Positions 1 through 64,000 of a stretch of DNA of 64,000 bases are shown piece by piece (position 1 is the first letter of the stretch; each line of letters opens with the position of its first letter). The notes beneath the pieces were generated by a model. It did no database searches, was not told the DNA's origin, and was given only the letters and a program-made list of their open reading frames with translations. The translations under genes and the position numbers were made by a program. Where the stretch lies: assembly GCF_038871235.1 (NCBI RefSeq), contig NZ_JAVZIN010000005.1:32001-96000 (forward strand), written 5' to 3'. Source of the stretch: Candidatus Hadarchaeum sp. Lineage in GTDB: Archaea > Hadarchaeota > Hadarchaeia > Hadarchaeales > Hadarchaeaceae.

Positions 1-31
1 ATGCTCGGATTGTCCTTGGAGAGGGCAAGTA

Positions 32-1345
32 ATGTCAGCCGAGCTCAAACCACTCTTTGAACCTAAATCGATATTTCTAGTTGGAGCTTCAGAACTAACC
101 GGGGAAGAAAAGATTTTCTCGGAACTGTTTCATTCGCTGGTGCAAAATATCTCCAGCTACAAAAAGGGAAAGGTTTTCCTAGTTGACCTCAGCGGTAGGG
201 TCCAGAGCTGTTACAAAAGCGTGAGCAAAATCAAGGTTGGTTTGGACTTGGCTGTTGCCGTGCTGCCTGAGAAATTACTGGCTAGAAACCTGCATAAATT
301 ACTTTCAAGGCAGCCGAAATTCCTAGTAATAGTAGCAAGCAAAGTAGGGGAAGAATTGGCAAAAAAGACGAGAAAAAAAACATTAATCATCGGACCGGAA
401 TCAATTGGGGTGATCAACACAAAAAATGGCTTAATCGCCGTCCCGGGAAGGTGGCAGATTTTCAGCGGGGATGTTGCTTTTATTTCACAGGATAGTTGCA
501 TCGCTGGGAATGTGCTTAGTCTAGCAACGACCACGGGAATCGGCAAATTGGTTAACGTGGATGAAAATTTTGGGATTGATGAATCGGACATCCTGACCTA
601 CCTCTCAAAGGATAAAGAAACCAAGTGCATTTGCGTTTACTTAAAAAAAGTCAGGGACGGTCGGAAGTTCATAAGGGCCTTGTCTGAAACCGTCCCAGAA
701 AAGCCCGTGATAGTTCTCAGCGGGTCAGTTGCTGGTGCAGAAATACTAGAGGCCGCGGTGAAGCAGGCGGGTGGAATCATCGTCCGCGACATCAGGGAGA
801 TGCTGAACGGAGCTGCCGCGCTGGTAAGACAGCCATCCCTTCATGGAGAGAAAGTCGCCGTCATCACCAACGCCTCCGGGCCCGCGGAACTTTTTGAAAC
901 ACACCTCTCGAGAAAAAACATGGTGCTGGCCAAACCGTCCCCAGAAACTGTAGAAAAAATACGAAAACAACACCCGCAGGCCGAAATATCAAATTTTATC
1001 GATCTGGGAAAAATGGCAGATGGTGATGTATACAAACGCGTTGCTGAACTGTTGCTCTCAGACGAAGAGGTAGATGGAATAGTGATGATAAATTCAATGA
1101 AACTCACCAGCTTCGGCCTCGAGGATCTTCGAAAAATCGCGGAGATCGCTAAAAAAATTAAAGAAAAGCCCTTAGTTAACGTTGCGCTCTGTGCCAATGA
1201 CAATGCCGCCTTCAAGGAGATTGTATCCGAATCTACGTTGCCAATTTACTCCCAAGTCGAAGAAGCTGCGGAAGCCATAGATATTCTAAGGTGCTGGGGA
1301 AAATTGCTCAGAAAAACTCCAACCTACTTGAACTCACCTAGGTAA
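32..1345 (+). CDS. Acyl-CoA synthetase (NDP-forming) alpha-subunit-like protein, apparently degenerate
   Basis: N-terminal LFEPKSIFLVGAS CoA-binding start, IIGPESIGVIN, ISQDS, DGRKFIRAL, VAVITNASGP, NFIDLG. The usual GxxAAxSHTG phospho-His loop is missing after KPVIVL. Confidence 0.75.
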   Translation: MSAELKPLFEPKSIFLVGASELTGEEKIFSELFHSLVQNISSYKKGKVFLVDLSGRVQSCYKSVSKIKVGLDLAVAVLPEKLLARNLHKLLSRQPKFLVIVASKVGEELAKKTRKKTLIIGPESIGVINTKNGLIAVPGRWQIFSGDVAFISQDSCIAGNVLSLATTTGIGKLVNVDENFGIDESDILTYLSKDKETKCICVYLKKVRDGRKFIRALSETVPEKPVIVLSGSVAGAEILEAAVKQAGGIIVRDIREMLNGAAALVRQPSLHGEKVAVITNASGPAELFETHLSRKNMVLAKPSPETVEKIRKQHPQAEISNFIDLGKMADGDVYKRVAELLLSDEEVDGIVMINSMKLTSFGLEDLRKIAEIAKKIKEKPLVNVALCANDNAAFKEIVSESTLPIYSQVEEAAEAIDILRCWGKLLRKTPTYLNSPR

Positions 1346-2662
1346 AAATTGGCCGTAGCCAGTTGACTGAACAACCTCTCCGCCTTGGGCAATTATCGCG
1401 CCTCTCAATATCGTCATAACGGGGATTCCCTTGACCTTCATGCCCTCAAAGGGAGTCCAACCCACCTTATAATGGAGCCTATCCGCTGAAATTTTGGTCT
1501 CACTTTTAAGATCCAGAACAGTCAGGTCAGCATCGGCGCCCTCCTGAATGGCTCCTTTACGGGGATAGAGGCCGAACAGCACTGCCGGCTTGGTGCACAT
1601 GCAACTGACCAGCTGCTCCAGAGTAAGCCTGCCCTTGGAAACGCCCTCACTGAGCATTATGGGCAAAAGGGTTTCAACCCCGGGAACTCCTGCAGGTGCC
1701 TCCCAAATGTCGACCCAACCCTTTTCCTTCTCCTCTTTGAGAGCAGGCGCATGATCTGTAGAAACGATATCTATAACTCCTTCTCTAAGTGCCTGCCAAA
1801 GCGCGGCCCGATCTCTATCCGATTTAATGGATGGATTCACCTTCAGATAGGGTCCCAATCTTTCCATATCCTCTGTGGTGAAAATTAAGAAATGAGGACA
1901 GGTCTCAGCGCTTACATGTACCCTTCTCTCCCTCGCCTTTTTAACGGCTTCACAGCCCTCACGCGTGGTGACATGGGCGATATGCGTCCAGCATTCCGTC
2001 CTTTCAGCTGATTTGAGGACCTTCTTTACCGCCTTTTCCTCCGCCTCGTTTGTGCGCGAAATAGCGTGGGCCAGAGGATCTTTTCTCTTTCTCAAGGACC
2101 TTAGGTTCTTGCCAAGGACCTTCTGGTCCTCCGCATGTATGATCGTTACCCCGCCGATCGCTTTAACATAACACATCAACTCTTCGATGTAATCATAAGT
2201 CATCTGGTAGGGCTCGCAGGTAAACGCCTTAAATGACTTTATACCAAAGGAGCTGATCTCTGGAACTTTCTTTATCGATTCCGAACTCATGTTACCCGCG
2301 TGTAAGGAAAAATCGGTGACGCTTGTCTTGCAGCCTAAATCAATGGCTTCCCCTATGCTAGAGCCGGAAACAACGGGTGTGTCTAACGGCATGACAATTA
2401 CCGTTGTCACACCTCCGGCTGCGGCTGCAGAACTACCGCTGGCGAAATCCTCGCGATTCATAAACTTTTTGTCATAAAAATGAACGTGGGAATCAATCAC
2501 TCCTGGTATTATTACCTTGCCCCTGACGTCTATCTCCTCATCTCCTTTGGGAAGACCGCTAACGGCAATTCTGCATATCCTTCCATTTTCAACTGAAATC
2601 TCGCCCTCCACCATGCCCTCAGGCAGAACTATTCTTCCGTTACGAAGGACTAAATCACTCAA
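1334..2662 (-). CDS. Cyclic amidohydrolase (allantoinase/hydantoinase-like, dihydroorotase superfamily)
   Basis: PGVIDSHVHF, AAAGGVTT, FKAF, IHAED, HIAHV, ETCPHFL, TDHAP, GADADL. Lacks the DHOase HxHxR Arg and MPN Asn. Start trimmed to TTG at 2662. Confidence 0.85.
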   Translation of the reverse strand: MSDLVLRNGRIVLPEGMVEGEISVENGRICRIAVSGLPKGDEEIDVRGKVIIPGVIDSHVHFYDKKFMNREDFASGSSAAAAGGVTTVIVMPLDTPVVSGSSIGEAIDLGCKTSVTDFSLHAGNMSSESIKKVPEISSFGIKSFKAFTCEPYQMTYDYIEELMCYVKAIGGVTIIHAEDQKVLGKNLRSLRKRKDPLAHAISRTNEAEEKAVKKVLKSAERTECWTHIAHVTTREGCEAVKKARERRVHVSAETCPHFLIFTTEDMERLGPYLKVNPSIKSDRDRAALWQALREGVIDIVSTDHAPALKEEKEKGWVDIWEAPAGVPGVETLLPIMLSEGVSKGRLTLEQLVSCMCTKPAVLFGLYPRKGAIQEGADADLTVLDLKSETKISADRLHYKVGWTPFEGMKVKGIPVMTILRGAIIAQGGEVVQSTGYGQFLPR

Positions 2663-2684
2663 AAAAATACACCCCAGACAAAAA

Positions 2685-2897
2685 TTATTTGGGTATGGCC
2701 GCAACAGCCGCTCTTATATCCTCTTTACTTAATGTCTTAGCCCCACGATGATCCCTGAGCTTTACGGCCTCCCTAGCCACCCTCAGCGCGTAATCCTCAA
2801 GGACGACACTCAACTCTAGGGCGGCGTCCCGCGAAACGCGAACCTTAGCTGCCCTCTTGATCAGCTTAATCATGGTAGCTATCAAAAACTCCGGCAT
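2685..2897 (-). CDS. Archaeal histone (HMf-like), divergent variant
   Basis: 70 aa with histone-fold motifs RVSRDA, AREAVKL, HRGAKTL, EDI. Confidence 0.85.
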   Translation of the reverse strand: MPEFLIATMIKLIKRAAKVRVSRDAALELSVVLEDYALRVAREAVKLRDHRGAKTLSKEDIRAAVAAIPK

Positions 2898-2990
2898 TTT
2901 CTCTTAAATCAGTGGAACATTCTGATATTTTAACCTGTTGTCTATTCACTAAGGTTTAAACCTACCACAACCATTTCACTAAGGGGTTGA

Positions 2991-4337
2991 ATGGTCGAAC
3001 TTTTGATAAAAAATGGTCTTATTGTAACGATGGATAAAGATCGAAGAATCATTGCCGAGGGCTCCATAGCTATTGATGAGGGCCGGATTGTCTCCGTCAA
3101 AAAAGGCTCAACTACAAAGAGCAAACCTGAGGAGATGATAGACGCCAGAGGAAAAATCGTCATGCCGGGGCTCATTTGCTCACACACCCACCTTTACGGG
3201 ATGCTGCTCCGGGCTGCCCCGCTCAGGATAGAGCCGCCAACCGATTTTTCACAAATACTTCAGCGAGTCTGGTGGCCTATGGACGAAGCCATGACTAAGG
3301 AGGACGCCTACGCTAGCGCTCTAATCTCCTGTCTCGAGTTCATAAAAACCGGGACCACGTTGTTTGCCGACACCTTTTCGGGCCCCAATGCCCTTCCCGG
3401 GGTCCTCGACAGAATTTCAGCTGCTGTGGAGCAGTCGGGTATGCGAGGCATCATCTCATTTGAAGCCACAGAAAGACACACTCACGCCGAGGGGGCAAGA
3501 GGAACCAAGGAAAACGAACGATTCATCCTGAAGGCAAAGAAGGAAAGGAAGCACCGAGTTCATGGGATGTTCAGCATCCATGCCTCTTTCACCGTATCCG
3601 ATGAGCTTTTCAGATACGTCAGAGAGCTGGCCAGTCGCTACAAAGTTCCGCTGACAATCCACGTCTCTGAGGGACTATGTGATCTATATCACAACTACGA
3701 GCGCTACGGAAAGCGAACAGTTGAAAGGCTCCAAGATGCGGAAGTTCTCGGCCCTGATGTCGTGCTGGCGCACTGTGTGCATGTCAACGATGAAGAACTG
3801 GCTATAATCAAGAAGACCGGGGCCAAGGTAGCCCACAATCCCATGAGCAACATGTTAAATGCGGTGGGCGTAGCGCCAGTGGTTAAGATGCTGAACATGG
3901 GAATTTCAGTTGGCCTAGGAAACGACGGTTATATTTTTGACGGCTTCGAAAATATTCGTGCGGCTTTCCTTTTGCATAAAATTGGGCTCAGAGACCCCCG
4001 GGCGATATCCGCCATGGAGGCTCTGGAGATGGCCACCATCAAAGGTGCGGAACTTTACGGACTTGAAAACGAGCTCGGCTCCATCGAACCTGGAAAACTG
4101 GCTGACTTAATTATCGTTAACCCCAAAAGAGCACCAACGCCTATTGTCCCTGAAAGCGTGATCGGACATCTGGTCAACACTGCCAGCGGTAATGACGTCG
4201 AAACGGTAATAGTTGGTGGAAACATACTTATGCGGGACAGAAAGATGCTATCGATGGAAGAGGAGGAAGTAATCAAGACCTCGAGAAAATCCGCCGAGAA
4301 GCTCTGGCAAAAGTTGGGAGCTATAAAAAAGAGATGA
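2991..4337 (+). CDS. SsnA-like metal-dependent aminohydrolase
   Basis: MPGLICSHTHLY, WWPMDEAM, HASFTVSD, IHVSEG, AHCVH, HNPMSNMLNAVG, LGNDG. Confidence 0.85.
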   Translation: MVELLIKNGLIVTMDKDRRIIAEGSIAIDEGRIVSVKKGSTTKSKPEEMIDARGKIVMPGLICSHTHLYGMLLRAAPLRIEPPTDFSQILQRVWWPMDEAMTKEDAYASALISCLEFIKTGTTLFADTFSGPNALPGVLDRISAAVEQSGMRGIISFEATERHTHAEGARGTKENERFILKAKKERKHRVHGMFSIHASFTVSDELFRYVRELASRYKVPLTIHVSEGLCDLYHNYERYGKRTVERLQDAEVLGPDVVLAHCVHVNDEELAIIKKTGAKVAHNPMSNMLNAVGVAPVVKMLNMGISVGLGNDGYIFDGFENIRAAFLLHKIGLRDPRAISAMEALEMATIKGAELYGLENELGSIEPGKLADLIIVNPKRAPTPIVPESVIGHLVNTASGNDVETVIVGGNILMRDRKMLSMEEEEVIKTSRKSAEKLWQKLGAIKKR

Positions 4338-4341
4338 TAAA

Positions 4342-5430
4342 ATGGTGGATCTCTCCGTTGAAATTTGTGGATTGAAATTCAAGAACCCAATAATGCCCGC
4401 AGCCGGGCCAACCGTCCGTGACGCTGACAGCATGCTCAAAGCTGTGGAAGGAGGAGCTGGCGGCCTTGTTGCCAAAACTATCAGCGTTACTCCAGCCCAA
4501 GTACCACGCCCTTGTATTGTAAAGATAAAAGACAGCATTCTAAATGCCGAGCTCTGGTCCGACCTTCCAGTGGAACAGTGGTTGAAAGTTGAATACAAAA
4601 AGGCCAAACAGGCGGGTGTCCCGCTGATAGCGAGCATCGGTTATAAGGCCGATGAAATCAGAGAACTCGCGCCCAAGGTAGCCGCGGCAGGTGTAGACGC
4701 GCTGGAAATTTCTACCCACTACTTGGGAAACGACCCCACCCCAATAGCCGAGGCCACAAAAGCCGCCAAGGAAGTAGTTGACATTCCTGTGTTCGTCAAA
4801 CTCAGCCCAAACGTGCTTGACATCAGCCAGTTTGCCAAGGCTGTTGAAAAGGCAGGCGGGGATGGCATCGTTGCAATAAACACTTTGGGTCCATGCCTCG
4901 CCATTGAGATAGAAAATGCCATGCCCATGCTCGGAAGCGCCCACGGCTATGGCTGGCTCTCAGGACAGGCCATAAAACCCCTAGCGGTTCGGTGCGTGGC
5001 CGACATTGCCCGCGCGGTCAAGATACCGGTAATCGGTGTGGGTGGAATTACTACTGGAAGGGATGCCATTGAGTTCATCATGGCCGGAGCCTCTGCCGTT
5101 CAGTTATCAACCGCGGCTATTATCCGGGGACATAAAATATACGGCATAATTGCCGATGAAATGGCCAAGTTCATGAAGGCAAAAGGATACAACACCATAA
5201 ATGAGATCAAGGGTATGGCACTTCGACATCTTCCGGATCAACCATTGCGTGTAACACCAAAGCCAGTCGAGGTCATTGCCTCAAAATGCACGGCCTGCGG
5301 GCTCTGTGAAAGACACTGTCCCTACAACGCCATCAGGGTCATTGGTAGGGTGGCAAAGGTTGACGCCGCTAGGTGTTATGAATGCGGCCTATGTGTATCC
5401 GTTTGTCCCACTAGAGCCATTAGATATTAA
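4342..5430 (+). CDS. Dihydropyrimidine/dihydroorotate dehydrogenase family flavoprotein (PreA-like) with C-terminal 2x[4Fe-4S] domain
   Basis: FKNPIMPAAGP, VAKT, PVFVKLSPN, AINT, GWLSGQAIKP, IGVGGI; CTACGLCERHCP and CYECGLCVSVCP. Confidence 0.85.
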   Translation: MVDLSVEICGLKFKNPIMPAAGPTVRDADSMLKAVEGGAGGLVAKTISVTPAQVPRPCIVKIKDSILNAELWSDLPVEQWLKVEYKKAKQAGVPLIASIGYKADEIRELAPKVAAAGVDALEISTHYLGNDPTPIAEATKAAKEVVDIPVFVKLSPNVLDISQFAKAVEKAGGDGIVAINTLGPCLAIEIENAMPMLGSAHGYGWLSGQAIKPLAVRCVADIARAVKIPVIGVGGITTGRDAIEFIMAGASAVQLSTAAIIRGHKIYGIIADEMAKFMKAKGYNTINEIKGMALRHLPDQPLRVTPKPVEVIASKCTACGLCERHCPYNAIRVIGRVAKVDAARCYECGLCVSVCPTRAIRY

Positions 5431-5455
5431 GACCATCGCCTTGGGTGGTAGAATC

Positions 5456-5986
5456 ATGGAAGAAGTTATTCTGTGGACACTGCTGATTTTCTTGGCTCGG
5501 CTGACGGATGTCTCAATGGGAACCATGCGCACTATTCTCATAATCAGGGGTAGACGAGGAATAGCGGCTTTTTCAGCTTTTTTTGAGATAATGGTCTGGG
5601 TGCTGGCAGTTAGCCGGGTAATAACTCAACTTGATCGCTGGTATTACATCGTTGCCTTTGCCTTTGGCTTTGCCTGCGGAAATTATCTCGGCAGTTATCT
5701 GGAGGATAAAATCGCGATGGGTTATTGCTTCGCCTATGTTGTCCCCAACCAAAAACGAACAAAACTGGCAGATATTCTCAGGAAAAATGGTTTTGGCGTG
5801 ACGGTATTAAAAGGAGAGGGACTAAAAGGAACTGAATTTGTCTACAACATAGTTCTGAGGAGAAGGGACACCCATCGATTTATAAAAACTCTTGAAGCCA
5901 ACGACAAAAAGGCCTTTTATACCATAATGGACATCCATGCCTTGCATGGCGGATATATGCGACGGGCCACCAAAAGAAAGATTTAA
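5456..5986 (+). CDS. DUF2179/DUF5698-type membrane protein
   Basis: IFLARLTDVSMGTMR, FFEIMVWV, GFACGNYLG, GFGVT, KAFYTI. Start trimmed to ATG 5456 behind a GGTGG RBS. Confidence 0.8.
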   Translation: MEEVILWTLLIFLARLTDVSMGTMRTILIIRGRRGIAAFSAFFEIMVWVLAVSRVITQLDRWYYIVAFAFGFACGNYLGSYLEDKIAMGYCFAYVVPNQKRTKLADILRKNGFGVTVLKGEGLKGTEFVYNIVLRRRDTHRFIKTLEANDKKAFYTIMDIHALHGGYMRRATKRKI

Positions 5987-6019
5987 TTAAATAACCAATC
6001 AAGAACTAAATTCGAACCT

Positions 6020-6817
6020 ATGTCCGAGAATATTTTCAAGAAGATTAATGAACTTTTAGAAAAGGGCGAAACCTTCGCGATCGTGACTATAGTCAGGACT
6101 GAAGGATCCACGCCGAGAAAGGCTGGAGCCAAGATGATCGTCATGCCAGATGGTGGAACCTTTGGAACCATCGGTGGTGACTGTGTGGAAGCAGGAGCGG
6201 TGGCCGAGGCCCTCGAGGCCCTAAAGGAGGGCAAGCCGAAAACATTTACCGTGGCATTAAAGGAGGAAGAACTAGGTGGCATTGGGATGAAGTGCGGTGG
6301 AATGGTTGAGGTGTACATAGAGGTCATCAATCCCGCACCAAGGCTTTTGATCATCGGCGGGGGAAACATTGGAACACAGCTGGCAAAGCTAGGCCATGAT
6401 GTCGGCTTCGCTGTTACTGTTGTCGACCCAGCTGCAAAAAAGGAAAACTTTCCTGAATATGTTGAGGTCGTGCCCGAGCCTGTAGAGAAGGGAATAAAAA
6501 TGACTTCGATCACTCCTCAGACCTACATCGTCATCGCCACCGGACACAAATACGATGAAGATGCGCTTAAAGCCGCGATCAACACTAACGCGGCTTACAT
6601 CGGGATGGTCGGAAGCAAAAGAAAAGCCGCTGTAACTCTTAAAAAATTAATTGAAGAAGGTATGCCTGAAGAAAAAGTTAAAATGGTGCATACGCCGGTG
6701 GGTCTAGACATCGGCGCTGAGACCCCTGAGGAAATTGCCATCAGCATAATGGCAGAAATAATAAAGGAGCGTCGAAAACCCAACGCCTCCGGCAACAGTC
6801 TTAAAATTTCCATTTAA
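6020..6817 (+). CDS. xdhC: XdhC/CoxI Mo-hydroxylase accessory (maturation) factor
   Basis: GSTPRKAGAKM, GTIGG, GMKCGG, YIGMVGSKRK, PVGLDIGAETPEEIAISI. Confidence 0.93.
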   Translation: MSENIFKKINELLEKGETFAIVTIVRTEGSTPRKAGAKMIVMPDGGTFGTIGGDCVEAGAVAEALEALKEGKPKTFTVALKEEELGGIGMKCGGMVEVYIEVINPAPRLLIIGGGNIGTQLAKLGHDVGFAVTVVDPAAKKENFPEYVEVVPEPVEKGIKMTSITPQTYIVIATGHKYDEDALKAAINTNAAYIGMVGSKRKAAVTLKKLIEEGMPEEKVKMVHTPVGLDIGAETPEEIAISIMAEIIKERRKPNASGNSLKISI

Positions 6818-7373
6818 AAGCTTCAAGACCCTCAGGGGTGTCGATATCGGTAATTGCCCATTCTCCTGATTCTAAGGTTCTGAGATCTTCTTTGTGCCTA
6901 TGAATGACATCTCTCAGAAACTGATCTTTACCTAGGCCCAAGATTTCATCAAATAAGCTCCTATCAAACAAGACGGGGTGTCCTTTCTTACCTTTGACGA
7001 CTGGACAAACTACCTTGGCACCGTTTTTCCAAACCTCTATCGCCTTTTTCAAGAAGTCAACCTCGACCAATGGTTGATCTCCCAAGGCCACAAAAACGGC
7101 ATCGAAGTCTTTCAGCATTTTTAATCCTTCTTTAACCGAGGTCACCATACCATCCAGATAGTTAACGTTAACCGTCCACTTCACATCCAACCTCCTCAGA
7201 AGAGGTATGAGTAGTTCAGGTCTGTGCCCCAGTACGACCACGATTTCATCCACAACCTTTTTGAAGGAGTCTATCACCCACTCCAGCATCGGCCGTCCCT
7301 TTATCTCAAGAAGTAGCTTCTGAGTCCCCATCCGTCTTGACTCGCCTGCACCAAGAATAACAGCACCGATCAC
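6801..7373 (-). CDS. mocA: Molybdenum cofactor cytidylyltransferase-like nucleotidyltransferase
   Basis: ILGAGESRRMG, KLLL, LGDQP, GHPVLF, DIDTPE; adjacent to xdhC. Confidence 0.85.
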   Translation of the reverse strand: MIGAVILGAGESRRMGTQKLLLEIKGRPMLEWVIDSFKKVVDEIVVVLGHRPELLIPLLRRLDVKWTVNVNYLDGMVTSVKEGLKMLKDFDAVFVALGDQPLVEVDFLKKAIEVWKNGAKVVCPVVKGKKGHPVLFDRSLFDEILGLGKDQFLRDVIHRHKEDLRTLESGEWAITDIDTPEGLEAFKWKF

Positions 7374-7472
7374 AATATCTCATCTAATGGGACCTAATTA
7401 AAACCCTGCGCGCCAATGAGCGAAAACAAAATATTATTAAAAAAAGAGTTGATGAAAGTATGAGAATCTAAG

Positions 7473-7889
7473 ATGATTGACTTAAAAATGACCCACCTGA
7501 CCAAAAAACAATTCGAGATTCTTAAGCGGAGAATAGCCGGTAAAAGCCTCAGCGAGATCGCCAAAGAGTTGCACACGAGCAGGGCCAACGTCAGCTCCAT
7601 AGCCAAAACAGCCGAGGAAAACGTAAGGAAATCCAAAAACACTTTGAAGCTGATTGAAATGATAGACTGGCCTATAAAAATAGAAGCCAAAGCCGGGTCA
7701 AATGTATACGAAATTTCTGAAAAAGTTTTTCATGAGGCCGATCTAAGGAAAATCAAGATTGCCCACGATTACTCTGAAATCGTAAGGATGATAACCAAGG
7801 TACTCGGGACAGCGGGGCTCAGGCGCAGGAAAGCCCTGAAAGACTTCATCATTTTCGTCAGTGGTGATGGCCGGGTTGAGGTCCTTTAA
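7473..7889 (+). CDS. Tfx-family DNA-binding protein
   Basis: THLTKKQFEIL...G.SLSEIAKELHTSRANVS HTH, followed by the Tfx C-terminal pattern. Confidence 0.85.
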   Translation: MIDLKMTHLTKKQFEILKRRIAGKSLSEIAKELHTSRANVSSIAKTAEENVRKSKNTLKLIEMIDWPIKIEAKAGSNVYEISEKVFHEADLRKIKIAHDYSEIVRMITKVLGTAGLRRRKALKDFIIFVSGDGRVEVL

Positions 7890-7941
7890 AGAGTCGCTTT
7901 ATGACAACTCTCCCCTCGGACAAAATTTACTCTAAAATTGC

Positions 7942-8397
7942 TCAAAATCTCCGGCTGCCACCGTAGTGGCCACGGCTCCGGTAGTCACGTCTCGGTCTAA
8001 ACGGCCTGCGCTCCTGCTGATGCTCCGTCGCGCTGAGATCCACCTCAGTGTTAACGTCCTTTATTTCCTGACCCGTCTTCGTCATCTTTCCATATTTACC
8101 TATATTGAGGCGCATATGGCCCTGCACCAGAGAGACATAGCCGTTTTCTATCGACAGAACATCTCCTTCACATACCGATCCTATTTGCTCCTGCCAAAGC
8201 GAAAGTAAAATCGTGCCCGTCTCGTCCCCCACGCGAGCGTCGGCCACCTTTTTCGGCTCTCCACCGAATCTATCTGGTATCTCCTTGGGCTCCCCGATGC
8301 TCATCACTTTAACCGTGAGATTTACTCGCCTTGATTGCGGCGTGAGATCCTTCACCTTCACCGTTTGTGCCGAAGGACTTTCCCTCGATATTTCCAT
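7942..8397 (-). CDS. ssb: Single-OB-fold ssDNA-binding protein with Arg/Gly-rich tail
   Basis: KVKDL, VNLTVKV, VGDETGTILLSLW, IENGYV, LNIGKYG. Confidence 0.88.
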   Translation of the reverse strand: MEISRESPSAQTVKVKDLTPQSRRVNLTVKVMSIGEPKEIPDRFGGEPKKVADARVGDETGTILLSLWQEQIGSVCEGDVLSIENGYVSLVQGHMRLNIGKYGKMTKTGQEIKDVNTEVDLSATEHQQERRPFRPRRDYRSRGHYGGSRRF

Positions 8398-8518
8398 CTA
8401 TATGCCCGACTCCCCCTATGGCTTCCAAGTATAAATAGCGAGTTGGTGGTGAAAGTTTAACCTGTAAACCTCAAAATCGTTTTTATACCTCCAGATTAGT
8501 TTAAGATAAGTTGATAAT

Positions 8519-10120
8519 ATGGTGTCGGAGTTCAGAATAGAAAAGCTACGGCACAACGGAGTCATAATCCCTACCTATGAGCCAATGGGCTTCTCCATTA
8601 GGTTGCGGGGAAAGACAATAAAGCTGAGCCCGGAACAGGAGGAAATGGCTGTGGCTTGGGTCAAAAAACTTGGAACTGACTACGTGAAAGATCCCGTTTT
8701 TGCGAAAAACTTCGGCACCGATTTCTCGAAAGCACTAGGCCTTGAGGAGCCGGTGCCCATCGAGGAGTTCGATTTCTCGGAGATCATCAAGTGGGTCGAA
8801 AGTGAAAAAGCAAAAAAGGAAAACATGAGCCGTGAAGAAAAGAAGAAGCTCGCGGAAGCCAAAAAGAAAGCCCGGGAGGAAAACAAACTGAAGTATGGTT
8901 ACGCTGAAGTAAATGGACAGCAGGTGGAGATCGCCAACTACACCGTGGAGCCACCCTGTATATTCATGGGGCGTGGCTCGCACCCGCTACGAGGGAGATG
9001 GAAACCGAGAGTGAATTATGAGGACATTATCCTCAATCTCTCGGAAGATGCACCCACGCCACCGACACCAGTAGGGCACAGCTGGGGTGGCAGGGTCTTC
9101 GAGCCCGAATCTCTATGGATAGCCAAGTGGAGAGATAAACTGACTGGTGAACTGAAATACGTCTGGGTGGCTGACAGCGCCTTTTTCAAACAAGAACGCG
9201 AGAAGGACAAATTTGACAAGGCTAACGAACTTGAAAAAATCATAGACAAGGTTCGAACCCACATAAATGAAAACCTCAATTCAGAGGACGTCATGCGCCG
9301 CAAGATAGCCACGGTTGCCTACCTCATCGACACTTTGAAGATGAGGGTGGGTGACGAAAAGGACGAGGATGAAGCAGATACTGTTGGAGCCACAACTCTA
9401 CGAGGCTGTCATGTACAGTTCGAAGACTCGGACACGGTAAAATTCGATTTTTTAGGAAAGGACGCCGTGAGATGGACGAAGAGCCTCAAGCCACCAGCCG
9501 TCGTAATCCGGAACCTGAAATCCTTCATCAACGGACCTGACAAGCCAATTTTTGAAGGCATTCGCTCGGAGATGGTAAATGATTTTCTAGGCGAAGTTGC
9601 TCCTTGGTTAACGGCAAAAGTTTTCCGAACCTACCACGCCACCAAGGTAGTCAGAGAATTCCTTAGCAAGAGCAAGGTGAAACCAGAGGATCCTGAATTC
9701 AAAAAGAAATATGTGGCCACCATGGCAAACCTTGAAGCTGCGATTACCTGTAACCACAAGAGGAAGCTTCCGAAAAACTGGGAGATCTCGTTAGAAAAAA
9801 AGAAGGAGAGAGTAAAAGCACTTGAGGCAAAGCTTGAAGAAGTCATGAAAAAACCAAAAACGCCAGCACGAGAAAGACAGATGAAAAAACTAAAGGAGAA
9901 GATAAAGGAAGCCAAATTAAAAGTTGAACTCGCAACTGCCACAAGAGACTACAACTTGGGAACCTCCCTCAAAAGCTACATCGATCCGCGGGCTTTTGTT
10001 AACTGGGCTAAAAAGGTTTCTTACGATTGGAGAAAATACTATCCCAAGACACTGCAGCGGAAATATGCTTGGGTTGACGAGAGAGAGGAGAAATTCCCCA
10101 CCAGACAGACGGGTGATTGA
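8519..10120 (+). CDS. DNA topoisomerase IB (eukaryote-like, archaeal form)
   Basis: EPPCIFMGRGSHPLRG, MRVGDEK, DTVG, FDFLGKD, LTAKVFRTY, CNHKR, LGTSLKSYIDPR: the complete R-K-R-H-Y catalytic set. Confidence 0.95.
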   Translation: MVSEFRIEKLRHNGVIIPTYEPMGFSIRLRGKTIKLSPEQEEMAVAWVKKLGTDYVKDPVFAKNFGTDFSKALGLEEPVPIEEFDFSEIIKWVESEKAKKENMSREEKKKLAEAKKKAREENKLKYGYAEVNGQQVEIANYTVEPPCIFMGRGSHPLRGRWKPRVNYEDIILNLSEDAPTPPTPVGHSWGGRVFEPESLWIAKWRDKLTGELKYVWVADSAFFKQEREKDKFDKANELEKIIDKVRTHINENLNSEDVMRRKIATVAYLIDTLKMRVGDEKDEDEADTVGATTLRGCHVQFEDSDTVKFDFLGKDAVRWTKSLKPPAVVIRNLKSFINGPDKPIFEGIRSEMVNDFLGEVAPWLTAKVFRTYHATKVVREFLSKSKVKPEDPEFKKKYVATMANLEAAITCNHKRKLPKNWEISLEKKKERVKALEAKLEEVMKKPKTPARERQMKKLKEKIKEAKLKVELATATRDYNLGTSLKSYIDPRAFVNWAKKVSYDWRKYYPKTLQRKYAWVDEREEKFPTRQTGD

Positions 10121-10130
10121 AGTTCCCAAG

Positions 10131-10655
10131 TTAACCTTGGAACTCCTCAAATCCGACTATCTGATTCAAGCGCTTCTTTTTACGGACCAGATGAAGTAGC
10201 TTTGCCATCAGATCGAACTTTTTGCGGGGATATCCCAACGCCAAAAGTGCAATCACCTTATAGTGATCCGGGATTCCTAAAATATCCTTAACCAAGTCCT
10301 CATCAAAGCTGCCCACCCAGCAGGTCCCCAGCCCCTCCGCCGTGGCCGCTATGACCATATTTTGCATCGCAATGGAAACGTCAACCACATGCCATTTTGG
10401 TGAGGACTTGGTATCGCCGCAGCCAACTATCACAACAGGTGCTTCCTTGAGAAAACCGGCAAACCTGCCGCTTTTGGCGATCTTTTCCCTCTTCTCGGCA
10501 TCGGTGACTACGATGAAGTACCAAGGCTGAACATTTTTCGCCGAAGGGGCTAAACGTGCCGCTTCAAGGATTTTCTCAATTTTATCCTTTGGGACCGGTA
10601 CCTTCTCGTAGGCCCGAATTGACCTACGCACCCGGATGGCCTCAAAAACCTCCAT
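10131..10655 (-). CDS. Nitroreductase family protein
   Basis: RRSIRAY, APSAKNVQPW, GLGTCWVG, LGYP. Confidence 0.92.
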   Translation of the reverse strand: MEVFEAIRVRRSIRAYEKVPVPKDKIEKILEAARLAPSAKNVQPWYFIVVTDAEKREKIAKSGRFAGFLKEAPVVIVGCGDTKSSPKWHVVDVSIAMQNMVIAATAEGLGTCWVGSFDEDLVKDILGIPDHYKVIALLALGYPRKKFDLMAKLLHLVRKKKRLNQIVGFEEFQG

Positions 10656-10854
10656 TTTTGCCCCAATTCTGAATAAATTCTTGCTCTTAATTTTATTGTT
10701 GGTGTCGTGATAAATTTCAGCAACATGAATTCAAGTGATACTTCTTCCACCAAGTTATGGAACTCGTCCACTTCCCCAGGTAACCCGTTACCGGAAAAAT
10801 AGTGAAGTCACAATTAATCCTTTTAGAACATCTAACTAGATTAACTTTGATTAC

Positions 10855-11220
10855 ATGGGGGCCTTAGACTATCTAGCCATGGCTGTTCTCGCTGCCATTT
10901 TCATCGGCTTTGGCTTTGCCATGTATTTCAATTATCAGCAGGGCGCTGCCGAGAGGGAATTTGAATTCCAAGCCCAAACTCTGGCCGAGCGAATCAGAGC
11001 CATGGCATCTCAAGATGTCGGGGCAACTGAATATATGGAAATTTTCGTTCCGGCAGGATGTGAACTCGCATTCCATGACAACTCAGTGACAATAAAAATT
11101 GGCAGCAATTCAAGGAGTTTTCCTGTAGGAATCCAAGTCAGCGGGGTCGAATACAGCGGGCAAAAATTAAACCTTATCATCCGCCGTTCTGAGGATGGAG
11201 TATATGTCAGTACAAGCTGA
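10855..11220 (+). CDS. Hypothetical pilin-like membrane-anchored protein
   Basis: Hydrophobic N-terminus (GALDYLAMAVLAAIF), then an amphipathic helix and a beta-rich C-terminus. Confidence 0.55.
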   Translation: MGALDYLAMAVLAAIFIGFGFAMYFNYQQGAAEREFEFQAQTLAERIRAMASQDVGATEYMEIFVPAGCELAFHDNSVTIKIGSNSRSFPVGIQVSGVEYSGQKLNLIIRRSEDGVYVSTS

Positions 11221-12250
11221 TGAAAAAGGCGCCCACAATCTGCCCCTGATAATATTATTTGGTTCTACTCTAGCCATGCTGTTCGCCATTTTGTTCATCT
11301 CCGTGTATGATCAGCAGCTTAATGCCTTGGTCGATCAGCAGGCTGAATCACTTGTGGATGAACTCGCCAAGACTGCCTTTAACTCAACATCCGGGGGGCT
11401 GTACTACATGGACCTACCGAAGGACCTAGGTGGCAGCACCTACTCCATCAACGTAAAGGATAACAGCATTTTTGTGGTGAACATCCTGTCGGGCAGAAGA
11501 GCGGGGGTCTCTTATTCAGCCTTGGTTAACTCCACCATCACTGTGGAGGACGAAAACTTCTTACCCGGAGGCCGAATCTTTTTCATGTTCAACGGAAATA
11601 CCATCATCATCAGCGCCTCACCCATAACAGCAAGTCCGGATAAAATGATCCGCGTTTCAGCCACAGAACCGCCACAGTTCTACCACTTCTCCAAAAAGTC
11701 ACCCAAAGAAGCCGCCGCAATCGTTGCCGCTTATTTTAACACGGAGGAACACTACCCTGAAGAAAATTTGGCCGTTCTAGCCTACACTTGGGAAAGTGAA
11801 AGCTCCATTCTGGTAAAGATAAGAAAAGATGCCGAAGATATCATCATGCGCGTCACCGGCAGTGAAAACCTGACCAAGATTGGAGCGATCGAAAACTGGT
11901 GGGTCGTTGTGTCTCTGGAAGTCGCCGCAATTGATGACAACTTTAATTGGATGGCCTGCCCATCGCTAGAGAACGCTTATCTAACTGGATGGTTGCACGC
12001 TCCCGAAGCAGTTCTCAAACATCTCAGATCTAGAACATGGAGTCGTGTAAGCGACAACTTAATCGTGGTCGTGCCATCAGACGCCAAAATTCAGGCCTCC
12101 GCAGTAACGACAAAGGTATCAACTTACCCTGCTTGGAGAGTTCAGTTCGGAGATTATGTTATCTTTTACCAGATGCTTCCCTGGTGGGAAATGGAAAACA
12201 CTGCCGGGTTTGTCTTCCAATCGTCACCCGAGCTTAAACCGCTCACATGA
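11204..12250 (+). CDS. Hypothetical protein with possible class III (pilin-type) signal peptide
   Basis: DEKG/AHNLPLIILFG followed by a hydrophobic helix; LPKDLGGSTYSI pilin-like segment; overlaps the upstream gene. Confidence 0.55.
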   Translation: MSVQADEKGAHNLPLIILFGSTLAMLFAILFISVYDQQLNALVDQQAESLVDELAKTAFNSTSGGLYYMDLPKDLGGSTYSINVKDNSIFVVNILSGRRAGVSYSALVNSTITVEDENFLPGGRIFFMFNGNTIIISASPITASPDKMIRVSATEPPQFYHFSKKSPKEAAAIVAAYFNTEEHYPEENLAVLAYTWESESSILVKIRKDAEDIIMRVTGSENLTKIGAIENWWVVVSLEVAAIDDNFNWMACPSLENAYLTGWLHAPEAVLKHLRSRTWSRVSDNLIVVVPSDAKIQASAVTTKVSTYPAWRVQFGDYVIFYQMLPWWEMENTAGFVFQSSPELKPLT

Positions 12251-12252
12251 CT

Positions 12253-13503
12253 TCAAGAATACAACACTACTTCCACTTCTTGCCCGGCCTCGAGTCTTTC
12301 CACATTTTCCGGCACCATTATAAAACCGTCTGCTCTGGTCATTGAGCTGAAAGCACTAGAGCCAGTTATCGCTATCGGCTCGGCTAAAATTGCCCTCTGC
12401 TCCCGCCTCAAACAGACTCTCACCACCTCAAGCCTGCCCAAAGCAGAACTAATCTTGCGCGCCAGCTTGGCCCGGACACGGCAACGACCAAAATCGGGAG
12501 GTAGACGCTGCATTGCCAAAAGGGCTGGTCTGACCAGAAGCTCAAACCCCACCAGTGCCGCTGCCGGGAACCCTGAGAGGGCAAAAACTGGTTTTCCTCC
12601 AACTATCCCAAAACCCGAGGGGCTCCCTGGCCTGGTCGCCACCCCGTGGAAGAGTAACTCACCGATTTCGGCTATTGCGTCGGGAACCAAATCCTTTTCC
12701 CCAACGGAGCTGCCACCGGAAACAATAACCATGTCGTATACAGCCGCCTTACGCAGAGTTCGCTTGATGACTTCGAAATCGTCCGGAGCGATTCCTAAGA
12801 TTTTCGGTAGCCCACCGCAACTTTGAACACAGGCCGAGAGTGAATGGGCGTTTGCGTTAACCAACTTCGCTGGAGGCGGTTTTTCGCCGGGCTCCACCAA
12901 TTCACTGCCTGTGGCTAATATCCCAACAACAGGTTTTCTGACCACTTCTATCCTTAACTTGCCTATCGCCGCCAACATTCCTATCTCCTGAGGGCGGAGC
13001 AACTGGCCTTTTTTCAAGGCAATCTCGCCGGCACGGACGTCCTCACCCATGGCTGAGACATTCTTGCCTGGGGTGACTGAAACGAACACCTTAAGTCTAT
13101 TGCCATCCAGCTTGGTATTCTCGACCATCACCGCTGCGTCGGACCCCAAAGGCATCACGGCACCGGTCATTATCTTTGCCGCTTCACCTTTTTTCAAACG
13201 AAGCTTGGGCTGAAAGCCGATCTCAACGGAACCCACCACGCGCAGTTCCACCGGTCTCTGCACGCTGGCCCCGAAGGTATCGCTTGCCCTGACAGCGTAA
13301 CCATCAACGGCGGAGCGGTCGAACGGAGGAACATTAACCTCAGAAACCACGTCCTCAGCAAGAACTCGGCCCAGACCTTTTTCTAATGACACGCTTTCTG
13401 AGTCCAGCGGTTTTATCTTAGAGAATATTATCTTAAGCGCCTCGGAAAGCCTCGTGTACTGGGAGAAGCCGCGCATTCTGACTGACATCTCATTCACGCG
13501 CAT
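12253..13503 (-). CDS. moeA: Molybdopterin molybdotransferase
   Basis: GRVLAED, PPFDRSAVDGYAV, IMTGA, TGSEL, SGGSSVGEKD. Confidence 0.95.
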   Translation of the reverse strand: MRVNEMSVRMRGFSQYTRLSEALKIIFSKIKPLDSESVSLEKGLGRVLAEDVVSEVNVPPFDRSAVDGYAVRASDTFGASVQRPVELRVVGSVEIGFQPKLRLKKGEAAKIMTGAVMPLGSDAAVMVENTKLDGNRLKVFVSVTPGKNVSAMGEDVRAGEIALKKGQLLRPQEIGMLAAIGKLRIEVVRKPVVGILATGSELVEPGEKPPPAKLVNANAHSLSACVQSCGGLPKILGIAPDDFEVIKRTLRKAAVYDMVIVSGGSSVGEKDLVPDAIAEIGELLFHGVATRPGSPSGFGIVGGKPVFALSGFPAAALVGFELLVRPALLAMQRLPPDFGRCRVRAKLARKISSALGRLEVVRVCLRREQRAILAEPIAITGSSAFSSMTRADGFIMVPENVERLEAGQEVEVVLYS

Positions 13504-14005
13504 GCTTGACGATGTGCCCCAGTTCAGGAAGGATCAAACTCATGCCGGTTTCGACGGCATTAGGGGCTCCGGGAAGGCAAAAAACTGGCTTGCCTTTGAT
13601 TATGCCTGCAGACGCTCGAGTCAGTAAAGCGGGTGTCCCCACCATATCATAACCGACCCGGCGAAGAATCTCTCCGAAACCTGGGAGCTCCTTCTCATAG
13701 AGCGGGGTTATCGTCTCTATTGTGACGTCTCTCCTAGCGATGCCCGTCCCACCGGTGATTATTATTGCATTGATTCTGTCATCCTTTAAAAATTCCTTCA
13801 CCGCTCGGCGAATCTTCGTCTTTTCATCAGGGACTATCATCCTCAGCGCTTCATGACCGGACTCCCGAGCTTTCTGGACGATGATCTTTCCAGAAACATC
13901 TTCATCCAGTCCTTTCTCCATCGCTGCCGACCTCGTGTCGCTGACCACAAGCACGGCGATCCTGAGCTTTTTCGGTGCTTTTTTTCTGTGTTCCTCAAAA
14001 CTCAA
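13490..14005 (-). CDS. moaB: Molybdopterin adenylyltransferase MoaB/MogA
   Basis: VVSD, D.SG, ITGGTGIARRDVT, LPGFGE, LPGAPNA. Confidence 0.92.
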   Translation of the reverse strand: MSFEEHRKKAPKKLRIAVLVVSDTRSAAMEKGLDEDVSGKIIVQKARESGHEALRMIVPDEKTKIRRAVKEFLKDDRINAIIITGGTGIARRDVTIETITPLYEKELPGFGEILRRVGYDMVGTPALLTRASAGIIKGKPVFCLPGAPNAVETGMSLILPELGHIVKHARE

Positions 14006-14436
14006 CTTTTCACCTTCTTAACCACGCGAATCTCTTCTATAGCTGTGGTTGGATATTGACCCGCCTCATCTTTTTCCAACCCTTTCACCATATCCCAGAT
14101 AGCTAGAAGCGCTCCGGCCACCCCAGCTAAAGCCTCCATTTCAACTCCAGTCTGCCCGACGCTTCTTACCTCCACCTCGGCACGGACGCCGTTGTCTTCA
14201 ATCTTGAGGTCAACATCAACACCTGTGATCGGGATGGGGTGGGTAAGAGGAATCATATCGGTTGTCCTCTTCACAGCCATTATCGCCGCCGTCTGCGCCA
14301 CCGCAAAAACATCTCCCTTTGGTACTTCCTTTGATCGTATTTTTTTCAGGGTTTCTTTCTTAAGACGGATGAAGCCGCTGGCACGAGACATTCGAAACTC
14401 CTTCTTTTTCCCCCCAATGTCGACCATATGGACCAT
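14002..14436 (-). CDS. moaC: Cyclic pyranopterin monophosphate synthase
   Basis: MVDI, KGDV, IPLTHPI, TGVEMEAL, IWDMVK. Confidence 0.95.
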   Translation of the reverse strand: MVHMVDIGGKKKEFRMSRASGFIRLKKETLKKIRSKEVPKGDVFAVAQTAAIMAVKRTTDMIPLTHPIPITGVDVDLKIEDNGVRAEVEVRSVGQTGVEMEALAGVAGALLAIWDMVKGLEKDEAGQYPTTAIEEIRVVKKVKS

Positions 14437-14525
14437 GATATCACTTTAGAAAAATCGCTGTAGCGAAATATAAGTTTGGGTGGAGATATAATTGGCCTAA
14501 AACCGGCCACAACTCTGATGTGTCG

Positions 14526-14807
14526 CTAGTAATACATGGGGCTGATGTGGCGCTCCTCAACCGGCATCCAAATGAAGGTTCTCCCCATCTTTTCGCGCCT
14601 GACTCTTCCCGAACACTCCAAATGCTTCAGTACTTGATTGACCTCCCTGACCTTCCAGTTTAAGGCCTTGGCAATATCGGCCGAGTTGTACAGTCCGAAT
14701 CTCCTGACGACAAACTCCACCACGCTTCTCTTTATCTCCATGGTTAGATCTTCCTCGCTCTCGAAATCGTCTTCCTCTTCCTCAACGTAGATTGGGGCCT
14801 CCCTCAT
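14526..14807 (-). CDS. Small winged-helix protein with acidic N-terminus
   Basis: SADIAKALNWKVREVNQVLKHLECSGRV wHTH pattern. Confidence 0.65.
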   Translation of the reverse strand: MREAPIYVEEEEDDFESEEDLTMEIKRSVVEFVVRRFGLYNSADIAKALNWKVREVNQVLKHLECSGRVRREKMGRTFIWMPVEERHISPMYY

Positions 14808-14826
14808 TTAAATCACCAATAACAAT

Positions 14827-15249
14827 TCAGCTAGTCTTTAATTTAAACTGCGCCTCTGTGACCAAATCTTCAAAAACCTCCTCGGACAAAACCTCTCCCA
14901 ACCCAATGCCAGGACAATCATCAGCAAAATTGAAAATATATTTGTTATCCTTCTTACAAACTGAAAAGGGATAAAAGCGACAAACCAAAGGACGAATATC
15001 ATAAATTCTGCAAGCTTTACCATCCAAAAAAAGGCATTTACCTCCCCTCTTTTTCATCTTGTATTGATAAGCTCCTTTATTTGAAATCGGTGTCGCGAAA
15101 GCGAGAGGACTCAAACCAGTTTTTTCGGAGATCTCCTCGACCTCACTTTTGGTCAGAAGCAGGTTTCTGCCGCGATGCGATGTGTCGCCGCAGCATCTGG
15201 CACATCGCTGGCACTCAAAGCGCATATTTTTCGGCACGAGAAGATTCAT
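14827..15249 (-). CDS. YkgJ-family (CxxCxxCC) cysteine-cluster protein
   Basis: FECQRCARCC, CLFL...CRIYDIRPLVCRFYPF, CPGIG. Start trimmed to ATG 15249. Confidence 0.88.
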   Translation of the reverse strand: MNLLVPKNMRFECQRCARCCGDTSHRGRNLLLTKSEVEEISEKTGLSPLAFATPISNKGAYQYKMKKRGGKCLFLDGKACRIYDIRPLVCRFYPFSVCKKDNKYIFNFADDCPGIGLGEVLSEEVFEDLVTEAQFKLKTS

Positions 15250-15436
15250 GGTTAAAACTCTCGAAACATAAGATATAACTTTTTCGCTTTTGATCAAATT
15301 TAAAACCAAATTTTTACGCCGCTTGTGGAAACAAACAGGCCCACGTCTGCCTAAAATTGAAAAAACTTTAGTCTTCAAAAATGACCAATTTAAAGGAAGC
15401 GACCGGTGCAATAAACTAAAAAACGTTTGGAGATAA

Positions 15437-16738
15437 TTGGTATCAATGTTCTTAAAAAGAATTTTCAGCAGGCCTCCATCGCCTGAACCCATGGTGGAAA
15501 GATTAACCGTGGATTCTCTGCGAAAACGAGTGATAGTTTTGAAGGAGGAAAAAATTAAAAAAAGTAGGCCAGAATTGGGCGCCCTAGTGCAGGAGACTAA
15601 CAAAGAATGTGCCGCTCTCTCTGAAAGCCTGAAAGAGCTTCATAGATCAGACCCGGACGAGGCGGTTCATTATGGTCTCGTGAAAACAGCGATTGAGGCC
15701 AGAAAGCTTTTTTACGAGAAGATTTCGCGAGCCATCACCATCATGGAGTGCGCACAGGAACTCACGGGGGCTTCTATTCCGAAGATAAATGAAAGATTTT
15801 CTAAAGCCACTAGCATCATCGGCGACGCTATGAAAGCACACGGACGCTATGTGAGGGCGGTATTCGTAAAAAAATATTCTGAGTTTGAGTTCCACTTGCG
15901 CAAACTGTACGAACTAGTCACGCAAACTCAATCGATTCTCAACAGGATTATCGGCGAAATGAAAGCTTTAGATGATCTCATTTCGGAAATTTCAGCCTAT
16001 CAGCAGATACAGCTGGAGATGGAGAAAATTAAGGAAAACATCGCTTCTTTGCAAGACAACAGCAGAAAGATTGATGCCGAAATCAATGAAGCAGTTTCTC
16101 AACTCGCTCGACTTAAGGGAAGTCCAGAATTTAAAAAGATAACTGAATCGGCTGAAGAACTTGAGAGAACTAGGCACGAAATAAACAGAGAAAAGGAAAC
16201 GGCAACAAGCTTAATCTCTGAGTTGAACCGGCCGTTTCGAAAACTGGAAAAAATCTTAGACGCCGGTGAATATCAAATGGGCCCAGAGACTCGAAGGATT
16301 CTAGAAATTTGTATATATGAACCCACAGAGTTGATTTCCTCCGATGAGAAGCTAACCCTTTTTGAGAAACTTCTCCACGAAACAACTAACCTCGCCAACT
16401 CCGGTAAGATAGATCTAGATAAGCGAGAAAGAAAAAACTTAGAGATCGCAACACGTTTTCTACCGTCGAGGCTGAAGAACATCAAAAATAATTTAGCCAC
16501 TTTGGTGGAAAATGCTGAAACCAAGAAAAAGGAATCTGAAAGCCCTGTATTCGATCAAGCCGGCAAACTGGAAAACTTGATAAAAAAGCTTGAGGAGGAG
16601 CGCAAGGAGGCTCAAAACACTGTCGATGAACTCAAAAACAGGGTTAAATTGAAGGAAGAAGAACTGGTTTCCAGAAAGAACAACTTGCAGAAGCTTGCCA
16701 GCGAAGTCCTAGGAACAAGAGTGGAAATCACTTTTTAA
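15437..16738 (+). CDS. Hypothetical long coiled-coil protein
   Basis: 433 aa E/K/L-rich heptad-like ORF with no catalytic motif seen. Confidence 0.7.
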
Positions 16739-16895
16739 AATCCGTGTACCCGCATTTGCCGCAGGACCATCGGTTTTTGTGGTCCGCCATGAACACTCCT
16801 GGACCACAACGGGGACACTGAGGTCTCTGACGCTTCAAGGTTTTTCCATTCAGTTTGTATAGCCTCGACTTCGATGCTTTAACCTTCTCGGCCAT
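16728..16895 (-). CDS. rps27ae: 30S ribosomal protein S27ae
   Basis: Not in the ORF track. Manual translation: [55 protein letters not shown]. Follows S24e. Confidence 0.95.
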
Positions 16896-16897
16896 AT

Positions 16898-17254
16898 TTA
16901 TCCTTCTCCTTTACTTGATTCGCTCTTAGTTGGAGGCGCCTTCTTCTCCGGCTTCGCCTCAGCGGCTTTTTCCTCCTTAGGCACGCCGCGTTTAAACAGA
17001 TACTCGGGCTCCATAGACTCCAGCTGCTCACGTGTGCTGTAGACACGAGCCACCCCAGTTGCCACCTGACGACCATGTGAGCTAGTGAACCGCTCAACCA
17101 CCAGAAGTTCCTCAGATGTTCCCAGAATTGATGCCAGCTGAGGCTTGACTTCAAGTCGGCTGGGAGTCGGGGCCCCCGAATGATCTATCCTAAACTCGAC
17201 CTCGACCCTCTTAAGCAATGGATTTTCTGTCCTTTTGATCACTTCAATCTTCAC
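16898..17254 (-). CDS. rps24e: 30S ribosomal protein S24e
   Basis: [28 protein letters not shown]. Confidence 0.95.
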
Positions 17255-17336
17255 TTTTATCCCCTTCTCAATAGAACTATACCAAAATAAACCCCACGTT
17301 TTAAATTATTTGGGTTGGGTAAGATCGCCGGTTGTA

Positions 17337-17852
17337 TCATCCCTCAAATTGGCTCAGGATCTCCCGAAATTCTTGGCGCTTTTTTTCATCGACCTCGATC
17401 AAAACGACTCCTTGTCTTGGCTGTCCGTACACCACAACCGACCCATCCTGTGAGGTGAGCACCGCCGGGATTGTGGCAAGATCCTCTTCACCCTCCACGA
17501 TGATCTTTGTGGGCGGTTTTGCCGACTCCACCGCTTTCCAGAGCTCCGGAGATATCGAGGCGGCAGGGTTCCTAACCTGAATAACTTTGGCTTCAAAGGA
17601 TTCTAATGTTGACTTAATCTCCTCACCAGCCGGAGTTCTCATGATAACTAAATCTATCACAGCGATGTCGGGTTTAAACCCGGCAATGAGAAAGCCATAG
17701 GTTACCATATCGCCGACCGTGATCAACCTGTTGGGCCTGATTCTACGAAGACGATCAAAAACATCGTCTAGGTTGGTATACAGTATGCCCAATGGTCGCT
17801 GAAGCCTTGGACGCAGACTTTCCGGCAGCTTCAGTATTCTATTTTCAAGCAT
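17337..17852 (-). CDS. GTP-dependent dephospho-CoA kinase (DUF359)
   Basis: LRPRLQRPLG, TVGDMVT, NPAASI, VEGEEDLA, YGQP; conserved position before S24e. Confidence 0.9.
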   Translation of the reverse strand: MLENRILKLPESLRPRLQRPLGILYTNLDDVFDRLRRIRPNRLITVGDMVTYGFLIAGFKPDIAVIDLVIMRTPAGEEIKSTLESFEAKVIQVRNPAASISPELWKAVESAKPPTKIIVEGEEDLATIPAVLTSQDGSVVVYGQPRQGVVLIEVDEKKRQEFREILSQFEG

Positions 17853-17910
17853 GCGTATCAGCATCGTTGGATTTATAACCTCAATTAAATACATCGTTTG
17901 AGCTGAATAA

Positions 17911-20748
17911 ATGGATGTTTTTTCCCAGTTGATAGAGCCGGTGAGGCGGGTCATCAAGGGCATGGGGATTAGCAGCCCCACCAAGCCACAGGAGCTGGCC
18001 CTACCCGCTATCCTAGGCGGAAAAAACGTGCTACTGGTTGCTCCCACCGGTACTGGAAAAACCGAGGCCGCCATTCTTCCGGTACTTAGCCTTTACCTGT
18101 CGCAAAAGCGGGCCGCAGGAATCGAGATACTTTACATCGCCCCGCTCCGGGCACTGAACCGTGATATGCTCAGCAGGTTCACGAAAATCTGTGAAGCTCT
18201 GGGAATCACTGTCGCGGTCAGACACGGCGACACACCAGCGGGCGAACGGCAGCAGCAGAAAATGGAACCACCCAAAATGTTGATCACGACGCCAGAAACT
18301 CTTCAAGCCATACTGCCTGGAAAAATTATCGGAAAACACCTGAAAAGCGTTCGGTGGGTGATTATAGATGAAATACATGAGCTGGCCACTGACAAGCGTG
18401 GGGTTCAGCTAGCTGTGGGTTTGGAGCGCCTCTCGGAAATAGCCGGCAATTTTCAGCGCATTGGACTCTCGGCCACAGTCGGTTCAAAAAATGAGATAGC
18501 AAAGTTTCTGGTTGGTTCTGACCGCCAAGTGGAGATTCTGGATGCCTCGATGGAGAAGAAGATTAAAATCAGGATTGAGAGCCCCCTGCCATCCAAAAAT
18601 GATATCGGGCTTGCGGAGCGCCTCTCTGTTGACCCCACGATGGCAGCGAGGTTCAGAAGGCTTCATGAGCTGATCGATAAACATGGCTCAGTCCTGATCT
18701 TCGTCAACACTAGGGAGACAGCAGAAACATTGGGATCTCGCCTTAAATTGCTCGAACCATCGCTGAAGGTAGGCATCCACCATGGTTCCTTGGCTAGGGA
18801 AATCAGGATCGAGGCTGAAGAGGGCTTCCGCAGCGGCCGTCTGAGAGGACTCATCTGCACCTCCTCCATGGAGCTTGGAATCGACATTGGGGCGGTGGAT
18901 TTGGTGGTCCAGTACATGTCGCCGCGCCAAGTGACTAGATTAATTCAACGAGTGGGCCGTTCAGGCCATCGTGCCGAAGCTAGCTCGGAAGGAATTATAA
19001 TCGCGGCCAGCCCGGACGACGTTGCCGAAGCTATGATCATCGGAAAGAAAACGTTGTTGGGTGAACTAGAGCCAGAAAAATTCCACTGCCTCCCGCTGGA
19101 TGTCTTGGCCCACCAACTGGTCGGGATCTCCTTGGATCGGGGCAGACCGAGCATCGAGGAGGCCGTCTCGTTGTTGAAAAGGGCCAGACCATACCAGAGT
19201 TTGGACGCGGCTACTGCTGAACGGGTGTTAAAACAACTTGATTCAGAAGGCATGGTGAGATTAGAAGACAAACATTTTAGGCCCCGCAAACCCGGATTTT
19301 CTTACTATTTCACCAATTTGTCAATGATACCGGACACCCGGCGCTACACGATAAAGGACATCGTCTCAGGAAAAACAGTTGGCACTTTGGATGAGGAATT
19401 TGTCGCCTATCACGGGGACCAAGATCTAACCTTCATAATGAAGGGCGAAGCTTGGAAAATAATTGAAATTGATAACGAACGTGGGCAAGTGTTGGTCGAG
19501 CCGAGCAACGACCTGTTGGGAGCCATTCCGGCCTGGGAAGGAGAGCTAATTCCGGTGCCTTTTGAAGTCGCCCACGAAGTTGGTTCCCTTAGGTCGAAGA
19601 TATCTCAATTGCTAAAAAAGGGCCACGCTTGCGAAGAGATAGTTTCTGTACTTGCCAAGGAATACCCAGTGGACAACCAAGCTGCGGGTTGGTTGGTGGA
19701 GTATATTAATGAGCAAGTTACCAGCGGTACCGTTCCCACGCATGAAGATATCTTAGTCGAAGCTAGCGGTAACTTTGTGGTCCTGCACGCTTGCTTCGGT
19801 AGTCTCGTCAACCAGACCATGGCATTGATTTTAGCGGCCCTGCTGACAGCAAGAACGGGGGCTAGCGTCACTGTAAAGGTTGACCCCTATCGAATTGCCT
19901 TCAAGCTGGCGGTTAAAGCCGATCCGGAACTTATCAAGACGATTATCACTGAACTCAAGCCGGAGCATCTGTTACCCCTCCTAAGGATAGCCTTGAAAGA
20001 CAGCCCAATGTTCAGGTGGCGTTTAATTCAAGTTGCGAAGAGATCTGGGGCGATAAAGAGGGACGCCGACCTGACTCAGTTAAACTTACGTCGTTTGGTG
20101 GTCCATTTCGAGGGTACACCAATCTACGAGGAGGCTCTGAAGGAGATGACGGTGGAAAAACTCGACGTTGAGAAAACTGTGGAAATTCTCAGGCTTCTAA
20201 GATCAGGGGCCATCAGAATCTCGACGTTAAGCGGCGAAGAACCGACGCCGTTAGCCTGGCCTGTGTTGAACGAAATATCGGGGAGTGAACTAATTCTGCC
20301 CAAAAAGGCTGAGCGGGAGATCATCCGCGCTCTCGTTAGGCGTTTGGACCAACAAATTGTCAGGCTTCACTGTCTTAACTGCAACCAATGGTCTACAACC
20401 ACCAGAGTCGGGCGCGTCGAGGACCCTCCGATATGCAAGAACTGCGGGGCTAGGCTGATCACCCTGCTGCCTCGAGAAAATCGCGTACTTTTATTGGCAA
20501 TAAAAAAACATGCGGCGGGGACAAAGCTCAACCGGGAAGAAGAACACCGGGTTAAGCGGTCTTTCCAGGCCGCAAACTTGGTCCTGAGCTACGGAAAACG
20601 GGCGGTGATCGCCCTGTCCGGCCGCGGCATTGGGCCTCAGACTGCGGCCAGAATTCTCAGCAAAAACTCCTCGGATGAAGCCTTTTACCGAGACATCCTT
20701 CAAGCGGAAAGAATTTACTCACGCACCAGACGTTTCTGGGACGTGTGA
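17911..20748 (+). CDS. lhr: Lhr-family ATP-dependent DEAD/H helicase with C-terminal Zn finger
   Basis: APTGTGKT, IAPLRALNRD, TTPE, DEIH, LSAT, HHGSL, SSMELGID, QRVGRSGH, CxxC pairs, GRGIGP. Confidence 0.93.
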   Translation: MDVFSQLIEPVRRVIKGMGISSPTKPQELALPAILGGKNVLLVAPTGTGKTEAAILPVLSLYLSQKRAAGIEILYIAPLRALNRDMLSRFTKICEALGITVAVRHGDTPAGERQQQKMEPPKMLITTPETLQAILPGKIIGKHLKSVRWVIIDEIHELATDKRGVQLAVGLERLSEIAGNFQRIGLSATVGSKNEIAKFLVGSDRQVEILDASMEKKIKIRIESPLPSKNDIGLAERLSVDPTMAARFRRLHELIDKHGSVLIFVNTRETAETLGSRLKLLEPSLKVGIHHGSLAREIRIEAEEGFRSGRLRGLICTSSMELGIDIGAVDLVVQYMSPRQVTRLIQRVGRSGHRAEASSEGIIIAASPDDVAEAMIIGKKTLLGELEPEKFHCLPLDVLAHQLVGISLDRGRPSIEEAVSLLKRARPYQSLDAATAERVLKQLDSEGMVRLEDKHFRPRKPGFSYYFTNLSMIPDTRRYTIKDIVSGKTVGTLDEEFVAYHGDQDLTFIMKGEAWKIIEIDNERGQVLVEPSNDLLGAIPAWEGELIPVPFEVAHEVGSLRSKISQLLKKGHACEEIVSVLAKEYPVDNQAAGWLVEYINEQVTSGTVPTHEDILVEASGNFVVLHACFGSLVNQTMALILAALLTARTGASVTVKVDPYRIAFKLAVKADPELIKTIITELKPEHLLPLLRIALKDSPMFRWRLIQVAKRSGAIKRDADLTQLNLRRLVVHFEGTPIYEEALKEMTVEKLDVEKTVEILRLLRSGAIRISTLSGEEPTPLAWPVLNEISGSELILPKKAEREIIRALVRRLDQQIVRLHCLNCNQWSTTTRVGRVEDPPICKNCGARLITLLPRENRVLLLAIKKHAAGTKLNREEEHRVKRSFQAANLVLSYGKRAVIALSGRGIGPQTAARILSKNSSDEAFYRDILQAERIYSRTRRFWDV

Positions 20749-20828
20749 ATCAACCCACACCAGACCTCCAAGAAGCCAATACATTTTCATTCAAGTCAAT
20801 TTTTATAAACAGACGCTTGTTCAATTGA

Positions 20829-22103
20829 TCAAGCCAAAATCCTAGTGCCGCTTTTTCCCATTTCTACTAACAGCTCTCGCAACTGCTCTAGCCTTGAATC
20901 TATCATTACCGGTTTCTCAACCATTTTCATCGCGGTGGCCACATCCTTGAGCCCACCGCCTGTGACTTCGACCACAACGATATCGGAACCCGAGATAACG
21001 CCTTCATCCAACAACCTCTTCAATCCCGCCAGACCGGCTGCTCCGGAAGGCTCAGCAAAAATACCCTCGCTTCTGGCCAAGCGCTTAACGGCTTCCAGTA
21101 TTTCCGCGTCGCTTACGGACGCTGCTGTTCCATTGGAGCGCTTGATCGCGGGGATTGCGGTATCGGCGTCCCAAGGGTAGGGATCAACCAGTCCGCCCGC
21201 TACCGTCTTCGGGTTGGGCCACGGTTGTATCTCGTATGGTGGCGTGCCTTCCTTAAATGCCTTGACAATCGGAGCACAACCCTCAGCCTGAATCGCGACG
21301 AGGCGTGGCACTTCCCTTGTCAGACCCATCTGCTGGAATTCAAAATAACCCTTAGCATTGCCCGAAAGAAGCGTGCCGGCTCCGGTGGGGACGATTACCC
21401 AATCGGGCACTTGCCAGCCCAGTTGCTCGCAGACTTCATAGGAAATTGTCTTCGAGCCCTCGGGCTGATAGGGGTTGAAGGCCCCACCGCTGGGGATCGG
21501 ATGCCAGCCGAATTTCTTCCAAGATTCCTGCATGAGCTTGTAGGTCGGGTCACCATTGCTGCGCTCCTTGGGCTGAACGACATGAGCACCGTGCATCAAA
21601 AGCTGAGCTACTTTGCTCTCTGGGGCGCCAGCGGGAACAAAGGCGTGACACTTGATGCCCGCCTTGGCCGCATAAGCGGATAGAGCTACAGCGGCGTTAC
21701 CACTTGAAGCACACACCACTGCGCGAGCCCCAAACTCCACAGCTTTTGATACGCCCACACTCATGGGCCGATCCTTGAACGAAGAGGTCGGGTTTCTGGT
21801 CTCGTCCTTTAAATAGAGGTGCTTCACCTTTAGCTCCTTCGCCAGACTTGTCGCCGGAATTAGTGGCGTCCCCCCCTCTCCAAGCGACACAATATTTTTC
21901 CGGTTCATCAACGGCAGCAGCTCAAAATACTTCCAGACACCACTTTTTCTTCTGGCGAGTTTTTCTCTATTGATTTCCTCCGCAATGAGCTGATAATCGT
22001 AAATCACATCGAGCTTCCCGCCGCAGCTCCTGCAGACATATAGGTCCTTGGCTGGCCGGTATCTTCTCCCGCACCTGAGACATCTGAGTTCTGAAAAGGG
22101 CAA
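20829..22103 (-). CDS. thrC: Threonine synthase-like PLP enzyme
   Basis: N-terminal CxxC...CxxC, SLGEGGTPL, NPTSSFKDR, ASSGN, FAEPSGAA, TGGGLK. Start probably TTG 22103. Confidence 0.85.
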   Translation of the reverse strand: MPFSELRCLRCGRRYRPAKDLYVCRSCGGKLDVIYDYQLIAEEINREKLARRKSGVWKYFELLPLMNRKNIVSLGEGGTPLIPATSLAKELKVKHLYLKDETRNPTSSFKDRPMSVGVSKAVEFGARAVVCASSGNAAVALSAYAAKAGIKCHAFVPAGAPESKVAQLLMHGAHVVQPKERSNGDPTYKLMQESWKKFGWHPIPSGGAFNPYQPEGSKTISYEVCEQLGWQVPDWVIVPTGAGTLLSGNAKGYFEFQQMGLTREVPRLVAIQAEGCAPIVKAFKEGTPPYEIQPWPNPKTVAGGLVDPYPWDADTAIPAIKRSNGTAASVSDAEILEAVKRLARSEGIFAEPSGAAGLAGLKRLLDEGVISGSDIVVVEVTGGGLKDVATAMKMVEKPVMIDSRLEQLRELLVEMGKSGTRILA

Positions 22104-22193
22104 CTTCTCACCCGCCTTCTCTGTTTCCCAGAAGATAATGAAGTGCCCTGTAGTTTTAAATCCCCCTACGCTCAAACTTGTATGGGAGATGGG

Positions 22194-22775
22194 ATGACAG
22201 TTGATATCTGGATCGAAATCTTCCTTGTCGCAATCATTCTAATTCTTCTGGGCTGGATACTCTACTCAGGTGGTGGCTCACGTCAGCGCAAGTTACAACA
22301 GGAGATCGAGGCCCAGCGTGAGGAACTCAGGCTATTGAGGGAAGCCAATGAATCGCTGCGCAACGCCCTTGGGCTCAGTGAAGAAGGCAAGCTGAGGCGC
22401 CATCAAGAGATATTTCAATTTCTGAGAGACTTGGAGAGCCTTCGCGCAGCCATAGCTGGCTCGACCATCTCCCAAAAGGTGCTTCGAAGCAAATACGGCG
22501 ATGTTGAAGGTTTTGAGCTTCTCACCCGAATAATGGACGCTAGGCCGAACATAGACCCCGCAGTGAAGAGGAGAATCGCGGACGAAATTTTGGTTGGTGA
22601 AGCCGGAAGAACAATAATGAAGGCCTTGGATAAGGGAGCTTCGATAGACCGGGCGGCCTCCGCTGCTGGCATGCCGCTAATCGTGGCCAAAGGACAGATA
22701 AGAAGGCTCCAGATGCTGGGTTACTTGGACTCTAGGCTCAAACCGACCGAGCAGGGACGTAGGGCTTTGGAATGA
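22194..22775 (+). CDS. Membrane-anchored coiled-coil protein with C-terminal winged helix
   Basis: N-terminal TM helix, coiled coil, and RRLQMLGYLD...PTEQGRRAL wHTH-like end. Confidence 0.65.
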   Translation: MTVDIWIEIFLVAIILILLGWILYSGGGSRQRKLQQEIEAQREELRLLREANESLRNALGLSEEGKLRRHQEIFQFLRDLESLRAAIAGSTISQKVLRSKYGDVEGFELLTRIMDARPNIDPAVKRRIADEILVGEAGRTIMKALDKGASIDRAASAAGMPLIVAKGQIRRLQMLGYLDSRLKPTEQGRRALE

Positions 22776-22991
22776 AAAGTCATTGAAAACATTTTATCGA
22801 TCTCCCTAGTCGAGATTCCGGACGAACCTCTTGCCATTTCTGGGGAGTCCTGCTACTGGGCCATTTAAGTCCGATCTTGCTAAAAAATAAGAGGCCTGAG
22901 TCATAATGACGGGCATAAAGTTGCCCACTGACGGTCACTAACACTCCCGTAAAGCGTAAAAAGTAGAGTAATAGTTTATACTGGGATAAAA

Positions 22992-23963
22992 ATGGTTAGC
23001 CTCGGCCGAAACTTCAAAAATTGCCTCCTGATAGAGCACCTAGACGAGCGGGAAAAGCTCGCCTTCATTAAAGGGGAGCTAAGTTTAAGTTCAATAAATC
23101 CAAAAGTGCTAAAAAAAGCCAAGTTGAACGTTGAAAGGCAGATTGAGATAATTACTGATCTCGGGATGTCCCATCTTGAAATCGAGCTGGATTCCACCGA
23201 TGCCTACTTGGATTTTTACCCTGAAAAAAGGGAGCGCATCAACGAACTGGCTAAAGCAAACGAGCTGACTTTGTCCGTGAACCTGCCCCACTCATTCACC
23301 AACGGGGGCATTGGCTCGCTCAGGGAAGAGGACAGGGAAGCTGCAACGGAGATTCAAAAAAAGCACATTCAACTCGCCGCTGATATCGGCGCAAAATATG
23401 TGAGTCTATGCCCTGGAAACGTTCCTGCTGAAAACAGGACCGGGAATTATAGGGAGATGGTACACAACTCTTTGGTCAACAGCTTGGTGGAACTGGGAAA
23501 ATTTGCCAACGAGCTGGGCCTAGCCCTTCACCTGGAGAACAACGTCGCCTTCGATGGCATCTGCTATGAAATCGATGAATGCCTCAGGTTGGTGAAAAGA
23601 GTAAGGGAGCAGGGTGTGCCCATCTACTTCAACTTTGACATTGGAAATTGGCTGACCAATGCTGAATTTACCCGACAAACAATGGCACATCCGGAAAGCT
23701 CCCTTGCATCAATATCGCCCGATTATATCAAGGAGCTTCATCTGAGCGACTATGTCCCAGAAGAAATGACCTTGCGGCCGCCATTGCACCTAGAACTGGG
23801 GATGATGAAACATTATAATCTGGAACACTACGCTAGGCTAGCTAAAATAAAAAAGGCAGAAACCGTCGTCGTGGAAACTGAGATCAAAAGCTTGGAGCAG
23901 GCGATAAATTACAAGGATGTTCTTCGCAACGAAACGGACTACCTGTTCCACATCTTCAGATAG
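22992..23963 (+). CDS. Sugar phosphate isomerase/epimerase-like (AP endonuclease 2) TIM-barrel protein
   Basis: LHLENN, FDIGNW, ELHLSD, VVE motifs. Confidence 0.7.
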   Translation: MVSLGRNFKNCLLIEHLDEREKLAFIKGELSLSSINPKVLKKAKLNVERQIEIITDLGMSHLEIELDSTDAYLDFYPEKRERINELAKANELTLSVNLPHSFTNGGIGSLREEDREAATEIQKKHIQLAADIGAKYVSLCPGNVPAENRTGNYREMVHNSLVNSLVELGKFANELGLALHLENNVAFDGICYEIDECLRLVKRVREQGVPIYFNFDIGNWLTNAEFTRQTMAHPESSLASISPDYIKELHLSDYVPEEMTLRPPLHLELGMMKHYNLEHYARLAKIKKAETVVVETEIKSLEQAINYKDVLRNETDYLFHIFR

Positions 23964-23986
23964 GTGCAGCCAGGTTGTTTAAAAAC

Positions 23987-24607
23987 TTACTTCAGTAGCT
24001 TGGCAACTTCTTCCTCAGAGAGTTCCCGGTAGCCGTTCTTATCGATGACCGCCACCATCGTCTTCTCGCCTGTGGCCGCATCCCTCTCTATTGCCGTTTT
24101 TATCGACTGCGCCGCCAGCTTGGCACATTCCTCTAGCGACATATCGTCCCGGTACATCTGCTCGAGCACACCGTAGGCAATCGTCGACCCTGTTCCGGCG
24201 CTGGCAAACTTTTCCTCCTCGATCTTCCCACCGACGGGGTCAAGGAAGTATAGACAAGGCCCCTCCGGGTCTATTCCCGAGATAACACCTGCGACTATGT
24301 AAGGAAAAATTCTCCTGCCAAAGAGGAGGTTCGACGCCACCTGGACTAGACCTTTGGTCGTGATGGGACGACCCCGATTCAACCGGTAAAGGTTGGCCTC
24401 GGCCCGAAGCAGGCTCACAAAGCTCTGGATGTCGCCGGAGCTTCCTGAAATCGCGGCACCGATGAAATCATCCAGCTTGAACAGCTTGGGAACCCTCTTG
24501 CTAACCACGAGATAATAAGAGGTCCCTCTAGTGTCAGAGGCTAGCGCTATGCCCTCCTTGCATCTCAGGCCCACGACGGTTCCGGTGAATCCAAACATAA
24601 AGGTCAA
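23987..24607 (-). CDS. psmB: 20S proteasome beta subunit, probably non-catalytic
   Basis: GTVVGL...ASDTR, K33, SGSSGDIQ, LDPVGG, AGTGS, ERDAATG; Gly at the Thr1 position. Confidence 0.92.
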   Translation of the reverse strand: MTFMFGFTGTVVGLRCKEGIALASDTRGTSYYLVVSKRVPKLFKLDDFIGAAISGSSGDIQSFVSLLRAEANLYRLNRGRPITTKGLVQVASNLLFGRRIFPYIVAGVISGIDPEGPCLYFLDPVGGKIEEEKFASAGTGSTIAYGVLEQMYRDDMSLEECAKLAAQSIKTAIERDAATGEKTMVAVIDKNGYRELSEEEVAKLLK

Positions 24608-24774
24608 AATTAACTAAACCCACGGGTTATAATAATTATCGCCTAACCAGAAAACTAGCGGGACCACGCCAGTGTTTTCTCAGGTGTTGTCAACCAAACA
24701 ACGCCAGTGACTATATAAGCTAATCTTTCCGATATTCTTCATTTATTAATGCCCCGCGCGCAAAGCTCCGGCGG

Positions 24775-25446
24775 GTGAAAGTGGAGGTGAACACGACCAA
24801 GCTAAGCCTGATATGTTCCTTGGTGGGCTTGGTTGCTATATACGCGGCCGCTGTTACAGTCCGACCCAAGATAACCCCAATCGCTAGCCTGAACGAAAGT
24901 TTCATCGGACTCAGAGTTTCCGTTTCAGGTCAAGTTGTCGACTACCGTGACCACAAGGAGGGCCACCTTTTTCTCAAGCTGAAGGATAAATCCGGGGGGC
25001 TGGTCAATGTGCCGATATTCTCCAGAACTCGTTCGCAGCTCGAAGAATCAATTGAACTTCTTGACATCGTGGAAATAACCGGAGAAGTTGCCCTTTACCA
25101 AGGAGAACTTGAGGTAATCCCGGAGGGGGCCAAGCATGTCAAAATTGTGCACACGGCACCGACAAAGCTTTCTGAAATCGGCAAAGAAAATGCAGGCGCT
25201 CCGGTCAAGGTACAAGGTATAATTTCCAAGCGAGAAATCGTTGGGAGCGGTAACCTGGTGCTAACATTGGAGAATGACGGGAACAGACTGCCGGTTTTCG
25301 TCCCCTCTTGGATCGCCGAGGATGGTTTACCTGAGGTTCACGTCGGCGATACTGTCCGAGTTGATGGCTGGATTCAGCTCTACAATGGGGAGGTTGAGCT
25401 AAAGCTGACCAATGCCTCGCATCTGCACTTGGTTGAGGATGCTTAG
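24775..25446 (+). CDS. Membrane-anchored double OB-fold protein
   Basis: N-terminal TM helix; two repeats ending in G.V..Y.GE.E; GHLFLKLKD. Confidence 0.75.
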   Translation: MKVEVNTTKLSLICSLVGLVAIYAAAVTVRPKITPIASLNESFIGLRVSVSGQVVDYRDHKEGHLFLKLKDKSGGLVNVPIFSRTRSQLEESIELLDIVEITGEVALYQGELEVIPEGAKHVKIVHTAPTKLSEIGKENAGAPVKVQGIISKREIVGSGNLVLTLENDGNRLPVFVPSWIAEDGLPEVHVGDTVRVDGWIQLYNGEVELKLTNASHLHLVEDA

Positions 25447-26673
25447 ATGCTGGAAACGCTCGCTTACGTCATGGCGGGTGTGGCGCTGGGAACGTTAACC
25501 GGACTGATACTAGGACTCCACGTCAACAACCTGACCCCGATCTTGATCGCTCTGGCCGCCGGTGCCTCGAGGGAGATGGTGGCCTTGATAGTCGCGATGT
25601 CGATCACAAATGCTTTCATAAGTTATATTCCCTCAACTTTCCTCGCCGCGCCTGAAGAGGGCACCGAACTCTCCGTGTTGCCTGCCCACCGACTTCTCCT
25701 CGAGGGGAGAGGATATCAGGCAATCAGGCTCTCGGCAACCGGTTGCTTGGGTGGTGTGATGCTATCCGCGGCGCTGGCCTTGCCGTTTATGCCTGCCCTT
25801 GGTCCGATTTATGACCTCATCAAGCCACTGATGCACTGGTTGCTCCTCGCCGTCACCGGTGTAATGATCTCCCTAGAGAGGTCTTGGAATAAAATTGTCT
25901 GGGCGTTAGCAATTTTTCTAGTGTCGGGGCTACTCGGCCTTGTCTCCCTTGACTCCGGCATCATGCCTGCTGACACCGCGCTGCTGCCCTTACTCTCAGG
26001 ACTTTTCGGAGCCAGCGTGCTGCTGCCCAGCATTATCAACTGCAGCTCACTTCCTGAACAATACACGGATGAGAAAGCGATTAAAATCCAAACTGGTCTG
26101 AAACCTGTCTGCGCTGGGACTGCCGCTGGAATCCTAACCGGAATTGTGCCAAGCATCGGCCCCTCCCAAGGTACCGTGCTGGCCCAGCTGGTTGCCCGCT
26201 CTAGGGGCACCGAAGAATTTCTGCTGTCAGTAAGCAGCGTGAACACCTCTAAGGCCATTTTTTCCTTCCTCGCGATTTTTGCCATCGGAAGGGCCAGAAG
26301 CGGGGCTGCCGTTGCTGTCCAGAAGATCATGGAGGCCGGCAACGTCAACCCGCTGCTGATAATTGGTGTGGCTCTACTCGCCGGAGGCATTGCCGCTATC
26401 CTAGAGCTCCAACTGGGAAAGCTCGCCGCCGGGCACATGGACCGACTACCCTACCGGGGCCTCGGTGTCGCCGTCATGACTTTTATATTGGGACTTACCT
26501 TTTACTGTTCTGGGTTAATCGGGATTCTGGTGCTGGTTACGGCCACAGCAGTTGGAACGCTGCCCGCTTTAACCAAAGTAAAAAGAACCCATTGCATGGG
26601 GGTGCTCATGCTGCCCTGCATGCTCTTCTTCGCCGGAGCAAAGAATATCGCTTTAACCGCACTTGGTCTCTGA
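25447..26673 (+). CDS. TctA-like (DUF112) multi-pass membrane protein
   Basis: GLHVNN, IPSTFLAAP, LSVLPAHRLLLEGRG, GRARSG, KRTHCMG. Confidence 0.85.
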   Translation: MLETLAYVMAGVALGTLTGLILGLHVNNLTPILIALAAGASREMVALIVAMSITNAFISYIPSTFLAAPEEGTELSVLPAHRLLLEGRGYQAIRLSATGCLGGVMLSAALALPFMPALGPIYDLIKPLMHWLLLAVTGVMISLERSWNKIVWALAIFLVSGLLGLVSLDSGIMPADTALLPLLSGLFGASVLLPSIINCSSLPEQYTDEKAIKIQTGLKPVCAGTAAGILTGIVPSIGPSQGTVLAQLVARSRGTEEFLLSVSSVNTSKAIFSFLAIFAIGRARSGAAVAVQKIMEAGNVNPLLIIGVALLAGGIAAILELQLGKLAAGHMDRLPYRGLGVAVMTFILGLTFYCSGLIGILVLVTATAVGTLPALTKVKRTHCMGVLMLPCMLFFAGAKNIALTALGL

Positions 26674-26704
26674 AATAATTCCATGTTCAAAAAAAGCATT
26701 AAAT

Positions 26705-27169
26705 TTATTCGCCTTCCAGTTCACCCAAATGAATTGTCTCCCAACTTACCTTGCCCGCCTCGATCACCTGTTTGAGTCTCCGCTGCAGCGGCGTGAGTTC
26801 GGCACTCTTACCGGTCTTAATGTCGACGAAAGTTACTCTTCTTGGTTCCCCCTCTTTATAGCCATCGAAAACCACATAGTCCACTGGGGAGCCCAGAAAT
26901 CTAGCATCGGCGGGCTCGTGCTTGAAAATGGGCAATAGCGGAGCGAGCTGCTCACCTATCTTTCCCTTAAGCGCCGCCCGGCTTCTCTCAAGAACCTCCT
27001 GCCTGATCCTCCACTCGAATTCCGACTTCCAGCGTTCAAATTGGACCGACAACCGCTCCCGCAGATAGAGAAAACAGAGAAGGATCCCTAAGAAAAAGCC
27101 CAAAATAAAGATTATTATCTCGATAATCCGCTCACCCCCTTCAATAACCCCGTATCTCTCAACTCTCAA
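26705..27169 (-). CDS. Holliday-junction-resolvase-like PD-(D/E)xK endonuclease with N-terminal TM helix
   Basis: SRAALKGKIGEQLAP, ARFLGSPVDYVVFDG, FVDIKTG. True start uncertain. Confidence 0.85.
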   Translation of the reverse strand: MRVERYGVIEGGERIIEIIIFILGFFLGILLCFLYLRERLSVQFERWKSEFEWRIRQEVLERSRAALKGKIGEQLAPLLPIFKHEPADARFLGSPVDYVVFDGYKEGEPRRVTFVDIKTGKSAELTPLQRRLKQVIEAGKVSWETIHLGELEGE

Positions 27170-27246
27170 GAGCCTTTCCTCAGTTTACGACAGTTTATTA
27201 TAGAGGTGCTCAAATAGATTCTTGAACCGGAAAATTTGACGAGGCG

Positions 27247-27906
27247 ATGAAGGTGAAATTGATAATGCTAGGAGCACCGGGATCGGGCAAAGGCACTCAG
27301 ACCTCAAGGCTAAAATCGATGCTTAGCATCCCGGCCATCTCCACGGGTGATATCTTTAGGAATGAGATTAAAGAGGGGACGGAACTGGGGAAAAGAATTA
27401 AAAAATACCTAAACGACGGCCAGCTGGTTCCAGATGAAATCGTGATCGAGGTAATAAAAGAAAGGATCAATCAACCTGACTGTAAAAATGGCTTCATTCT
27501 TGACGGATTTCCCAGGACGCTGGAGCAGGCCAAGACCCTGGATAAAATCGTGAAAATAGATGCCTGCATCAACTTAGCGGTACCGAAGGAAATCATCGTG
27601 AAAAGGCTATCGGCGAGGAGAATCTGCCGGAACTGCGGGGAGGTCTACAACCTCTTGGTTCTGAAGCCAGAGGTGGACGAAATTTGTGATAAATGTGGCG
27701 GGCCTTTATTCCAAAGAGATGACGACAAAGAAGAGGTCATCGAGGAAAGGTTTAGGGTATATGAAAAACAGACCGAGCCTCTTTTGGAGTACTATAGAAA
27801 AAGGCTACCGATAATCACCGTCACCTGCAATTCCGTGGATGCGCCCCCGGAACTGATAACCAATCAAATCATTAATGGTCTGAAGAAGCTAAAATTGATA
27901 AGTTAG
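27247..27906 (+). CDS. adk: Adenylate kinase (bacterial type, Zn-lid)
   Basis: GAPGSGKGT, STGDIFR, GQLVPD, GFILDGFPR, CxxC...CxxC lid, QRDDD. Confidence 0.95.
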   Translation: MKVKLIMLGAPGSGKGTQTSRLKSMLSIPAISTGDIFRNEIKEGTELGKRIKKYLNDGQLVPDEIVIEVIKERINQPDCKNGFILDGFPRTLEQAKTLDKIVKIDACINLAVPKEIIVKRLSARRICRNCGEVYNLLVLKPEVDEICDKCGGPLFQRDDDKEEVIEERFRVYEKQTEPLLEYYRKRLPIITVTCNSVDAPPELITNQIINGLKKLKLIS

Positions 27907-28044
27907 AACCTGGCTGGATAAACCCGTTCCAAATTTCGATTCCTTCCCAATCTCTGATCAGTAAATTCCAAAGCGCACCTTCAACCGGCTTATTACGCAC
28001 GGCCGCGAATTAGCTTAAATAATTTACCAATACCGACACTGCTA

Positions 28045-28902
28045 TTATATCGACAGCAGAACCAACCCGACCAAAACAGCGCAGATGCCTATCTTCTGGT
28101 TAATCTCCACCATTTCTTTGAAAAATATCCTCGCCAGAAGGATGGTGACGACAGGGAAAGTGGCCGCGACTGGAGCCACGATCGCGGTGAACTCTGAAGC
28201 TACGCCCGCTCCATAAGCGGTGAAAGCCGTGGCCTCCAGAATTCCGACTACCACTACCATCGGGACGAAGCTTCTGGGGTAAGAGATGTCTCTATTTGCA
28301 AAACCTGAATACATCAGCAAGCTAAAGACGGTGACGGCCTTGACTAAGAGAACTGGTAAAAACCAACCGAGTTCGGCTACGAGAACATCAATGAAAATAT
28401 AGTGTACGCCCCAGGCCACCATCGATATCGCTGCAAATTGCGCCCCGGTGGCAAGATTTCTCAACCTGAGCTTTAGCAAGTCACGGAATTTAAATGAGGT
28501 CAAAAAAACTCCGGAAATGGTCAAAACAACTCCGATCGCCTGCGACCGTGAAAGGTTTTCGCCGAGAAAAGCTAGGCTCAAAATGACCGTGACCACAACC
28601 CAAGAGGCCGAAACTGGGCTGACTATGGAAACCTTACCAACCTGCAGTCCATGATAAAAAGCCAAACAGGCGACCACGTTAAGAAATCCCGCGAGCAAAA
28701 TGATTATCACCAAGTAAAATGATGGAACGGCAAGACCGACTAAAAAAGCCACGGCGATTAAAACGAGAAGGCCAACCGCTTGACCCCAGACAAGTGTTTT
28801 GAACACTCCGGCCCTTCTAATTGCTCTGGCGGCAAAGAAATCAGCTATCCCCCAAGAAAGCATCGCAACCAGCCCAAACAGCACTCCTGACGAGATATTC
28901 AT
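28045..28902 (-). CDS. EamA/DMT family transporter
   Basis: About 10 TM helices in two repeats; GKVSIVSP, FFKE. Confidence 0.88.
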   Translation of the reverse strand: MNISSGVLFGLVAMLSWGIADFFAARAIRRAGVFKTLVWGQAVGLLVLIAVAFLVGLAVPSFYLVIIILLAGFLNVVACLAFYHGLQVGKVSIVSPVSASWVVVTVILSLAFLGENLSRSQAIGVVLTISGVFLTSFKFRDLLKLRLRNLATGAQFAAISMVAWGVHYIFIDVLVAELGWFLPVLLVKAVTVFSLLMYSGFANRDISYPRSFVPMVVVVGILEATAFTAYGAGVASEFTAIVAPVAATFPVVTILLARIFFKEMVEINQKIGICAVLVGLVLLSI

Positions 28903-29006
28903 CGAATCCCCTAAATCCCAATCCGCGTTTTCTCCAAAATAAGTGGCGGCGCACCGATATCATGTGGATCAAGTCTTTTACAAACCGAGGTTCAATTATC
29001 GACTGG

Positions 29007-30918
29007 ATGTCGAGAGTGGAGCTGGTTCTGCCCGCTGGAGATGAGCTGTGCTTAAGGGCCGCAGTAAAAAATGGAGCCGACGCCATCTACCTCGGCCTAA
29101 GTAGATTCAACGCTAGGATGTTGGCCGAAAATTTTAACGAAAAAACAATCTTCAGTGCGGTAGACTACTGCCACGAGAGGGAGGTTAAAGTCTACGTGGC
29201 CTTTTAACACCTTGGTCAAAAATGAGGAGCTGGAGGACTATTTCAAGCTAATAAACGTGGCCTATTCAGCGGAGGCGGATGCCATCATTATTCAAGACCC
29301 CTGTTTTGTCCCTTTGCTCAGGCAAAACTTTCCCGATTTGGGCATTCATCTGTCCACCCAGGCGACAACGGTCAACAGCTACTCCATACCTAAAGATATC
29401 GACCGAGTCATTCTCGCCAGGGAGCTGAGTTATGATGAGATAAAAGCAATATCTCAGAAATTCCCCACTGAGGTCTTTGTCCATGGGGCGCTTTGCTTCA
29501 GCTACAGTGGACAGTGTCTATTTTCCTCGCTTGCGGGCGGCAGAAGCGGCAACAGGGGGATGTGCGCCCAGCCCTGCCGAAAGAAATACAACAACAGATA
29601 TCCGCTGAGCACCATGGATCTCTGCCTTCTGCCAAAGCTTCCTGAGATCATCGAGGCCGGCGTTACTTCCATGAAGGTAGAAGGAAGGCTGAGGGGCCCT
29701 CTCTACGTGGGCACCGTGGCACGAATCTATCGTAAGTACATCGACGCCTACTATCAGGGAAAGTTCAACATCGAGAGAAAAGATATCGAAGACCTCATGG
29801 TGGTCTTTAACAGAGGATTCACCACGGGCTTTGCCTTTAACGATAACGTTGTGGACCCAAAGAGGCCGATGAATCGGGGGTTGTTCCTAGGCACTCTCAA
29901 AGGCGGCAAATTGAAGCTCAGGGCTGACCTGAAAATCGGTGATGGTGTGGCTATCTGGATTAACGGTGACATTATTGGCTACAAAGTAAACAAGATCTTA
30001 AAGGACGGCACCGAGGTCAGCCAAGCTTTCACCGGCGATGAGGTCGAGATTGATATCAAGGGAGCAAAAGACGGATCTCCGGTCTACAAAACCTCGTCAG
30101 TTGACATCAAGCTTGAACTGGGTGAGGAAATATGGCCTGTGGAGCCCAGACTCAGGCCGAGAAAAATCACCTTACCTAAGTTTAAGGCCGTTGAAAACGA
30201 TTCAAGGATTATGATCTTTGTCAAAGCACACGATAAGGAAATGGTCCTAGCCGCCGAAAGGGCCGGAGCTGATGTGGTTTACTACGATGTCCTCAAGGAG
30301 GATTGCAAGCAAGTTAAAAACTTGATGAGGAAATCCCGTTTCTTTGTTTACACGCCACGAATCCTCTCCGACAAGCAAGTGACCGAGATAGCTGAAAAAA
30401 TAAGCCAAATAGAGCCCGCCGGCGTGCTGGTAGGTAACCGTGGTCTGTTAAAATTTTTAAGTGGGTTTGACCTGCACTTAGATTATTCCTTCAACTGTTT
30501 CAACGATGTCGATCTTCAATGTTACCCAGGCGTCCCCATCATCTCCCCCGAGCTTAACTTTAAAGAGACGATCTCCCTGAAAAATAAGCGTTTCATCGTG
30601 ATGATACATGGAGACATAATCCTGATGAGCAGCAAACAAAAATTAGGGGTTAAGGAACTCGTCGACGAACAAGGCAGGCGCTTCAGGGTTAGAATCAATC
30701 ACGGCATCACTGAGATTCTCAACTGGAAACAGCTGGGGCTCTTCAACAAGGCTCGAGATTACGTTCGGGCCGGCATAAAATACTTCTACATCGATGTTGA
30801 AAAAGAAGTGGACAAATTCATCCGCATCTACCGAAAGATACTGAACTTTGAACCATTTGACGATCACAACATTAAGAAAGGTTACACGACGGGACACTTT
30901 AGCCGAGGAGTACTTTAA
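29007..30918 (+). pseudogene. U32-family (RlhA/TrhP-like) Fe-S RNA hydroxylase gene split by a +1 frameshift near 29202-29207
   Basis: ELVLPAG, GADAIYLG, FNAR, then GCC TTT TAA C. Removing one T gives VYVAFNTLVKNEEL and continues into HLSTQ, LAREL, EVFVHGALCFSYSGQC, NRGMCAQPCR, KVEGR. Confidence 0.85.
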
Positions 30919-30928
30919 CACCGATAGG

Positions 30929-31285
30929 TTATCTCGGTCTTAATTTCATGGCGCGGCGAAGGTAAACCATTGAAGAAACGATTAAGACGATCCCAACTCC
31001 GACAAATATCACCCTATCCATCAAAGCCAGAGCCCTGGAGACTGACTGCCAAAGCAATCCCGCGCCCAACGTTGCCAGAATGGGCAGATAGGTTACGATG
31101 GAGTTGCCTCCGAACCTCTTTTCCAAGCAGTCTCCTATCAGCGGTAGATAGGAAATGGTGAGGACTACGCCAACGACAAGCATGACCAAGTCTGTCATGA
31201 ACGAAACGGTGTAAAGCTTGGATCCCTCCAGCATCAAAAAGATTCCGACCACAAGAATAACAATAGCTATCCAAGGCCTCCTCAC
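30929..31285 (-). CDS. Small four-TM hypothetical membrane protein
   Basis: Four hydrophobic segments; fills the intergenic space. Confidence 0.65.
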   Translation of the reverse strand: MRRPWIAIVILVVGIFLMLEGSKLYTVSFMTDLVMLVVGVVLTISYLPLIGDCLEKRFGGNSIVTYLPILATLGAGLLWQSVSRALALMDRVIFVGVGIVLIVSSMVYLRRAMKLRPR

Positions 31286-31358
31286 TCGGGCACCACAATT
31301 GACTCTGAATCTATCTATTTAAAGTTGCAATCGAATCCTCCTGATTGGTCGTGCCAAG

Positions 31359-32036
31359 ATGAGGGTTGCCGTGCTCTTTACCGGTGGAAAGGACTCAACT
31401 TATGCCACTTATCTCTCCCTTAAGAAAGGCTTTGAGGTGAAGTATCTCATCACCATGGCATCCAAAAACCCATTCTCTTGGATGTTTCATTCCGTAAACA
31501 TCAACGCCACCAAGCTCCAAGCCGAGGCGGTGGGGATCAAACAGATTATGAGACAAACGCTGGGTAAAAAAGAATACGAGCTGGAGGATCTTAAAGGAGC
31601 CATCGAGGAAGTAAAGGGAGAGATAGACGGAATCATCAGCGGCAGCATCTCCAGCTCCTACCAGAAGAACCGAGTTGACCTGATCGCTAAAGAGCTGGGC
31701 TTGGTCTCCCTATCTCCACTTTGGGGTCTAGATCCGGTTGAGCTCCTTCGCGACATGATAAAGGTGGGCTTTGACATCATCATTACTAGTGTGGCCGCCC
31801 AAGGATTTGGCCCAAGCTGGCTGGGAAGGAGAATCGACGAAAAAGCTGTCGAGGAACTGGAAAAGCTGTGCCAAAAGTACGGGATAAACCCAAGTGGTGA
31901 AGGAGGAGAATATGAGAGCTTCGTTTTAGATGCACCCATATTCAGAAAAAGGATCGAAATCATCGACGCGGAAAGGATCTGGAGCGGGACCAACGGGTAT
32001 TTACTTATCAAACAAGCTAGGATTGTGGAGAAGTGA
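31359..32036 (+). CDS. dph6: Diphthine--ammonia ligase (PP-loop ATPase)
   Basis: FTGGKDS, SWMFH, SSYQKNR, PLW, GEGGEYES. Confidence 0.9.
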   Translation: MRVAVLFTGGKDSTYATYLSLKKGFEVKYLITMASKNPFSWMFHSVNINATKLQAEAVGIKQIMRQTLGKKEYELEDLKGAIEEVKGEIDGIISGSISSSYQKNRVDLIAKELGLVSLSPLWGLDPVELLRDMIKVGFDIIITSVAAQGFGPSWLGRRIDEKAVEELEKLCQKYGINPSGEGGEYESFVLDAPIFRKRIEIIDAERIWSGTNGYLLIKQARIVEK

Positions 32037-32039
32037 TCT

Positions 32040-33068
32040 ATGAGAACCGCACTTGTTTATTCGGACAAATACTTAGAACATAACCCTGGGCTGGGTCACC
32101 CGGAAAGACCGGAGCGCCTGAAGGCCATTGTCAGCGGCCTCAAGAGGTTCAACCTCTGGAACACACAGGAAATCAAGGTGGTCGAACCCTATCCAGCCAA
32201 GCTCGAGGACATTAAGCTGGTCCACGATCCTGAGTACATCTCACTGGTGGAAAAATTGAGCGCGATGGAAAGACCGATTGACGGCGATACCCCGGCTAAA
32301 AAAAATACCTTTGAACTGGCGCTGCTCGCAGCTGGTGGCGCCATCACCGCCGGCAATCTTGTGATGTCGGGTGGGGCCAAAAATGCCTTCGCTCTGGTGA
32401 GGCCACCAGGCCACCACGCCTGCAGAAGCCACGGAGGTGGTTTCTGCTACTTCAACAACATCGCCATAATGATTGAACGCCTGAAGCTGGACTTCAAGCT
32501 GAAAAGAATCTTTGTGCTCGACTTTGACGCCCACCACGGCAACGGAACGCAGGAAATATTCTACGCAGACCCCAGCGTTCTCTATATGTCGCTGCACCAG
32601 CACCCGTTGACCCTCTACCCCGGAACTGGTTTTCCCGACGAGATTGGCGAGGGTGAAGGTATAGGGTTGAAGGTCAACGTGCCGATGGAACCCGGCAGCG
32701 GAGATATCGAATACTGGGCAGCGATGAAAGAGATCTTCATCCCGCTCTGTGAAAAGTTTAAACCTGATTTCTTCGCCGTCTCGGCCGGGTTTGATGCTCA
32801 CTTCGATGACCCGCTGACCGGCCTGCACCTGTCCACCAAAGCGTACGGTTGGCTGGCCAGCGCTGTGATTGAGCAGGCGGAAAAATGGTGCGGCGGCAAG
32901 GCGGTTTTTCTGCTCGAGGGAGGATATGACCTGGAAGCCCTTGCCAGCGGCGCTGTTTATGTGGTCCGGGCAATGCAGGGTGAAAAGTTCACGCCGCCGG
33001 AAGAAAAAACACGCTTAAAGGTAATCGAAGAGGTAAAGAAAGCCCTCGCTGAAAAATGGTCGCTATAA
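32040..33068 (+). CDS. Histone deacetylase-family Zn amidohydrolase
   Basis: HPERPER, RPPGHHA, GFCYFNN, DFDAHHGNGTQ, SAGFDAH, LEGGY. Confidence 0.95.
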   Translation: MRTALVYSDKYLEHNPGLGHPERPERLKAIVSGLKRFNLWNTQEIKVVEPYPAKLEDIKLVHDPEYISLVEKLSAMERPIDGDTPAKKNTFELALLAAGGAITAGNLVMSGGAKNAFALVRPPGHHACRSHGGGFCYFNNIAIMIERLKLDFKLKRIFVLDFDAHHGNGTQEIFYADPSVLYMSLHQHPLTLYPGTGFPDEIGEGEGIGLKVNVPMEPGSGDIEYWAAMKEIFIPLCEKFKPDFFAVSAGFDAHFDDPLTGLHLSTKAYGWLASAVIEQAEKWCGGKAVFLLEGGYDLEALASGAVYVVRAMQGEKFTPPEEKTRLKVIEEVKKALAEKWSL

Positions 33069-34271
33069 AGTTCCCATCTCTCTAGCTATCTGCCCCACCA
33101 ACTCAACGAATTTTTCTACCTCAGTCTCCAAGTTGAAATAGTGTACCGAAGCGCGGGCAGTGCCGTTGATCTTAAGGTGTCTGAAAGTGGGCTGGGCACA
33201 GTGGTGTCCTGAACGAATGGCAATCTTGGCCAGCTCATCGAGCATGGAGGCCACTTCATGAGGGCCAAGCCCGCTGATGTTGAAACTAACCACTCCACCA
33301 CGCCGGTTCAAGTTCATAGGACCATAGACTTCCACTTGGCTGTATTTTCCTATCACAAGCATCCGCTCGGTAAGCTTCTTCTCCCTCTCTGCAATTTTAT
33401 CAATGCCTATATCCATCACATACTCGCAGGCCTTTCCCAGACCGATGATGCCCGGAATGTTCGGCGTCCCGGCGTCGAAGAGCTGGGGTGGATCGACCAA
33501 CTTTGCGCCGTGCAACTCAACATCTTCCACTATTCCACCCCCTGTTAAAAGGGGTTCAAGCTCGAAAATCTTATCTTCACGGGCATAAAGAAATCCTGTT
33601 CCCTGCGGCCCAAGAAGTCCCTTGTGTCCAGGCGCTGCCAAAAAGTCGCAGCCTATCCTACGAACATCAACAGGCATATGTCCTACCGACTGCGCAGCAT
33701 CAACCAAATAAAGAACCTCATGATCCCGGGCCAGCTTCCCGATCTCCTCAACCGGCTGAATGCTACCGATCGCGTTAGAAACATGGTGGGTGGTTATGAG
33801 ACGTGTGTTCTTGTCCATCGCCACCTCAAACTCAACGGGGTCAAGCAGACATTCCTTAGAGCTTCCGACCACCTCCAGCCTCACGCCGCGTTCTTTCTCC
33901 AACCGTTGCCAGGGTAAAAGATTGCTGTGATGCTCAAACAACGAGGTTATCACCTTGTCGCCTTTTTTCAGATCCAGCCCCCTGGCCACGATATTTATGG
34001 CCTCGGTTGTGTTTTTGGTAAAAATTATTTCACTTGGCTTGGCGCCTATGACCCGAGCAACCTTTTCCCGGGCCGCCTCAAACTCCTCAGTAGCTCGCCT
34101 AGTTGCCCGATGCAATCCCCGCCCTACATTCGCGCTGAACTCGTGATAATAGCTCAGCATCGCTTCAATTACCGGTTCTGGTGTCGGCGTGGTGGCTGCG
34201 TTGTCCAAGTAGATGATCCCCGTGCGCAAAAAAGGTATGTCCGCCCTGACCTCATCAACGCTTTTCGTCAA
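33063..34271 (-). CDS. Cysteine desulfurase, SufS-like
   Basis: YLDNAATT, EHHSN, DAAQ, GHKGLLGP, RSGHHCAQP. Confidence 0.92.
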   Translation of the reverse strand: MTKSVDEVRADIPFLRTGIIYLDNAATTPTPEPVIEAMLSYYHEFSANVGRGLHRATRRATEEFEAAREKVARVIGAKPSEIIFTKNTTEAINIVARGLDLKKGDKVITSLFEHHSNLLPWQRLEKERGVRLEVVGSSKECLLDPVEFEVAMDKNTRLITTHHVSNAIGSIQPVEEIGKLARDHEVLYLVDAAQSVGHMPVDVRRIGCDFLAAPGHKGLLGPQGTGFLYAREDKIFELEPLLTGGGIVEDVELHGAKLVDPPQLFDAGTPNIPGIIGLGKACEYVMDIGIDKIAEREKKLTERMLVIGKYSQVEVYGPMNLNRRGGVVSFNISGLGPHEVASMLDELAKIAIRSGHHCAQPTFRHLKINGTARASVHYFNLETEVEKFVELVGQIAREMGTL

Positions 34272-34362
34272 GGTTTCAACTCCTCTTGGTCACACTCTGG
34301 TCTAAATTGTCCCGCCTGTCTTAATCTAACTTTCCTTTTAGGCAATTCATCGGTCGAAAAGC

Positions 34363-34620
34363 TCAGAGAAGCCTAGTGATGCTGGTGACTTGAACGTTAC
34401 CCACGCCGGGAATGCTCAAAATCTCATTCTCCAGGGGTTCGGTTCCACCTGCTGCGTCTTCAATGACAGCAACTACCCTCAACGCTGTCAGCCCAAAGGC
34501 TATCGGCTCCCTTGAAATCGAGTGAACCTTAACGCGCGCTCGGACACTGGCCTCAAGCTGACTCAAATCCACATCAGCACTGTCAGGCATGACGCGTAGA
34601 GTAACGGCAACTTCAGCCAT
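34363..34620 (-). CDS. ef1b: Translation elongation factor aEF-1beta
   Basis: LRVMP, VDL, EPIAFGL. Confidence 0.93.
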   Translation of the reverse strand: MAEVAVTLRVMPDSADVDLSQLEASVRARVKVHSISREPIAFGLTALRVVAVIEDAAGGTEPLENEILSIPGVGNVQVTSITRLL

Positions 34621-34629
34621 CCGATCACC

Positions 34630-34794
34630 TCAAGGCCCGGTGAACCCACACTTGGAGCAACGATAGGGATTGCTAAGGCGCCTGCATTTAGCGCAGCGCA
34701 GGATCTCGACCTCACCACAGTTGGGGCAGAGGAATTTCACGACGATTTCACCCTGGGGGATGTCCCGATTGCAAGAGGTGCAAACGTTTACCAT
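34630..34794 (-). CDS. Zn-ribbon RNA-binding protein (DUF1610/HVO_2753 type)
   Basis: Not in the ORF track. Manual translation: MVNVCTSCNRDIPQGEIVVKFLCPNCGEVEILRCAKCRRLSNPYRCSKCGFTGP. Conserved position upstream of EF-1beta. Confidence 0.92.
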   Translation of the reverse strand: MVNVCTSCNRDIPQGEIVVKFLCPNCGEVEILRCAKCRRLSNPYRCSKCGFTGP

Positions 34795-35029
34795 GGTCTC
34801 GCCATATCCGTTGGTTGTAACATCTATAAAAATTGACGCCTTACTCTTAAAGCAATAAAAGGGTTAATCCAAAACTTCCAAATTAGGCATCAAAATATCG
34901 GGAGGGTTACACAGCTCTGGTTTTTTCAGCTCCGGTTTTAGATCTGCTTCCAACCCCACCGATTTAAATTAACTTTGTTTAGACTAAGTCACCTTATCAA
35001 ATTAAAACATTGAGCAACAATTTGATAAC

Positions 35030-35106
35030 GGGCCCGTAGTCTAGCCTGGATAGGACATGAGCCTGCGGAGCTTAGGACTCGGGTTCAAATCCCGACGGGC
35101 CCGCCA
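35030..35106 (+). tRNA. tRNA-Arg(GCG), intron-less, CCA encoded
   Basis: Acceptor stem GGGCCCG/CGGGCCC, anticodon arm TGAGC-CTGCGGA-GCTTA, T-loop GGTTCAAATCC, 3' GCCA. Confidence 0.95.
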
Positions 35107-35389
35107 ATCCGACGTTCTTCAAAAGGACTTGCCCAAATTCTCTTGCCCGCACCTTTAAATGTATTAAAAAGAGCTCGAGCCTGTTGTCCTAATCATCTGA
35201 AGTTTCCAACGCGCTATGCGGCTCTGATGAATTTCAAGCTAAATTTTTCCAATAATCCGGTTAAACTCTGGCAAAAAATCTTCATCTGCTTTACCCAACT
35301 CCGGCTGTTATTTACCGTAAAGTACGCTAATATCGCAACCAAGTTAAATTATATAACGCCAGAAAATGCTCTAGGACCCAGTTGGGTAA

Positions 35390-35590
35390 ATGGTTGTGGT
35401 CTCCAAAACAATAGACGGCTTTTTCATCAAAGATACGGTGGAAAAGCCCATTTTGGCAACTTATGGTAACTTGGTAAGTAAAAACATTCTGGGGGTGAGA
35501 AGTCGAATTGACGGCAGGATTATGATAATACATGATTACGGAGTTATATGGCTTAAATTCCGCAAACACGATAAAAAGATAAGATCTTAA
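35390..35590 (+). CDS. Small hypothetical protein or gene fragment
   Basis: 66 aa ORF with a TTATATAA box about 40 nt upstream; no motif recognised. Confidence 0.3.
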   Translation: MVVVSKTIDGFFIKDTVEKPILATYGNLVSKNILGVRSRIDGRIMIIHDYGVIWLKFRKHDKKIRS

Positions 35591-35680
35591 TTATTTTTAA
35601 TTTTTAGGTTGTAAGTAAGAAAATAAAAATTTTAAATGATCCCTGAATTTTTTCTATATCTTGGACAATGTTATTTTATC

Positions 35681-35920
35681 TTAATTCTGATTTTTACGAA
35701 ACAGGCGGAGGATATCGCCTTTGTGAACTTTCGCATGACATGATCTGCATAGTGCAACAAAATCATCAGGGTTTTTTGCAGGGTATTTTTTATGGTGAAT
35801 TACTAATGGGCCAATCCGACCGCACCTATAACATGTATGTCTCTCCCTTGCAATTATCACTCGCCGAATGTGCGTCCACCACGACATCTTATCACTATTT
35901 AAGCTTAGAAGATCGACCAT
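35681..35920 (-). CDS. Small HNH endonuclease
   Basis: W..IRR.II.RERHTCYRCG...LVIHH...N...FVALCRSCHAKVH. Start may be Met at 35887. Confidence 0.85.
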   Translation of the reverse strand: MVDLLSLNSDKMSWWTHIRRVIIARERHTCYRCGRIGPLVIHHKKYPAKNPDDFVALCRSCHAKVHKGDILRLFRKNQN

Positions 35921-36926
35921 TCCTAATCCTATTTAACTCCGCCTTAAGTGTATCCACTTCTGAAACAAGATTCGAAAACAGATGACGTTTAGCTTGGTCT
36001 TCTAAAATAGCTTTTACTTCAGATCGCGGCATACTGCGTAGTACCTCTACCGCTGATGCGATTGTTTCCCAGAGAGGATCGCCCCTATCAGGATATTTGC
36101 GATATAGTGTATTTAATGCATCTTCAATGGTGCCCTTCTCAAGTTCTTTTGTAGCGTCTGTATCTTCAAGTATGTCAGGAAGCACCCTAACGTCCCTATG
36201 GGTTCTGAATTTCCCTGCTGCCAACCATTCCATGAATTTATCTCGAAATGAGCGATCTACTGTGGCCTTCTGCACGAGATAAGATTTTTTGAAAAATTCA
36301 TCGAAGTAAGTGAAGCGTTTTATACCAACAGGATCATTTGGATACTTCTTAAGAAATCTCTGGCATTCTTCATATGCAAGCAACGCACGTTTTATAGTAC
36401 TCTTTGATACTCCAATATACTCTGCTATAATATCGTAAGTAAGCCCCTTATCGCGGTGCATTTTAAAAATATGACTCGCTTTGTTCAGAGCATCCCACTC
36501 CTTTTTCCCTGAAACATGCCATACAGCTAACATTATATCCATGCGAATGGGATCAATTTTTTTTGGGATAATCTCACATGGAATCTTATCAAAATAGCTG
36601 GCTGGGAAATCATCTATTTCACCATTATCGACTGCCTCCTTCAGTTTTCGCAAGGCGACTACCCGACGATTCCCTTCTTTTATTATGTAATACCCGTCTC
36701 CCTCCATAACAAAAGGTGGCTCTATAAGCCCCTTTGCAGCTTGAATAGATTTCATGAGGTCCCTTGTTTCGTTTTCTTTCCATATTTCGTCTTCGAGTTC
36801 TTTGTCAGAAAGCGGCCCGGGCAAATGTGAGAACCTAACGTTCGTAGGGTCTAGTTTTAATTTCCATAACGGAATACGCTCTTCCCTAGTTTCGATTTTC
36901 TCTCCTGCTACCATCCTTAACGGCAT
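35895..36926 (-). CDS. ParB/Srx-like N-terminal domain protein with HTH
   Basis: LKLDPTNVRF, GLIEPPFV, EGNRRVVAL, HVSGKKEW, GLTYDIIAEYIGVSKSTIKR HTH; AGGAGG RBS. Confidence 0.8.
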   Translation of the reverse strand: MPLRMVAGEKIETREERIPLWKLKLDPTNVRFSHLPGPLSDKELEDEIWKENETRDLMKSIQAAKGLIEPPFVMEGDGYYIIKEGNRRVVALRKLKEAVDNGEIDDFPASYFDKIPCEIIPKKIDPIRMDIMLAVWHVSGKKEWDALNKASHIFKMHRDKGLTYDIIAEYIGVSKSTIKRALLAYEECQRFLKKYPNDPVGIKRFTYFDEFFKKSYLVQKATVDRSFRDKFMEWLAAGKFRTHRDVRVLPDILEDTDATKELEKGTIEDALNTLYRKYPDRGDPLWETIASAVEVLRSMPRSEVKAILEDQAKRHLFSNLVSEVDTLKAELNRIRNGRSSKLK

Positions 36927-37010
36927 TATGATTCCTCCTTTTAGCTCGAGTTAAGGCTCTGCCACCCACCCTCTGTCGGCGGGCGTTTCATCGCATTTAA
37001 TAATAGTATC

Positions 37011-37032
37011 ATAGTACTATATAAGGTTTTCG
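37011..37032 (-). promoter_or_regulatory. BRE/TATA promoter of the ParB-like operon with overlapping palindrome
   Basis: Minus strand CGAAAACC-TTATATA; perfect palindrome ATAGTACTAT at 37011-37020. Confidence 0.55.
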
Positions 37033-37290
37033 GGTTCTAAAAACAAAAGCTTAATCTCTGGCTAACCGGTTTAAGCTATTCCGTGTGGGTGGAGAAATTT
37101 ACAATGGCCAACAACACATTTGGTTTTAGCTCATTGCCACAACTACCTAATTTTTCGATTGTCTAGGAACTATATGCACGGGCTGTCTTGTCATCAAAAT
37201 CCTAACAAACTTAATTAAAAATTATCTTTAAACATTTAGAAATTAACTGGCTCGTTATTTTTATAGGTCGCGATCGAGAAACTAGTAAGT

Positions 37291-38076
37291 ATGAGGGCTG
37301 AAATTGGAATTATCGGCGGCACCGGTCTCTACGACCCGAAACTTCTTAAAAATATCGAAGAAATCGAGGTGGAAACCCCCTATGGCTCCCCGTCCGATTC
37401 CATAACTCTGGGTGAGCTAAACGGAAGAAAGTTGGCTTTTCTCCCCCGACATGGCAAAAAACATACCATCAGGCCGACCGACATAAATTACCGCGCCAAC
37501 ATTTTCGCGATGAAGCAGCTCGGCGTGACTAGGGTCCTTGCACCATCGGCGGTGGGCTCCCTGAAGGAAGAATACCGGCCCGGGGACATCGTTTTCGTTG
37601 ACCAGTTCATTGACAGAACCACCCGGCGAGAGGAATCCTTCTATACGGGAAATAAGGTGTGCCACATCTCCGTGGCCGATCCGATGTGCCCTGAACTCAG
37701 AAAAACTTTGATAGAAGCGGCAAAAAGAACCGGCATCGAGGCCCATCCTACGGGGACATACGTGTGCATCGAGGGGCCCAGATTCTCCACCAAGGCTGAA
37801 TCCAGAATGTTCCAGAGTTGGGGCGCTGATGTAATCGGCATGACCTTGGTCCCAGAATGCGTTCTGGCCCGCGAAGCCGAGATATGCTACGCTTCAATAG
37901 CCACCGTCACCGACTACGACGTGTGGAAGGAACATCCGGTGAGTACTGAGGAAGTCCTGAAGACGATGAGAAGTAACTTGGAAAAGGTCAAACGATTGAT
38001 CGCTGAAACCATAGCTATCATACCACAGGAAAGGAGCTGTGAATGTAAAAACGCGCTGAAAAACGCATTTGTTTGA
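37291..38076 (+). CDS. mtnP: S-methyl-5'-thioadenosine phosphorylase
   Basis: GIIGGTG, TPYG, LPRHG, NYRANI, EGPRFSTKAES, GMT, VTDYD. Confidence 0.93.
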   Translation: MRAEIGIIGGTGLYDPKLLKNIEEIEVETPYGSPSDSITLGELNGRKLAFLPRHGKKHTIRPTDINYRANIFAMKQLGVTRVLAPSAVGSLKEEYRPGDIVFVDQFIDRTTRREESFYTGNKVCHISVADPMCPELRKTLIEAAKRTGIEAHPTGTYVCIEGPRFSTKAESRMFQSWGADVIGMTLVPECVLAREAEICYASIATVTDYDVWKEHPVSTEEVLKTMRSNLEKVKRLIAETIAIIPQERSCECKNALKNAFV

Positions 38077-38088
38077 AGAGGTGATTCG

Positions 38089-38616
38089 TTGCTGGATTTA
38101 AAGTCAAAGATTAGGAGAATCCCTGAGTTCAAGGGCGTGGTCTTCTGGGACATCACCCCGTTGCTGAAGGACCGTTTGGCTTTCAGGGAAGCTATCCGGC
38201 TCTTGGCCGAGCACTTCAAGGATAAAAAAATAGATGTGGTGGTCTCCAACGAGGCCCGAGGGTTTATAATAGCTGCCCCACTGGCATATGAACTCGGCGC
38301 TGGCTTTGTTCCCATCAGAAAAAAGGGAAAGTTGCCTGCCAAGTGCGTGGACTACTGCTACCAAAAAGAATACGAGGCCGACGTGATTGAAATTCACGAG
38401 GACGCCATTGAACCAGGCCAGAACGTTCTGCTCGTCGATGACCTCTTAGCGACCGGCGGCACGATGAAGGCCAACATTGAACTCGTCGAAAAGCTCGGTG
38501 GCAAGGTCGTTGGCATCGGCTTTCTCATCGAGCTTGGCTACCTCGGTGGAAGAGAAGCCATCGGGAAAAACTACGAGATATTTTCATTGATAAAAATCGA
38601 TACTCCTGAAGGATAA
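38089..38616 (+). CDS. apt: Adenine phosphoribosyltransferase
   Basis: FWDITPLL, EARGF, RKKGKLP, VDDLLATGGT. Confidence 0.95.
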   Translation: MLDLKSKIRRIPEFKGVVFWDITPLLKDRLAFREAIRLLAEHFKDKKIDVVVSNEARGFIIAAPLAYELGAGFVPIRKKGKLPAKCVDYCYQKEYEADVIEIHEDAIEPGQNVLLVDDLLATGGTMKANIELVEKLGGKVVGIGFLIELGYLGGREAIGKNYEIFSLIKIDTPEG

Positions 38617-38744
38617 TCTCTCCCGTACGACCATCGCTCAAGCCTCTAATTCTAAATTAACAAACAGGAAGAAGGTTGCTTTAAAATGGGGTTGGGATAC
38701 TTTAAAAGGGTGTACAACTGATCGACGCAACGCTGAAAATAATC

Positions 38745-39995
38745 GTGCTGCTGGTCTTCGTGGCGTGCTATGGGCTAGCGATATCACGAAAGGTTAAAAT
38801 CGTCTACGTCAGCCTTGCCTCCGCAGCCATTCTTCTCCTCATTCTCTTGCCCGCCAACGTGATGACCCCAGAACGGGTGTTGAACTCAATCAGGTGGGAT
38901 GTCCTTGGTATTTACTGGGGCTTCATGATGGTCTCTATTATCTTCTCAGAAAGCGGGGTTCCAGACCATCTGGCCCGACATGTGCTTGCTCACACAAAAA
39001 ATGAAGGGAGGGCTCTGCTCGCCCTCTGCGCCATAACCGCCTTTCTCTCAAGCTTTCTGGAAAACGTCGGCGTGGTCCTGATAATGGCCCCCATTGCAAT
39101 GGAAATTGCTAGGAGGACCAAATCACCTCTTTTCTTATACTTAATCTCAATCGCCATCAGTTCCAACATGGTGACTACGGTTTCGATGATAGCCGACCCT
39201 CCGGCGATAATTCTGGCCTCAGAAGCTGGAATGTACTTCATGGATTTCTACTGGTTTCAAGGTAGGCTGGGGCTCGGAGTAATCTCCGCCATCGCCGCCG
39301 TAATCGGACTAGTCGCCCTTTATCTCTGCCACTTCAGAAAAATGAAAACAAAAGTCAACATCGAGGAGGAGGAGAAGATCGAGATGAACTATCTGCCGAC
39401 GGTGGTTTTCATTTTTGGGATAGTTGCCCTCGCCTTAAACTCATATTTGAGGGTTGGTCCTGGAGTCATTGGTCTAATCGTGGGAGTGATTTCTACTATT
39501 CTCGGTTTCAAAAACATGTCCAAAATGATAAAGGAATTCGACTGGAACTCGTTCTTCTTCATAATTGGGATTTTCATTGTAATTGGTGCTGTCGATGAAG
39601 TTGGAATTCTCGGGGATTTTGCCCAGGGCATAAGTGCTCTCGGCTTTAACATTCCTACGTTGACATTGATTATCTTGGTCTGGCTGTCAGTTGCTCTTTC
39701 CTCATTTATAGACAACGTCCCCTACTCCGTGCTCATGCTTCCCGTAGCTAAGAACGCGGCATTAGCACTGGGATCGGGCGGTCTGGCCTACCCATTCATG
39801 TACGGAACACTAATCGGCACGGGAATCGGTGGAAACATAACTCCCGTCGGTGCGACGGCTAACGTCTTCGCCTGCGGTTTGCTTGAAAAAAGAGGCTATA
39901 GTGTAAAACTTAAGGAGTACCTGAAGATCAGCCTAGCTCCAACAATAGCGGCGGTTCTGGTGGCCCATCTATTGCTCCAGTTGCTCTGGATGTAA
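38745..39995 (+). CDS. ArsB/NhaD/CitM-family ion transporter
   Basis: SSFLENV, IADPP, SSFIDNVP, GGNITPVGATAN. Start may lie slightly upstream. Confidence 0.88.
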   Translation: MLLVFVACYGLAISRKVKIVYVSLASAAILLLILLPANVMTPERVLNSIRWDVLGIYWGFMMVSIIFSESGVPDHLARHVLAHTKNEGRALLALCAITAFLSSFLENVGVVLIMAPIAMEIARRTKSPLFLYLISIAISSNMVTTVSMIADPPAIILASEAGMYFMDFYWFQGRLGLGVISAIAAVIGLVALYLCHFRKMKTKVNIEEEEKIEMNYLPTVVFIFGIVALALNSYLRVGPGVIGLIVGVISTILGFKNMSKMIKEFDWNSFFFIIGIFIVIGAVDEVGILGDFAQGISALGFNIPTLTLIILVWLSVALSSFIDNVPYSVLMLPVAKNAALALGSGGLAYPFMYGTLIGTGIGGNITPVGATANVFACGLLEKRGYSVKLKEYLKISLAPTIAAVLVAHLLLQLLWM

Positions 39996-40009
39996 TCCCA
40001 TCAAAAAAT

Positions 40010-40915
40010 TCAGATACCTCTAACCTGTAGTCGCTCCTCCGGCCTCAGCATCTTAACATCAATTCCTTTCATCGGTAGTGGCAGGTTCTTGCAGGCTTCC
40101 AAGACAACCTCAGGATCGTCATAGTATCTTGTCGCCTCAACTATCGCCTTGGCCATCCTCGGCGGATCGCTTGACTTGAAGATGCCGGAGCCGACAAAGA
40201 TTCCATCCACACCCATCTGCATGACCAAAGAAGCATCGGCTGGAGTGGCTATTCCCCCGGCGCAGAACCAAACCACTGGAAGTCTCTGAAGTTTCGCGGT
40301 TTCCTCAACCAGTTCCACCGGCACCCGATATTCGCGGGCCTTTGCCTCCAGCTCGTCGCGGCTCAACCCGGCCAGCTCCGCTATCTGGCGCTTGGTGGTC
40401 TTGATGTGCCTCACGGCCTCGACTATATTCCCTGTGCCGGCCTCGCCCTTGGTCCTGATCATGGCCGCTCCCTCGTTGATCCTCCTCAGAGCCTCCCCCA
40501 AATCACGGGAACCGCAAACAAACGGTACCTTGAACTTGCGCTTGTCAACATGGGCCTCCTCGTCCGCCACTGTGAGGACTTCACTCTCATCTATCATATC
40601 CACACCCAAGGCCTCAAGAACTTGAGCCTCGGCAAAATGACCGATGCGGCACTTGGCCATGACAGGAATCGTCACCGCATTCATTATGGCCTCAATAATG
40701 GCAGGATCGGCCATGCGCGCGACCCCACCCGATGCCCGGATATCCGCCGGAACCGCCTGAAGCGCCATGACGGCCACCGCCCCGGCTTCCTCGGCTATGA
40801 TGGCCTGCTCCGGGGTCGTGACATCCATGATGACCCCGCCCTTCTGCATCTTGGCGAACCCACGTTTGAGCCGCTCAGAACCGAATACTATCTCCACTGA
40901 ATCACCAATAGTCAA
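40010..40915 (-). CDS. pdxS: Pyridoxal 5'-phosphate synthase lyase subunit
   Basis: [45 protein letters not shown]. Confidence 0.97.
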
Positions 40916-40948
40916 TTATCGCCTAAAGGTAAAAATATAAAGGTTTCG

Positions 40949-42070
<1,122 letters not shown>

Positions 42071-42370
42071 TTAATCTGCGCGATCTTATTTGTTCAAACT
42101 CGCATTTGATTCAAGGTGTTATTTTAAAAAATGGAAGCTATTGATCAACAATGGCTTGGACGCCAAAATTTCCACTACTTGATCTACGGCTATACTTAAA
42201 GCCTAAAACACGCCCATTAAGTTGACTAATAGACCCAAAGGAGTTCCTTGAATAGATGACTTGAAAAACTTGGCTGAGATGTTGTATACTGCAGTTACAA
42301 AGATTTTGATCAGGCCTCGCCTAGATTAAGTAAGTTATTATAGAAGCTCGAGAAATTTTAAGCGAGGCCC

Positions 42371-43522
42371 ATGCCCATACATATTGCCGAAAGCGTACTG
42401 GGCGTCATTGCCTTTAACGACGAGGGTAAGATGATATCCTTCAGAAAATTCCCTCGCGACCCGGTGGTGGTTGCTGGAAAAATTGCCAGCGTTCAGATGG
42501 GTACACCCACCGATGAACATCGCGAGCTAATTGCCGAGCTGGTGGGAAAAGGCCATCGCGAGTTCACCCTCGAGTCCCAGCCGCTCGTCAACAGGTTTAA
42601 GGAAGAATTCAAGAGAGCCAAGTTTGAAGTATTAATACCAAACGTGGCCGGCTCAATTCTGCGGGACAAGCTTCAAGACATCGCGGAGGATCTGGGGTTT
42701 GAAAAAGTCGATGAGTTTACCCGGGAGGTGAACTTCATCCTCACGCGCCACAAGCTCCGAACTGAAGCTGCCCAGAGAGATAGCCTGATCATCCAGTCAA
42801 TTGGGCTTCTTGACGACATCGACAGATTCACCAACATACTTATCGTCAGGGTTAGAGAGTGGTACTCCATCCATTTCCCTGAGCTTGATCGCCTGGTCCC
42901 AGATCACGAAGTCTTCCTCCAGCTGATTACCAAAATCGGCTTGCGGGATGATTTTACCAAGGAAGCTGTCGCCAGCGCGTCCGGGCTTTCGGAGGAGGAA
43001 TCTGAAAAAATAGCCCAAGCCGCTGCGGAATCTCTCGGCGCACGGTTTGACGAAATAGACTTAAAATCGCTGAAGAATGCCTGCAAGGAGATATTCGAAC
43101 TCTATGAGTTGAGGAAAGAGATATCTGAGTACATTGACGGCTTGATGGCACAGATTGCTCCCAACTTGCGCGCGGTAGTCGGCAGCGCCATTGGAGCCCG
43201 CTTGATAGCCATCGCTGGAGGTCTTCAGGAGCTTTCCCGTATGCCGGCTAGCACCATCCAAATTTTAGGAGCCGAAAAAGCGCTTTTCCGGGCCCTGAAA
43301 AGGAAGGGTAGCCCTCCGAAACACGGCGTGATCTTCCAATATCCTGAGGTTCGCGGGGCGCCAAAAAAGCTAAGGGGCAAGATTGCGCGCGCGCTTGCTG
43401 GAAAGGTAGCCATCGCCGCGAGGGTCGATGCAATGTCCGGCGAGTTCGTTGGCGACAGACTGGAAGCTGAACTTAAAGCGAGAATCGCCGAAATCAAAAG
43501 AAAGGTAAGGAAAAAGCCATGA
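42371..43522 (+). CDS. nop5: C/D box sRNP protein Nop5 (Nop56/58)
   Basis: REWYSIHFPEL, APNL, GARLIA.AG, PASTIQILGAEKALF, PKHGVIF. Confidence 0.95.
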   Translation: MPIHIAESVLGVIAFNDEGKMISFRKFPRDPVVVAGKIASVQMGTPTDEHRELIAELVGKGHREFTLESQPLVNRFKEEFKRAKFEVLIPNVAGSILRDKLQDIAEDLGFEKVDEFTREVNFILTRHKLRTEAAQRDSLIIQSIGLLDDIDRFTNILIVRVREWYSIHFPELDRLVPDHEVFLQLITKIGLRDDFTKEAVASASGLSEEESEKIAQAAAESLGARFDEIDLKSLKNACKEIFELYELRKEISEYIDGLMAQIAPNLRAVVGSAIGARLIAIAGGLQELSRMPASTIQILGAEKALFRALKRKGSPPKHGVIFQYPEVRGAPKKLRGKIARALAGKVAIAARVDAMSGEFVGDRLEAELKARIAEIKRKVRKKP

Positions 43523-44199
43523 AAGCTGTCGAACACGAACGCTTCAAATCAGTTTATTGGATCGAACTCGATGACGGCACCCGCAAGCTGGCCACGATAA
43601 ATCTCGATCGCGGGGCTCAGGTCTACGGCGAAAAGTTAATCGAGCTGGATGGGGTCGAATACCGGCTCTGGGATCCCTACCGGAGCAAGCTCGCTGCTGC
43701 CATCATTAGAAATATAAAGGTCAATCCGATAACCAATGGAAAAAATGTCCTCTATCTTGGGGCGGCAAGCGGAACTACCTCTTCGCATGTCTCAGACATC
43801 GTGGGGGAAGAAGGATGCGTTTACTGCGTGGAGGTCTCCTCCCGCCCGATAAGGGATTTGCTCCGCGTCTGCGCTAAAAGGAAAAACATGCTACCCATAC
43901 TGGCCGATGCCCGTTTGCCCCATTGTTACTGCTCACTGGTTAAGAAGGTGGATGTCATCTATCAGGACATAGCACAACCGGATCAGACTGAAATTCTGCT
44001 GGCCAACGCGAAAATTTTCCTACCTAAAGGCGGCTATGCGATGCTATCATTGAAGGCCAGAAGTATCGACGTGACCAAAGAGCCACGCGAGATATTCAGA
44101 AATGAAATGGAAAAGCTGGAGAAGGAAATGGAAATCATCGACGTGAAGGTTCTCGATCCCTACGAGAAGGACCATGCAATGTTCGTCCTGAGGAGATGA
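43519..44199 (+). CDS. flpA: Fibrillarin-like rRNA 2'-O-methyltransferase
   Basis: VYGE, WDPYRSKLAA, VLYLGAASGTT.SHVSD, DIAQPDQ, KARSID. Confidence 0.96.
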   Translation: MKAVEHERFKSVYWIELDDGTRKLATINLDRGAQVYGEKLIELDGVEYRLWDPYRSKLAAAIIRNIKVNPITNGKNVLYLGAASGTTSSHVSDIVGEEGCVYCVEVSSRPIRDLLRVCAKRKNMLPILADARLPHCYCSLVKKVDVIYQDIAQPDQTEILLANAKIFLPKGGYAMLSLKARSIDVTKEPREIFRNEMEKLEKEMEIIDVKVLDPYEKDHAMFVLRR

Positions 44200-44208
44200 G
44201 GTAAAACC

Positions 44209-44838
44209 ATGCCCTATAGATTTAGCTTCGACCTGTCGCGGGTGCCGCATGCTTTTTTCAATGCCTTGGTCGAGATGGCTTACCAGAAGAATATGCACAA
44301 GAAAATTGCATGGACTGTCAGACGCTTGACCGAAAAGCTCAATATTCAAGAAATTGGCGGTCTGAACATGGCGGATGTTTCAACCTTGATAGAAGACCTA
44401 GTTGATATTCATTTACACAACATCATGGAAAGAGAAAGATTTCAAAAAAGCAAACGAAGGGCACTCTTCTTGCCTCACTGTGCCAGAAAATATATGGACG
44501 GTAGATGCCAAGCAAGCTTCGACCCGGACGTGCCCTCCTACTACTGCCACAGCTGTTCCCCAGACTGTTTGGTAAACCAAGCAGTGGCGCTTGGTCGAGA
44601 CTGTGGTTACGACATCTACATCTTACCAGGTGGGACCTGTCTACCCATGATACTAGAAAGAAACCCCTATGATGGCGTGGTAGGCGTCGCCTGCAGCCAA
44701 GAGATCAAACAAGCGGAAGCATACCTTAAAAGCAGAAGTCTGCCGGCTCAAGCGGTATATCTGATCAAGAATGGCTGTGCCAACACCAAGTTCAACCTCA
44801 GGTGTTTAGAGGAAATATTACGACTCAACGTGTCGTGA
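44209..44838 (+). CDS. DUF116 Cys-rich protein
   Basis: LFLPHCAR, CHSCSPDC, LPGG, GVAC, GCANT. Confidence 0.8.
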   Translation: MPYRFSFDLSRVPHAFFNALVEMAYQKNMHKKIAWTVRRLTEKLNIQEIGGLNMADVSTLIEDLVDIHLHNIMERERFQKSKRRALFLPHCARKYMDGRCQASFDPDVPSYYCHSCSPDCLVNQAVALGRDCGYDIYILPGGTCLPMILERNPYDGVVGVACSQEIKQAEAYLKSRSLPAQAVYLIKNGCANTKFNLRCLEEILRLNVS

Positions 44839-45757
44839 CTTCACAGCCTGACTCGGTAACTATCACCGTGTGCTCTGCCTGTGCTACCTTACCATTGGCC
44901 CGCTCCGCCAAGACATAGTAAGGCCAGAAGGCTCCGATCCCAACCAGCTCCCTAAGGGTCAGCTCAAGGCGAAGTTTCGACATACGTTTAGCCAACCACC
45001 TCTCGGCGAAGGGCAAACCATTATAGTCACGCTTCACATCGCGCAGAAGTTCCCGCGACATCCTCAACCGGGTCGGAACGTCACGCAGATATCTGAAGAT
45101 ATAGAGACTCTTTCTATCCTCAACAAATCCGGCCCCATCGGTGATGAACGGCTCGATGGCCAAGACATCGCCCGCCTTCAAAATCATTCCAGTAGTTTCC
45201 TTGACGTTGGGTATCGTGAGCCCCGAGTGAAGGTCCCATCTGGCCAAGCTGTGTCCGGTCAGATTGCGAATGGGCTTGAAACCGGCTGCCGTTGCCGTTT
45301 CCTCAACCACCTTACCGATCTCCCCGACATCAATTCCGGGCTTCACCGCTGCAATCGCGGCTTCGAGCGCTTTTTCTACTACCTGAACCATCTCGGCCTT
45401 CTCTCCTGTAGCCACCGTGAAAGCCGTGTCTGCTATATAACCATCCACATGGGCTCCGATGTCAACTTTGACCATGTCTCCCGACTTAATCACGGTTTCA
45501 TCATCGGCAGGTGGACTGTAGTGGGCCGCCACCTCGTTGACCGAAACATTGCAGGGAAAGGCCGGCTTGGCCCCCCGCTCAGTGATGAGTCCCTCGGCCG
45601 TCTCAGCTATCTCAAGCAGGCTGACCCCGGGTTTGACCATCGGCCGCAGCTGTTCGCGAACCTCGGCCAGCAACTTTCCTGCTTTCCGGTACTTTTCCAA
45701 CTCCTCTGGATCCAACACGACATCACCAGACGAAAGTTGTTTAATGCACGGGAGCAA
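44825..45757 (-). CDS. map: Type II methionine aminopeptidase
   Basis: AFPCN, AAHY, KVDIGAHVDGYIADTA, NLTGH, AIEPF, QAEHT. True start probably near 45718. Confidence 0.95.
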   Translation of the reverse strand: MLPCIKQLSSGDVVLDPEELEKYRKAGKLLAEVREQLRPMVKPGVSLLEIAETAEGLITERGAKPAFPCNVSVNEVAAHYSPPADDETVIKSGDMVKVDIGAHVDGYIADTAFTVATGEKAEMVQVVEKALEAAIAAVKPGIDVGEIGKVVEETATAAGFKPIRNLTGHSLARWDLHSGLTIPNVKETTGMILKAGDVLAIEPFITDGAGFVEDRKSLYIFRYLRDVPTRLRMSRELLRDVKRDYNGLPFAERWLAKRMSKLRLELTLRELVGIGAFWPYYVLAERANGKVAQAEHTVIVTESGCEVTTR

Positions 45758-45764
45758 TTAAAAC

Positions 45765-46178
45765 TTGGGGTACATGGAGGATACCTTTCTGACCGAGTCC
45801 CAGTTAAGAGTTCTCGAGCTCAGAATGAGGGGACTTACCCAGGCCGAAATAGCCCGTCGGCTCAACACTTCCCGGGCCAACGTCAGTATTCTCGAGCGCA
45901 GGGCTAGGGAGAACATTGCCCGCGCAGAAAGAACCTTGAAACTATTTGAGAGACTAAAGGCTCCGGTGACCATCACCGTGAAACCGGGGGAAGACATCCT
46001 CCAAGTGCCGAAAAAAATTTTTGATGCCGCCGATGCCGCCAAGATCCGGGTGAAGCAGGGAACCGCCGAGATCATTGCCAGAATAAAGGAAGAGGCCGGG
46101 GATAGAATTCACGGCCGTTCCATAACTAAAAACTTTGAGATTGCCCTGACCTCAAACGGCGAAATCCTCATCTCATGA
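45765..46178 (+). CDS. Tfx-family DNA-binding protein (second paralog)
   Basis: TFLTESQLRVLELR..GLTQAEIA..LNTSRANVS.LE.RARENI. Confidence 0.9.
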   Translation: MGYMEDTFLTESQLRVLELRMRGLTQAEIARRLNTSRANVSILERRARENIARAERTLKLFERLKAPVTITVKPGEDILQVPKKIFDAADAAKIRVKQGTAEIIARIKEEAGDRIHGRSITKNFEIALTSNGEILIS

Positions 46179-48597
46179 ACCTGTCAAGACCAACCTGCTT
46201 CTCTTTCTCAAACTTCAAATCCTCCTCGCTGTAACCGAGAACCTCCATAATCCTCATCACCGCTGGGAGTACCTGATGTCCGACGTAATAATCCGGATCG
46301 TACTCCTTGCCCTCAAAATCCTCCACTGGAACCGCACGGTCGCTTATACTTCCCGGACCCTTAACCTCAATGTAGGCTATCATCATGCCCGGCTCAATCT
46401 CATGACCCAGCTGTCTGAGGCGCTTTGCCGCCACCACATGTGGCCCTATCGCCTTGTAGCTCTCGATGGGCATCTTCAACTGAGTGTAGATGATCAAATC
46501 TTCGAGGTTAACCCGCCCTTCATAGACGTCTCGGGTGGTCTTTCTGATGATCTCCGCGGCCTTCTTGGGTGACCCATCGCGCAGGATTGCCCTCAGCACT
46601 TCCTCCTGTGTTTTCTTGGCTATCGCCGCCCAGTCCCTGCGAACGAACTCCAAACCCTTGACGACCATGCGGCCCTCATCATCGATCATGGCATATCGCT
46701 TCTTGGTGATGAAAATGCCGCGCGGATAAAATCCCTCCAGCTCCAGTTCCATAATCCCGGGAAGGCTCTCGTTGACCTTCTTGAGAAAAAGCATCGCTTC
46801 CTCCCGCCTCTTGCCGTTTAGCTTGCAGTGCAGACTGTCGGTGTCACCGTAAATCACCTCAAGGCCAAACTCTCTTGCCATTTCAATTGTCCGGTGAATA
46901 TAATGTCTGCCGAAGCTGGTCACGCTCTCCGCACACTGCTTGGAATACCACCTAGCTCGCGGATATCCCAGCATACCGTAGAATGAGTTCGCGACTATCT
47001 TCATCGCCCACTGCCGCGCATCCAAGGCCCGATACTCCTTGGTCTCACGGCCGATTTTTTTGAGTTCGGCTTTCAGCTTGGTTCTCTCTTCAATAATGCG
47101 TTGAAGGATTGTCGGGATAAAGCCCCTTCTCCGCTTGCAGAAGTAATAACTCAATCCCGGCACCTGCTCCCTTTCGCCCGGCTTGCAATCCTGACAGTTC
47201 AGCGTGGATGGGTCGATGTTATGGGTGACAATTATCGAGGGATACAAGGATCTGAAATCGAAAACCACCAAATCCTCGTGGAGTCCCTTAACCGGCTCCA
47301 TCACATAAGCGCCGGTAAATGTCTCCTCCACCCTTTCCTCAAATTCCTCACCAACGGGCCGCGGTGGCACCAGCTCACCAATCCGGTGCGCCTCAGCCAC
47401 CAGCAACCACTCCACCAGCTGCCCCGGAGTCATCCTCTGAACGTCAAAAAGCGTCTGCCCCACAACGCGGGTCAGCCCGAGAAAAAGAGGCAGCAGCTCC
47501 AAACCAACCTCCAGCGTGGCATCGGCATCCGACATGGAGTATTCCAGAAACCTGAGCCCGGCATCGCCCCCTTTCTCCCAAGCGTTGGTCATCTCGGAAA
47601 ACTCAAAATCCGGCTTCTCCTTGCCGGTAAAGTGACGGTAAACGTCGGTCAGTGAATAATGAATTAATCTTATCGAGCCAATGGTGGCTAGGAAATCAAC
47701 CATGGCAAACACGTCGACATGAACGCGACCCCGGATCTTTGACACGGTCGCAAATCTGCGTTTGCGCACCACCAGCTCAGAACCATCGCGGCCCCAATCC
47801 AGCTTCACCTTCAATTGCTTGGCCCGGCTTCGAATGTAGGGCAAATCAAACAGGTCAGTATTGTATCCCAGCAAGATATCGGCGTCCCGCTCCTTCACCA
47901 ACTCGACAAACCTTTTTATCATCTCCCGCTCGCTGTCGACCACCTCGACATACTCCGGTTTTCTATCGAAATTTTTCCAAGTGATGACCTTTCTCAGACC
48001 GCGGTTATCCGCTAAGCTGATCATTATTATTGGGTCCTTGTCTGGTCTAACGCTACCGGTGGGATTGTAGACCTCGATATCAAAACTCATTATGTTCAGC
48101 TTGGGCTCATCCACTGGAACCGGTTTCGGGACTCCCTCCATGACCACCGTCTTGACTCCGTTCTTCACCTCAACTCTGCCGCTGAACTCGACGCCCGACA
48201 TCGGAGTTAGACCGCGGTCGATCAGGTAACGCCTAACTGAGGGGATATCAAACTCATAGATTTCCTTAACCCCAGGTAACTCACGAATCTTGTGCCTCAA
48301 CTTCGCAGCATCACGCGGCTGGTGAAATGAGACCTTTATCGTATCAACCTCATTGCCCAGCAGGGTTCGCCTGACAATCTCAACACTTTTCGGCTTTATC
48401 AGCGCACCATCTTCATCCAGCTCGATCTTTTCGATGAGCTTGCAGGTCTTGGCGGGGTTATCTGCAACCACATAAAAATATTCCTCAAACCGGCTGTCAA
48501 CCGCCATTACCGTCTCCGATCCTACCTTTACAAAAAGCTTTACGCTAGGTTTGTCCTCTTCCTCTGCAAAATCAACGTCCAGCAGCAGGCCCCTCAT
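46168..48597 (-). CDS. polB: Family B DNA polymerase with intact proofreading motifs, no intein
   Basis: FDIE, YNTDLFD, YSMSD; DFRSLYPSII, KIVANSFYG, YGDTDS, KKRY, KGLE. Start trimmed to ATG 48597. Confidence 0.96.
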   Translation of the reverse strand: MRGLLLDVDFAEEEDKPSVKLFVKVGSETVMAVDSRFEEYFYVVADNPAKTCKLIEKIELDEDGALIKPKSVEIVRRTLLGNEVDTIKVSFHQPRDAAKLRHKIRELPGVKEIYEFDIPSVRRYLIDRGLTPMSGVEFSGRVEVKNGVKTVVMEGVPKPVPVDEPKLNIMSFDIEVYNPTGSVRPDKDPIIMISLADNRGLRKVITWKNFDRKPEYVEVVDSEREMIKRFVELVKERDADILLGYNTDLFDLPYIRSRAKQLKVKLDWGRDGSELVVRKRRFATVSKIRGRVHVDVFAMVDFLATIGSIRLIHYSLTDVYRHFTGKEKPDFEFSEMTNAWEKGGDAGLRFLEYSMSDADATLEVGLELLPLFLGLTRVVGQTLFDVQRMTPGQLVEWLLVAEAHRIGELVPPRPVGEEFEERVEETFTGAYVMEPVKGLHEDLVVFDFRSLYPSIIVTHNIDPSTLNCQDCKPGEREQVPGLSYYFCKRRRGFIPTILQRIIEERTKLKAELKKIGRETKEYRALDARQWAMKIVANSFYGMLGYPRARWYSKQCAESVTSFGRHYIHRTIEMAREFGLEVIYGDTDSLHCKLNGKRREEAMLFLKKVNESLPGIMELELEGFYPRGIFITKKRYAMIDDEGRMVVKGLEFVRRDWAAIAKKTQEEVLRAILRDGSPKKAAEIIRKTTRDVYEGRVNLEDLIIYTQLKMPIESYKAIGPHVVAAKRLRQLGHEIEPGMMIAYIEVKGPGSISDRAVPVEDFEGKEYDPDYYVGHQVLPAVMRIMEVLGYSEEDLKFEKEKQVGLDRFMR

Positions 48598-48744
48598 CGA
48601 CACCAAAGAAATTTTGAGCATCTGGGATAAAGACCTTTCAGGCGGATAACCTTTCCACGATTCCGCCATCATACCAAACGGGGTCAAAATAAGCTGGGAT
48701 AAAGCCTTAAATTATGAAACAAACTGTTATTCTCGGTGATTTGA

Positions 48745-49797
48745 GTGCCAATTCCAAAATATGTTGGCTCCATGAAGGGAAAAGATTTTATCAACACGCA
48801 GGATTTCACACAGGCGGAGATCAAAAAGATTCTTGATGCTGCGGATGACCTGAAGAAAAAATTCAGAAAAAGAACCCCGACAAATTATCTTCCCGGCAGA
48901 ACTCTCTTCATGATCTTCTACAACCGATCGCTCCGCACGCGCAACTCATTCGAGGCGGGAATCTATCAGCTCGGGGGGCACGCACATTTCCTCAGCCCCC
49001 AAGACCTCTACACGCCGACCCTGCCCGAGGACATGGTTCCTTACGCCACTGAGGCCATATCTGACGTGGCCCGGGTTCTGAGCCGATACGGCGACGCTAT
49101 CGCCATTAGGATTTACGGGGACGCTGCTAAGTGGACCATCGGGCGCGGTCATCGGGTAATTCAGGAGTTCGCCAAGTGGGCAGATATCCCGGTCCTAAAC
49201 ATGGAGGACGACATGCACCATCCATTCCAGGCTCTGGCCGACATGCAGGCGGCGCGGGCAGTCGAACCGAAACTGGAGGGCAAAAAGTTCGTCGTTTCCT
49301 ACGCCTACTCTGGAGGCCTGAAACCGCTCGCCGTCCCCCAGAACGAGGTTCTCATAACCACACAGATGGGGATGGATGTGGTACTGGCCCATCCAAAGGG
49401 ATTTGAGCTCGAGGACAGCATCATCAAGGCCTGCAAAGAAAACGTGGAAAAGTATGGCGGTAGCTTCGAAATCTGTTATGACATGGAGGAAGCCTTTGAG
49501 GGGGCTGACTTTGTCTATCCCAAGGCCTGGTCACCAAAACAGTTTGTACCGCCCTACAACAATACCGTTGACAAGGAGGGAGCCTCGGCCTATCAGGCAA
49601 AATTCAAGAACTGGATAACCACCATGGAACTGCTGGACAAGACAAACAAAGCCTACTACATGCACTGCGGCCCAGCCGATCGGGGGCAGGAAGTCACCGA
49701 CGAAGTCCTTGACACTTACAAACGCTCTCTCTACTTCGAGGAAGCTGAAAACAGGTTGCACGTACAAAAAGCCGTAATGTCAATGGTAATGCCGTAA
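48745..49797 (+). CDS. Ornithine-carbamoyltransferase-family enzyme of the AOTCase/SOTCase/YgeW-like branch
   Basis: SLRTR, extended loop YTPTLPEDMVPYATE, HPFQALAD, SYAYSGGLKPLAVP, HCGPADRG, EAENR. Confidence 0.85.
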   Translation: MPIPKYVGSMKGKDFINTQDFTQAEIKKILDAADDLKKKFRKRTPTNYLPGRTLFMIFYNRSLRTRNSFEAGIYQLGGHAHFLSPQDLYTPTLPEDMVPYATEAISDVARVLSRYGDAIAIRIYGDAAKWTIGRGHRVIQEFAKWADIPVLNMEDDMHHPFQALADMQAARAVEPKLEGKKFVVSYAYSGGLKPLAVPQNEVLITTQMGMDVVLAHPKGFELEDSIIKACKENVEKYGGSFEICYDMEEAFEGADFVYPKAWSPKQFVPPYNNTVDKEGASAYQAKFKNWITTMELLDKTNKAYYMHCGPADRGQEVTDEVLDTYKRSLYFEEAENRLHVQKAVMSMVMP

Positions 49798-49810
49798 ATT
49801 AAAATTCTAC

Positions 49811-50029
49811 CTATAACTCTCCGCCACCGATCAATGGGAAAAAGGAGATGCCCTCCTTGGCCTTGGAGAGCTTCTCCTTAACCTTTTCAATATCCGAGGC
49901 ATCGACATAAACTCCATCGATGATGACGGACTGACCCTCAAAGAATCTCCGCTTTATAAGCTCTAGAGCTTCCTCTATCGTCAGCTCCTGAATTAGGTGT
50001 CCTCCTTCGAAAACCTTAACTTTGACCAT
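49811..50029 (-). CDS. Ubiquitin-like (MoaD/ThiS/SAMP-type) small protein with C-terminal GGG-EL
   Basis: MVKVKVF start, TIEEAL, VIIDG, ISFFPLIGGG beta-grasp pattern; last gene of the Mo-hydroxylase operon. Confidence 0.6.
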   Translation of the reverse strand: MVKVKVFEGGHLIQELTIEEALELIKRRFFEGQSVIIDGVYVDASDIEKVKEKLSKAKEGISFFPLIGGGEL

Positions 50030-50034
50030 GTTTC

Positions 50035-50520
50035 CTACGCTTGCGACATCTCAAGAGAAGCTGCCTTTATCGCCTTAATGATGTTGATGTAGCCGGTGCA
50101 TCTGCAGAGGTGTCCCTTCAGTGCCTCCTTTATCTCCTCATCGGTGGGGTGGGGATTCTCATCAAGCAAGGCCTTTGTCATTATTATTATTCCAGGAATA
50201 CAGAACCCACATTGGATGGCACCGTGCTTTACAAAAGCCTCTTGGATCGGATGCAGCTTTCCATTTGTCACCAGACCCTCAATGGTGGTAATCTCAGCAC
50301 CGTCGACGGTCACCGCCAAGGTCAAGCAGGAAAGCCTCGGCTCGTTGTTAACTAAAACCGTGCAGGCACCACAATCTCCCGTCCCGCACCCGTACTTGGT
50401 CCCACACAGCCCCAGCTTATTCCTCAGCACATTAAGGAGAAGTTCATTCGGCTTCACGTTCAGTTCACAATCTCTTCCGTTGACCTTAATCTTAATTTTC
50501 CTCTCTTCCACACCAATCAC
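50035..50520 (-). CDS. Mo-hydroxylase [2Fe-2S] small subunit (CoxS/CutS family)
   Basis: GTKYGCGTGDCGACTV, ITTIEGL, QCGFCIPG, CRCTGY. Start GTG at 50520 or 50511. Confidence 0.93.
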   Translation of the reverse strand: MIGVEERKIKIKVNGRDCELNVKPNELLLNVLRNKLGLCGTKYGCGTGDCGACTVLVNNEPRLSCLTLAVTVDGAEITTIEGLVTNGKLHPIQEAFVKHGAIQCGFCIPGIIIMTKALLDENPHPTDEEIKEALKGHLCRCTGYINIIKAIKAASLEMSQA

Positions 50521-51353
50521 CTCGCCCTTTGCCAAGCTTCTTGTACCACTTTCTGAAACAGATACTTCGCAATTTCTCTGAGATACCACTCTTCAGGATC
50601 TATTCCGGCCACCGCTGCTTCGCAGGCCGCATTCACGGCGTTGTCGTCAAAACTCCTCCCTTCAAGCAAGCTTTCCGCCTCTTTCACTCGTCTGGGCTTT
50701 TCAATATCACCGCCCATTGCTATCCTGCAGTACCTGCACTTTTCCCCTTGGCGACCAATGACCACAGCGAACTTTATCTTCCTCTTTATCTCACCGTATG
50801 CGGCGCCGCATCTCCCATCTAGCGCTGGCAGATGGATCTCGGTGAGCAGCTCATCAGGAGCCAGTGAAGTCTTGCGATCGCCGACAAACAGCTCTTCAAG
50901 GGGTACTATTCTGGAACCTCTCTTGCTAACGACTTTTACTCGTGCCTCAAGCGCCAACAGCGGTGGTGCGGCACTCGCAGTCGAAGCCGCATTGCAGATG
51001 TTTCCGCCTATTGTGCCCATTCTTCTGATCTCAAGCTGTATGCTCTCAAAGGCCTCGCGCAGTATTTGATAATCCTTGAGCTCAGGCGCTCTCATCATGT
51101 CAAAAAACGAAACGTTGGCTCCAACGACCAAATCAGATCCAACCTTCGCTATCGAACGCAACTCCGGTATCTTGCCAATATAGATCAAATGCTTTGGACT
51201 GATCTTTTCGAGTTTCATGTCAACGATCAGGTTGGTTCCTCCGGCCAGTATCTTGGCGTCCTTTCCATATCTGGCAAGAAGATCCACAGCTTCAGCAACT
51301 GTCTTAGGCTCATGGTATTCGAACTCATTAAACAATATCCTCGTGTTCACCAT
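50517..51353 (-). CDS. Mo-hydroxylase FAD-binding subunit (CoxM family)
   Basis: FEYHEP, LAGGTNL, IRRMGTIGGNICNA, L.PDELL. Confidence 0.92.
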   Translation of the reverse strand: MVNTRILFNEFEYHEPKTVAEAVDLLARYGKDAKILAGGTNLIVDMKLEKISPKHLIYIGKIPELRSIAKVGSDLVVGANVSFFDMMRAPELKDYQILREAFESIQLEIRRMGTIGGNICNAASTASAAPPLLALEARVKVVSKRGSRIVPLEELFVGDRKTSLAPDELLTEIHLPALDGRCGAAYGEIKRKIKFAVVIGRQGEKCRYCRIAMGGDIEKPRRVKEAESLLEGRSFDDNAVNAACEAAVAGIDPEEWYLREIAKYLFQKVVQEAWQRAR

Positions 51354-51354
51354 C

Positions 51355-53700
51355 TTAATTCCCCTCCTTTTCCTTCAAGGCCTTTAAAACCTTTTCCGGC
51401 GTTATCGGCATCTCCCTGATCCAGACCCCGATTGCGTTGTAGATCGCGTTGGCAATCACGGCAGGAACTGGATTTATCGCGGCCTCTCCGATCCCCTTGG
51501 CTCCAAACGGTCCCGTATCCTCATAGGTGTTGGCGAAAAATACTTGAATATCATCAGGATTGGGCATGTCCTCGGCCTTCAAAATGTTGTAGCCTGCGAA
51601 GAATCCTTTATTAGTCAGTTCTCCGGTCTTCCTGTTGTACTTGGTATCCTCACAGAGAACGTAGCTGAGGCCACGGTAAAAGCTCCCATGTATCTGCGCC
51701 ACCGCATAGATAGGATCGATGACCGTCCCGCAGTCGGCTCCTATGACGGCCCTCACCGGTTTCACCTCTCCCGTTCTCTTGTTGACCTCGACCTCGACAA
51801 AGTAGACGGTGTAGGCCGGAGGACACTGCCCCTGTCTGAGGCTGTCAACCGCGGCGATTGTCCCCCAGTTCTTATTTCTGGCGGTTGCGGCCACCTCTTT
51901 GACGGTTATCTCCTTCCCAGAAATTCCTTCGGCGTAGATTATTCCCTGCTTGAGCTTTTCATCGGGCCTGATCTTTAGCGCATGGGGATAAACTCCCAAA
52001 ATCCTCGACGCGTATTCCAGCAGTTTCTGCCTCACCTGTTCGGCGACCTTCTTTAAAGTTCCACCGCCGGCGTACACTCCTCTAGTGGCGTGCAGACAGA
52101 CATCATAAACAGAGTTACAAGTGTCTGTGGGTGCCAGTTCCACGCAATCAAGTGGCACCCCAAGCGTCTCAGCCACTATTTTCAGGCCGGCTTCAAGCGC
52201 GCCGCCACCCATGTCCTGAAGCGAGGCAATAACATCTACCGTTCCGTCTTCATTTACCTTGATCATTGCGCCGGAAAAGTCGACCGCCTCGCCGGGCAGC
52301 GGTCCTCCGGCACTTGAGGTGTGGAAACCGCGCGCCATGCCAATGCCCCTGACGATGTCCCCCTTCTTGTCCTGAGGTCTGCCACGGCTTTTCCACCCGA
52401 TCATCTCGGCTCCTTTTTTGATCAGCTCTTCAACTCCGCAGCTCCTTATTACCGATCTCACCGTTGGTCCCTGTCCCCAGAAGACATCGCCAAGTCCAAC
52501 GTAGTTCTTAAGCTCAACCTCAATGGGGTCGAGGCCCAGTTTCTCCGCAACTTCGTTCATCATGGTCTGGGCGATGAAGTTCACCTGCGGATTTCCAAAG
52601 CCTTGCATCGCACAGGCCGGGGCTTTGTTGGTGTAAACGGCTTTACCAGTAAACTTCAGGTTTGGCATCTTATAGAGAGAAACCAGCCATCCGGCGGTGC
52701 AACCCAAAAGCGGGTAGGCCTGGATGTTATGGGCCCCGATATCAACGATGACCTCCATCTCTCCGGCAACGAGCTTACCGTCCTTCTTGGCACCTAACTT
52801 ATACTTCAGAATCATAGGATATCGGCAGTGGTCGTACATGTCCTCCTCGCGGGTAGTGCACATTTTAACCGGCTTCCTTGCCTTCAGAGCTAGAGCAACC
52901 GTAATAGGGAGTACCGAATTCATCTGAATGCTGGAGCCGAAAGACCCACCCAACGATATCTTCTTAACGTTGACCTTGTTCAAGGGTATGCCAAAGATCT
53001 CGCCGATGAGTATCCGGCAGTTGTGGATGCTCTGCGTTGTTGTCCAGATGGTCACTCCACCGTTTGGCTCCGGAACAACGACAGCTGACTTGGTTTCTAG
53101 CTGGGCGTGATAAACCCTGCTGGTCCTTGCCGTGCCCTCAATGACAATGTCCGCCTCCTGGAAACCCTTTTCAACGTCACCCTCAGATATTTCCACCTTG
53201 GCAGCGATGTTGTTCTTTATCTCCACGACCTTGTCCTGAATAATTATCGAGTCATGGAGACTTGGTTTTCCCGGTTTCATAGCCGCTATCGGATCGAAAA
53301 CCGGTTCCAGTGGTTCATACTCTACCTCAATCAATCGAAGCGCCTTTTCGGCTTTTTCCTCCGTCTCTGCAGCGACGGCCGCGATTGCCTCGCCCACGTG
53401 CAGGGGTTTATTGGTAAGAACAGTTCTGTCCTTAAACGTCGCTGAGGGAACGCTGACGATACGTTCGTTGTACTTAATCTTAGGAACGTCATCAAAAGTG
53501 ATGCAGATTGCCCCCATAGCTTCAGCCTTGCTGGTGTCGATGCGTTTGATTCTAGCATGTGGATAGCGACTTCTCAAAATTCTGCCATAAAGCATTCCCG
53601 GCACAACCACATCACAGGTAAATTTCTCCTGCCCCGTGGCCTTTGGAATCGCGTCCTTCCTGATAGACGGTTTACCTACTGTATAATATTGGGCTGCCAA
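51355..53700 (-). CDS. Xanthine dehydrogenase-family molybdopterin-binding subunit
   Basis: KATG, RSRYPHARI, HAQLE, GGSFG, QGFG, GPFGAKGIGE, ANAIYNA, MPITPE. Confidence 0.93.
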   Translation of the reverse strand: MAAQYYTVGKPSIRKDAIPKATGQEKFTCDVVVPGMLYGRILRSRYPHARIKRIDTSKAEAMGAICITFDDVPKIKYNERIVSVPSATFKDRTVLTNKPLHVGEAIAAVAAETEEKAEKALRLIEVEYEPLEPVFDPIAAMKPGKPSLHDSIIIQDKVVEIKNNIAAKVEISEGDVEKGFQEADIVIEGTARTSRVYHAQLETKSAVVVPEPNGGVTIWTTTQSIHNCRILIGEIFGIPLNKVNVKKISLGGSFGSSIQMNSVLPITVALALKARKPVKMCTTREEDMYDHCRYPMILKYKLGAKKDGKLVAGEMEVIVDIGAHNIQAYPLLGCTAGWLVSLYKMPNLKFTGKAVYTNKAPACAMQGFGNPQVNFIAQTMMNEVAEKLGLDPIEVELKNYVGLGDVFWGQGPTVRSVIRSCGVEELIKKGAEMIGWKSRGRPQDKKGDIVRGIGMARGFHTSSAGGPLPGEAVDFSGAMIKVNEDGTVDVIASLQDMGGGALEAGLKIVAETLGVPLDCVELAPTDTCNSVYDVCLHATRGVYAGGGTLKKVAEQVRQKLLEYASRILGVYPHALKIRPDEKLKQGIIYAEGISGKEITVKEVAATARNKNWGTIAAVDSLRQGQCPPAYTVYFVEVEVNKRTGEVKPVRAVIGADCGTVIDPIYAVAQIHGSFYRGLSYVLCEDTKYNRKTGELTNKGFFAGYNILKAEDMPNPDDIQVFFANTYEDTGPFGAKGIGEAAINPVPAVIANAIYNAIGVWIREMPITPEKVLKALKEKEGN

Positions 53701-53853
53701 ATTTTCACCCTTTACGTTTTTTCCATTACTTCCCGTTTCAAACGCATAGTTTTCTCTTAAAAACTTTTTTGGTAACTCCTCTAAGGCAACAATTTTAAAT
53801 TAAATCCATGGGCAACCGATCACGGCGGCGGGTGCGCTATTCAAATTGAGTAA

Positions 53854-54726
53854 CTAGATGGCCCTGATCTCCTGCCTCATGAATTTCACATAGGAGATGG
53901 CGAAGATGATGAATGTAACCGCCACCAAGGCAGTTATATGCGACCAGACCAGCAGCAGGCTTTGGTCCAACGGGAGCGGGTTGGCGACCATCCCATATAA
54001 CTTCTCTATCGAAACCGGGCCCAGAATTCTAACCGTTGGACTGAGCATCACATAAGCGGCCTCAAGGAAGATGTAGTTCGGTGAGAAGTACAGCAGCGTC
54101 AGGTTTTTCAGGGGTGATGCAATCATGTACATGAAAAAGCTAAAGAAAAGCCAGACAGCAACCGAAGCCAGAGCCGAAGTCCCCTCCCGCCTGAAAATCA
54201 CCGAAAACAGAAGACCTAAGGCGACCCAGATGGAGAGGTAAACGACGCTAATAAGGAGAAAGACCAATATCCTGCCTATCTCCTCAAGGGTCGGCAGAGT
54301 GCTCCAGGCTCGGATGGCAAATCCAACTTCGATAAAGATCACACCGACCAAGGTGATGGCGATAGTGGCCACGCCAGCGAGAAACTTGGCGTTGATCAAG
54401 GAGTCCCTGTGCACGGGCTGGGAAAGAACGTTGCCCAAGGTGCCGCTGGAGATCTCCCGGTTGATCGTGTCAAAGGTGAAGATGAAACCCAGCAGCGGGG
54501 CAATGTAAATGACCACCCACAGAAATGAGGGCAACCCCTGCGCCCCAATGACAAAGAGCTGAAGAAACACGTTTTCGCCCAGGGTCCTCTGCAGCCCTAA
54601 GTTTTGTACCGCACCATAGGTCATGAAAATTCCCAGCGCATAGATGATGAAAAACAGCAGCCAGAATCTCTTACTGCCCAGATTATCGGCCAGCTCTTTG
54701 ATGAAGATCTCGCGCGTCCCTACCAT
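53854..54726 (-). CDS. ABC-2 type transporter permease
   Basis: KEL...L.SKRF, DTINREISSGTL..VLSQPV.R, KF, multiple TM helices. Confidence 0.88.
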   Translation of the reverse strand: MVGTREIFIKELADNLGSKRFWLLFFIIYALGIFMTYGAVQNLGLQRTLGENVFLQLFVIGAQGLPSFLWVVIYIAPLLGFIFTFDTINREISSGTLGNVLSQPVHRDSLINAKFLAGVATIAITLVGVIFIEVGFAIRAWSTLPTLEEIGRILVFLLISVVYLSIWVALGLLFSVIFRREGTSALASVAVWLFFSFFMYMIASPLKNLTLLYFSPNYIFLEAAYVMLSPTVRILGPVSIEKLYGMVANPLPLDQSLLLVWSHITALVAVTFIIFAISYVKFMRQEIRAI

Positions 54727-55658
54727 TAGCTCTCCCCCAGGTAACCCAGGTAAATCTCCTCCAAGGACCTCTCCCGCGCCCGCAGGCTGATGGGAACCGC
54801 CTTGTTGTGTAGAAAGACCTCCATTATGGCTTGCCTGATATCCTTCTCCGATCTAACCGTGATAACCTTGCCTGACCTATCGACGCCCCTTACACCGTGC
54901 AGGGAGGATAGGTCATGGATAAGCTTTGAAGTGATATTCTCCGCTTCAATGTCGATCACCCAGTCCTCTTTAGTCTTGGTCCTCAATTCCTCGATGGTAC
55001 CGATGGCAACCATCTTGCCTCTGAGCATGATGCCGATGCGGTCGCAGATGTGCTGCACATCCGCGAGCATGTGGGAGAGCAGGAGCACCGTTGTCCCCTC
55101 CTCCTTGCTGATGCGCTTCATCAGATCCAGCAGCTCGTTCTTGCCCTCAGGGTCAAGTCCCTGAGTCGGCTCATCGAAAATGGCCACCTTCGGCTTTTTC
55201 ACCAGCACGCCAGCAATTCCAACCCTCTGCCTCATCCCACGCGAAAGTTTTCCCACTTTAACGTCGGCGTAATCGGTTGCCCCAACACTGGCTAAAGCTT
55301 CCTTGATGCGCTTGCGCGCTTCCTCCTCAGGGATCTGGTTCAGCTTGGTGATGTACCTCAGATTCTGCTCCGGCGTCAGGTCCTCATAAAGACCCATTCT
55401 CTCGGCCAGATAGCCGGTGATGCTCTTGACCTTCAGCGGCTCCCTGAACGGATCGTGACCAAAAACACTGCAGGTTCCGGCTGACGGCTCGGTGAGGCCC
55501 AGCAGCATTAAAACGGTTGTGGTCTTGCCGGCTCCATTCGGGCCCAACATCCCAAAGAGCTCGCCCGGCCTTATCGAGAGGTTCAAATGGTCGACTGCGA
55601 TAAAGTCGTTGTACTTCTTGGTCAGGTCGTGGGTCTCTATGGCCAAACTCTGGTCCAT
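54726..55658 (-). CDS. ABC transporter ATP-binding protein
   Basis: GPNGAGKTT, LSRGMRQR, DEPT, SH. Start trimmed to ATG 55658. Confidence 0.95.
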   Translation of the reverse strand: MDQSLAIETHDLTKKYNDFIAVDHLNLSIRPGELFGMLGPNGAGKTTTVLMLLGLTEPSAGTCSVFGHDPFREPLKVKSITGYLAERMGLYEDLTPEQNLRYITKLNQIPEEEARKRIKEALASVGATDYADVKVGKLSRGMRQRVGIAGVLVKKPKVAIFDEPTQGLDPEGKNELLDLMKRISKEEGTTVLLLSHMLADVQHICDRIGIMLRGKMVAIGTIEELRTKTKEDWVIDIEAENITSKLIHDLSSLHGVRGVDRSGKVITVRSEKDIRQAIMEVFLHNKAVPISLRARERSLEEIYLGYLGES

Positions 55659-55662
55659 ATGA

Positions 55663-56874
55663 CTACCTTCTGCCCAAGCGCCAGAATATGAAGACCAACC
55701 CCAACACGACAACTATGATTATGACCAACCCAACTAGGCCCCACACCATCGAACCCAAAACAGTGACTCTGAGCTCAAGCGTTTTAGAAACAGAGTTGGT
55801 GCCGCTGGTTGACGCGGTAATTCTGAGGCCGTAGTCCCCCGGTATCGCGTCGGCGGGCGGTTTTATGCTCACCGCCACCTGGACAGTGGTACCGGGCAGT
55901 ACGGCATCAATCTTGTCAGGGTCGAACTTAATCTCCCACCCGCTGGGACCGCTGGACCTAAAGCTCATCTTTTCCAAAGTCCCGGAGCCTGTGTTGCTAA
56001 CAACAAGGGTGACTATGGTAGCCTCTCCTTGCGGAGCATTCAAATTCAGGAGGCCATCAGATGTGGATAGATCCATGGTGTAGGTTCCAGTGATTATCGC
56101 CTTTAGATCCAAGGACTGGCTGTAGGCGCCAGATGTTGCCAGAACTGTAATCGAATACTCCCCAGCATCGGCTGTTGAAGCCGGGGTAACTGTTATTCTC
56201 AATGTCTTTCTTTCCCCAGCTTTCATGTGAATCGCGCGTATCAGCGTCGATTCATAACCTGGAGAAAAGGTAACGGTCCAGTTGGTCGGAGCAAGATAGG
56301 AGAGGTCGATGTCACGCTCCTCCCCTGTTTCATTCACCAGATCAACCGAGAACTGGAAGCTCTTTCCCGCCGGCCCCTCGATGGACGGGCTGGTGGTGCT
56401 CAGGGTCAACCCCAGTGGCGAAACCTCGGCTACATCGATGATGATGTTCAAGGAATCTACCACATTACCCGAACCATCCAACGCCTTGACCACCACGGTG
56501 TAGGTGCCGAGGTTCACGCCAGTTGGCTGGGTTATCGTGAGGGAGATGGGCTGATTGTCAAAAGGTCCTAATGTAACCATTTTGACCAAGTAACCACCGC
56601 TCTTCAAGGTCGCCTGCCAGCCCTCCGGAGCCGAGACCTCCAAGCTGAGCGTCTGGTATTCCGAGCTGAGGTTACTTAGGTTCACTGAGAGCTGGATATT
56701 CTGCCCAGGGTTAACCTCAATTCGCGGAAAAGAAGTAGTGATCCTCACTTCCTCGGGGGAGGCAGCAGCCAAATATACGTTTAAAAATAAGACCATCGCC
56801 AGCAACGAAACCGCCGCCAACGAAATCCGCTTCCATGACCGCAAACAAATCACCTTTTTATTTAATAGTTTCAA
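55663..56874 (-). CDS. NEW3/COG1470 Ig-like repeat membrane-anchored protein
   Basis: Three repeats of N...P.GW...G.Y; N-terminal signal; C-terminal TM ending WRLGRR. Confidence 0.8.
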   Translation of the reverse strand: MKLLNKKVICLRSWKRISLAAVSLLAMVLFLNVYLAAASPEEVRITTSFPRIEVNPGQNIQLSVNLSNLSSEYQTLSLEVSAPEGWQATLKSGGYLVKMVTLGPFDNQPISLTITQPTGVNLGTYTVVVKALDGSGNVVDSLNIIIDVAEVSPLGLTLSTTSPSIEGPAGKSFQFSVDLVNETGEERDIDLSYLAPTNWTVTFSPGYESTLIRAIHMKAGERKTLRITVTPASTADAGEYSITVLATSGAYSQSLDLKAIITGTYTMDLSTSDGLLNLNAPQGEATIVTLVVSNTGSGTLEKMSFRSSGPSGWEIKFDPDKIDAVLPGTTVQVAVSIKPPADAIPGDYGLRITASTSGTNSVSKTLELRVTVLGSMVWGLVGLVIIIVVVLGLVFIFWRLGRR

Positions 56875-57038
56875 GCCTCATATTTAAGTTTTTATCTTGC
56901 CCTTCCAGAATGTAGAGTTCAAGTAACTGTTTTAACCGCCTAAAGGTCTGAAATTAAAATTCCACAACCTTCGCTTACTCAGCTGTGTTTTGACCCCATC
57001 AAACTCACCGTCTTTCCATTTATGGTTGAGCCTTGAGG

Positions 57039-57054
57039 TGACATAGCTATGTCA
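57039..57054. promoter_or_regulatory. Perfect 16-bp palindrome
   Basis: TGACATAGCTATGTCA equals its own reverse complement; intergenic. Confidence 0.5.
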
Positions 57055-57153
57055 TGCCAGAACTTAGATTTACCAGACTGTGAACTGATTTCGGTAAAAT
57101 TGCCGCTTTGGTAGTCGGACTAAAATCTTGCTGAGTTTGAGTCGGGAAATGGA

Positions 57154-57573
57154 CTATTTTTTCGTGAATTTTTCCCAGCCATTCTTCGCAATTGAAATTC
57201 CGGCAACTATCATGGCTATGCCCACGACGGTTAAAACGATGCCGTAGATGGCCTTGCTCCAGTTCGTGGAGAGCTGCGTCCCGCTAGCGACCAGCAGGCA
57301 AATCCCGACCAAGAGCAAACCGAGGTTGACCCAAGTTTTCTGGCAAACCCTGCTGGCACCGGCAAAAACGAGAAGCCCACCCGCCGCGATTAATCCGACT
57401 CCGACTATCAGGGCCATCTCGGTCTGCACCGTATTCATCCCTTGGTTGATCAGTATGGCACCGATGGCAACCAAAGACAGGCCGATCACTATGGTCACAA
57501 AGTTCTTCGAAGGCGCAGCTGCTGGAGGGGGTGGTGGAGGTAACTCGGCTTGTGACATGAACTCAAACCCCAA
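57154..57573 (-). CDS. Four-TM hypothetical membrane protein with poly-Pro N-terminus
   Basis: PPPPPP followed by four hydrophobic segments. Confidence 0.7.
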   Translation of the reverse strand: MGFEFMSQAELPPPPPPAAAPSKNFVTIVIGLSLVAIGAILINQGMNTVQTEMALIVGVGLIAAGGLLVFAGASRVCQKTWVNLGLLLVGICLLVASGTQLSTNWSKAIYGIVLTVVGIAMIVAGISIAKNGWEKFTKK

Positions 57574-57668
57574 CTAAAATCACCGCTACCTTCTAAATAC
57601 CTTTAGCCAGCTGGGACCCCAAAATCAGAAAGAACGGCGAAGTTTTATAACGAAAAAATAACAGGCTA

Positions 57669-59468
57669 TTGGAAGCTGGTGGGAAGATAAACTCAAAGAT
57701 GATTTTACCGCTCGTGATCGTGATTATCATTGCAGTTGGAAGTATTGGCTTCTTTTTGATATCCGGTGGTGTTCCAACATCGCCACCCCAAACCACCTCC
57801 GCGACGACGACACCCACTTTGACGAGAAATCCCCGGGCTAATGTCACGGGCTACGTTCGCGACGAAGCCGGCAACCCAATATCTGGGGCCACCGTTCACT
57901 TAGGCGGCATGGCAGGGCTGCTGACGACCACCGACGCCACTGGCTATTATGAATTTGAGGTGGCTAGGGAGGAAAGGGACTTCGAAATCATAGTCGAGAA
58001 AGAGGGCTACAATACCGAAATCGATACTATTCATGTAAGCATAAATTCCGTCCAGAAGGATTTCATCCTAACCAGAGCGGGAAGAGAGCCCGTCACCGTA
58101 AAGTTCACCCTGACCGTTCCCTACGACCAAGCCGAAAGCGAATTTTCCATAAAAGTTGATGGCGATGGTCCTTTCCCAATGCAGCGGGTGAATGAGGTGA
58201 CTTGGGCCTACCTGAAAAACGCGACCTCAGGGGATTCCCTTAGCTACAGCTACTTGAAAAATGGAAGTCCGACCGGGGTCGGTGGCTCAATTACTGTGGT
58301 TAAGAGCAAGAGAACCTACGAAAGCCGCAACATGCCCGATTGGCCCAACGCCGAGGAGATGAACTACCAAAAGGTCTTCGATTTCATCCCCTACATAAAC
58401 AACGGGCTTGCCCCTGACTTGGAATTAGGTCAGGGTTTCTTTGACTTGTGGGGTATTAACTACAACAAGATCGGGTTTGAGAACACCTCGGACGCCGCAG
58501 GACCATCGATGGAAAGGATGAAGAAGAAGATGAGCGTGTCGTGGGTGTTGCTTACGGACTTCGTTGAGTACACGGCCTTAGATCCACTTCCCGAGATAAG
58601 ATTCATGGGTACTGGACTCAGACCAGTCAACACGATTACCCAAGAGGAGATGAACAGGTTCGTACAAAAGGCTCACTCGCTGGGCATGAAAGTAATCGTA
58701 AACATCGGCACAGTATGGACTGAAGATGTCGATGTCTCTCTGGCAAACCGGAGCAAGGTGCGCACTAGGGAATGGCTCGATGTGGCCTGGGAAAGGTGGA
58801 CCGATTTGATGGTGGAGGAAGCAGAGAAATGTCAAGCGGCTGGAGTCGATGCACTTCAGGTCAGACCCAGAGGGGATATGTGGAACGAGGGGGATGACTT
58901 TGCTTACACCTCGGAAAAAATCCGTGAATTGGTTGACAAGGTGAGGCTGGTCTATAATGGAGAGGTAACCATTGGTCTGATCGATATACTAGATGTCAAC
59001 GAACCCTCATCGCTGGAATTTCTGACCATGTGGGACGCGGCTGATTTCATCTACGTCGATCTAACCGGGCTTCACATCACGGACTCTGACCGACCCACTA
59101 TAGCTGAGATGCAGGTTGTCTTTGAGGAAGCCCTTACCAAGCGAATAGAACCAGCCGCAAAAGCCTACGGCAAGAAGGTGATGCTCCATGTCCAGTTTCA
59201 GAGCTATGTTGGGGCCATCAGAATGAAGTGGGTCGAGCCCAGTGATGTTCACCCCGATCTGATCCGTGACTGGCAGCAACAGGCCGATGCCTACGAAGCT
59301 CTGCTCAGGGCTCTGGAAGGAAAGAACTACATCAACTGCCTGATGTCGGTGGGTTATTGGTGGGATGACGCCATGGACCCATTCAACGCCAATAATTCAC
59401 CCAGCATTAGCCACAGCGTTCGCGGCAAGCTAGCCGAGGCCGTCCTCGGCAAGTGGTTCGTCAAATGA
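57669..59468 (+). CDS. Membrane-anchored extracellular protein: Thr linker, carboxypeptidase-regulatory-like domain, GH113-like TIM barrel
   Basis: TM helix; VTGYVRD..GNPISGATV, TDATGYY; AHSLGMKV, KVRLVYNG, QQQADAYEA, WW...RGKLAE. Confidence 0.7.
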   Translation: MEAGGKINSKMILPLVIVIIIAVGSIGFFLISGGVPTSPPQTTSATTTPTLTRNPRANVTGYVRDEAGNPISGATVHLGGMAGLLTTTDATGYYEFEVAREERDFEIIVEKEGYNTEIDTIHVSINSVQKDFILTRAGREPVTVKFTLTVPYDQAESEFSIKVDGDGPFPMQRVNEVTWAYLKNATSGDSLSYSYLKNGSPTGVGGSITVVKSKRTYESRNMPDWPNAEEMNYQKVFDFIPYINNGLAPDLELGQGFFDLWGINYNKIGFENTSDAAGPSMERMKKKMSVSWVLLTDFVEYTALDPLPEIRFMGTGLRPVNTITQEEMNRFVQKAHSLGMKVIVNIGTVWTEDVDVSLANRSKVRTREWLDVAWERWTDLMVEEAEKCQAAGVDALQVRPRGDMWNEGDDFAYTSEKIRELVDKVRLVYNGEVTIGLIDILDVNEPSSLEFLTMWDAADFIYVDLTGLHITDSDRPTIAEMQVVFEEALTKRIEPAAKAYGKKVMLHVQFQSYVGAIRMKWVEPSDVHPDLIRDWQQQADAYEALLRALEGKNYINCLMSVGYWWDDAMDPFNANNSPSISHSVRGKLAEAVLGKWFVK

Positions 59469-59535
59469 AATTTTGAACTCGTTTCTAAAAGTGCAGAATC
59501 TTTTAAAATAAACCTTTTTTGTTCTCATCGACTAC

Positions 59536-60402
59536 TTGAATGTTGATACTACGGAAATTAAACCGGTCACTCTGGCGCTGGGAGCTGCCTTTTTCTGGGC
59601 ACTGGGGCAGGTATTGGGCAAGCTGGTAATGAAGGAATTGGACCCAATAACCTTCAACGCGATTCGCTTTTCTTCAGTGACCTTGGCACTTTTGCCCGCC
59701 TTCCTGCTCATTAGACCAAAAACCGCCAGCATCTGGTCGATAGCAATCGCCATAAATGCCGGGCTGTTTGGCCTCGCGGTTGCCCTCCTGATATTGTTTT
59801 ACTGCATGAAACGTGCCCCGGCGCACAAGGTTATCACCATCGGCAACGCCTCTCCCGTCTGGACCGCCCTGCTCGCTATTTTTCTGATTGGTGAGGAGAT
59901 CAACCCCCTGCTGCCGCTTTCCCTAGCTTTAGTCGTGGGCGGGTCTCTTCTCTTCATGCCAAGGGGGAAGGAGACTAACCAATGGCGCTTCGCGGTACCG
60001 TTATCTATGATCTCGGCTGTTCTCTGGGGACTAGATCTCGTGCTGCGAAAAATGGCAATTAACTCCGGAATGGATGTCCTAGCTTTTATCTGGATTTCAG
60101 TGGTCGCGGCGGCGGTGCTCCTGAACACGGTTGCTGCTATTAAGCGATCTTGGAGAGAACAGAAACTTGGGAAAAATATCCTGGCGCTCACCTTGGCCTC
60201 AACCTTTTTCAGTCATTTGGCCACGTTTCTTTTCATGTTTGCCCTGGAGATGGAGAAAGTCAGTTCCCTGTCTCCTTTTTCATCCGCCGTCATCCCTTTT
60301 GGTTTTCTCCTCAGCGTCTTCATCGTTGGAGAAAAACCGCACCTCAGAGCCGCCATCGGTATGGTAGTTGTCTTTTTTGGAGTAGTTCTGGCCGCGGTCT
60401 GA
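59536..60402 (+). CDS. EamA/DMT family transporter
   Basis: About 10 TM helices; SPVWTALLAIFLIGE, GEKP. Confidence 0.88.
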   Translation: MNVDTTEIKPVTLALGAAFFWALGQVLGKLVMKELDPITFNAIRFSSVTLALLPAFLLIRPKTASIWSIAIAINAGLFGLAVALLILFYCMKRAPAHKVITIGNASPVWTALLAIFLIGEEINPLLPLSLALVVGGSLLFMPRGKETNQWRFAVPLSMISAVLWGLDLVLRKMAINSGMDVLAFIWISVVAAAVLLNTVAAIKRSWREQKLGKNILALTLASTFFSHLATFLFMFALEMEKVSSLSPFSSAVIPFGFLLSVFIVGEKPHLRAAIGMVVVFFGVVLAAV

Positions 60403-60454
60403 GCCGATAATCAGGCGCTTTAAGCTTTGCCGAGTAATGTAAACATGGATCGGG

Positions 60455-61204
60455 ATGCAAAGACGCCTAGTGAGTGAAAAGGAATACCACATCGGCGTCG
60501 GACCGGGGGAGGTGGCCCGTTATGTGCTTCTGCCCGGCGATCCGGCAAGGGCGGAGTTGATAGCGAAGAAGTTCGACGAGGCAAAGGAGATCGCCTACAA
60601 CAGGGAGTTTCGCACCTTCACCGGCAAGGTCGATGGAATGCCCATCAGCGTGACATCGACCGGAATCGGTGGCCCTTCGGCTGCCATCGCCGTTGAAGAG
60701 TTGGCCCGATGTGGAGCTGACACCTTCATCAGGGTAGGCACGGCGGGCGCTCTCGGTAAAAATGTAAAAATAGGGGATGTCGTCATCGCCCACGCCGCTG
60801 TCAGAGAAGAGGGAACCTCGCAACAATATGTACCTCTCAGTTATCCCGCAGTTGCCGACCTTGAGGTGACCAACGCCCTAATTAAATCGGCCAAGAATCT
60901 AGGAATAAGATATCATCTGGGCGTGGTGGTCTCCAAGGACGCCTTTTATGCGGAGGAGCCTGGCCGTGTCCCGCTGTCCAAACAGGCAGAGGAACTCTGG
61001 GGGCTCTGGCGACGGGCCCAGGTGCTGGCGACCGAGATGGAGTGCGCGACCATCTTCACCGTGGCCGGTGTAAACGGCTGGCGCAGCGGTGGAGTGCTGG
61101 CGATAATCGGCCCGGTAGGGAAGATCGTCCGCCCTCTTCCTGCCGTTGAAAATGCGATAAAAGTCGCCATTGGCGCCGTGAAAATCCTAGCAAAAGGTCG
61201 TTAA
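60455..61204 (+). CDS. udp: Uridine/nucleoside phosphorylase (NP-I family)
   Basis: LLPGDPAR, NREF, STGIGGPSAAIAVEEL, IRVGT, EMECA. Confidence 0.88.
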   Translation: MQRRLVSEKEYHIGVGPGEVARYVLLPGDPARAELIAKKFDEAKEIAYNREFRTFTGKVDGMPISVTSTGIGGPSAAIAVEELARCGADTFIRVGTAGALGKNVKIGDVVIAHAAVREEGTSQQYVPLSYPAVADLEVTNALIKSAKNLGIRYHLGVVVSKDAFYAEEPGRVPLSKQAEELWGLWRRAQVLATEMECATIFTVAGVNGWRSGGVLAIIGPVGKIVRPLPAVENAIKVAIGAVKILAKGR

Positions 61205-61222
61205 AAATGGTCCACAAAAGCG

Positions 61223-62893
61223 CTAAATCCTCTTGACCTGTCTCTCAAAAATTCCCCTAACTCTTTGAATAGTATCGGCCTCTATTGGCGACTTATCAGG
61301 ACGTAACCTGATTATCCGGGCAAATCGAAGTGCCATGCCGCTGGGGTACTTGGGGCTGCGCTGAATCTCATTGTAGGCGATCTCGACCACCATCTTCGGC
61401 AGAACCCAGACTCTCCTCCCCTCTTGCCTGATCACGAGCTTCTGCAGTTCTCGGGTCATTTCCTTGATCTCCTCATCGGTTAGCCCTTTGAAGGTCTTCC
61501 CGATTATCTCAAACTTTCCCGTGTTTTCATCCCGCGCGGCCAAGTAGTAGTCCGAGAGCCACCGGTGTCTTCGACCGTAACCAAACTCGGCTCCTACGAT
61601 CACGAGGTCAAGCGGTTCGAGAATCGGTTTTATCTTGAGCCAGAGTTTTCCCCTGACACCGGGAACGTAGGCGCTGCCTGGTTTCTTCGCCATCAAACCC
61701 TCATGTCCTGCTCTTAACGCTCGCTCCAAGAAATCTTTACCGAGGTCGGCTCTGGAAGTCGTCAGCTGCTCGGTCAGTTCGATGTCCCCAACTATGGTTT
61801 TCAGTCTCTCCCGTCGCTCCTCGTAGGAACAATCCACAAGACTTCGGCCGTCGAGGTAGAGTAGGTCAAAAAGCTGGAGCCTGACCGGAATCTCCTTGGC
61901 CACTCGCTCTACCTCCCGCTCCCGCCTGAAGCGCTGCAGCAATGATTGAAAAGGCAACGGCTGGCCATCCTTACCTACCGCGATTACTTCCCCTTCCACA
62001 ATCGCCTCATCGGCACGAAGCTCTTGAAGTACTAGATTTTTTATCTCCGGAAGACTCTCGGTTACATCACTTAAACGACGGCTGAATATCCTGATTTCCC
62101 CTCTTCTTTTGTGTATCTGCACTCGCGCGCCATCGAGCTTGTATTCAAAGTTCGTCGTGCCTCCGTGAGCTTCAATGGCCTCCTCAATTTCATTGCAGAC
62201 TTGGGCCAGCATGGGGCTTATGGGCCGCATGGGTGAGGGACTTATGCTCTTAATTCCCGCCTCACCCGACTTAGCCGCAACCCCGGCGACAACGGCTATA
62301 TCTCCTGCAAACATAACAGCCCTTCTCACCGCTTTAAAGGGAACACCGAAGGCTCGGGCCACCGCCAGTTCCATAAGCCCTTCCTGAAAACCGGTCCTCA
62401 TTTCACCAGTGACGATCTTGACGAGATACTTGGCCTCAAGCGGTTCACAGCGGTTCAGCAACCCCTCGATCAACCTCTCCCTTCTCCTTCTGGCGCCCGG
62501 GCCACTCAGTCTAGCCACCTTTCTCAAAATCTCATGAACTTCCAACAGCAGGAGTGGTCTGATTAAAAAAAGTTGCTGGTGCTTGGTCCTTGCGGTATGA
62601 AAAAGGATGGCCGTGGCGGCACCGACATCTCCTGTCCTGTCAAAGGCTGCGGCCAGCTCTCTTTGGCTGGCTCCAGTAATCCGAAGTACGACCTCGGCCA
62701 GGGTCGCCCAGCTAACGTCCAACCGCCACCGGCTCGTTTTCGGAAAAGGCCGACCGAGCAGCATGCATGAAGCAGGCTCGACTTCTTCAGGCTCCAAGCA
62801 TGCCAAAAAATCAGCCACCATTCTGACCATCTCACTGCGTTTTGTGGTGGAGGCAAGACTCTCACAAACCTCGGCCAGCTCCCGGAACAGCAT
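61223..62893 (-). CDS. lig: ATP-dependent DNA ligase
   Basis: PMLAQ, EYKLDGARVQ, EGEV, FDLL, EGLMAK, WLKIK, LDLVI, LRFAR. Start probably ATG 62893. Confidence 0.96.
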   Translation of the reverse strand: MLFRELAEVCESLASTTKRSEMVRMVADFLACLEPEEVEPASCMLLGRPFPKTSRWRLDVSWATLAEVVLRITGASQRELAAAFDRTGDVGAATAILFHTARTKHQQLFLIRPLLLLEVHEILRKVARLSGPGARRRRERLIEGLLNRCEPLEAKYLVKIVTGEMRTGFQEGLMELAVARAFGVPFKAVRRAVMFAGDIAVVAGVAAKSGEAGIKSISPSPMRPISPMLAQVCNEIEEAIEAHGGTTNFEYKLDGARVQIHKRRGEIRIFSRRLSDVTESLPEIKNLVLQELRADEAIVEGEVIAVGKDGQPLPFQSLLQRFRREREVERVAKEIPVRLQLFDLLYLDGRSLVDCSYEERRERLKTIVGDIELTEQLTTSRADLGKDFLERALRAGHEGLMAKKPGSAYVPGVRGKLWLKIKPILEPLDLVIVGAEFGYGRRHRWLSDYYLAARDENTGKFEIIGKTFKGLTDEEIKEMTRELQKLVIRQEGRRVWVLPKMVVEIAYNEIQRSPKYPSGMALRFARIIRLRPDKSPIEADTIQRVRGIFERQVKRI

Positions 62894-63044
62894 CAACCTA
62901 AACTTTATTGTCTGTGTAAAAAGGCGTTTCAAACAGATTCAACCGATCGAGAACGTGCACCAACTAAAACACTGGGTTATTCTAAAACTGTGAATAAAAA
63001 AAAGATCTTTAGATCCCCTTTAATTACTGTATTTTGGGATAGGG

Positions 63045-63818
63045 TTGAATTTAGAACTTAGAATCGACTTGGCTAAAGGTTACAAAAGTCCTTCCCAACA
63101 GGCTAAAGTATTAACCGAAACTTGGGCAAGTGAAAACCTGTATTGTCTCGCTTGCTCCACGGATAACTTGCAACCCACATCTTCAGGAAAAAAGGTAATC
63201 GATTTTGTCTGCCCTGAATGTGAAGAATCTTACCAACTGAAAAGCCAGAGCCACCCGTTTGGTTACCGGGTAACGAACTCCGCATACGAACCAAAAATTA
63301 AAGCAATTTACGCTGGAACAATTCCAAACTTTCTTTTTTTACATTACAACCCAAAAGCCATGGTTGTTTCTAATCTCTTTGCCGTGCCAAAGCATTTCAT
63401 CTCCGAATCGATTATCGAGAAAAGAAAACCCCTCAGCGAAAAGGCGAGAAGACACGGCTGGATCGGCTCAAACATTCTGCTTGGTAACCTACCGTTAGAC
63501 GCTAGGATTCCAATAATAGAAAATGGGATTGAAATGCCTCAAAAAATTGTTAGGGAAAATTGGAAAAGATTCACCTTTTTAAGGGAGCAGTCGGTTCACT
63601 CCCGTGGATGGCTCTCTGATGTGCTTGCCAGCATAAGACAACTTGACCGAGAAATCTTTACTCTGGCCGACATTTATGAATTCGAGGAAAAGCTAGCAAA
63701 ACTTCATCCAGCTAACAAAAACATTCGACCCAAAATTCGCCAACAATTACAGGTATTGAGGGACCATGGCATAATCGAGTTCCTAGGAAAAGGAAAGTAT
63801 CGAATCAAAAAATCTTAA
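63045..63818 (+). CDS. DpnI/Dam-replacing-family methyl-directed restriction endonuclease with C-terminal winged helix
   Basis: YKSPSQQAKVLTETW, CxxC, DFVCPEC...QLKS, KRKPLS..ARR.GW.G, HP.N.NI..KIRQQLQ.LRD.G.IEF. Confidence 0.9.
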   Translation: MNLELRIDLAKGYKSPSQQAKVLTETWASENLYCLACSTDNLQPTSSGKKVIDFVCPECEESYQLKSQSHPFGYRVTNSAYEPKIKAIYAGTIPNFLFLHYNPKAMVVSNLFAVPKHFISESIIEKRKPLSEKARRHGWIGSNILLGNLPLDARIPIIENGIEMPQKIVRENWKRFTFLREQSVHSRGWLSDVLASIRQLDREIFTLADIYEFEEKLAKLHPANKNIRPKIRQQLQVLRDHGIIEFLGKGKYRIKKS

Positions 63819-63850
63819 ACTTCTTTTTTAATAGATCTCAGTGTGCAAGA

Positions 63851-64000
63851 ATGTTAACCTGTCCTGAATGTGGCTACTCCGCTCTACGAAAATCTGATGG
63901 ACATCTGTGGACGTGTGAAGAGTGTGGAACATTGTTTAATTTTGATAAAATGAGAAATTGTCTGAATGCTCTTGTGGGACAAATCTTTCAAGAAGATTTC
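63851..64000 (+). CDS. Partial Zn-ribbon protein (runs off the window end)
   Basis: Manual translation: MLTCPECGYSALRKSDGHLWTCEECGTLFNFDKMRNCLNALVGQIFQEDF, open to the window end. Confidence 0.55.
   Translation, partial: MLTCPECGYSALRKSDGHLWTCEECGTLFNFDKMRNCLNALVGQIFQEDF

Follow-up and report, generated by a model that had tools for sequence, protein, structure and literature searches.

An archaeal SsnA–UacX gene pair in Hadarchaeota related to the core enzymes of bacterial reductive purine degradation

The 64,000-nucleotide stretch of Candidatus Hadarchaeum sp. DNA analysed here (the window) carries at 2991–5430 a pair of genes encoding SsnA- and UacX-type proteins. We hold it somewhat likelier than its opposite that this pair is the archaeal counterpart of the two core enzymes of reductive purine (2,8-dioxopurine, ‘yanthine’) degradation, in the Clostridium-type layout and within the full route proposed below. 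The initial annotation had read the locus as part of a parallel archaeal route of urate degradation; the SsnA and UacX core of that proposal stands, whilst HyuA orthology and an XdhD-type role for the molybdenum hydroxylase of the window do not, and entry from urate is not secure. Every gene it listed was located at the coordinates it gave, but it had overlooked a histone gene between the hydantoinase-like gene (HYD) and ssnA. The genes concerned are as follows.

1334–2704 (−): cyclic amidohydrolase (HYD), 456 aa; Pfam Amidohydro_1
2685–2897 (−): archaeal histone; Pfam CBFD_NFYB_HMF, E = 3.8e-11
2991–4337 (+): archaeal-type SsnA, 448 aa; predicted ring-opening amidohydrolase on a reduced oxopurine
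4342–5430 (+): UacX-type reductase, 362 aa; Pfam DHO_dh + Fer4 (2x[4Fe-4S])
5276/5456–5986 (+): DUF5698+DUF2179 (UPF0316-type) small membrane protein; Pfam, NCBIfam PRK04164
6020–6817 (+): XdhC-family molybdenum-cofactor insertion chaperone; Pfam XdhC_CoxI + XdhC_C
6801–7373 (−): MocA, molybdenum cofactor cytidylyltransferase; Pfam NTP_transf_3; TIGR03310 155.6 bits (cut-off 186)
12253–14436 (−): moeA-moaB-moaC, general molybdopterin biosynthesis; Pfam and NCBIfam
20829–22175 (−): second threonine-synthase-family PLP enzyme, 448 aa; PALP domain; PRK08197 358 bits (above the cut-off of 303)
48745–49797 (+): carbamoyltransferase, 350 aa; below all NCBIfam cut-offs; in a clade including YgeW
50035–53700 (−): XDH-family molybdenum hydroxylase (Mo 51355–53700, FAD 50517–51353, 2Fe-2S 50035–50589)
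Contig C11, 7101–10811: XdhD-type enzyme, FAD-FeS-Mo; urate reductase candidate

The uacX gene starts 4 bp past the end of ssnA, and xdhC and mocA are convergent with a 17 bp overlap. The true start of HYD probably lies ~13 codons downstream of the ORF start, and that of the DUF5698+DUF2179 gene is probably 5456, since family matches start near residue 61 of the longer ORF. The latter gene occurs at the locus in close relatives only; in three loci (L027–L029) an ORF of 131–176 aa, matched by place alone, takes the equivalent position. The arrangement of SsnA and UacX exceeds chance: both occur in 47 Hadarchaeota genomes and are adjacent in 44 of these, as well as in bacteria of three phyla, and in the three remaining genomes the SsnA match is truncated, as could arise at contig ends. 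In 35/39 genomes HYD and SsnA are encoded on opposite strands, no more than 1.1 kb apart. The histone gene, which is no pathway member, keeps its place between HYD and ssnA in four relatives (G025, G049, G007 and G054), and the conserved neighbourhood also holds further housekeeping genes (topoisomerase IB and PolB), so part of the synteny may reflect relatedness and not function.

Trees and reciprocal matches place the ssnA-like and preA-like genes as orthologue-level relatives of SsnA and UacX. The top NCBIfam models of the former are those of SsnA (PRK07203, 408 bits; TIGR03314, 388 bits). Both scores fall under the cut-offs (444 and 455.5 respectively), which counts against our reading; on the same models the SsnA of C. 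butyricum, which belongs to a complete urate cluster, scores lower (385 and 350 bits). All four bacterial SsnA proteins used as queries (E. coli, C. butyricum, E. faecalis and Collinsella) matched the window protein best among 8 COG0402 paralogs, with 192–261 bits against 151–207 for the next paralog. In the SsnA tree (31 rows) the archaeal clade was the sister of all bacterial SsnA tested (support 96/92), with MtaD-type and other paralogs outside the SsnA group. Archaeal and bacterial SsnA have the metal ligands and 13 clade-signature columns in common and show 8 fixed differences. In some relatives the archaeal SsnA stands beside a second SsnA of bacterial type; this is a hint of non-redundancy between the two types and counts against our reading.

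The reductase consists of an FMN (DHO_dh) domain and a C-terminal 2x[4Fe-4S] region, has no FAD/NAD(P)H domain, and is predicted to be a ferredoxin-dependent dearomatising enzyme. It is 41.7% identical to C. butyricum UacX (279 bits, both 362 aa), the next paralog reaching 192 bits. The UacX clade received support of 100/99 in the reductase tree (28 rows; our trees sample neither the UacX of C. difficile nor PydAc, a uracil reductase), where E. coli PreA grouped with a paralog on C12 and PyrD with one on C13. As with SsnA, the archaeal UacX clade is the sister of the bacterial one and is not nested within it. All 13 UacX-clade members lack the N-x-S-C-P catalytic loop and have a short S-T-H-Y-type loop together with ELWS and GY motifs. 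The stand-alone PreA-like protein that the initial annotation saw as replacing the YgfK domain is thereby a member of the UacX clade, but the type is not new: UacX of C. difficile was described in 2025 as a stand-alone PreA-like YgfK substitute (PMC12507026), and a 2013 study gives the same type as ‘DHase X1’ (PMC4016543). In vitro, C. difficile UacX and E. coli SsnA turn 2,8-dioxopurine into ureidomethyl-hydantoin (PMC12507026).

The C. difficile-type reductive uric-acid (2,8-dioxopurine, ‘yanthine’) cluster comprises XdhD, UacX, SsnA, HyuA, UacY, YgeY and YgeX (Li et al. 2025, PMC12507026), and we took as its representatives the chromid cluster of C. butyricum (L026) and the loci L039 (Clostridium sp.) and L040 (Erysipelotrichaceae); in all three the order is hyuA-ssnA-uacX and xdh, ygeX and ygeY are also present. 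The archaeal genome resembles this type in the ssnA-uacX pair, its order kept and mocA alongside, in the length, domain make-up and derived active-site loop of UacX, in an XdhD-type enzyme of three subunits that has the Glu606 loop, here elsewhere in the genome, and in a YgeW-clade carbamoyltransferase, as in L039. It differs in that its ring-opening hydantoinase is non-orthologous to HyuA, UacY and YgeX are lacking, only distant M20 relatives of YgeY (23–26% identity) occur, the genes are dispersed on several contigs, most relatives are without XdhD and other XDH-family enzymes, and archaeal SsnA and UacX, 30–34% and 42% identical to the bacterial proteins, form separate sister clades. With the E. 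coli/C. sporogenes cluster (xdhD-ygfM or xdhAC, ygfK, ssnA, hyuA, ygeW, yqeA, ygeY, ygeX, mocA, yqeB and yqeC; PMC12507026; 10.1101/2025.04.24.650524) it has in common SsnA, MocA, an XdhC/YqeB-like chaperone, a carbamate kinase (46% identical to YqeA) and the XdhD-type enzyme (39%). However, YgfK is absent, its middle part being matched by nothing but a GltD/NfnB-like protein, the reductase is of the ferredoxin type and not the NAD(P)H type, and a shorter relative of the same clade stands in place of E. coli YgeW. As far as the accessible parts of two further papers go, the window protein is like the ‘DHase X1’ clade of the DHODase/DHPDase superfamily (Barba et al. 2013, PMC4016543) and PydAc, a ferredoxin-dependent uracil reductase (Wang et al. 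2020, PMC7332683), in being a PreA-like FMN/Fe-S protein that lacks a PreT or FAD partner and occurs with hyuA, ygeW, ygeY, ssnA, xdh and yqeA homologues; PydAc, which acts on uracil, carries 16 Cys in two ferredoxin domains, whilst the single C-terminal 2x[4Fe-4S] region of the window protein has 8 Cys. Those parts do not treat archaeal members, the single mention of archaea in PMC4016543 concerning DHODase 1S.

The initial annotation was right that xdhC and mocA adjoin the ssnA/preA-like genes, and mocA does likewise in E. coli, C. butyricum and an Erysipelotrichaceae genome. MocA makes the MCD cofactor of XDH-family enzymes. It lies ≤1.5 kb from UacX in 10 of the 23 MocA-bearing genomes. 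The xdhC gene is single-copy in the genome, and its product is similar to E. coli YqeB over the N-terminal portion of the latter (37.8% identity over YqeB residues 2–256). The Mo-hydroxylase operon of the window, earlier taken for a pathway enzyme, is without the XdhD insertion loop with Glu606; its best NCBIfam model is XdhA_XDHase (483 bits, under the cut-off of 780), and it adjoins the carbamoyltransferase in genus g1 only (4/11 loci). The loop and the Glu606 equivalent are present in just one of the five XDH paralogs, the C11 enzyme, which is 39% identical to E. coli XdhD and 43–44% identical to XdhL beside hyuA-ssnA-uacX in two Bacillota, and scores 659 bits on the XdhD model TIGR03313 against 342–448 for the other paralogs.

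In the route that we propose, xdhC and mocA would mature MCD-type molybdenum hydroxylases, and the XdhD-type enzyme on C11 would supply 2,8-dioxopurine from urate. The UacX-type flavoprotein would then dearomatise (reduce) the oxopurine with ferredoxin, and the co-transcribed SsnA-type amidohydrolase would open the pyrimidine ring immediately, drawing the unfavourable reduction forward. HYD, regarded earlier as the HyuA counterpart, falls outside the HyuA clade in our tree and is no orthologue; it exceeds only one NCBIfam cut-off, that of the pyrC_multi subfamily model (331 bits > 279), and conserves HxH, Lys, His, His and Asp. From its sequence it is a candidate ring-opening hydantoinase/dihydropyrimidinase-type enzyme, which would probably open the leftover five- or six-membered ureide ring as a non-orthologous HyuA stand-in. 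Ureido groups may be removed by YgeW-clade carbamoyltransferases (48745–49797 or C3:106733–107746) with the C3 carbamate kinase, yielding ATP, and M20 hydrolases on C16 or C6 might take them off as well. The window carbamoyltransferase grouped with YgeW and the carbamoyltransferase of a Clostridium urate cluster (support 100/100, excluding ArgF and PyrB), has orthologues in 20/23 MocA-bearing genomes and, being neither ArgF nor PyrB, is a candidate for ureido-group phosphorolysis. YgeY and carbamate kinase lie outside the window, as first stated: a tblastn search of the complete assembly with the E. coli proteins as queries gave matches only on C16 and C6 (YgeY-like) and C3 (carbamate kinase), and none for YgeX. 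The PLP enzyme at 20829–22175 might point to the last step, for which YgeX is missing; its orthologues adjoin the carbamoyltransferase orthologue in 4/11 relatives' loci, and C8 encodes a better match to ThrC. The other pathway genes, whose connection we infer, are spread across at least four contigs, which speaks against the preferred reading, as do the absence of YgeX, the non-orthology of HYD to HyuA and the presence of the XdhD type in a minority of pair-bearing genomes.

The XdhD type occurs in 15/66 Hadarchaeota, all 15 of which also hold SsnA and UacX, a nested distribution; no XdhD-type match was found in 32 of the 47 genomes with the pair. The XDH-family domain PF02738 is absent from all five pair-bearing genomes ≥90% complete, and these also have no MocA, no orthologue of the window carbamoyltransferase and no carbamate kinase match with the query used, in a search run without a positive control. 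Within the phylum the pair is much commoner than any XDH-family enzyme. Since UacX has the same active-site loop whether or not a genome carries XdhD, the pair probably uses one substrate in both groups, and in the XDH-free genomes this cannot come from urate via XdhD. The entry substrate is therefore uncertain, and urate, inferred for the source genome only, is not secure.

A less probable but serious alternative is that the same UacX/SsnA/cyclic amidohydrolase chemistry acts on another N-heterocycle needing no molybdenum hydroxylase, such as xanthine or another deaminase-made oxopurine, a pyrimidine or a ring of the pterin type. In the source genus, XdhC/MocA and the XDH enzymes would then be later additions or be present for other reasons. 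The XDH-free genomes and the invariant loop fit this, as do the sister position of the archaeal clades, the fixed SsnA differences and at least four similar reductase/amidohydrolase modules in the source genome, which make substrate diversification within these families evident. Against it, all bacterial UacX/SsnA relatives of known context lie in urate/purine clusters, and xdhC and mocA adjoin UacX in four genera. Better pyrimidine candidates exist elsewhere (PreA-like paralogs on C12 and C6, PreA model 315 bits; two CodA-type cytosine deaminases and an M20 hydrolase), and xanthine is reported, in the accessible part of one study, not to be an entry compound of the bacterial pathway (10.1101/2025.04.24.650524).

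We think it unlikely that in most Hadarchaeota a tungsten AOR-family enzyme, and not XdhD, readies the substrate, the source genome having Mo and W versions. Two other modules of the source genome (C6:67.6–73.6 kb and C3:106.7–112.7 kb) do have an AOR gene directly linked with amidohydrolases and with a DHO_dh paralog that bears a Fer4 tail, and AOR genes are present in all five XDH-free genomes tested, which shows little because they are common in anaerobic archaea; none stands beside the window pair or beside the pair in the seven annotated loci of relatives, and we know of no AOR acting on purines.

That the genes are housekeeping look-alikes (dihydroorotase, dihydroorotate dehydrogenase, MTA/SAH deaminase) is very improbable: HYD passes pyrC_multi and the reductase has sub-threshold matches to PyrD models, but the trees put the window proteins outside those groups, UacX is without the PyrD catalytic Cys loop, and separate PyrB-PyrC (C4), PyrD (C13, and in 5/5 relatives tested), ArgF (C3) and an MtaD-type deaminase beside SAH hydrolase (C2; PRK06038 631 bits > cut-off 609) fill those roles, so that none of the groupings named beforehand as contrary (MTA/SAH deaminase, PyrC, PyrD, ArgF) occurred.

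On the preferred reading of the pair as a purine-pathway core, an uncultured subsurface archaeon would have its own version of the two core enzymes with which gut bacteria break down uric acid anaerobically, and most of its relatives in the Hadarchaeota keep the pair but lack the molybdenum enzyme by which it is supplied in bacteria.

In bacteria, the main texts of two recent studies describe reductive urate breakdown as starting with conversion of urate to 2,8-dioxopurine by XdhD-YgfM (or XdhAC), after which YgfK dearomatises 2,8-dioxopurine, SsnA and then HyuA carry out ring opening, and the ureido groups are taken off by YgeW with carbamate kinase and by YgeY, with YgeX as the final step (Li et al., 2025, PMC12507026; Liu et al., 2025, 10.1101/2025.04.24.650524). 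UacX is presented in the first of these texts as a PydA/PreA-like FMN/Fe-S protein without an FAD domain that works in vitro with SsnA on 2,8-dioxopurine (PMC12507026), and the same clade had earlier been named 'DHase X1' and tied to hyuA, ygeW, ygeY, ssnA, xdh and yqeA (Barba et al., 2013, PMC4016543). An archaeal counterpart of this pathway had been proposed for 1334..7373 of the window in the initial annotation. ORF and domain analysis found all of the genes that it listed, together with an archaeal histone gene that it had overlooked. The genome (G000) comprises 16 contigs (1.205 Mb, 94.75% complete); the window is C5:32001-96000, and public homologues of its proteins carry the labels Candidatus Hadarchaeum or Hadarchaeota.

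Features of the window (coordinates, strand, description). The last three entries are as the initial annotation described them.
1334-2704 (-): cyclic amidohydrolase, hydantoinase-like (HYD)
2685-2897 (-): archaeal histone gene, between HYD and ssnA
2991-4337 (+): SsnA-like amidohydrolase
4342-5430 (+): 362-aa protein with a dihydroorotate-dehydrogenase-type FMN domain and two CxxCxxCxxxCP motifs (UacX-type reductase)
5456-5986 (+): DUF5698+DUF2179 membrane protein
6020-6817 (+): XdhC
6801-7373 (-): MocA, convergent with XdhC
12253-14436: moeA-moaB-moaC
48745-49797: carbamoyltransferase
50035-53700: xanthine-dehydrogenase-family (XDH) operon, with the Xdh large subunit at 51355-53700

Reference sequences came from the cluster of E. 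coli K-12 and from three further bacterial clusters that tblastn had identified. For all four bacterial SsnA proteins the best match in G000, among its 8 COG0402 paralogs, was the window protein (192-261 bits vs 151-207). It scored under both NCBIfam SsnA cut-offs (408 bits vs 444 and 388 vs 455.5; TIGR03314 / PRK07203 / IPR017700), but these are not decisive, because the SsnA of the complete Clostridium butyricum urate cluster scores lower still (385 and 350). In a tree of 31 rows, with G000's own paralogs, two GuaD proteins and one Anaerolineae fusion protein as the outgroup, an archaeal clade consisting of the window protein, other Hadarchaeota and the homologues from Bathyarchaeia and Ca. 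Hecatella (62-67% identity) was sister to all bacterial SsnA (support 96/92). Together with 8 full-length bacterial SsnA and 2 partial SsnA-type rows it formed a single SsnA clade, with 8 other paralogs or deaminases outside; the paralog on contig C6 was the next branch out, and the MtaD-type and remaining paralogs lay further out. One of these paralogs, on C2 and adjoining an SAH hydrolase gene, passes the archaeal MtaD/DadD-type model (631 > 609). The metal and catalytic residues of SsnA (H65, H67, H224, E227, H261 and D312, window numbering) are conserved, but this HxH, HxxE, H, D set does not discriminate SsnA since the deaminase paralogs share it. The activity that defines the family, hydrolysis of reduced 2,8-dioxopurine to ureidomethyl-hydantoin, is for the window protein a predicted function.

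In several Hadarchaeota another SsnA-family gene lies close to the SsnA-UacX pair (L030:11091-11921; L113:3850-5190; G040:C43:2524-3849; G031:C9:15871-17193; G017:C61:465-1793; G020:C85:15826-17154). This copy is of the bacterial type where checked (L030 and genome G054), that of G054 passing both NCBIfam SsnA cut-offs and adjoining carbamate kinase, and in four genomes the second copy has one in-frame TAG or TAA.

The window reductase combines PF01180 and Fer4 domains, and no Pyr_redox_2 gene, sought as an FAD/NAD(P)H domain or PreT partner, occurred among the ORFs scanned at 32-14436. C. butyricum UacX (362 aa) is 41.7% identical to it and scores 279 bits, compared with 192 bits for the runner-up among the seven DHO_dh paralogs. 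A tree of 28 rows, built without C. difficile UacX and PydAc, placed it in a 13-row UacX clade (support 100/99) with other Hadarchaeota, the uacX products of three Bacillota urate clusters, one Thermotogae gene and five Anaerolineae genes. PreA, PyrD and five of G000's own paralogs fell outside, E. coli PreA joining the C12 paralog and a plain 300-aa C13 protein joining PyrD. The catalytic loop N-x-S-C-P of PyrD/PreA has been lost from all 13 members of the clade, which have instead a short S-T-H-Y-type loop with ELWS and GY motifs, the form E-I-S-T-H-Y being common to the window, C. butyricum and Anaerolineae proteins. We take the derived loop as a probable mark of the UacX family, which is our own reading of the alignment and not a published criterion. 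The central proposal of the initial annotation, that a stand-alone PreA-like flavoprotein acts here in place of part of YgfK, is correct in kind but is not new, having already been published for bacteria (PMC12507026, PMC4016543). No description of the pathway in archaea was found in the main texts searched, and the word 'archaea' occurs in that of neither PMC12507026 nor 10.1101/2025.04.24.650524; supplementary SSN and taxon tables could list archaeal SsnA.

Genome contigs were also scanned for UacX loci with narrow N-terminal peptide patterns, giving 80 loci, of which 19 were annotated, five more served only as PyrD outgroups and the remaining 56 were PyrD-length matches. Of these loci 14 are full-length and UacX-type, and 10 of the 14 have an SsnA-family gene as a neighbour of uacX (the exceptions being L032, L035, L037 and L038); the archaeal full-length loci of the scan numbered five, all from Hadarchaeota. 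The Anaerolineae UacX proteins (L032-L037) are 49-61% identical to archaeal UacX, closer than clostridial UacX, and three adjoin a bacterial-type SsnA; the main text of PMC12507026 says that Chloroflexota are without YgfK and UacX and use an F420-type reductase.

Co-occurrence was then assessed across 66 Hadarchaeota genomes. SsnA gave matches in 49 genomes (E <= 1e-100), UacX in 53 (E <= 1e-90) and both in 47, of which 44 carry the two genes side by side on the same strand, less than 50 bp apart (4 bp in the window). The three exceptions (G035, G030 and G006) have the two genes on separate contigs, with a truncated SsnA match. Bacterial loci show related arrangements: hyuA-ssnA-uacX adjoins xdh, ygeX and ygeY in C. 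butyricum, a Clostridium sp. and an Erysipelotrichaceae genome; a C. butyricum chromid has the full C. difficile-type set (guaD, ygeX, ygeY, D-aminoacylase, mocA, hyuA-like, ssnA, 362-aa uacX and xdh); and three Anaerolineae loci hold ssnA, two small ORFs and uacX together. Of the 23 Hadarchaeota genomes with MocA, 10 from four genera have it no more than 1.5 kb from UacX, which mirrors mocA-ygfK-ssnA of E. coli and mocA-hyuA-ssnA-uacX of C. butyricum.

HYD was matched in 42 genomes and lies within 1.1 kb of SsnA on the opposite strand in 35 of the 39 with both, the other four being split over contigs. The conserved neighbourhood also contains housekeeping genes (histone, an ADP-forming acyl-CoA synthetase pair, and topoisomerase IB or PolB), so the adjacency of HYD is weaker functional evidence than the ssnA-uacX pair. 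Its identification as HyuA did not hold: the bacterial HyuA proteins form their own clade (99/97), HYD grouping with G000's other cyclic amidohydrolases, PyrC and AllB, and it ranks fourth among five paralogs for all three HyuA queries. Its catalytic set is intact, with H73, H75, H190, H244 and D317 invariant and the column of the carboxylated Lys conserved. A divergent hydantoinase/ssnA promoter pair was considered as a functional unit and is weakened by the histone gene in between, which keeps the same position in G025, G049, G007 and G054.

Two further neighbours were recorded. An ADP-forming acyl-CoA synthetase alpha/beta divergent pair (window 32-1345(+) and G000:C5:31304-32032; ATP-grasp_5 and Succ_CoA_lig) is convergent with HYD and retained in G025, G007 and G042, G054 having kept the beta subunit alone at this place; the score of the alpha subunit, 211, is far below the acetate-CoA ligase cut-off of 567. 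A eukaryote-type topoisomerase IB (window 8519-10120(+); Topoisom_I_N, Topoisom_I and Topo_C_assoc domains) adjoins the SsnA-UacX pair in G025 too.

The Mo-hydroxylase operon of the window had been put forward as the urate enzyme of the pathway, an assignment that we reject. XdhD of E. coli carries Glu606 in an insertion loop, a feature proposed from modelling in the main text of PMC12507026 to orient urate. The window XdhL has no such loop, only a short unrelated insert, three other Xdh paralogs of G000 likewise have none, and the operon adjoins the carbamoyltransferase only in one genus (g1, 4 of 11 loci). Both loop and Glu are present in a FAD-FeS-Mo paralog elsewhere in the genome (C11:7101-10811) and in the XdhL preceding hyuA-ssnA-uacX in two Bacillota loci (L039 and L040), to which the C11 protein is 43-44% identical, and the C11 protein scores highest with the XdhD model TIGR03313 (659 bits).

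The C11-type enzyme occurs in only 15 of the 66 genomes, all 15 of which also carry SsnA-UacX, leaving 32 pair carriers without it. Five pair carriers of 90-95% completeness (G025, G007, G049, G022 and G008) gave no XDH-family domain, in a search whose control matched in 6 of 14 known genomes. The same five have no MocA and no orthologue of the window carbamoyltransferase, carbamate kinase gave no match in them with the query used in a search that had no positive control, and a separate PyrD is kept in all five. Nor did UacX loop variants track XdhD, S-T-H-Y being found in genomes with and without it. Taken together, the C11-type distribution, the XDH-free carriers and the unchanged UacX loop indicate that most of the phylum would run the pair without a molybdenum hydroxylase.

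As regards the later steps, the window carbamoyltransferase is not YgeW by score (160 bits vs 453 and 152 vs 500 for the NCBIfam models). In a tree of 11 rows it forms a clade with YgeW and the carbamoyltransferase that stands in place of YgeW in the urate cluster of a Clostridium sp. (support 100/100; ArgF and PyrB excluded), the inner branching being not settled. The initial annotation had named grouping with ArgF among the outcomes that would count against its reading; the protein does not group there, and genes on C3 (470 > 306) and C4 (348 > 237) fill the ArgF and PyrB roles, respectively. It is 81-97% identical across most genera and present in 20 of the 23 genomes with MocA. Among the genes missing from the window, a carbamate kinase was located on C3 beside ArgF and distant YgeY-like M20 hydrolases (23-26% identical to YgeY) on C16, adjoining a RidA gene, and on C6, whilst YgeX had no match in G000. 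A second ThrC-family PLP enzyme (window 20829-22175(-)), with orthologues beside that of the carbamoyltransferase in 4 of 11 relatives' loci, is only a lead for the missing YgeX step.

Besides 8 COG0402 hydrolases, G000 holds 5 cyclic amidohydrolases, 6 Fe-S-tailed DHO_dh paralogs plus PyrD, 5 XDH-family large subunits, 5 carbamoyltransferases, at least 5 genes of the tungsten aldehyde-oxidoreductase (AOR) family, an adenine deaminase and two CodA-type cytosine deaminases. The genes form four or more reductase/amidohydrolase modules, two of which are linked directly to AOR genes (G000:C6:64806-73642 and G000:C3:106733-112705, outside the window). Each of these two has an Fe-S-tailed DHO_dh paralog, amidohydrolases and a tungsten AOR, one adding a ferredoxin and a PnrA/Bmp-type nucleoside-binding protein and the other a carbamoyltransferase. 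Also outside the window, a 587-aa AOR-family (tungsten-type) gene comes directly after genes for an XDH-type FAD subunit (PF00941) and a 2Fe-2S subunit (PF01799), in place of a molybdenum large subunit (G000:C8:72027-75219; L022:14027-17219), which looks like a hybrid electron module.

On balance we lean towards 2991-5430, with 1334-2704 as a probable helper, being an archaeal form of the core of reductive oxopurine breakdown (UacX and SsnA), which in this genus would be fed by the C11 XdhD-type enzyme. That the pair performs the same chemistry on another substrate is a possible but less probable reading, favoured by the fact that the pair is mostly found without any XDH and faced with the SsnA/UacX orthology to proteins of bacterial urate clusters. 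Ranked below it are a tungsten AOR as the feeder of the pair, which we consider improbable, and a housekeeping role for the genes, which is very improbable. A pyrimidine reading, with the SsnA-like protein as cytosine deaminase, the UacX-like protein as PydA and the hydantoinase-like protein as PydB, ranks low, as G000 has CodA-type deaminases and PreA-like paralogs apart from these genes.

Beyond the oxopurine reading of the window genes, we tentatively suggest a broader scheme in which SsnA-UacX may be the core of a reductive N-heterocycle (oxopurine) ring-cleavage system, independent of molybdenum hydroxylases and ancestral in Hadarchaeota, to which the XdhD-type enzyme, XdhC and MocA, the YgeW-clade carbamoyltransferase and carbamate kinase were perhaps added in a few genera for urate entry and ATP. 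The 1.2-Mb genome might then belong to a nucleobase specialist with at least four parallel ferredoxin-driven ring-reduction modules, two wired to tungsten AOR. With much of the genome given to such chemistry, G000 is a useful source of enzymes for working out which substrates the members of these families use. It was not until 2025 that the anaerobic breakdown of uric acid was worked out, and then in gut bacteria alone; a conserved signature pair in a deep-subsurface and hot-spring archaeal phylum would extend it to archaea and to the recycling of necromass (nucleic acids) in energy-poor habitats. Since most carriers are without the Mo enzyme that makes the bacterial substrate, either 2,8-dioxopurine arrives otherwise or the archaeal enzymes use a different base, which is a testable question.
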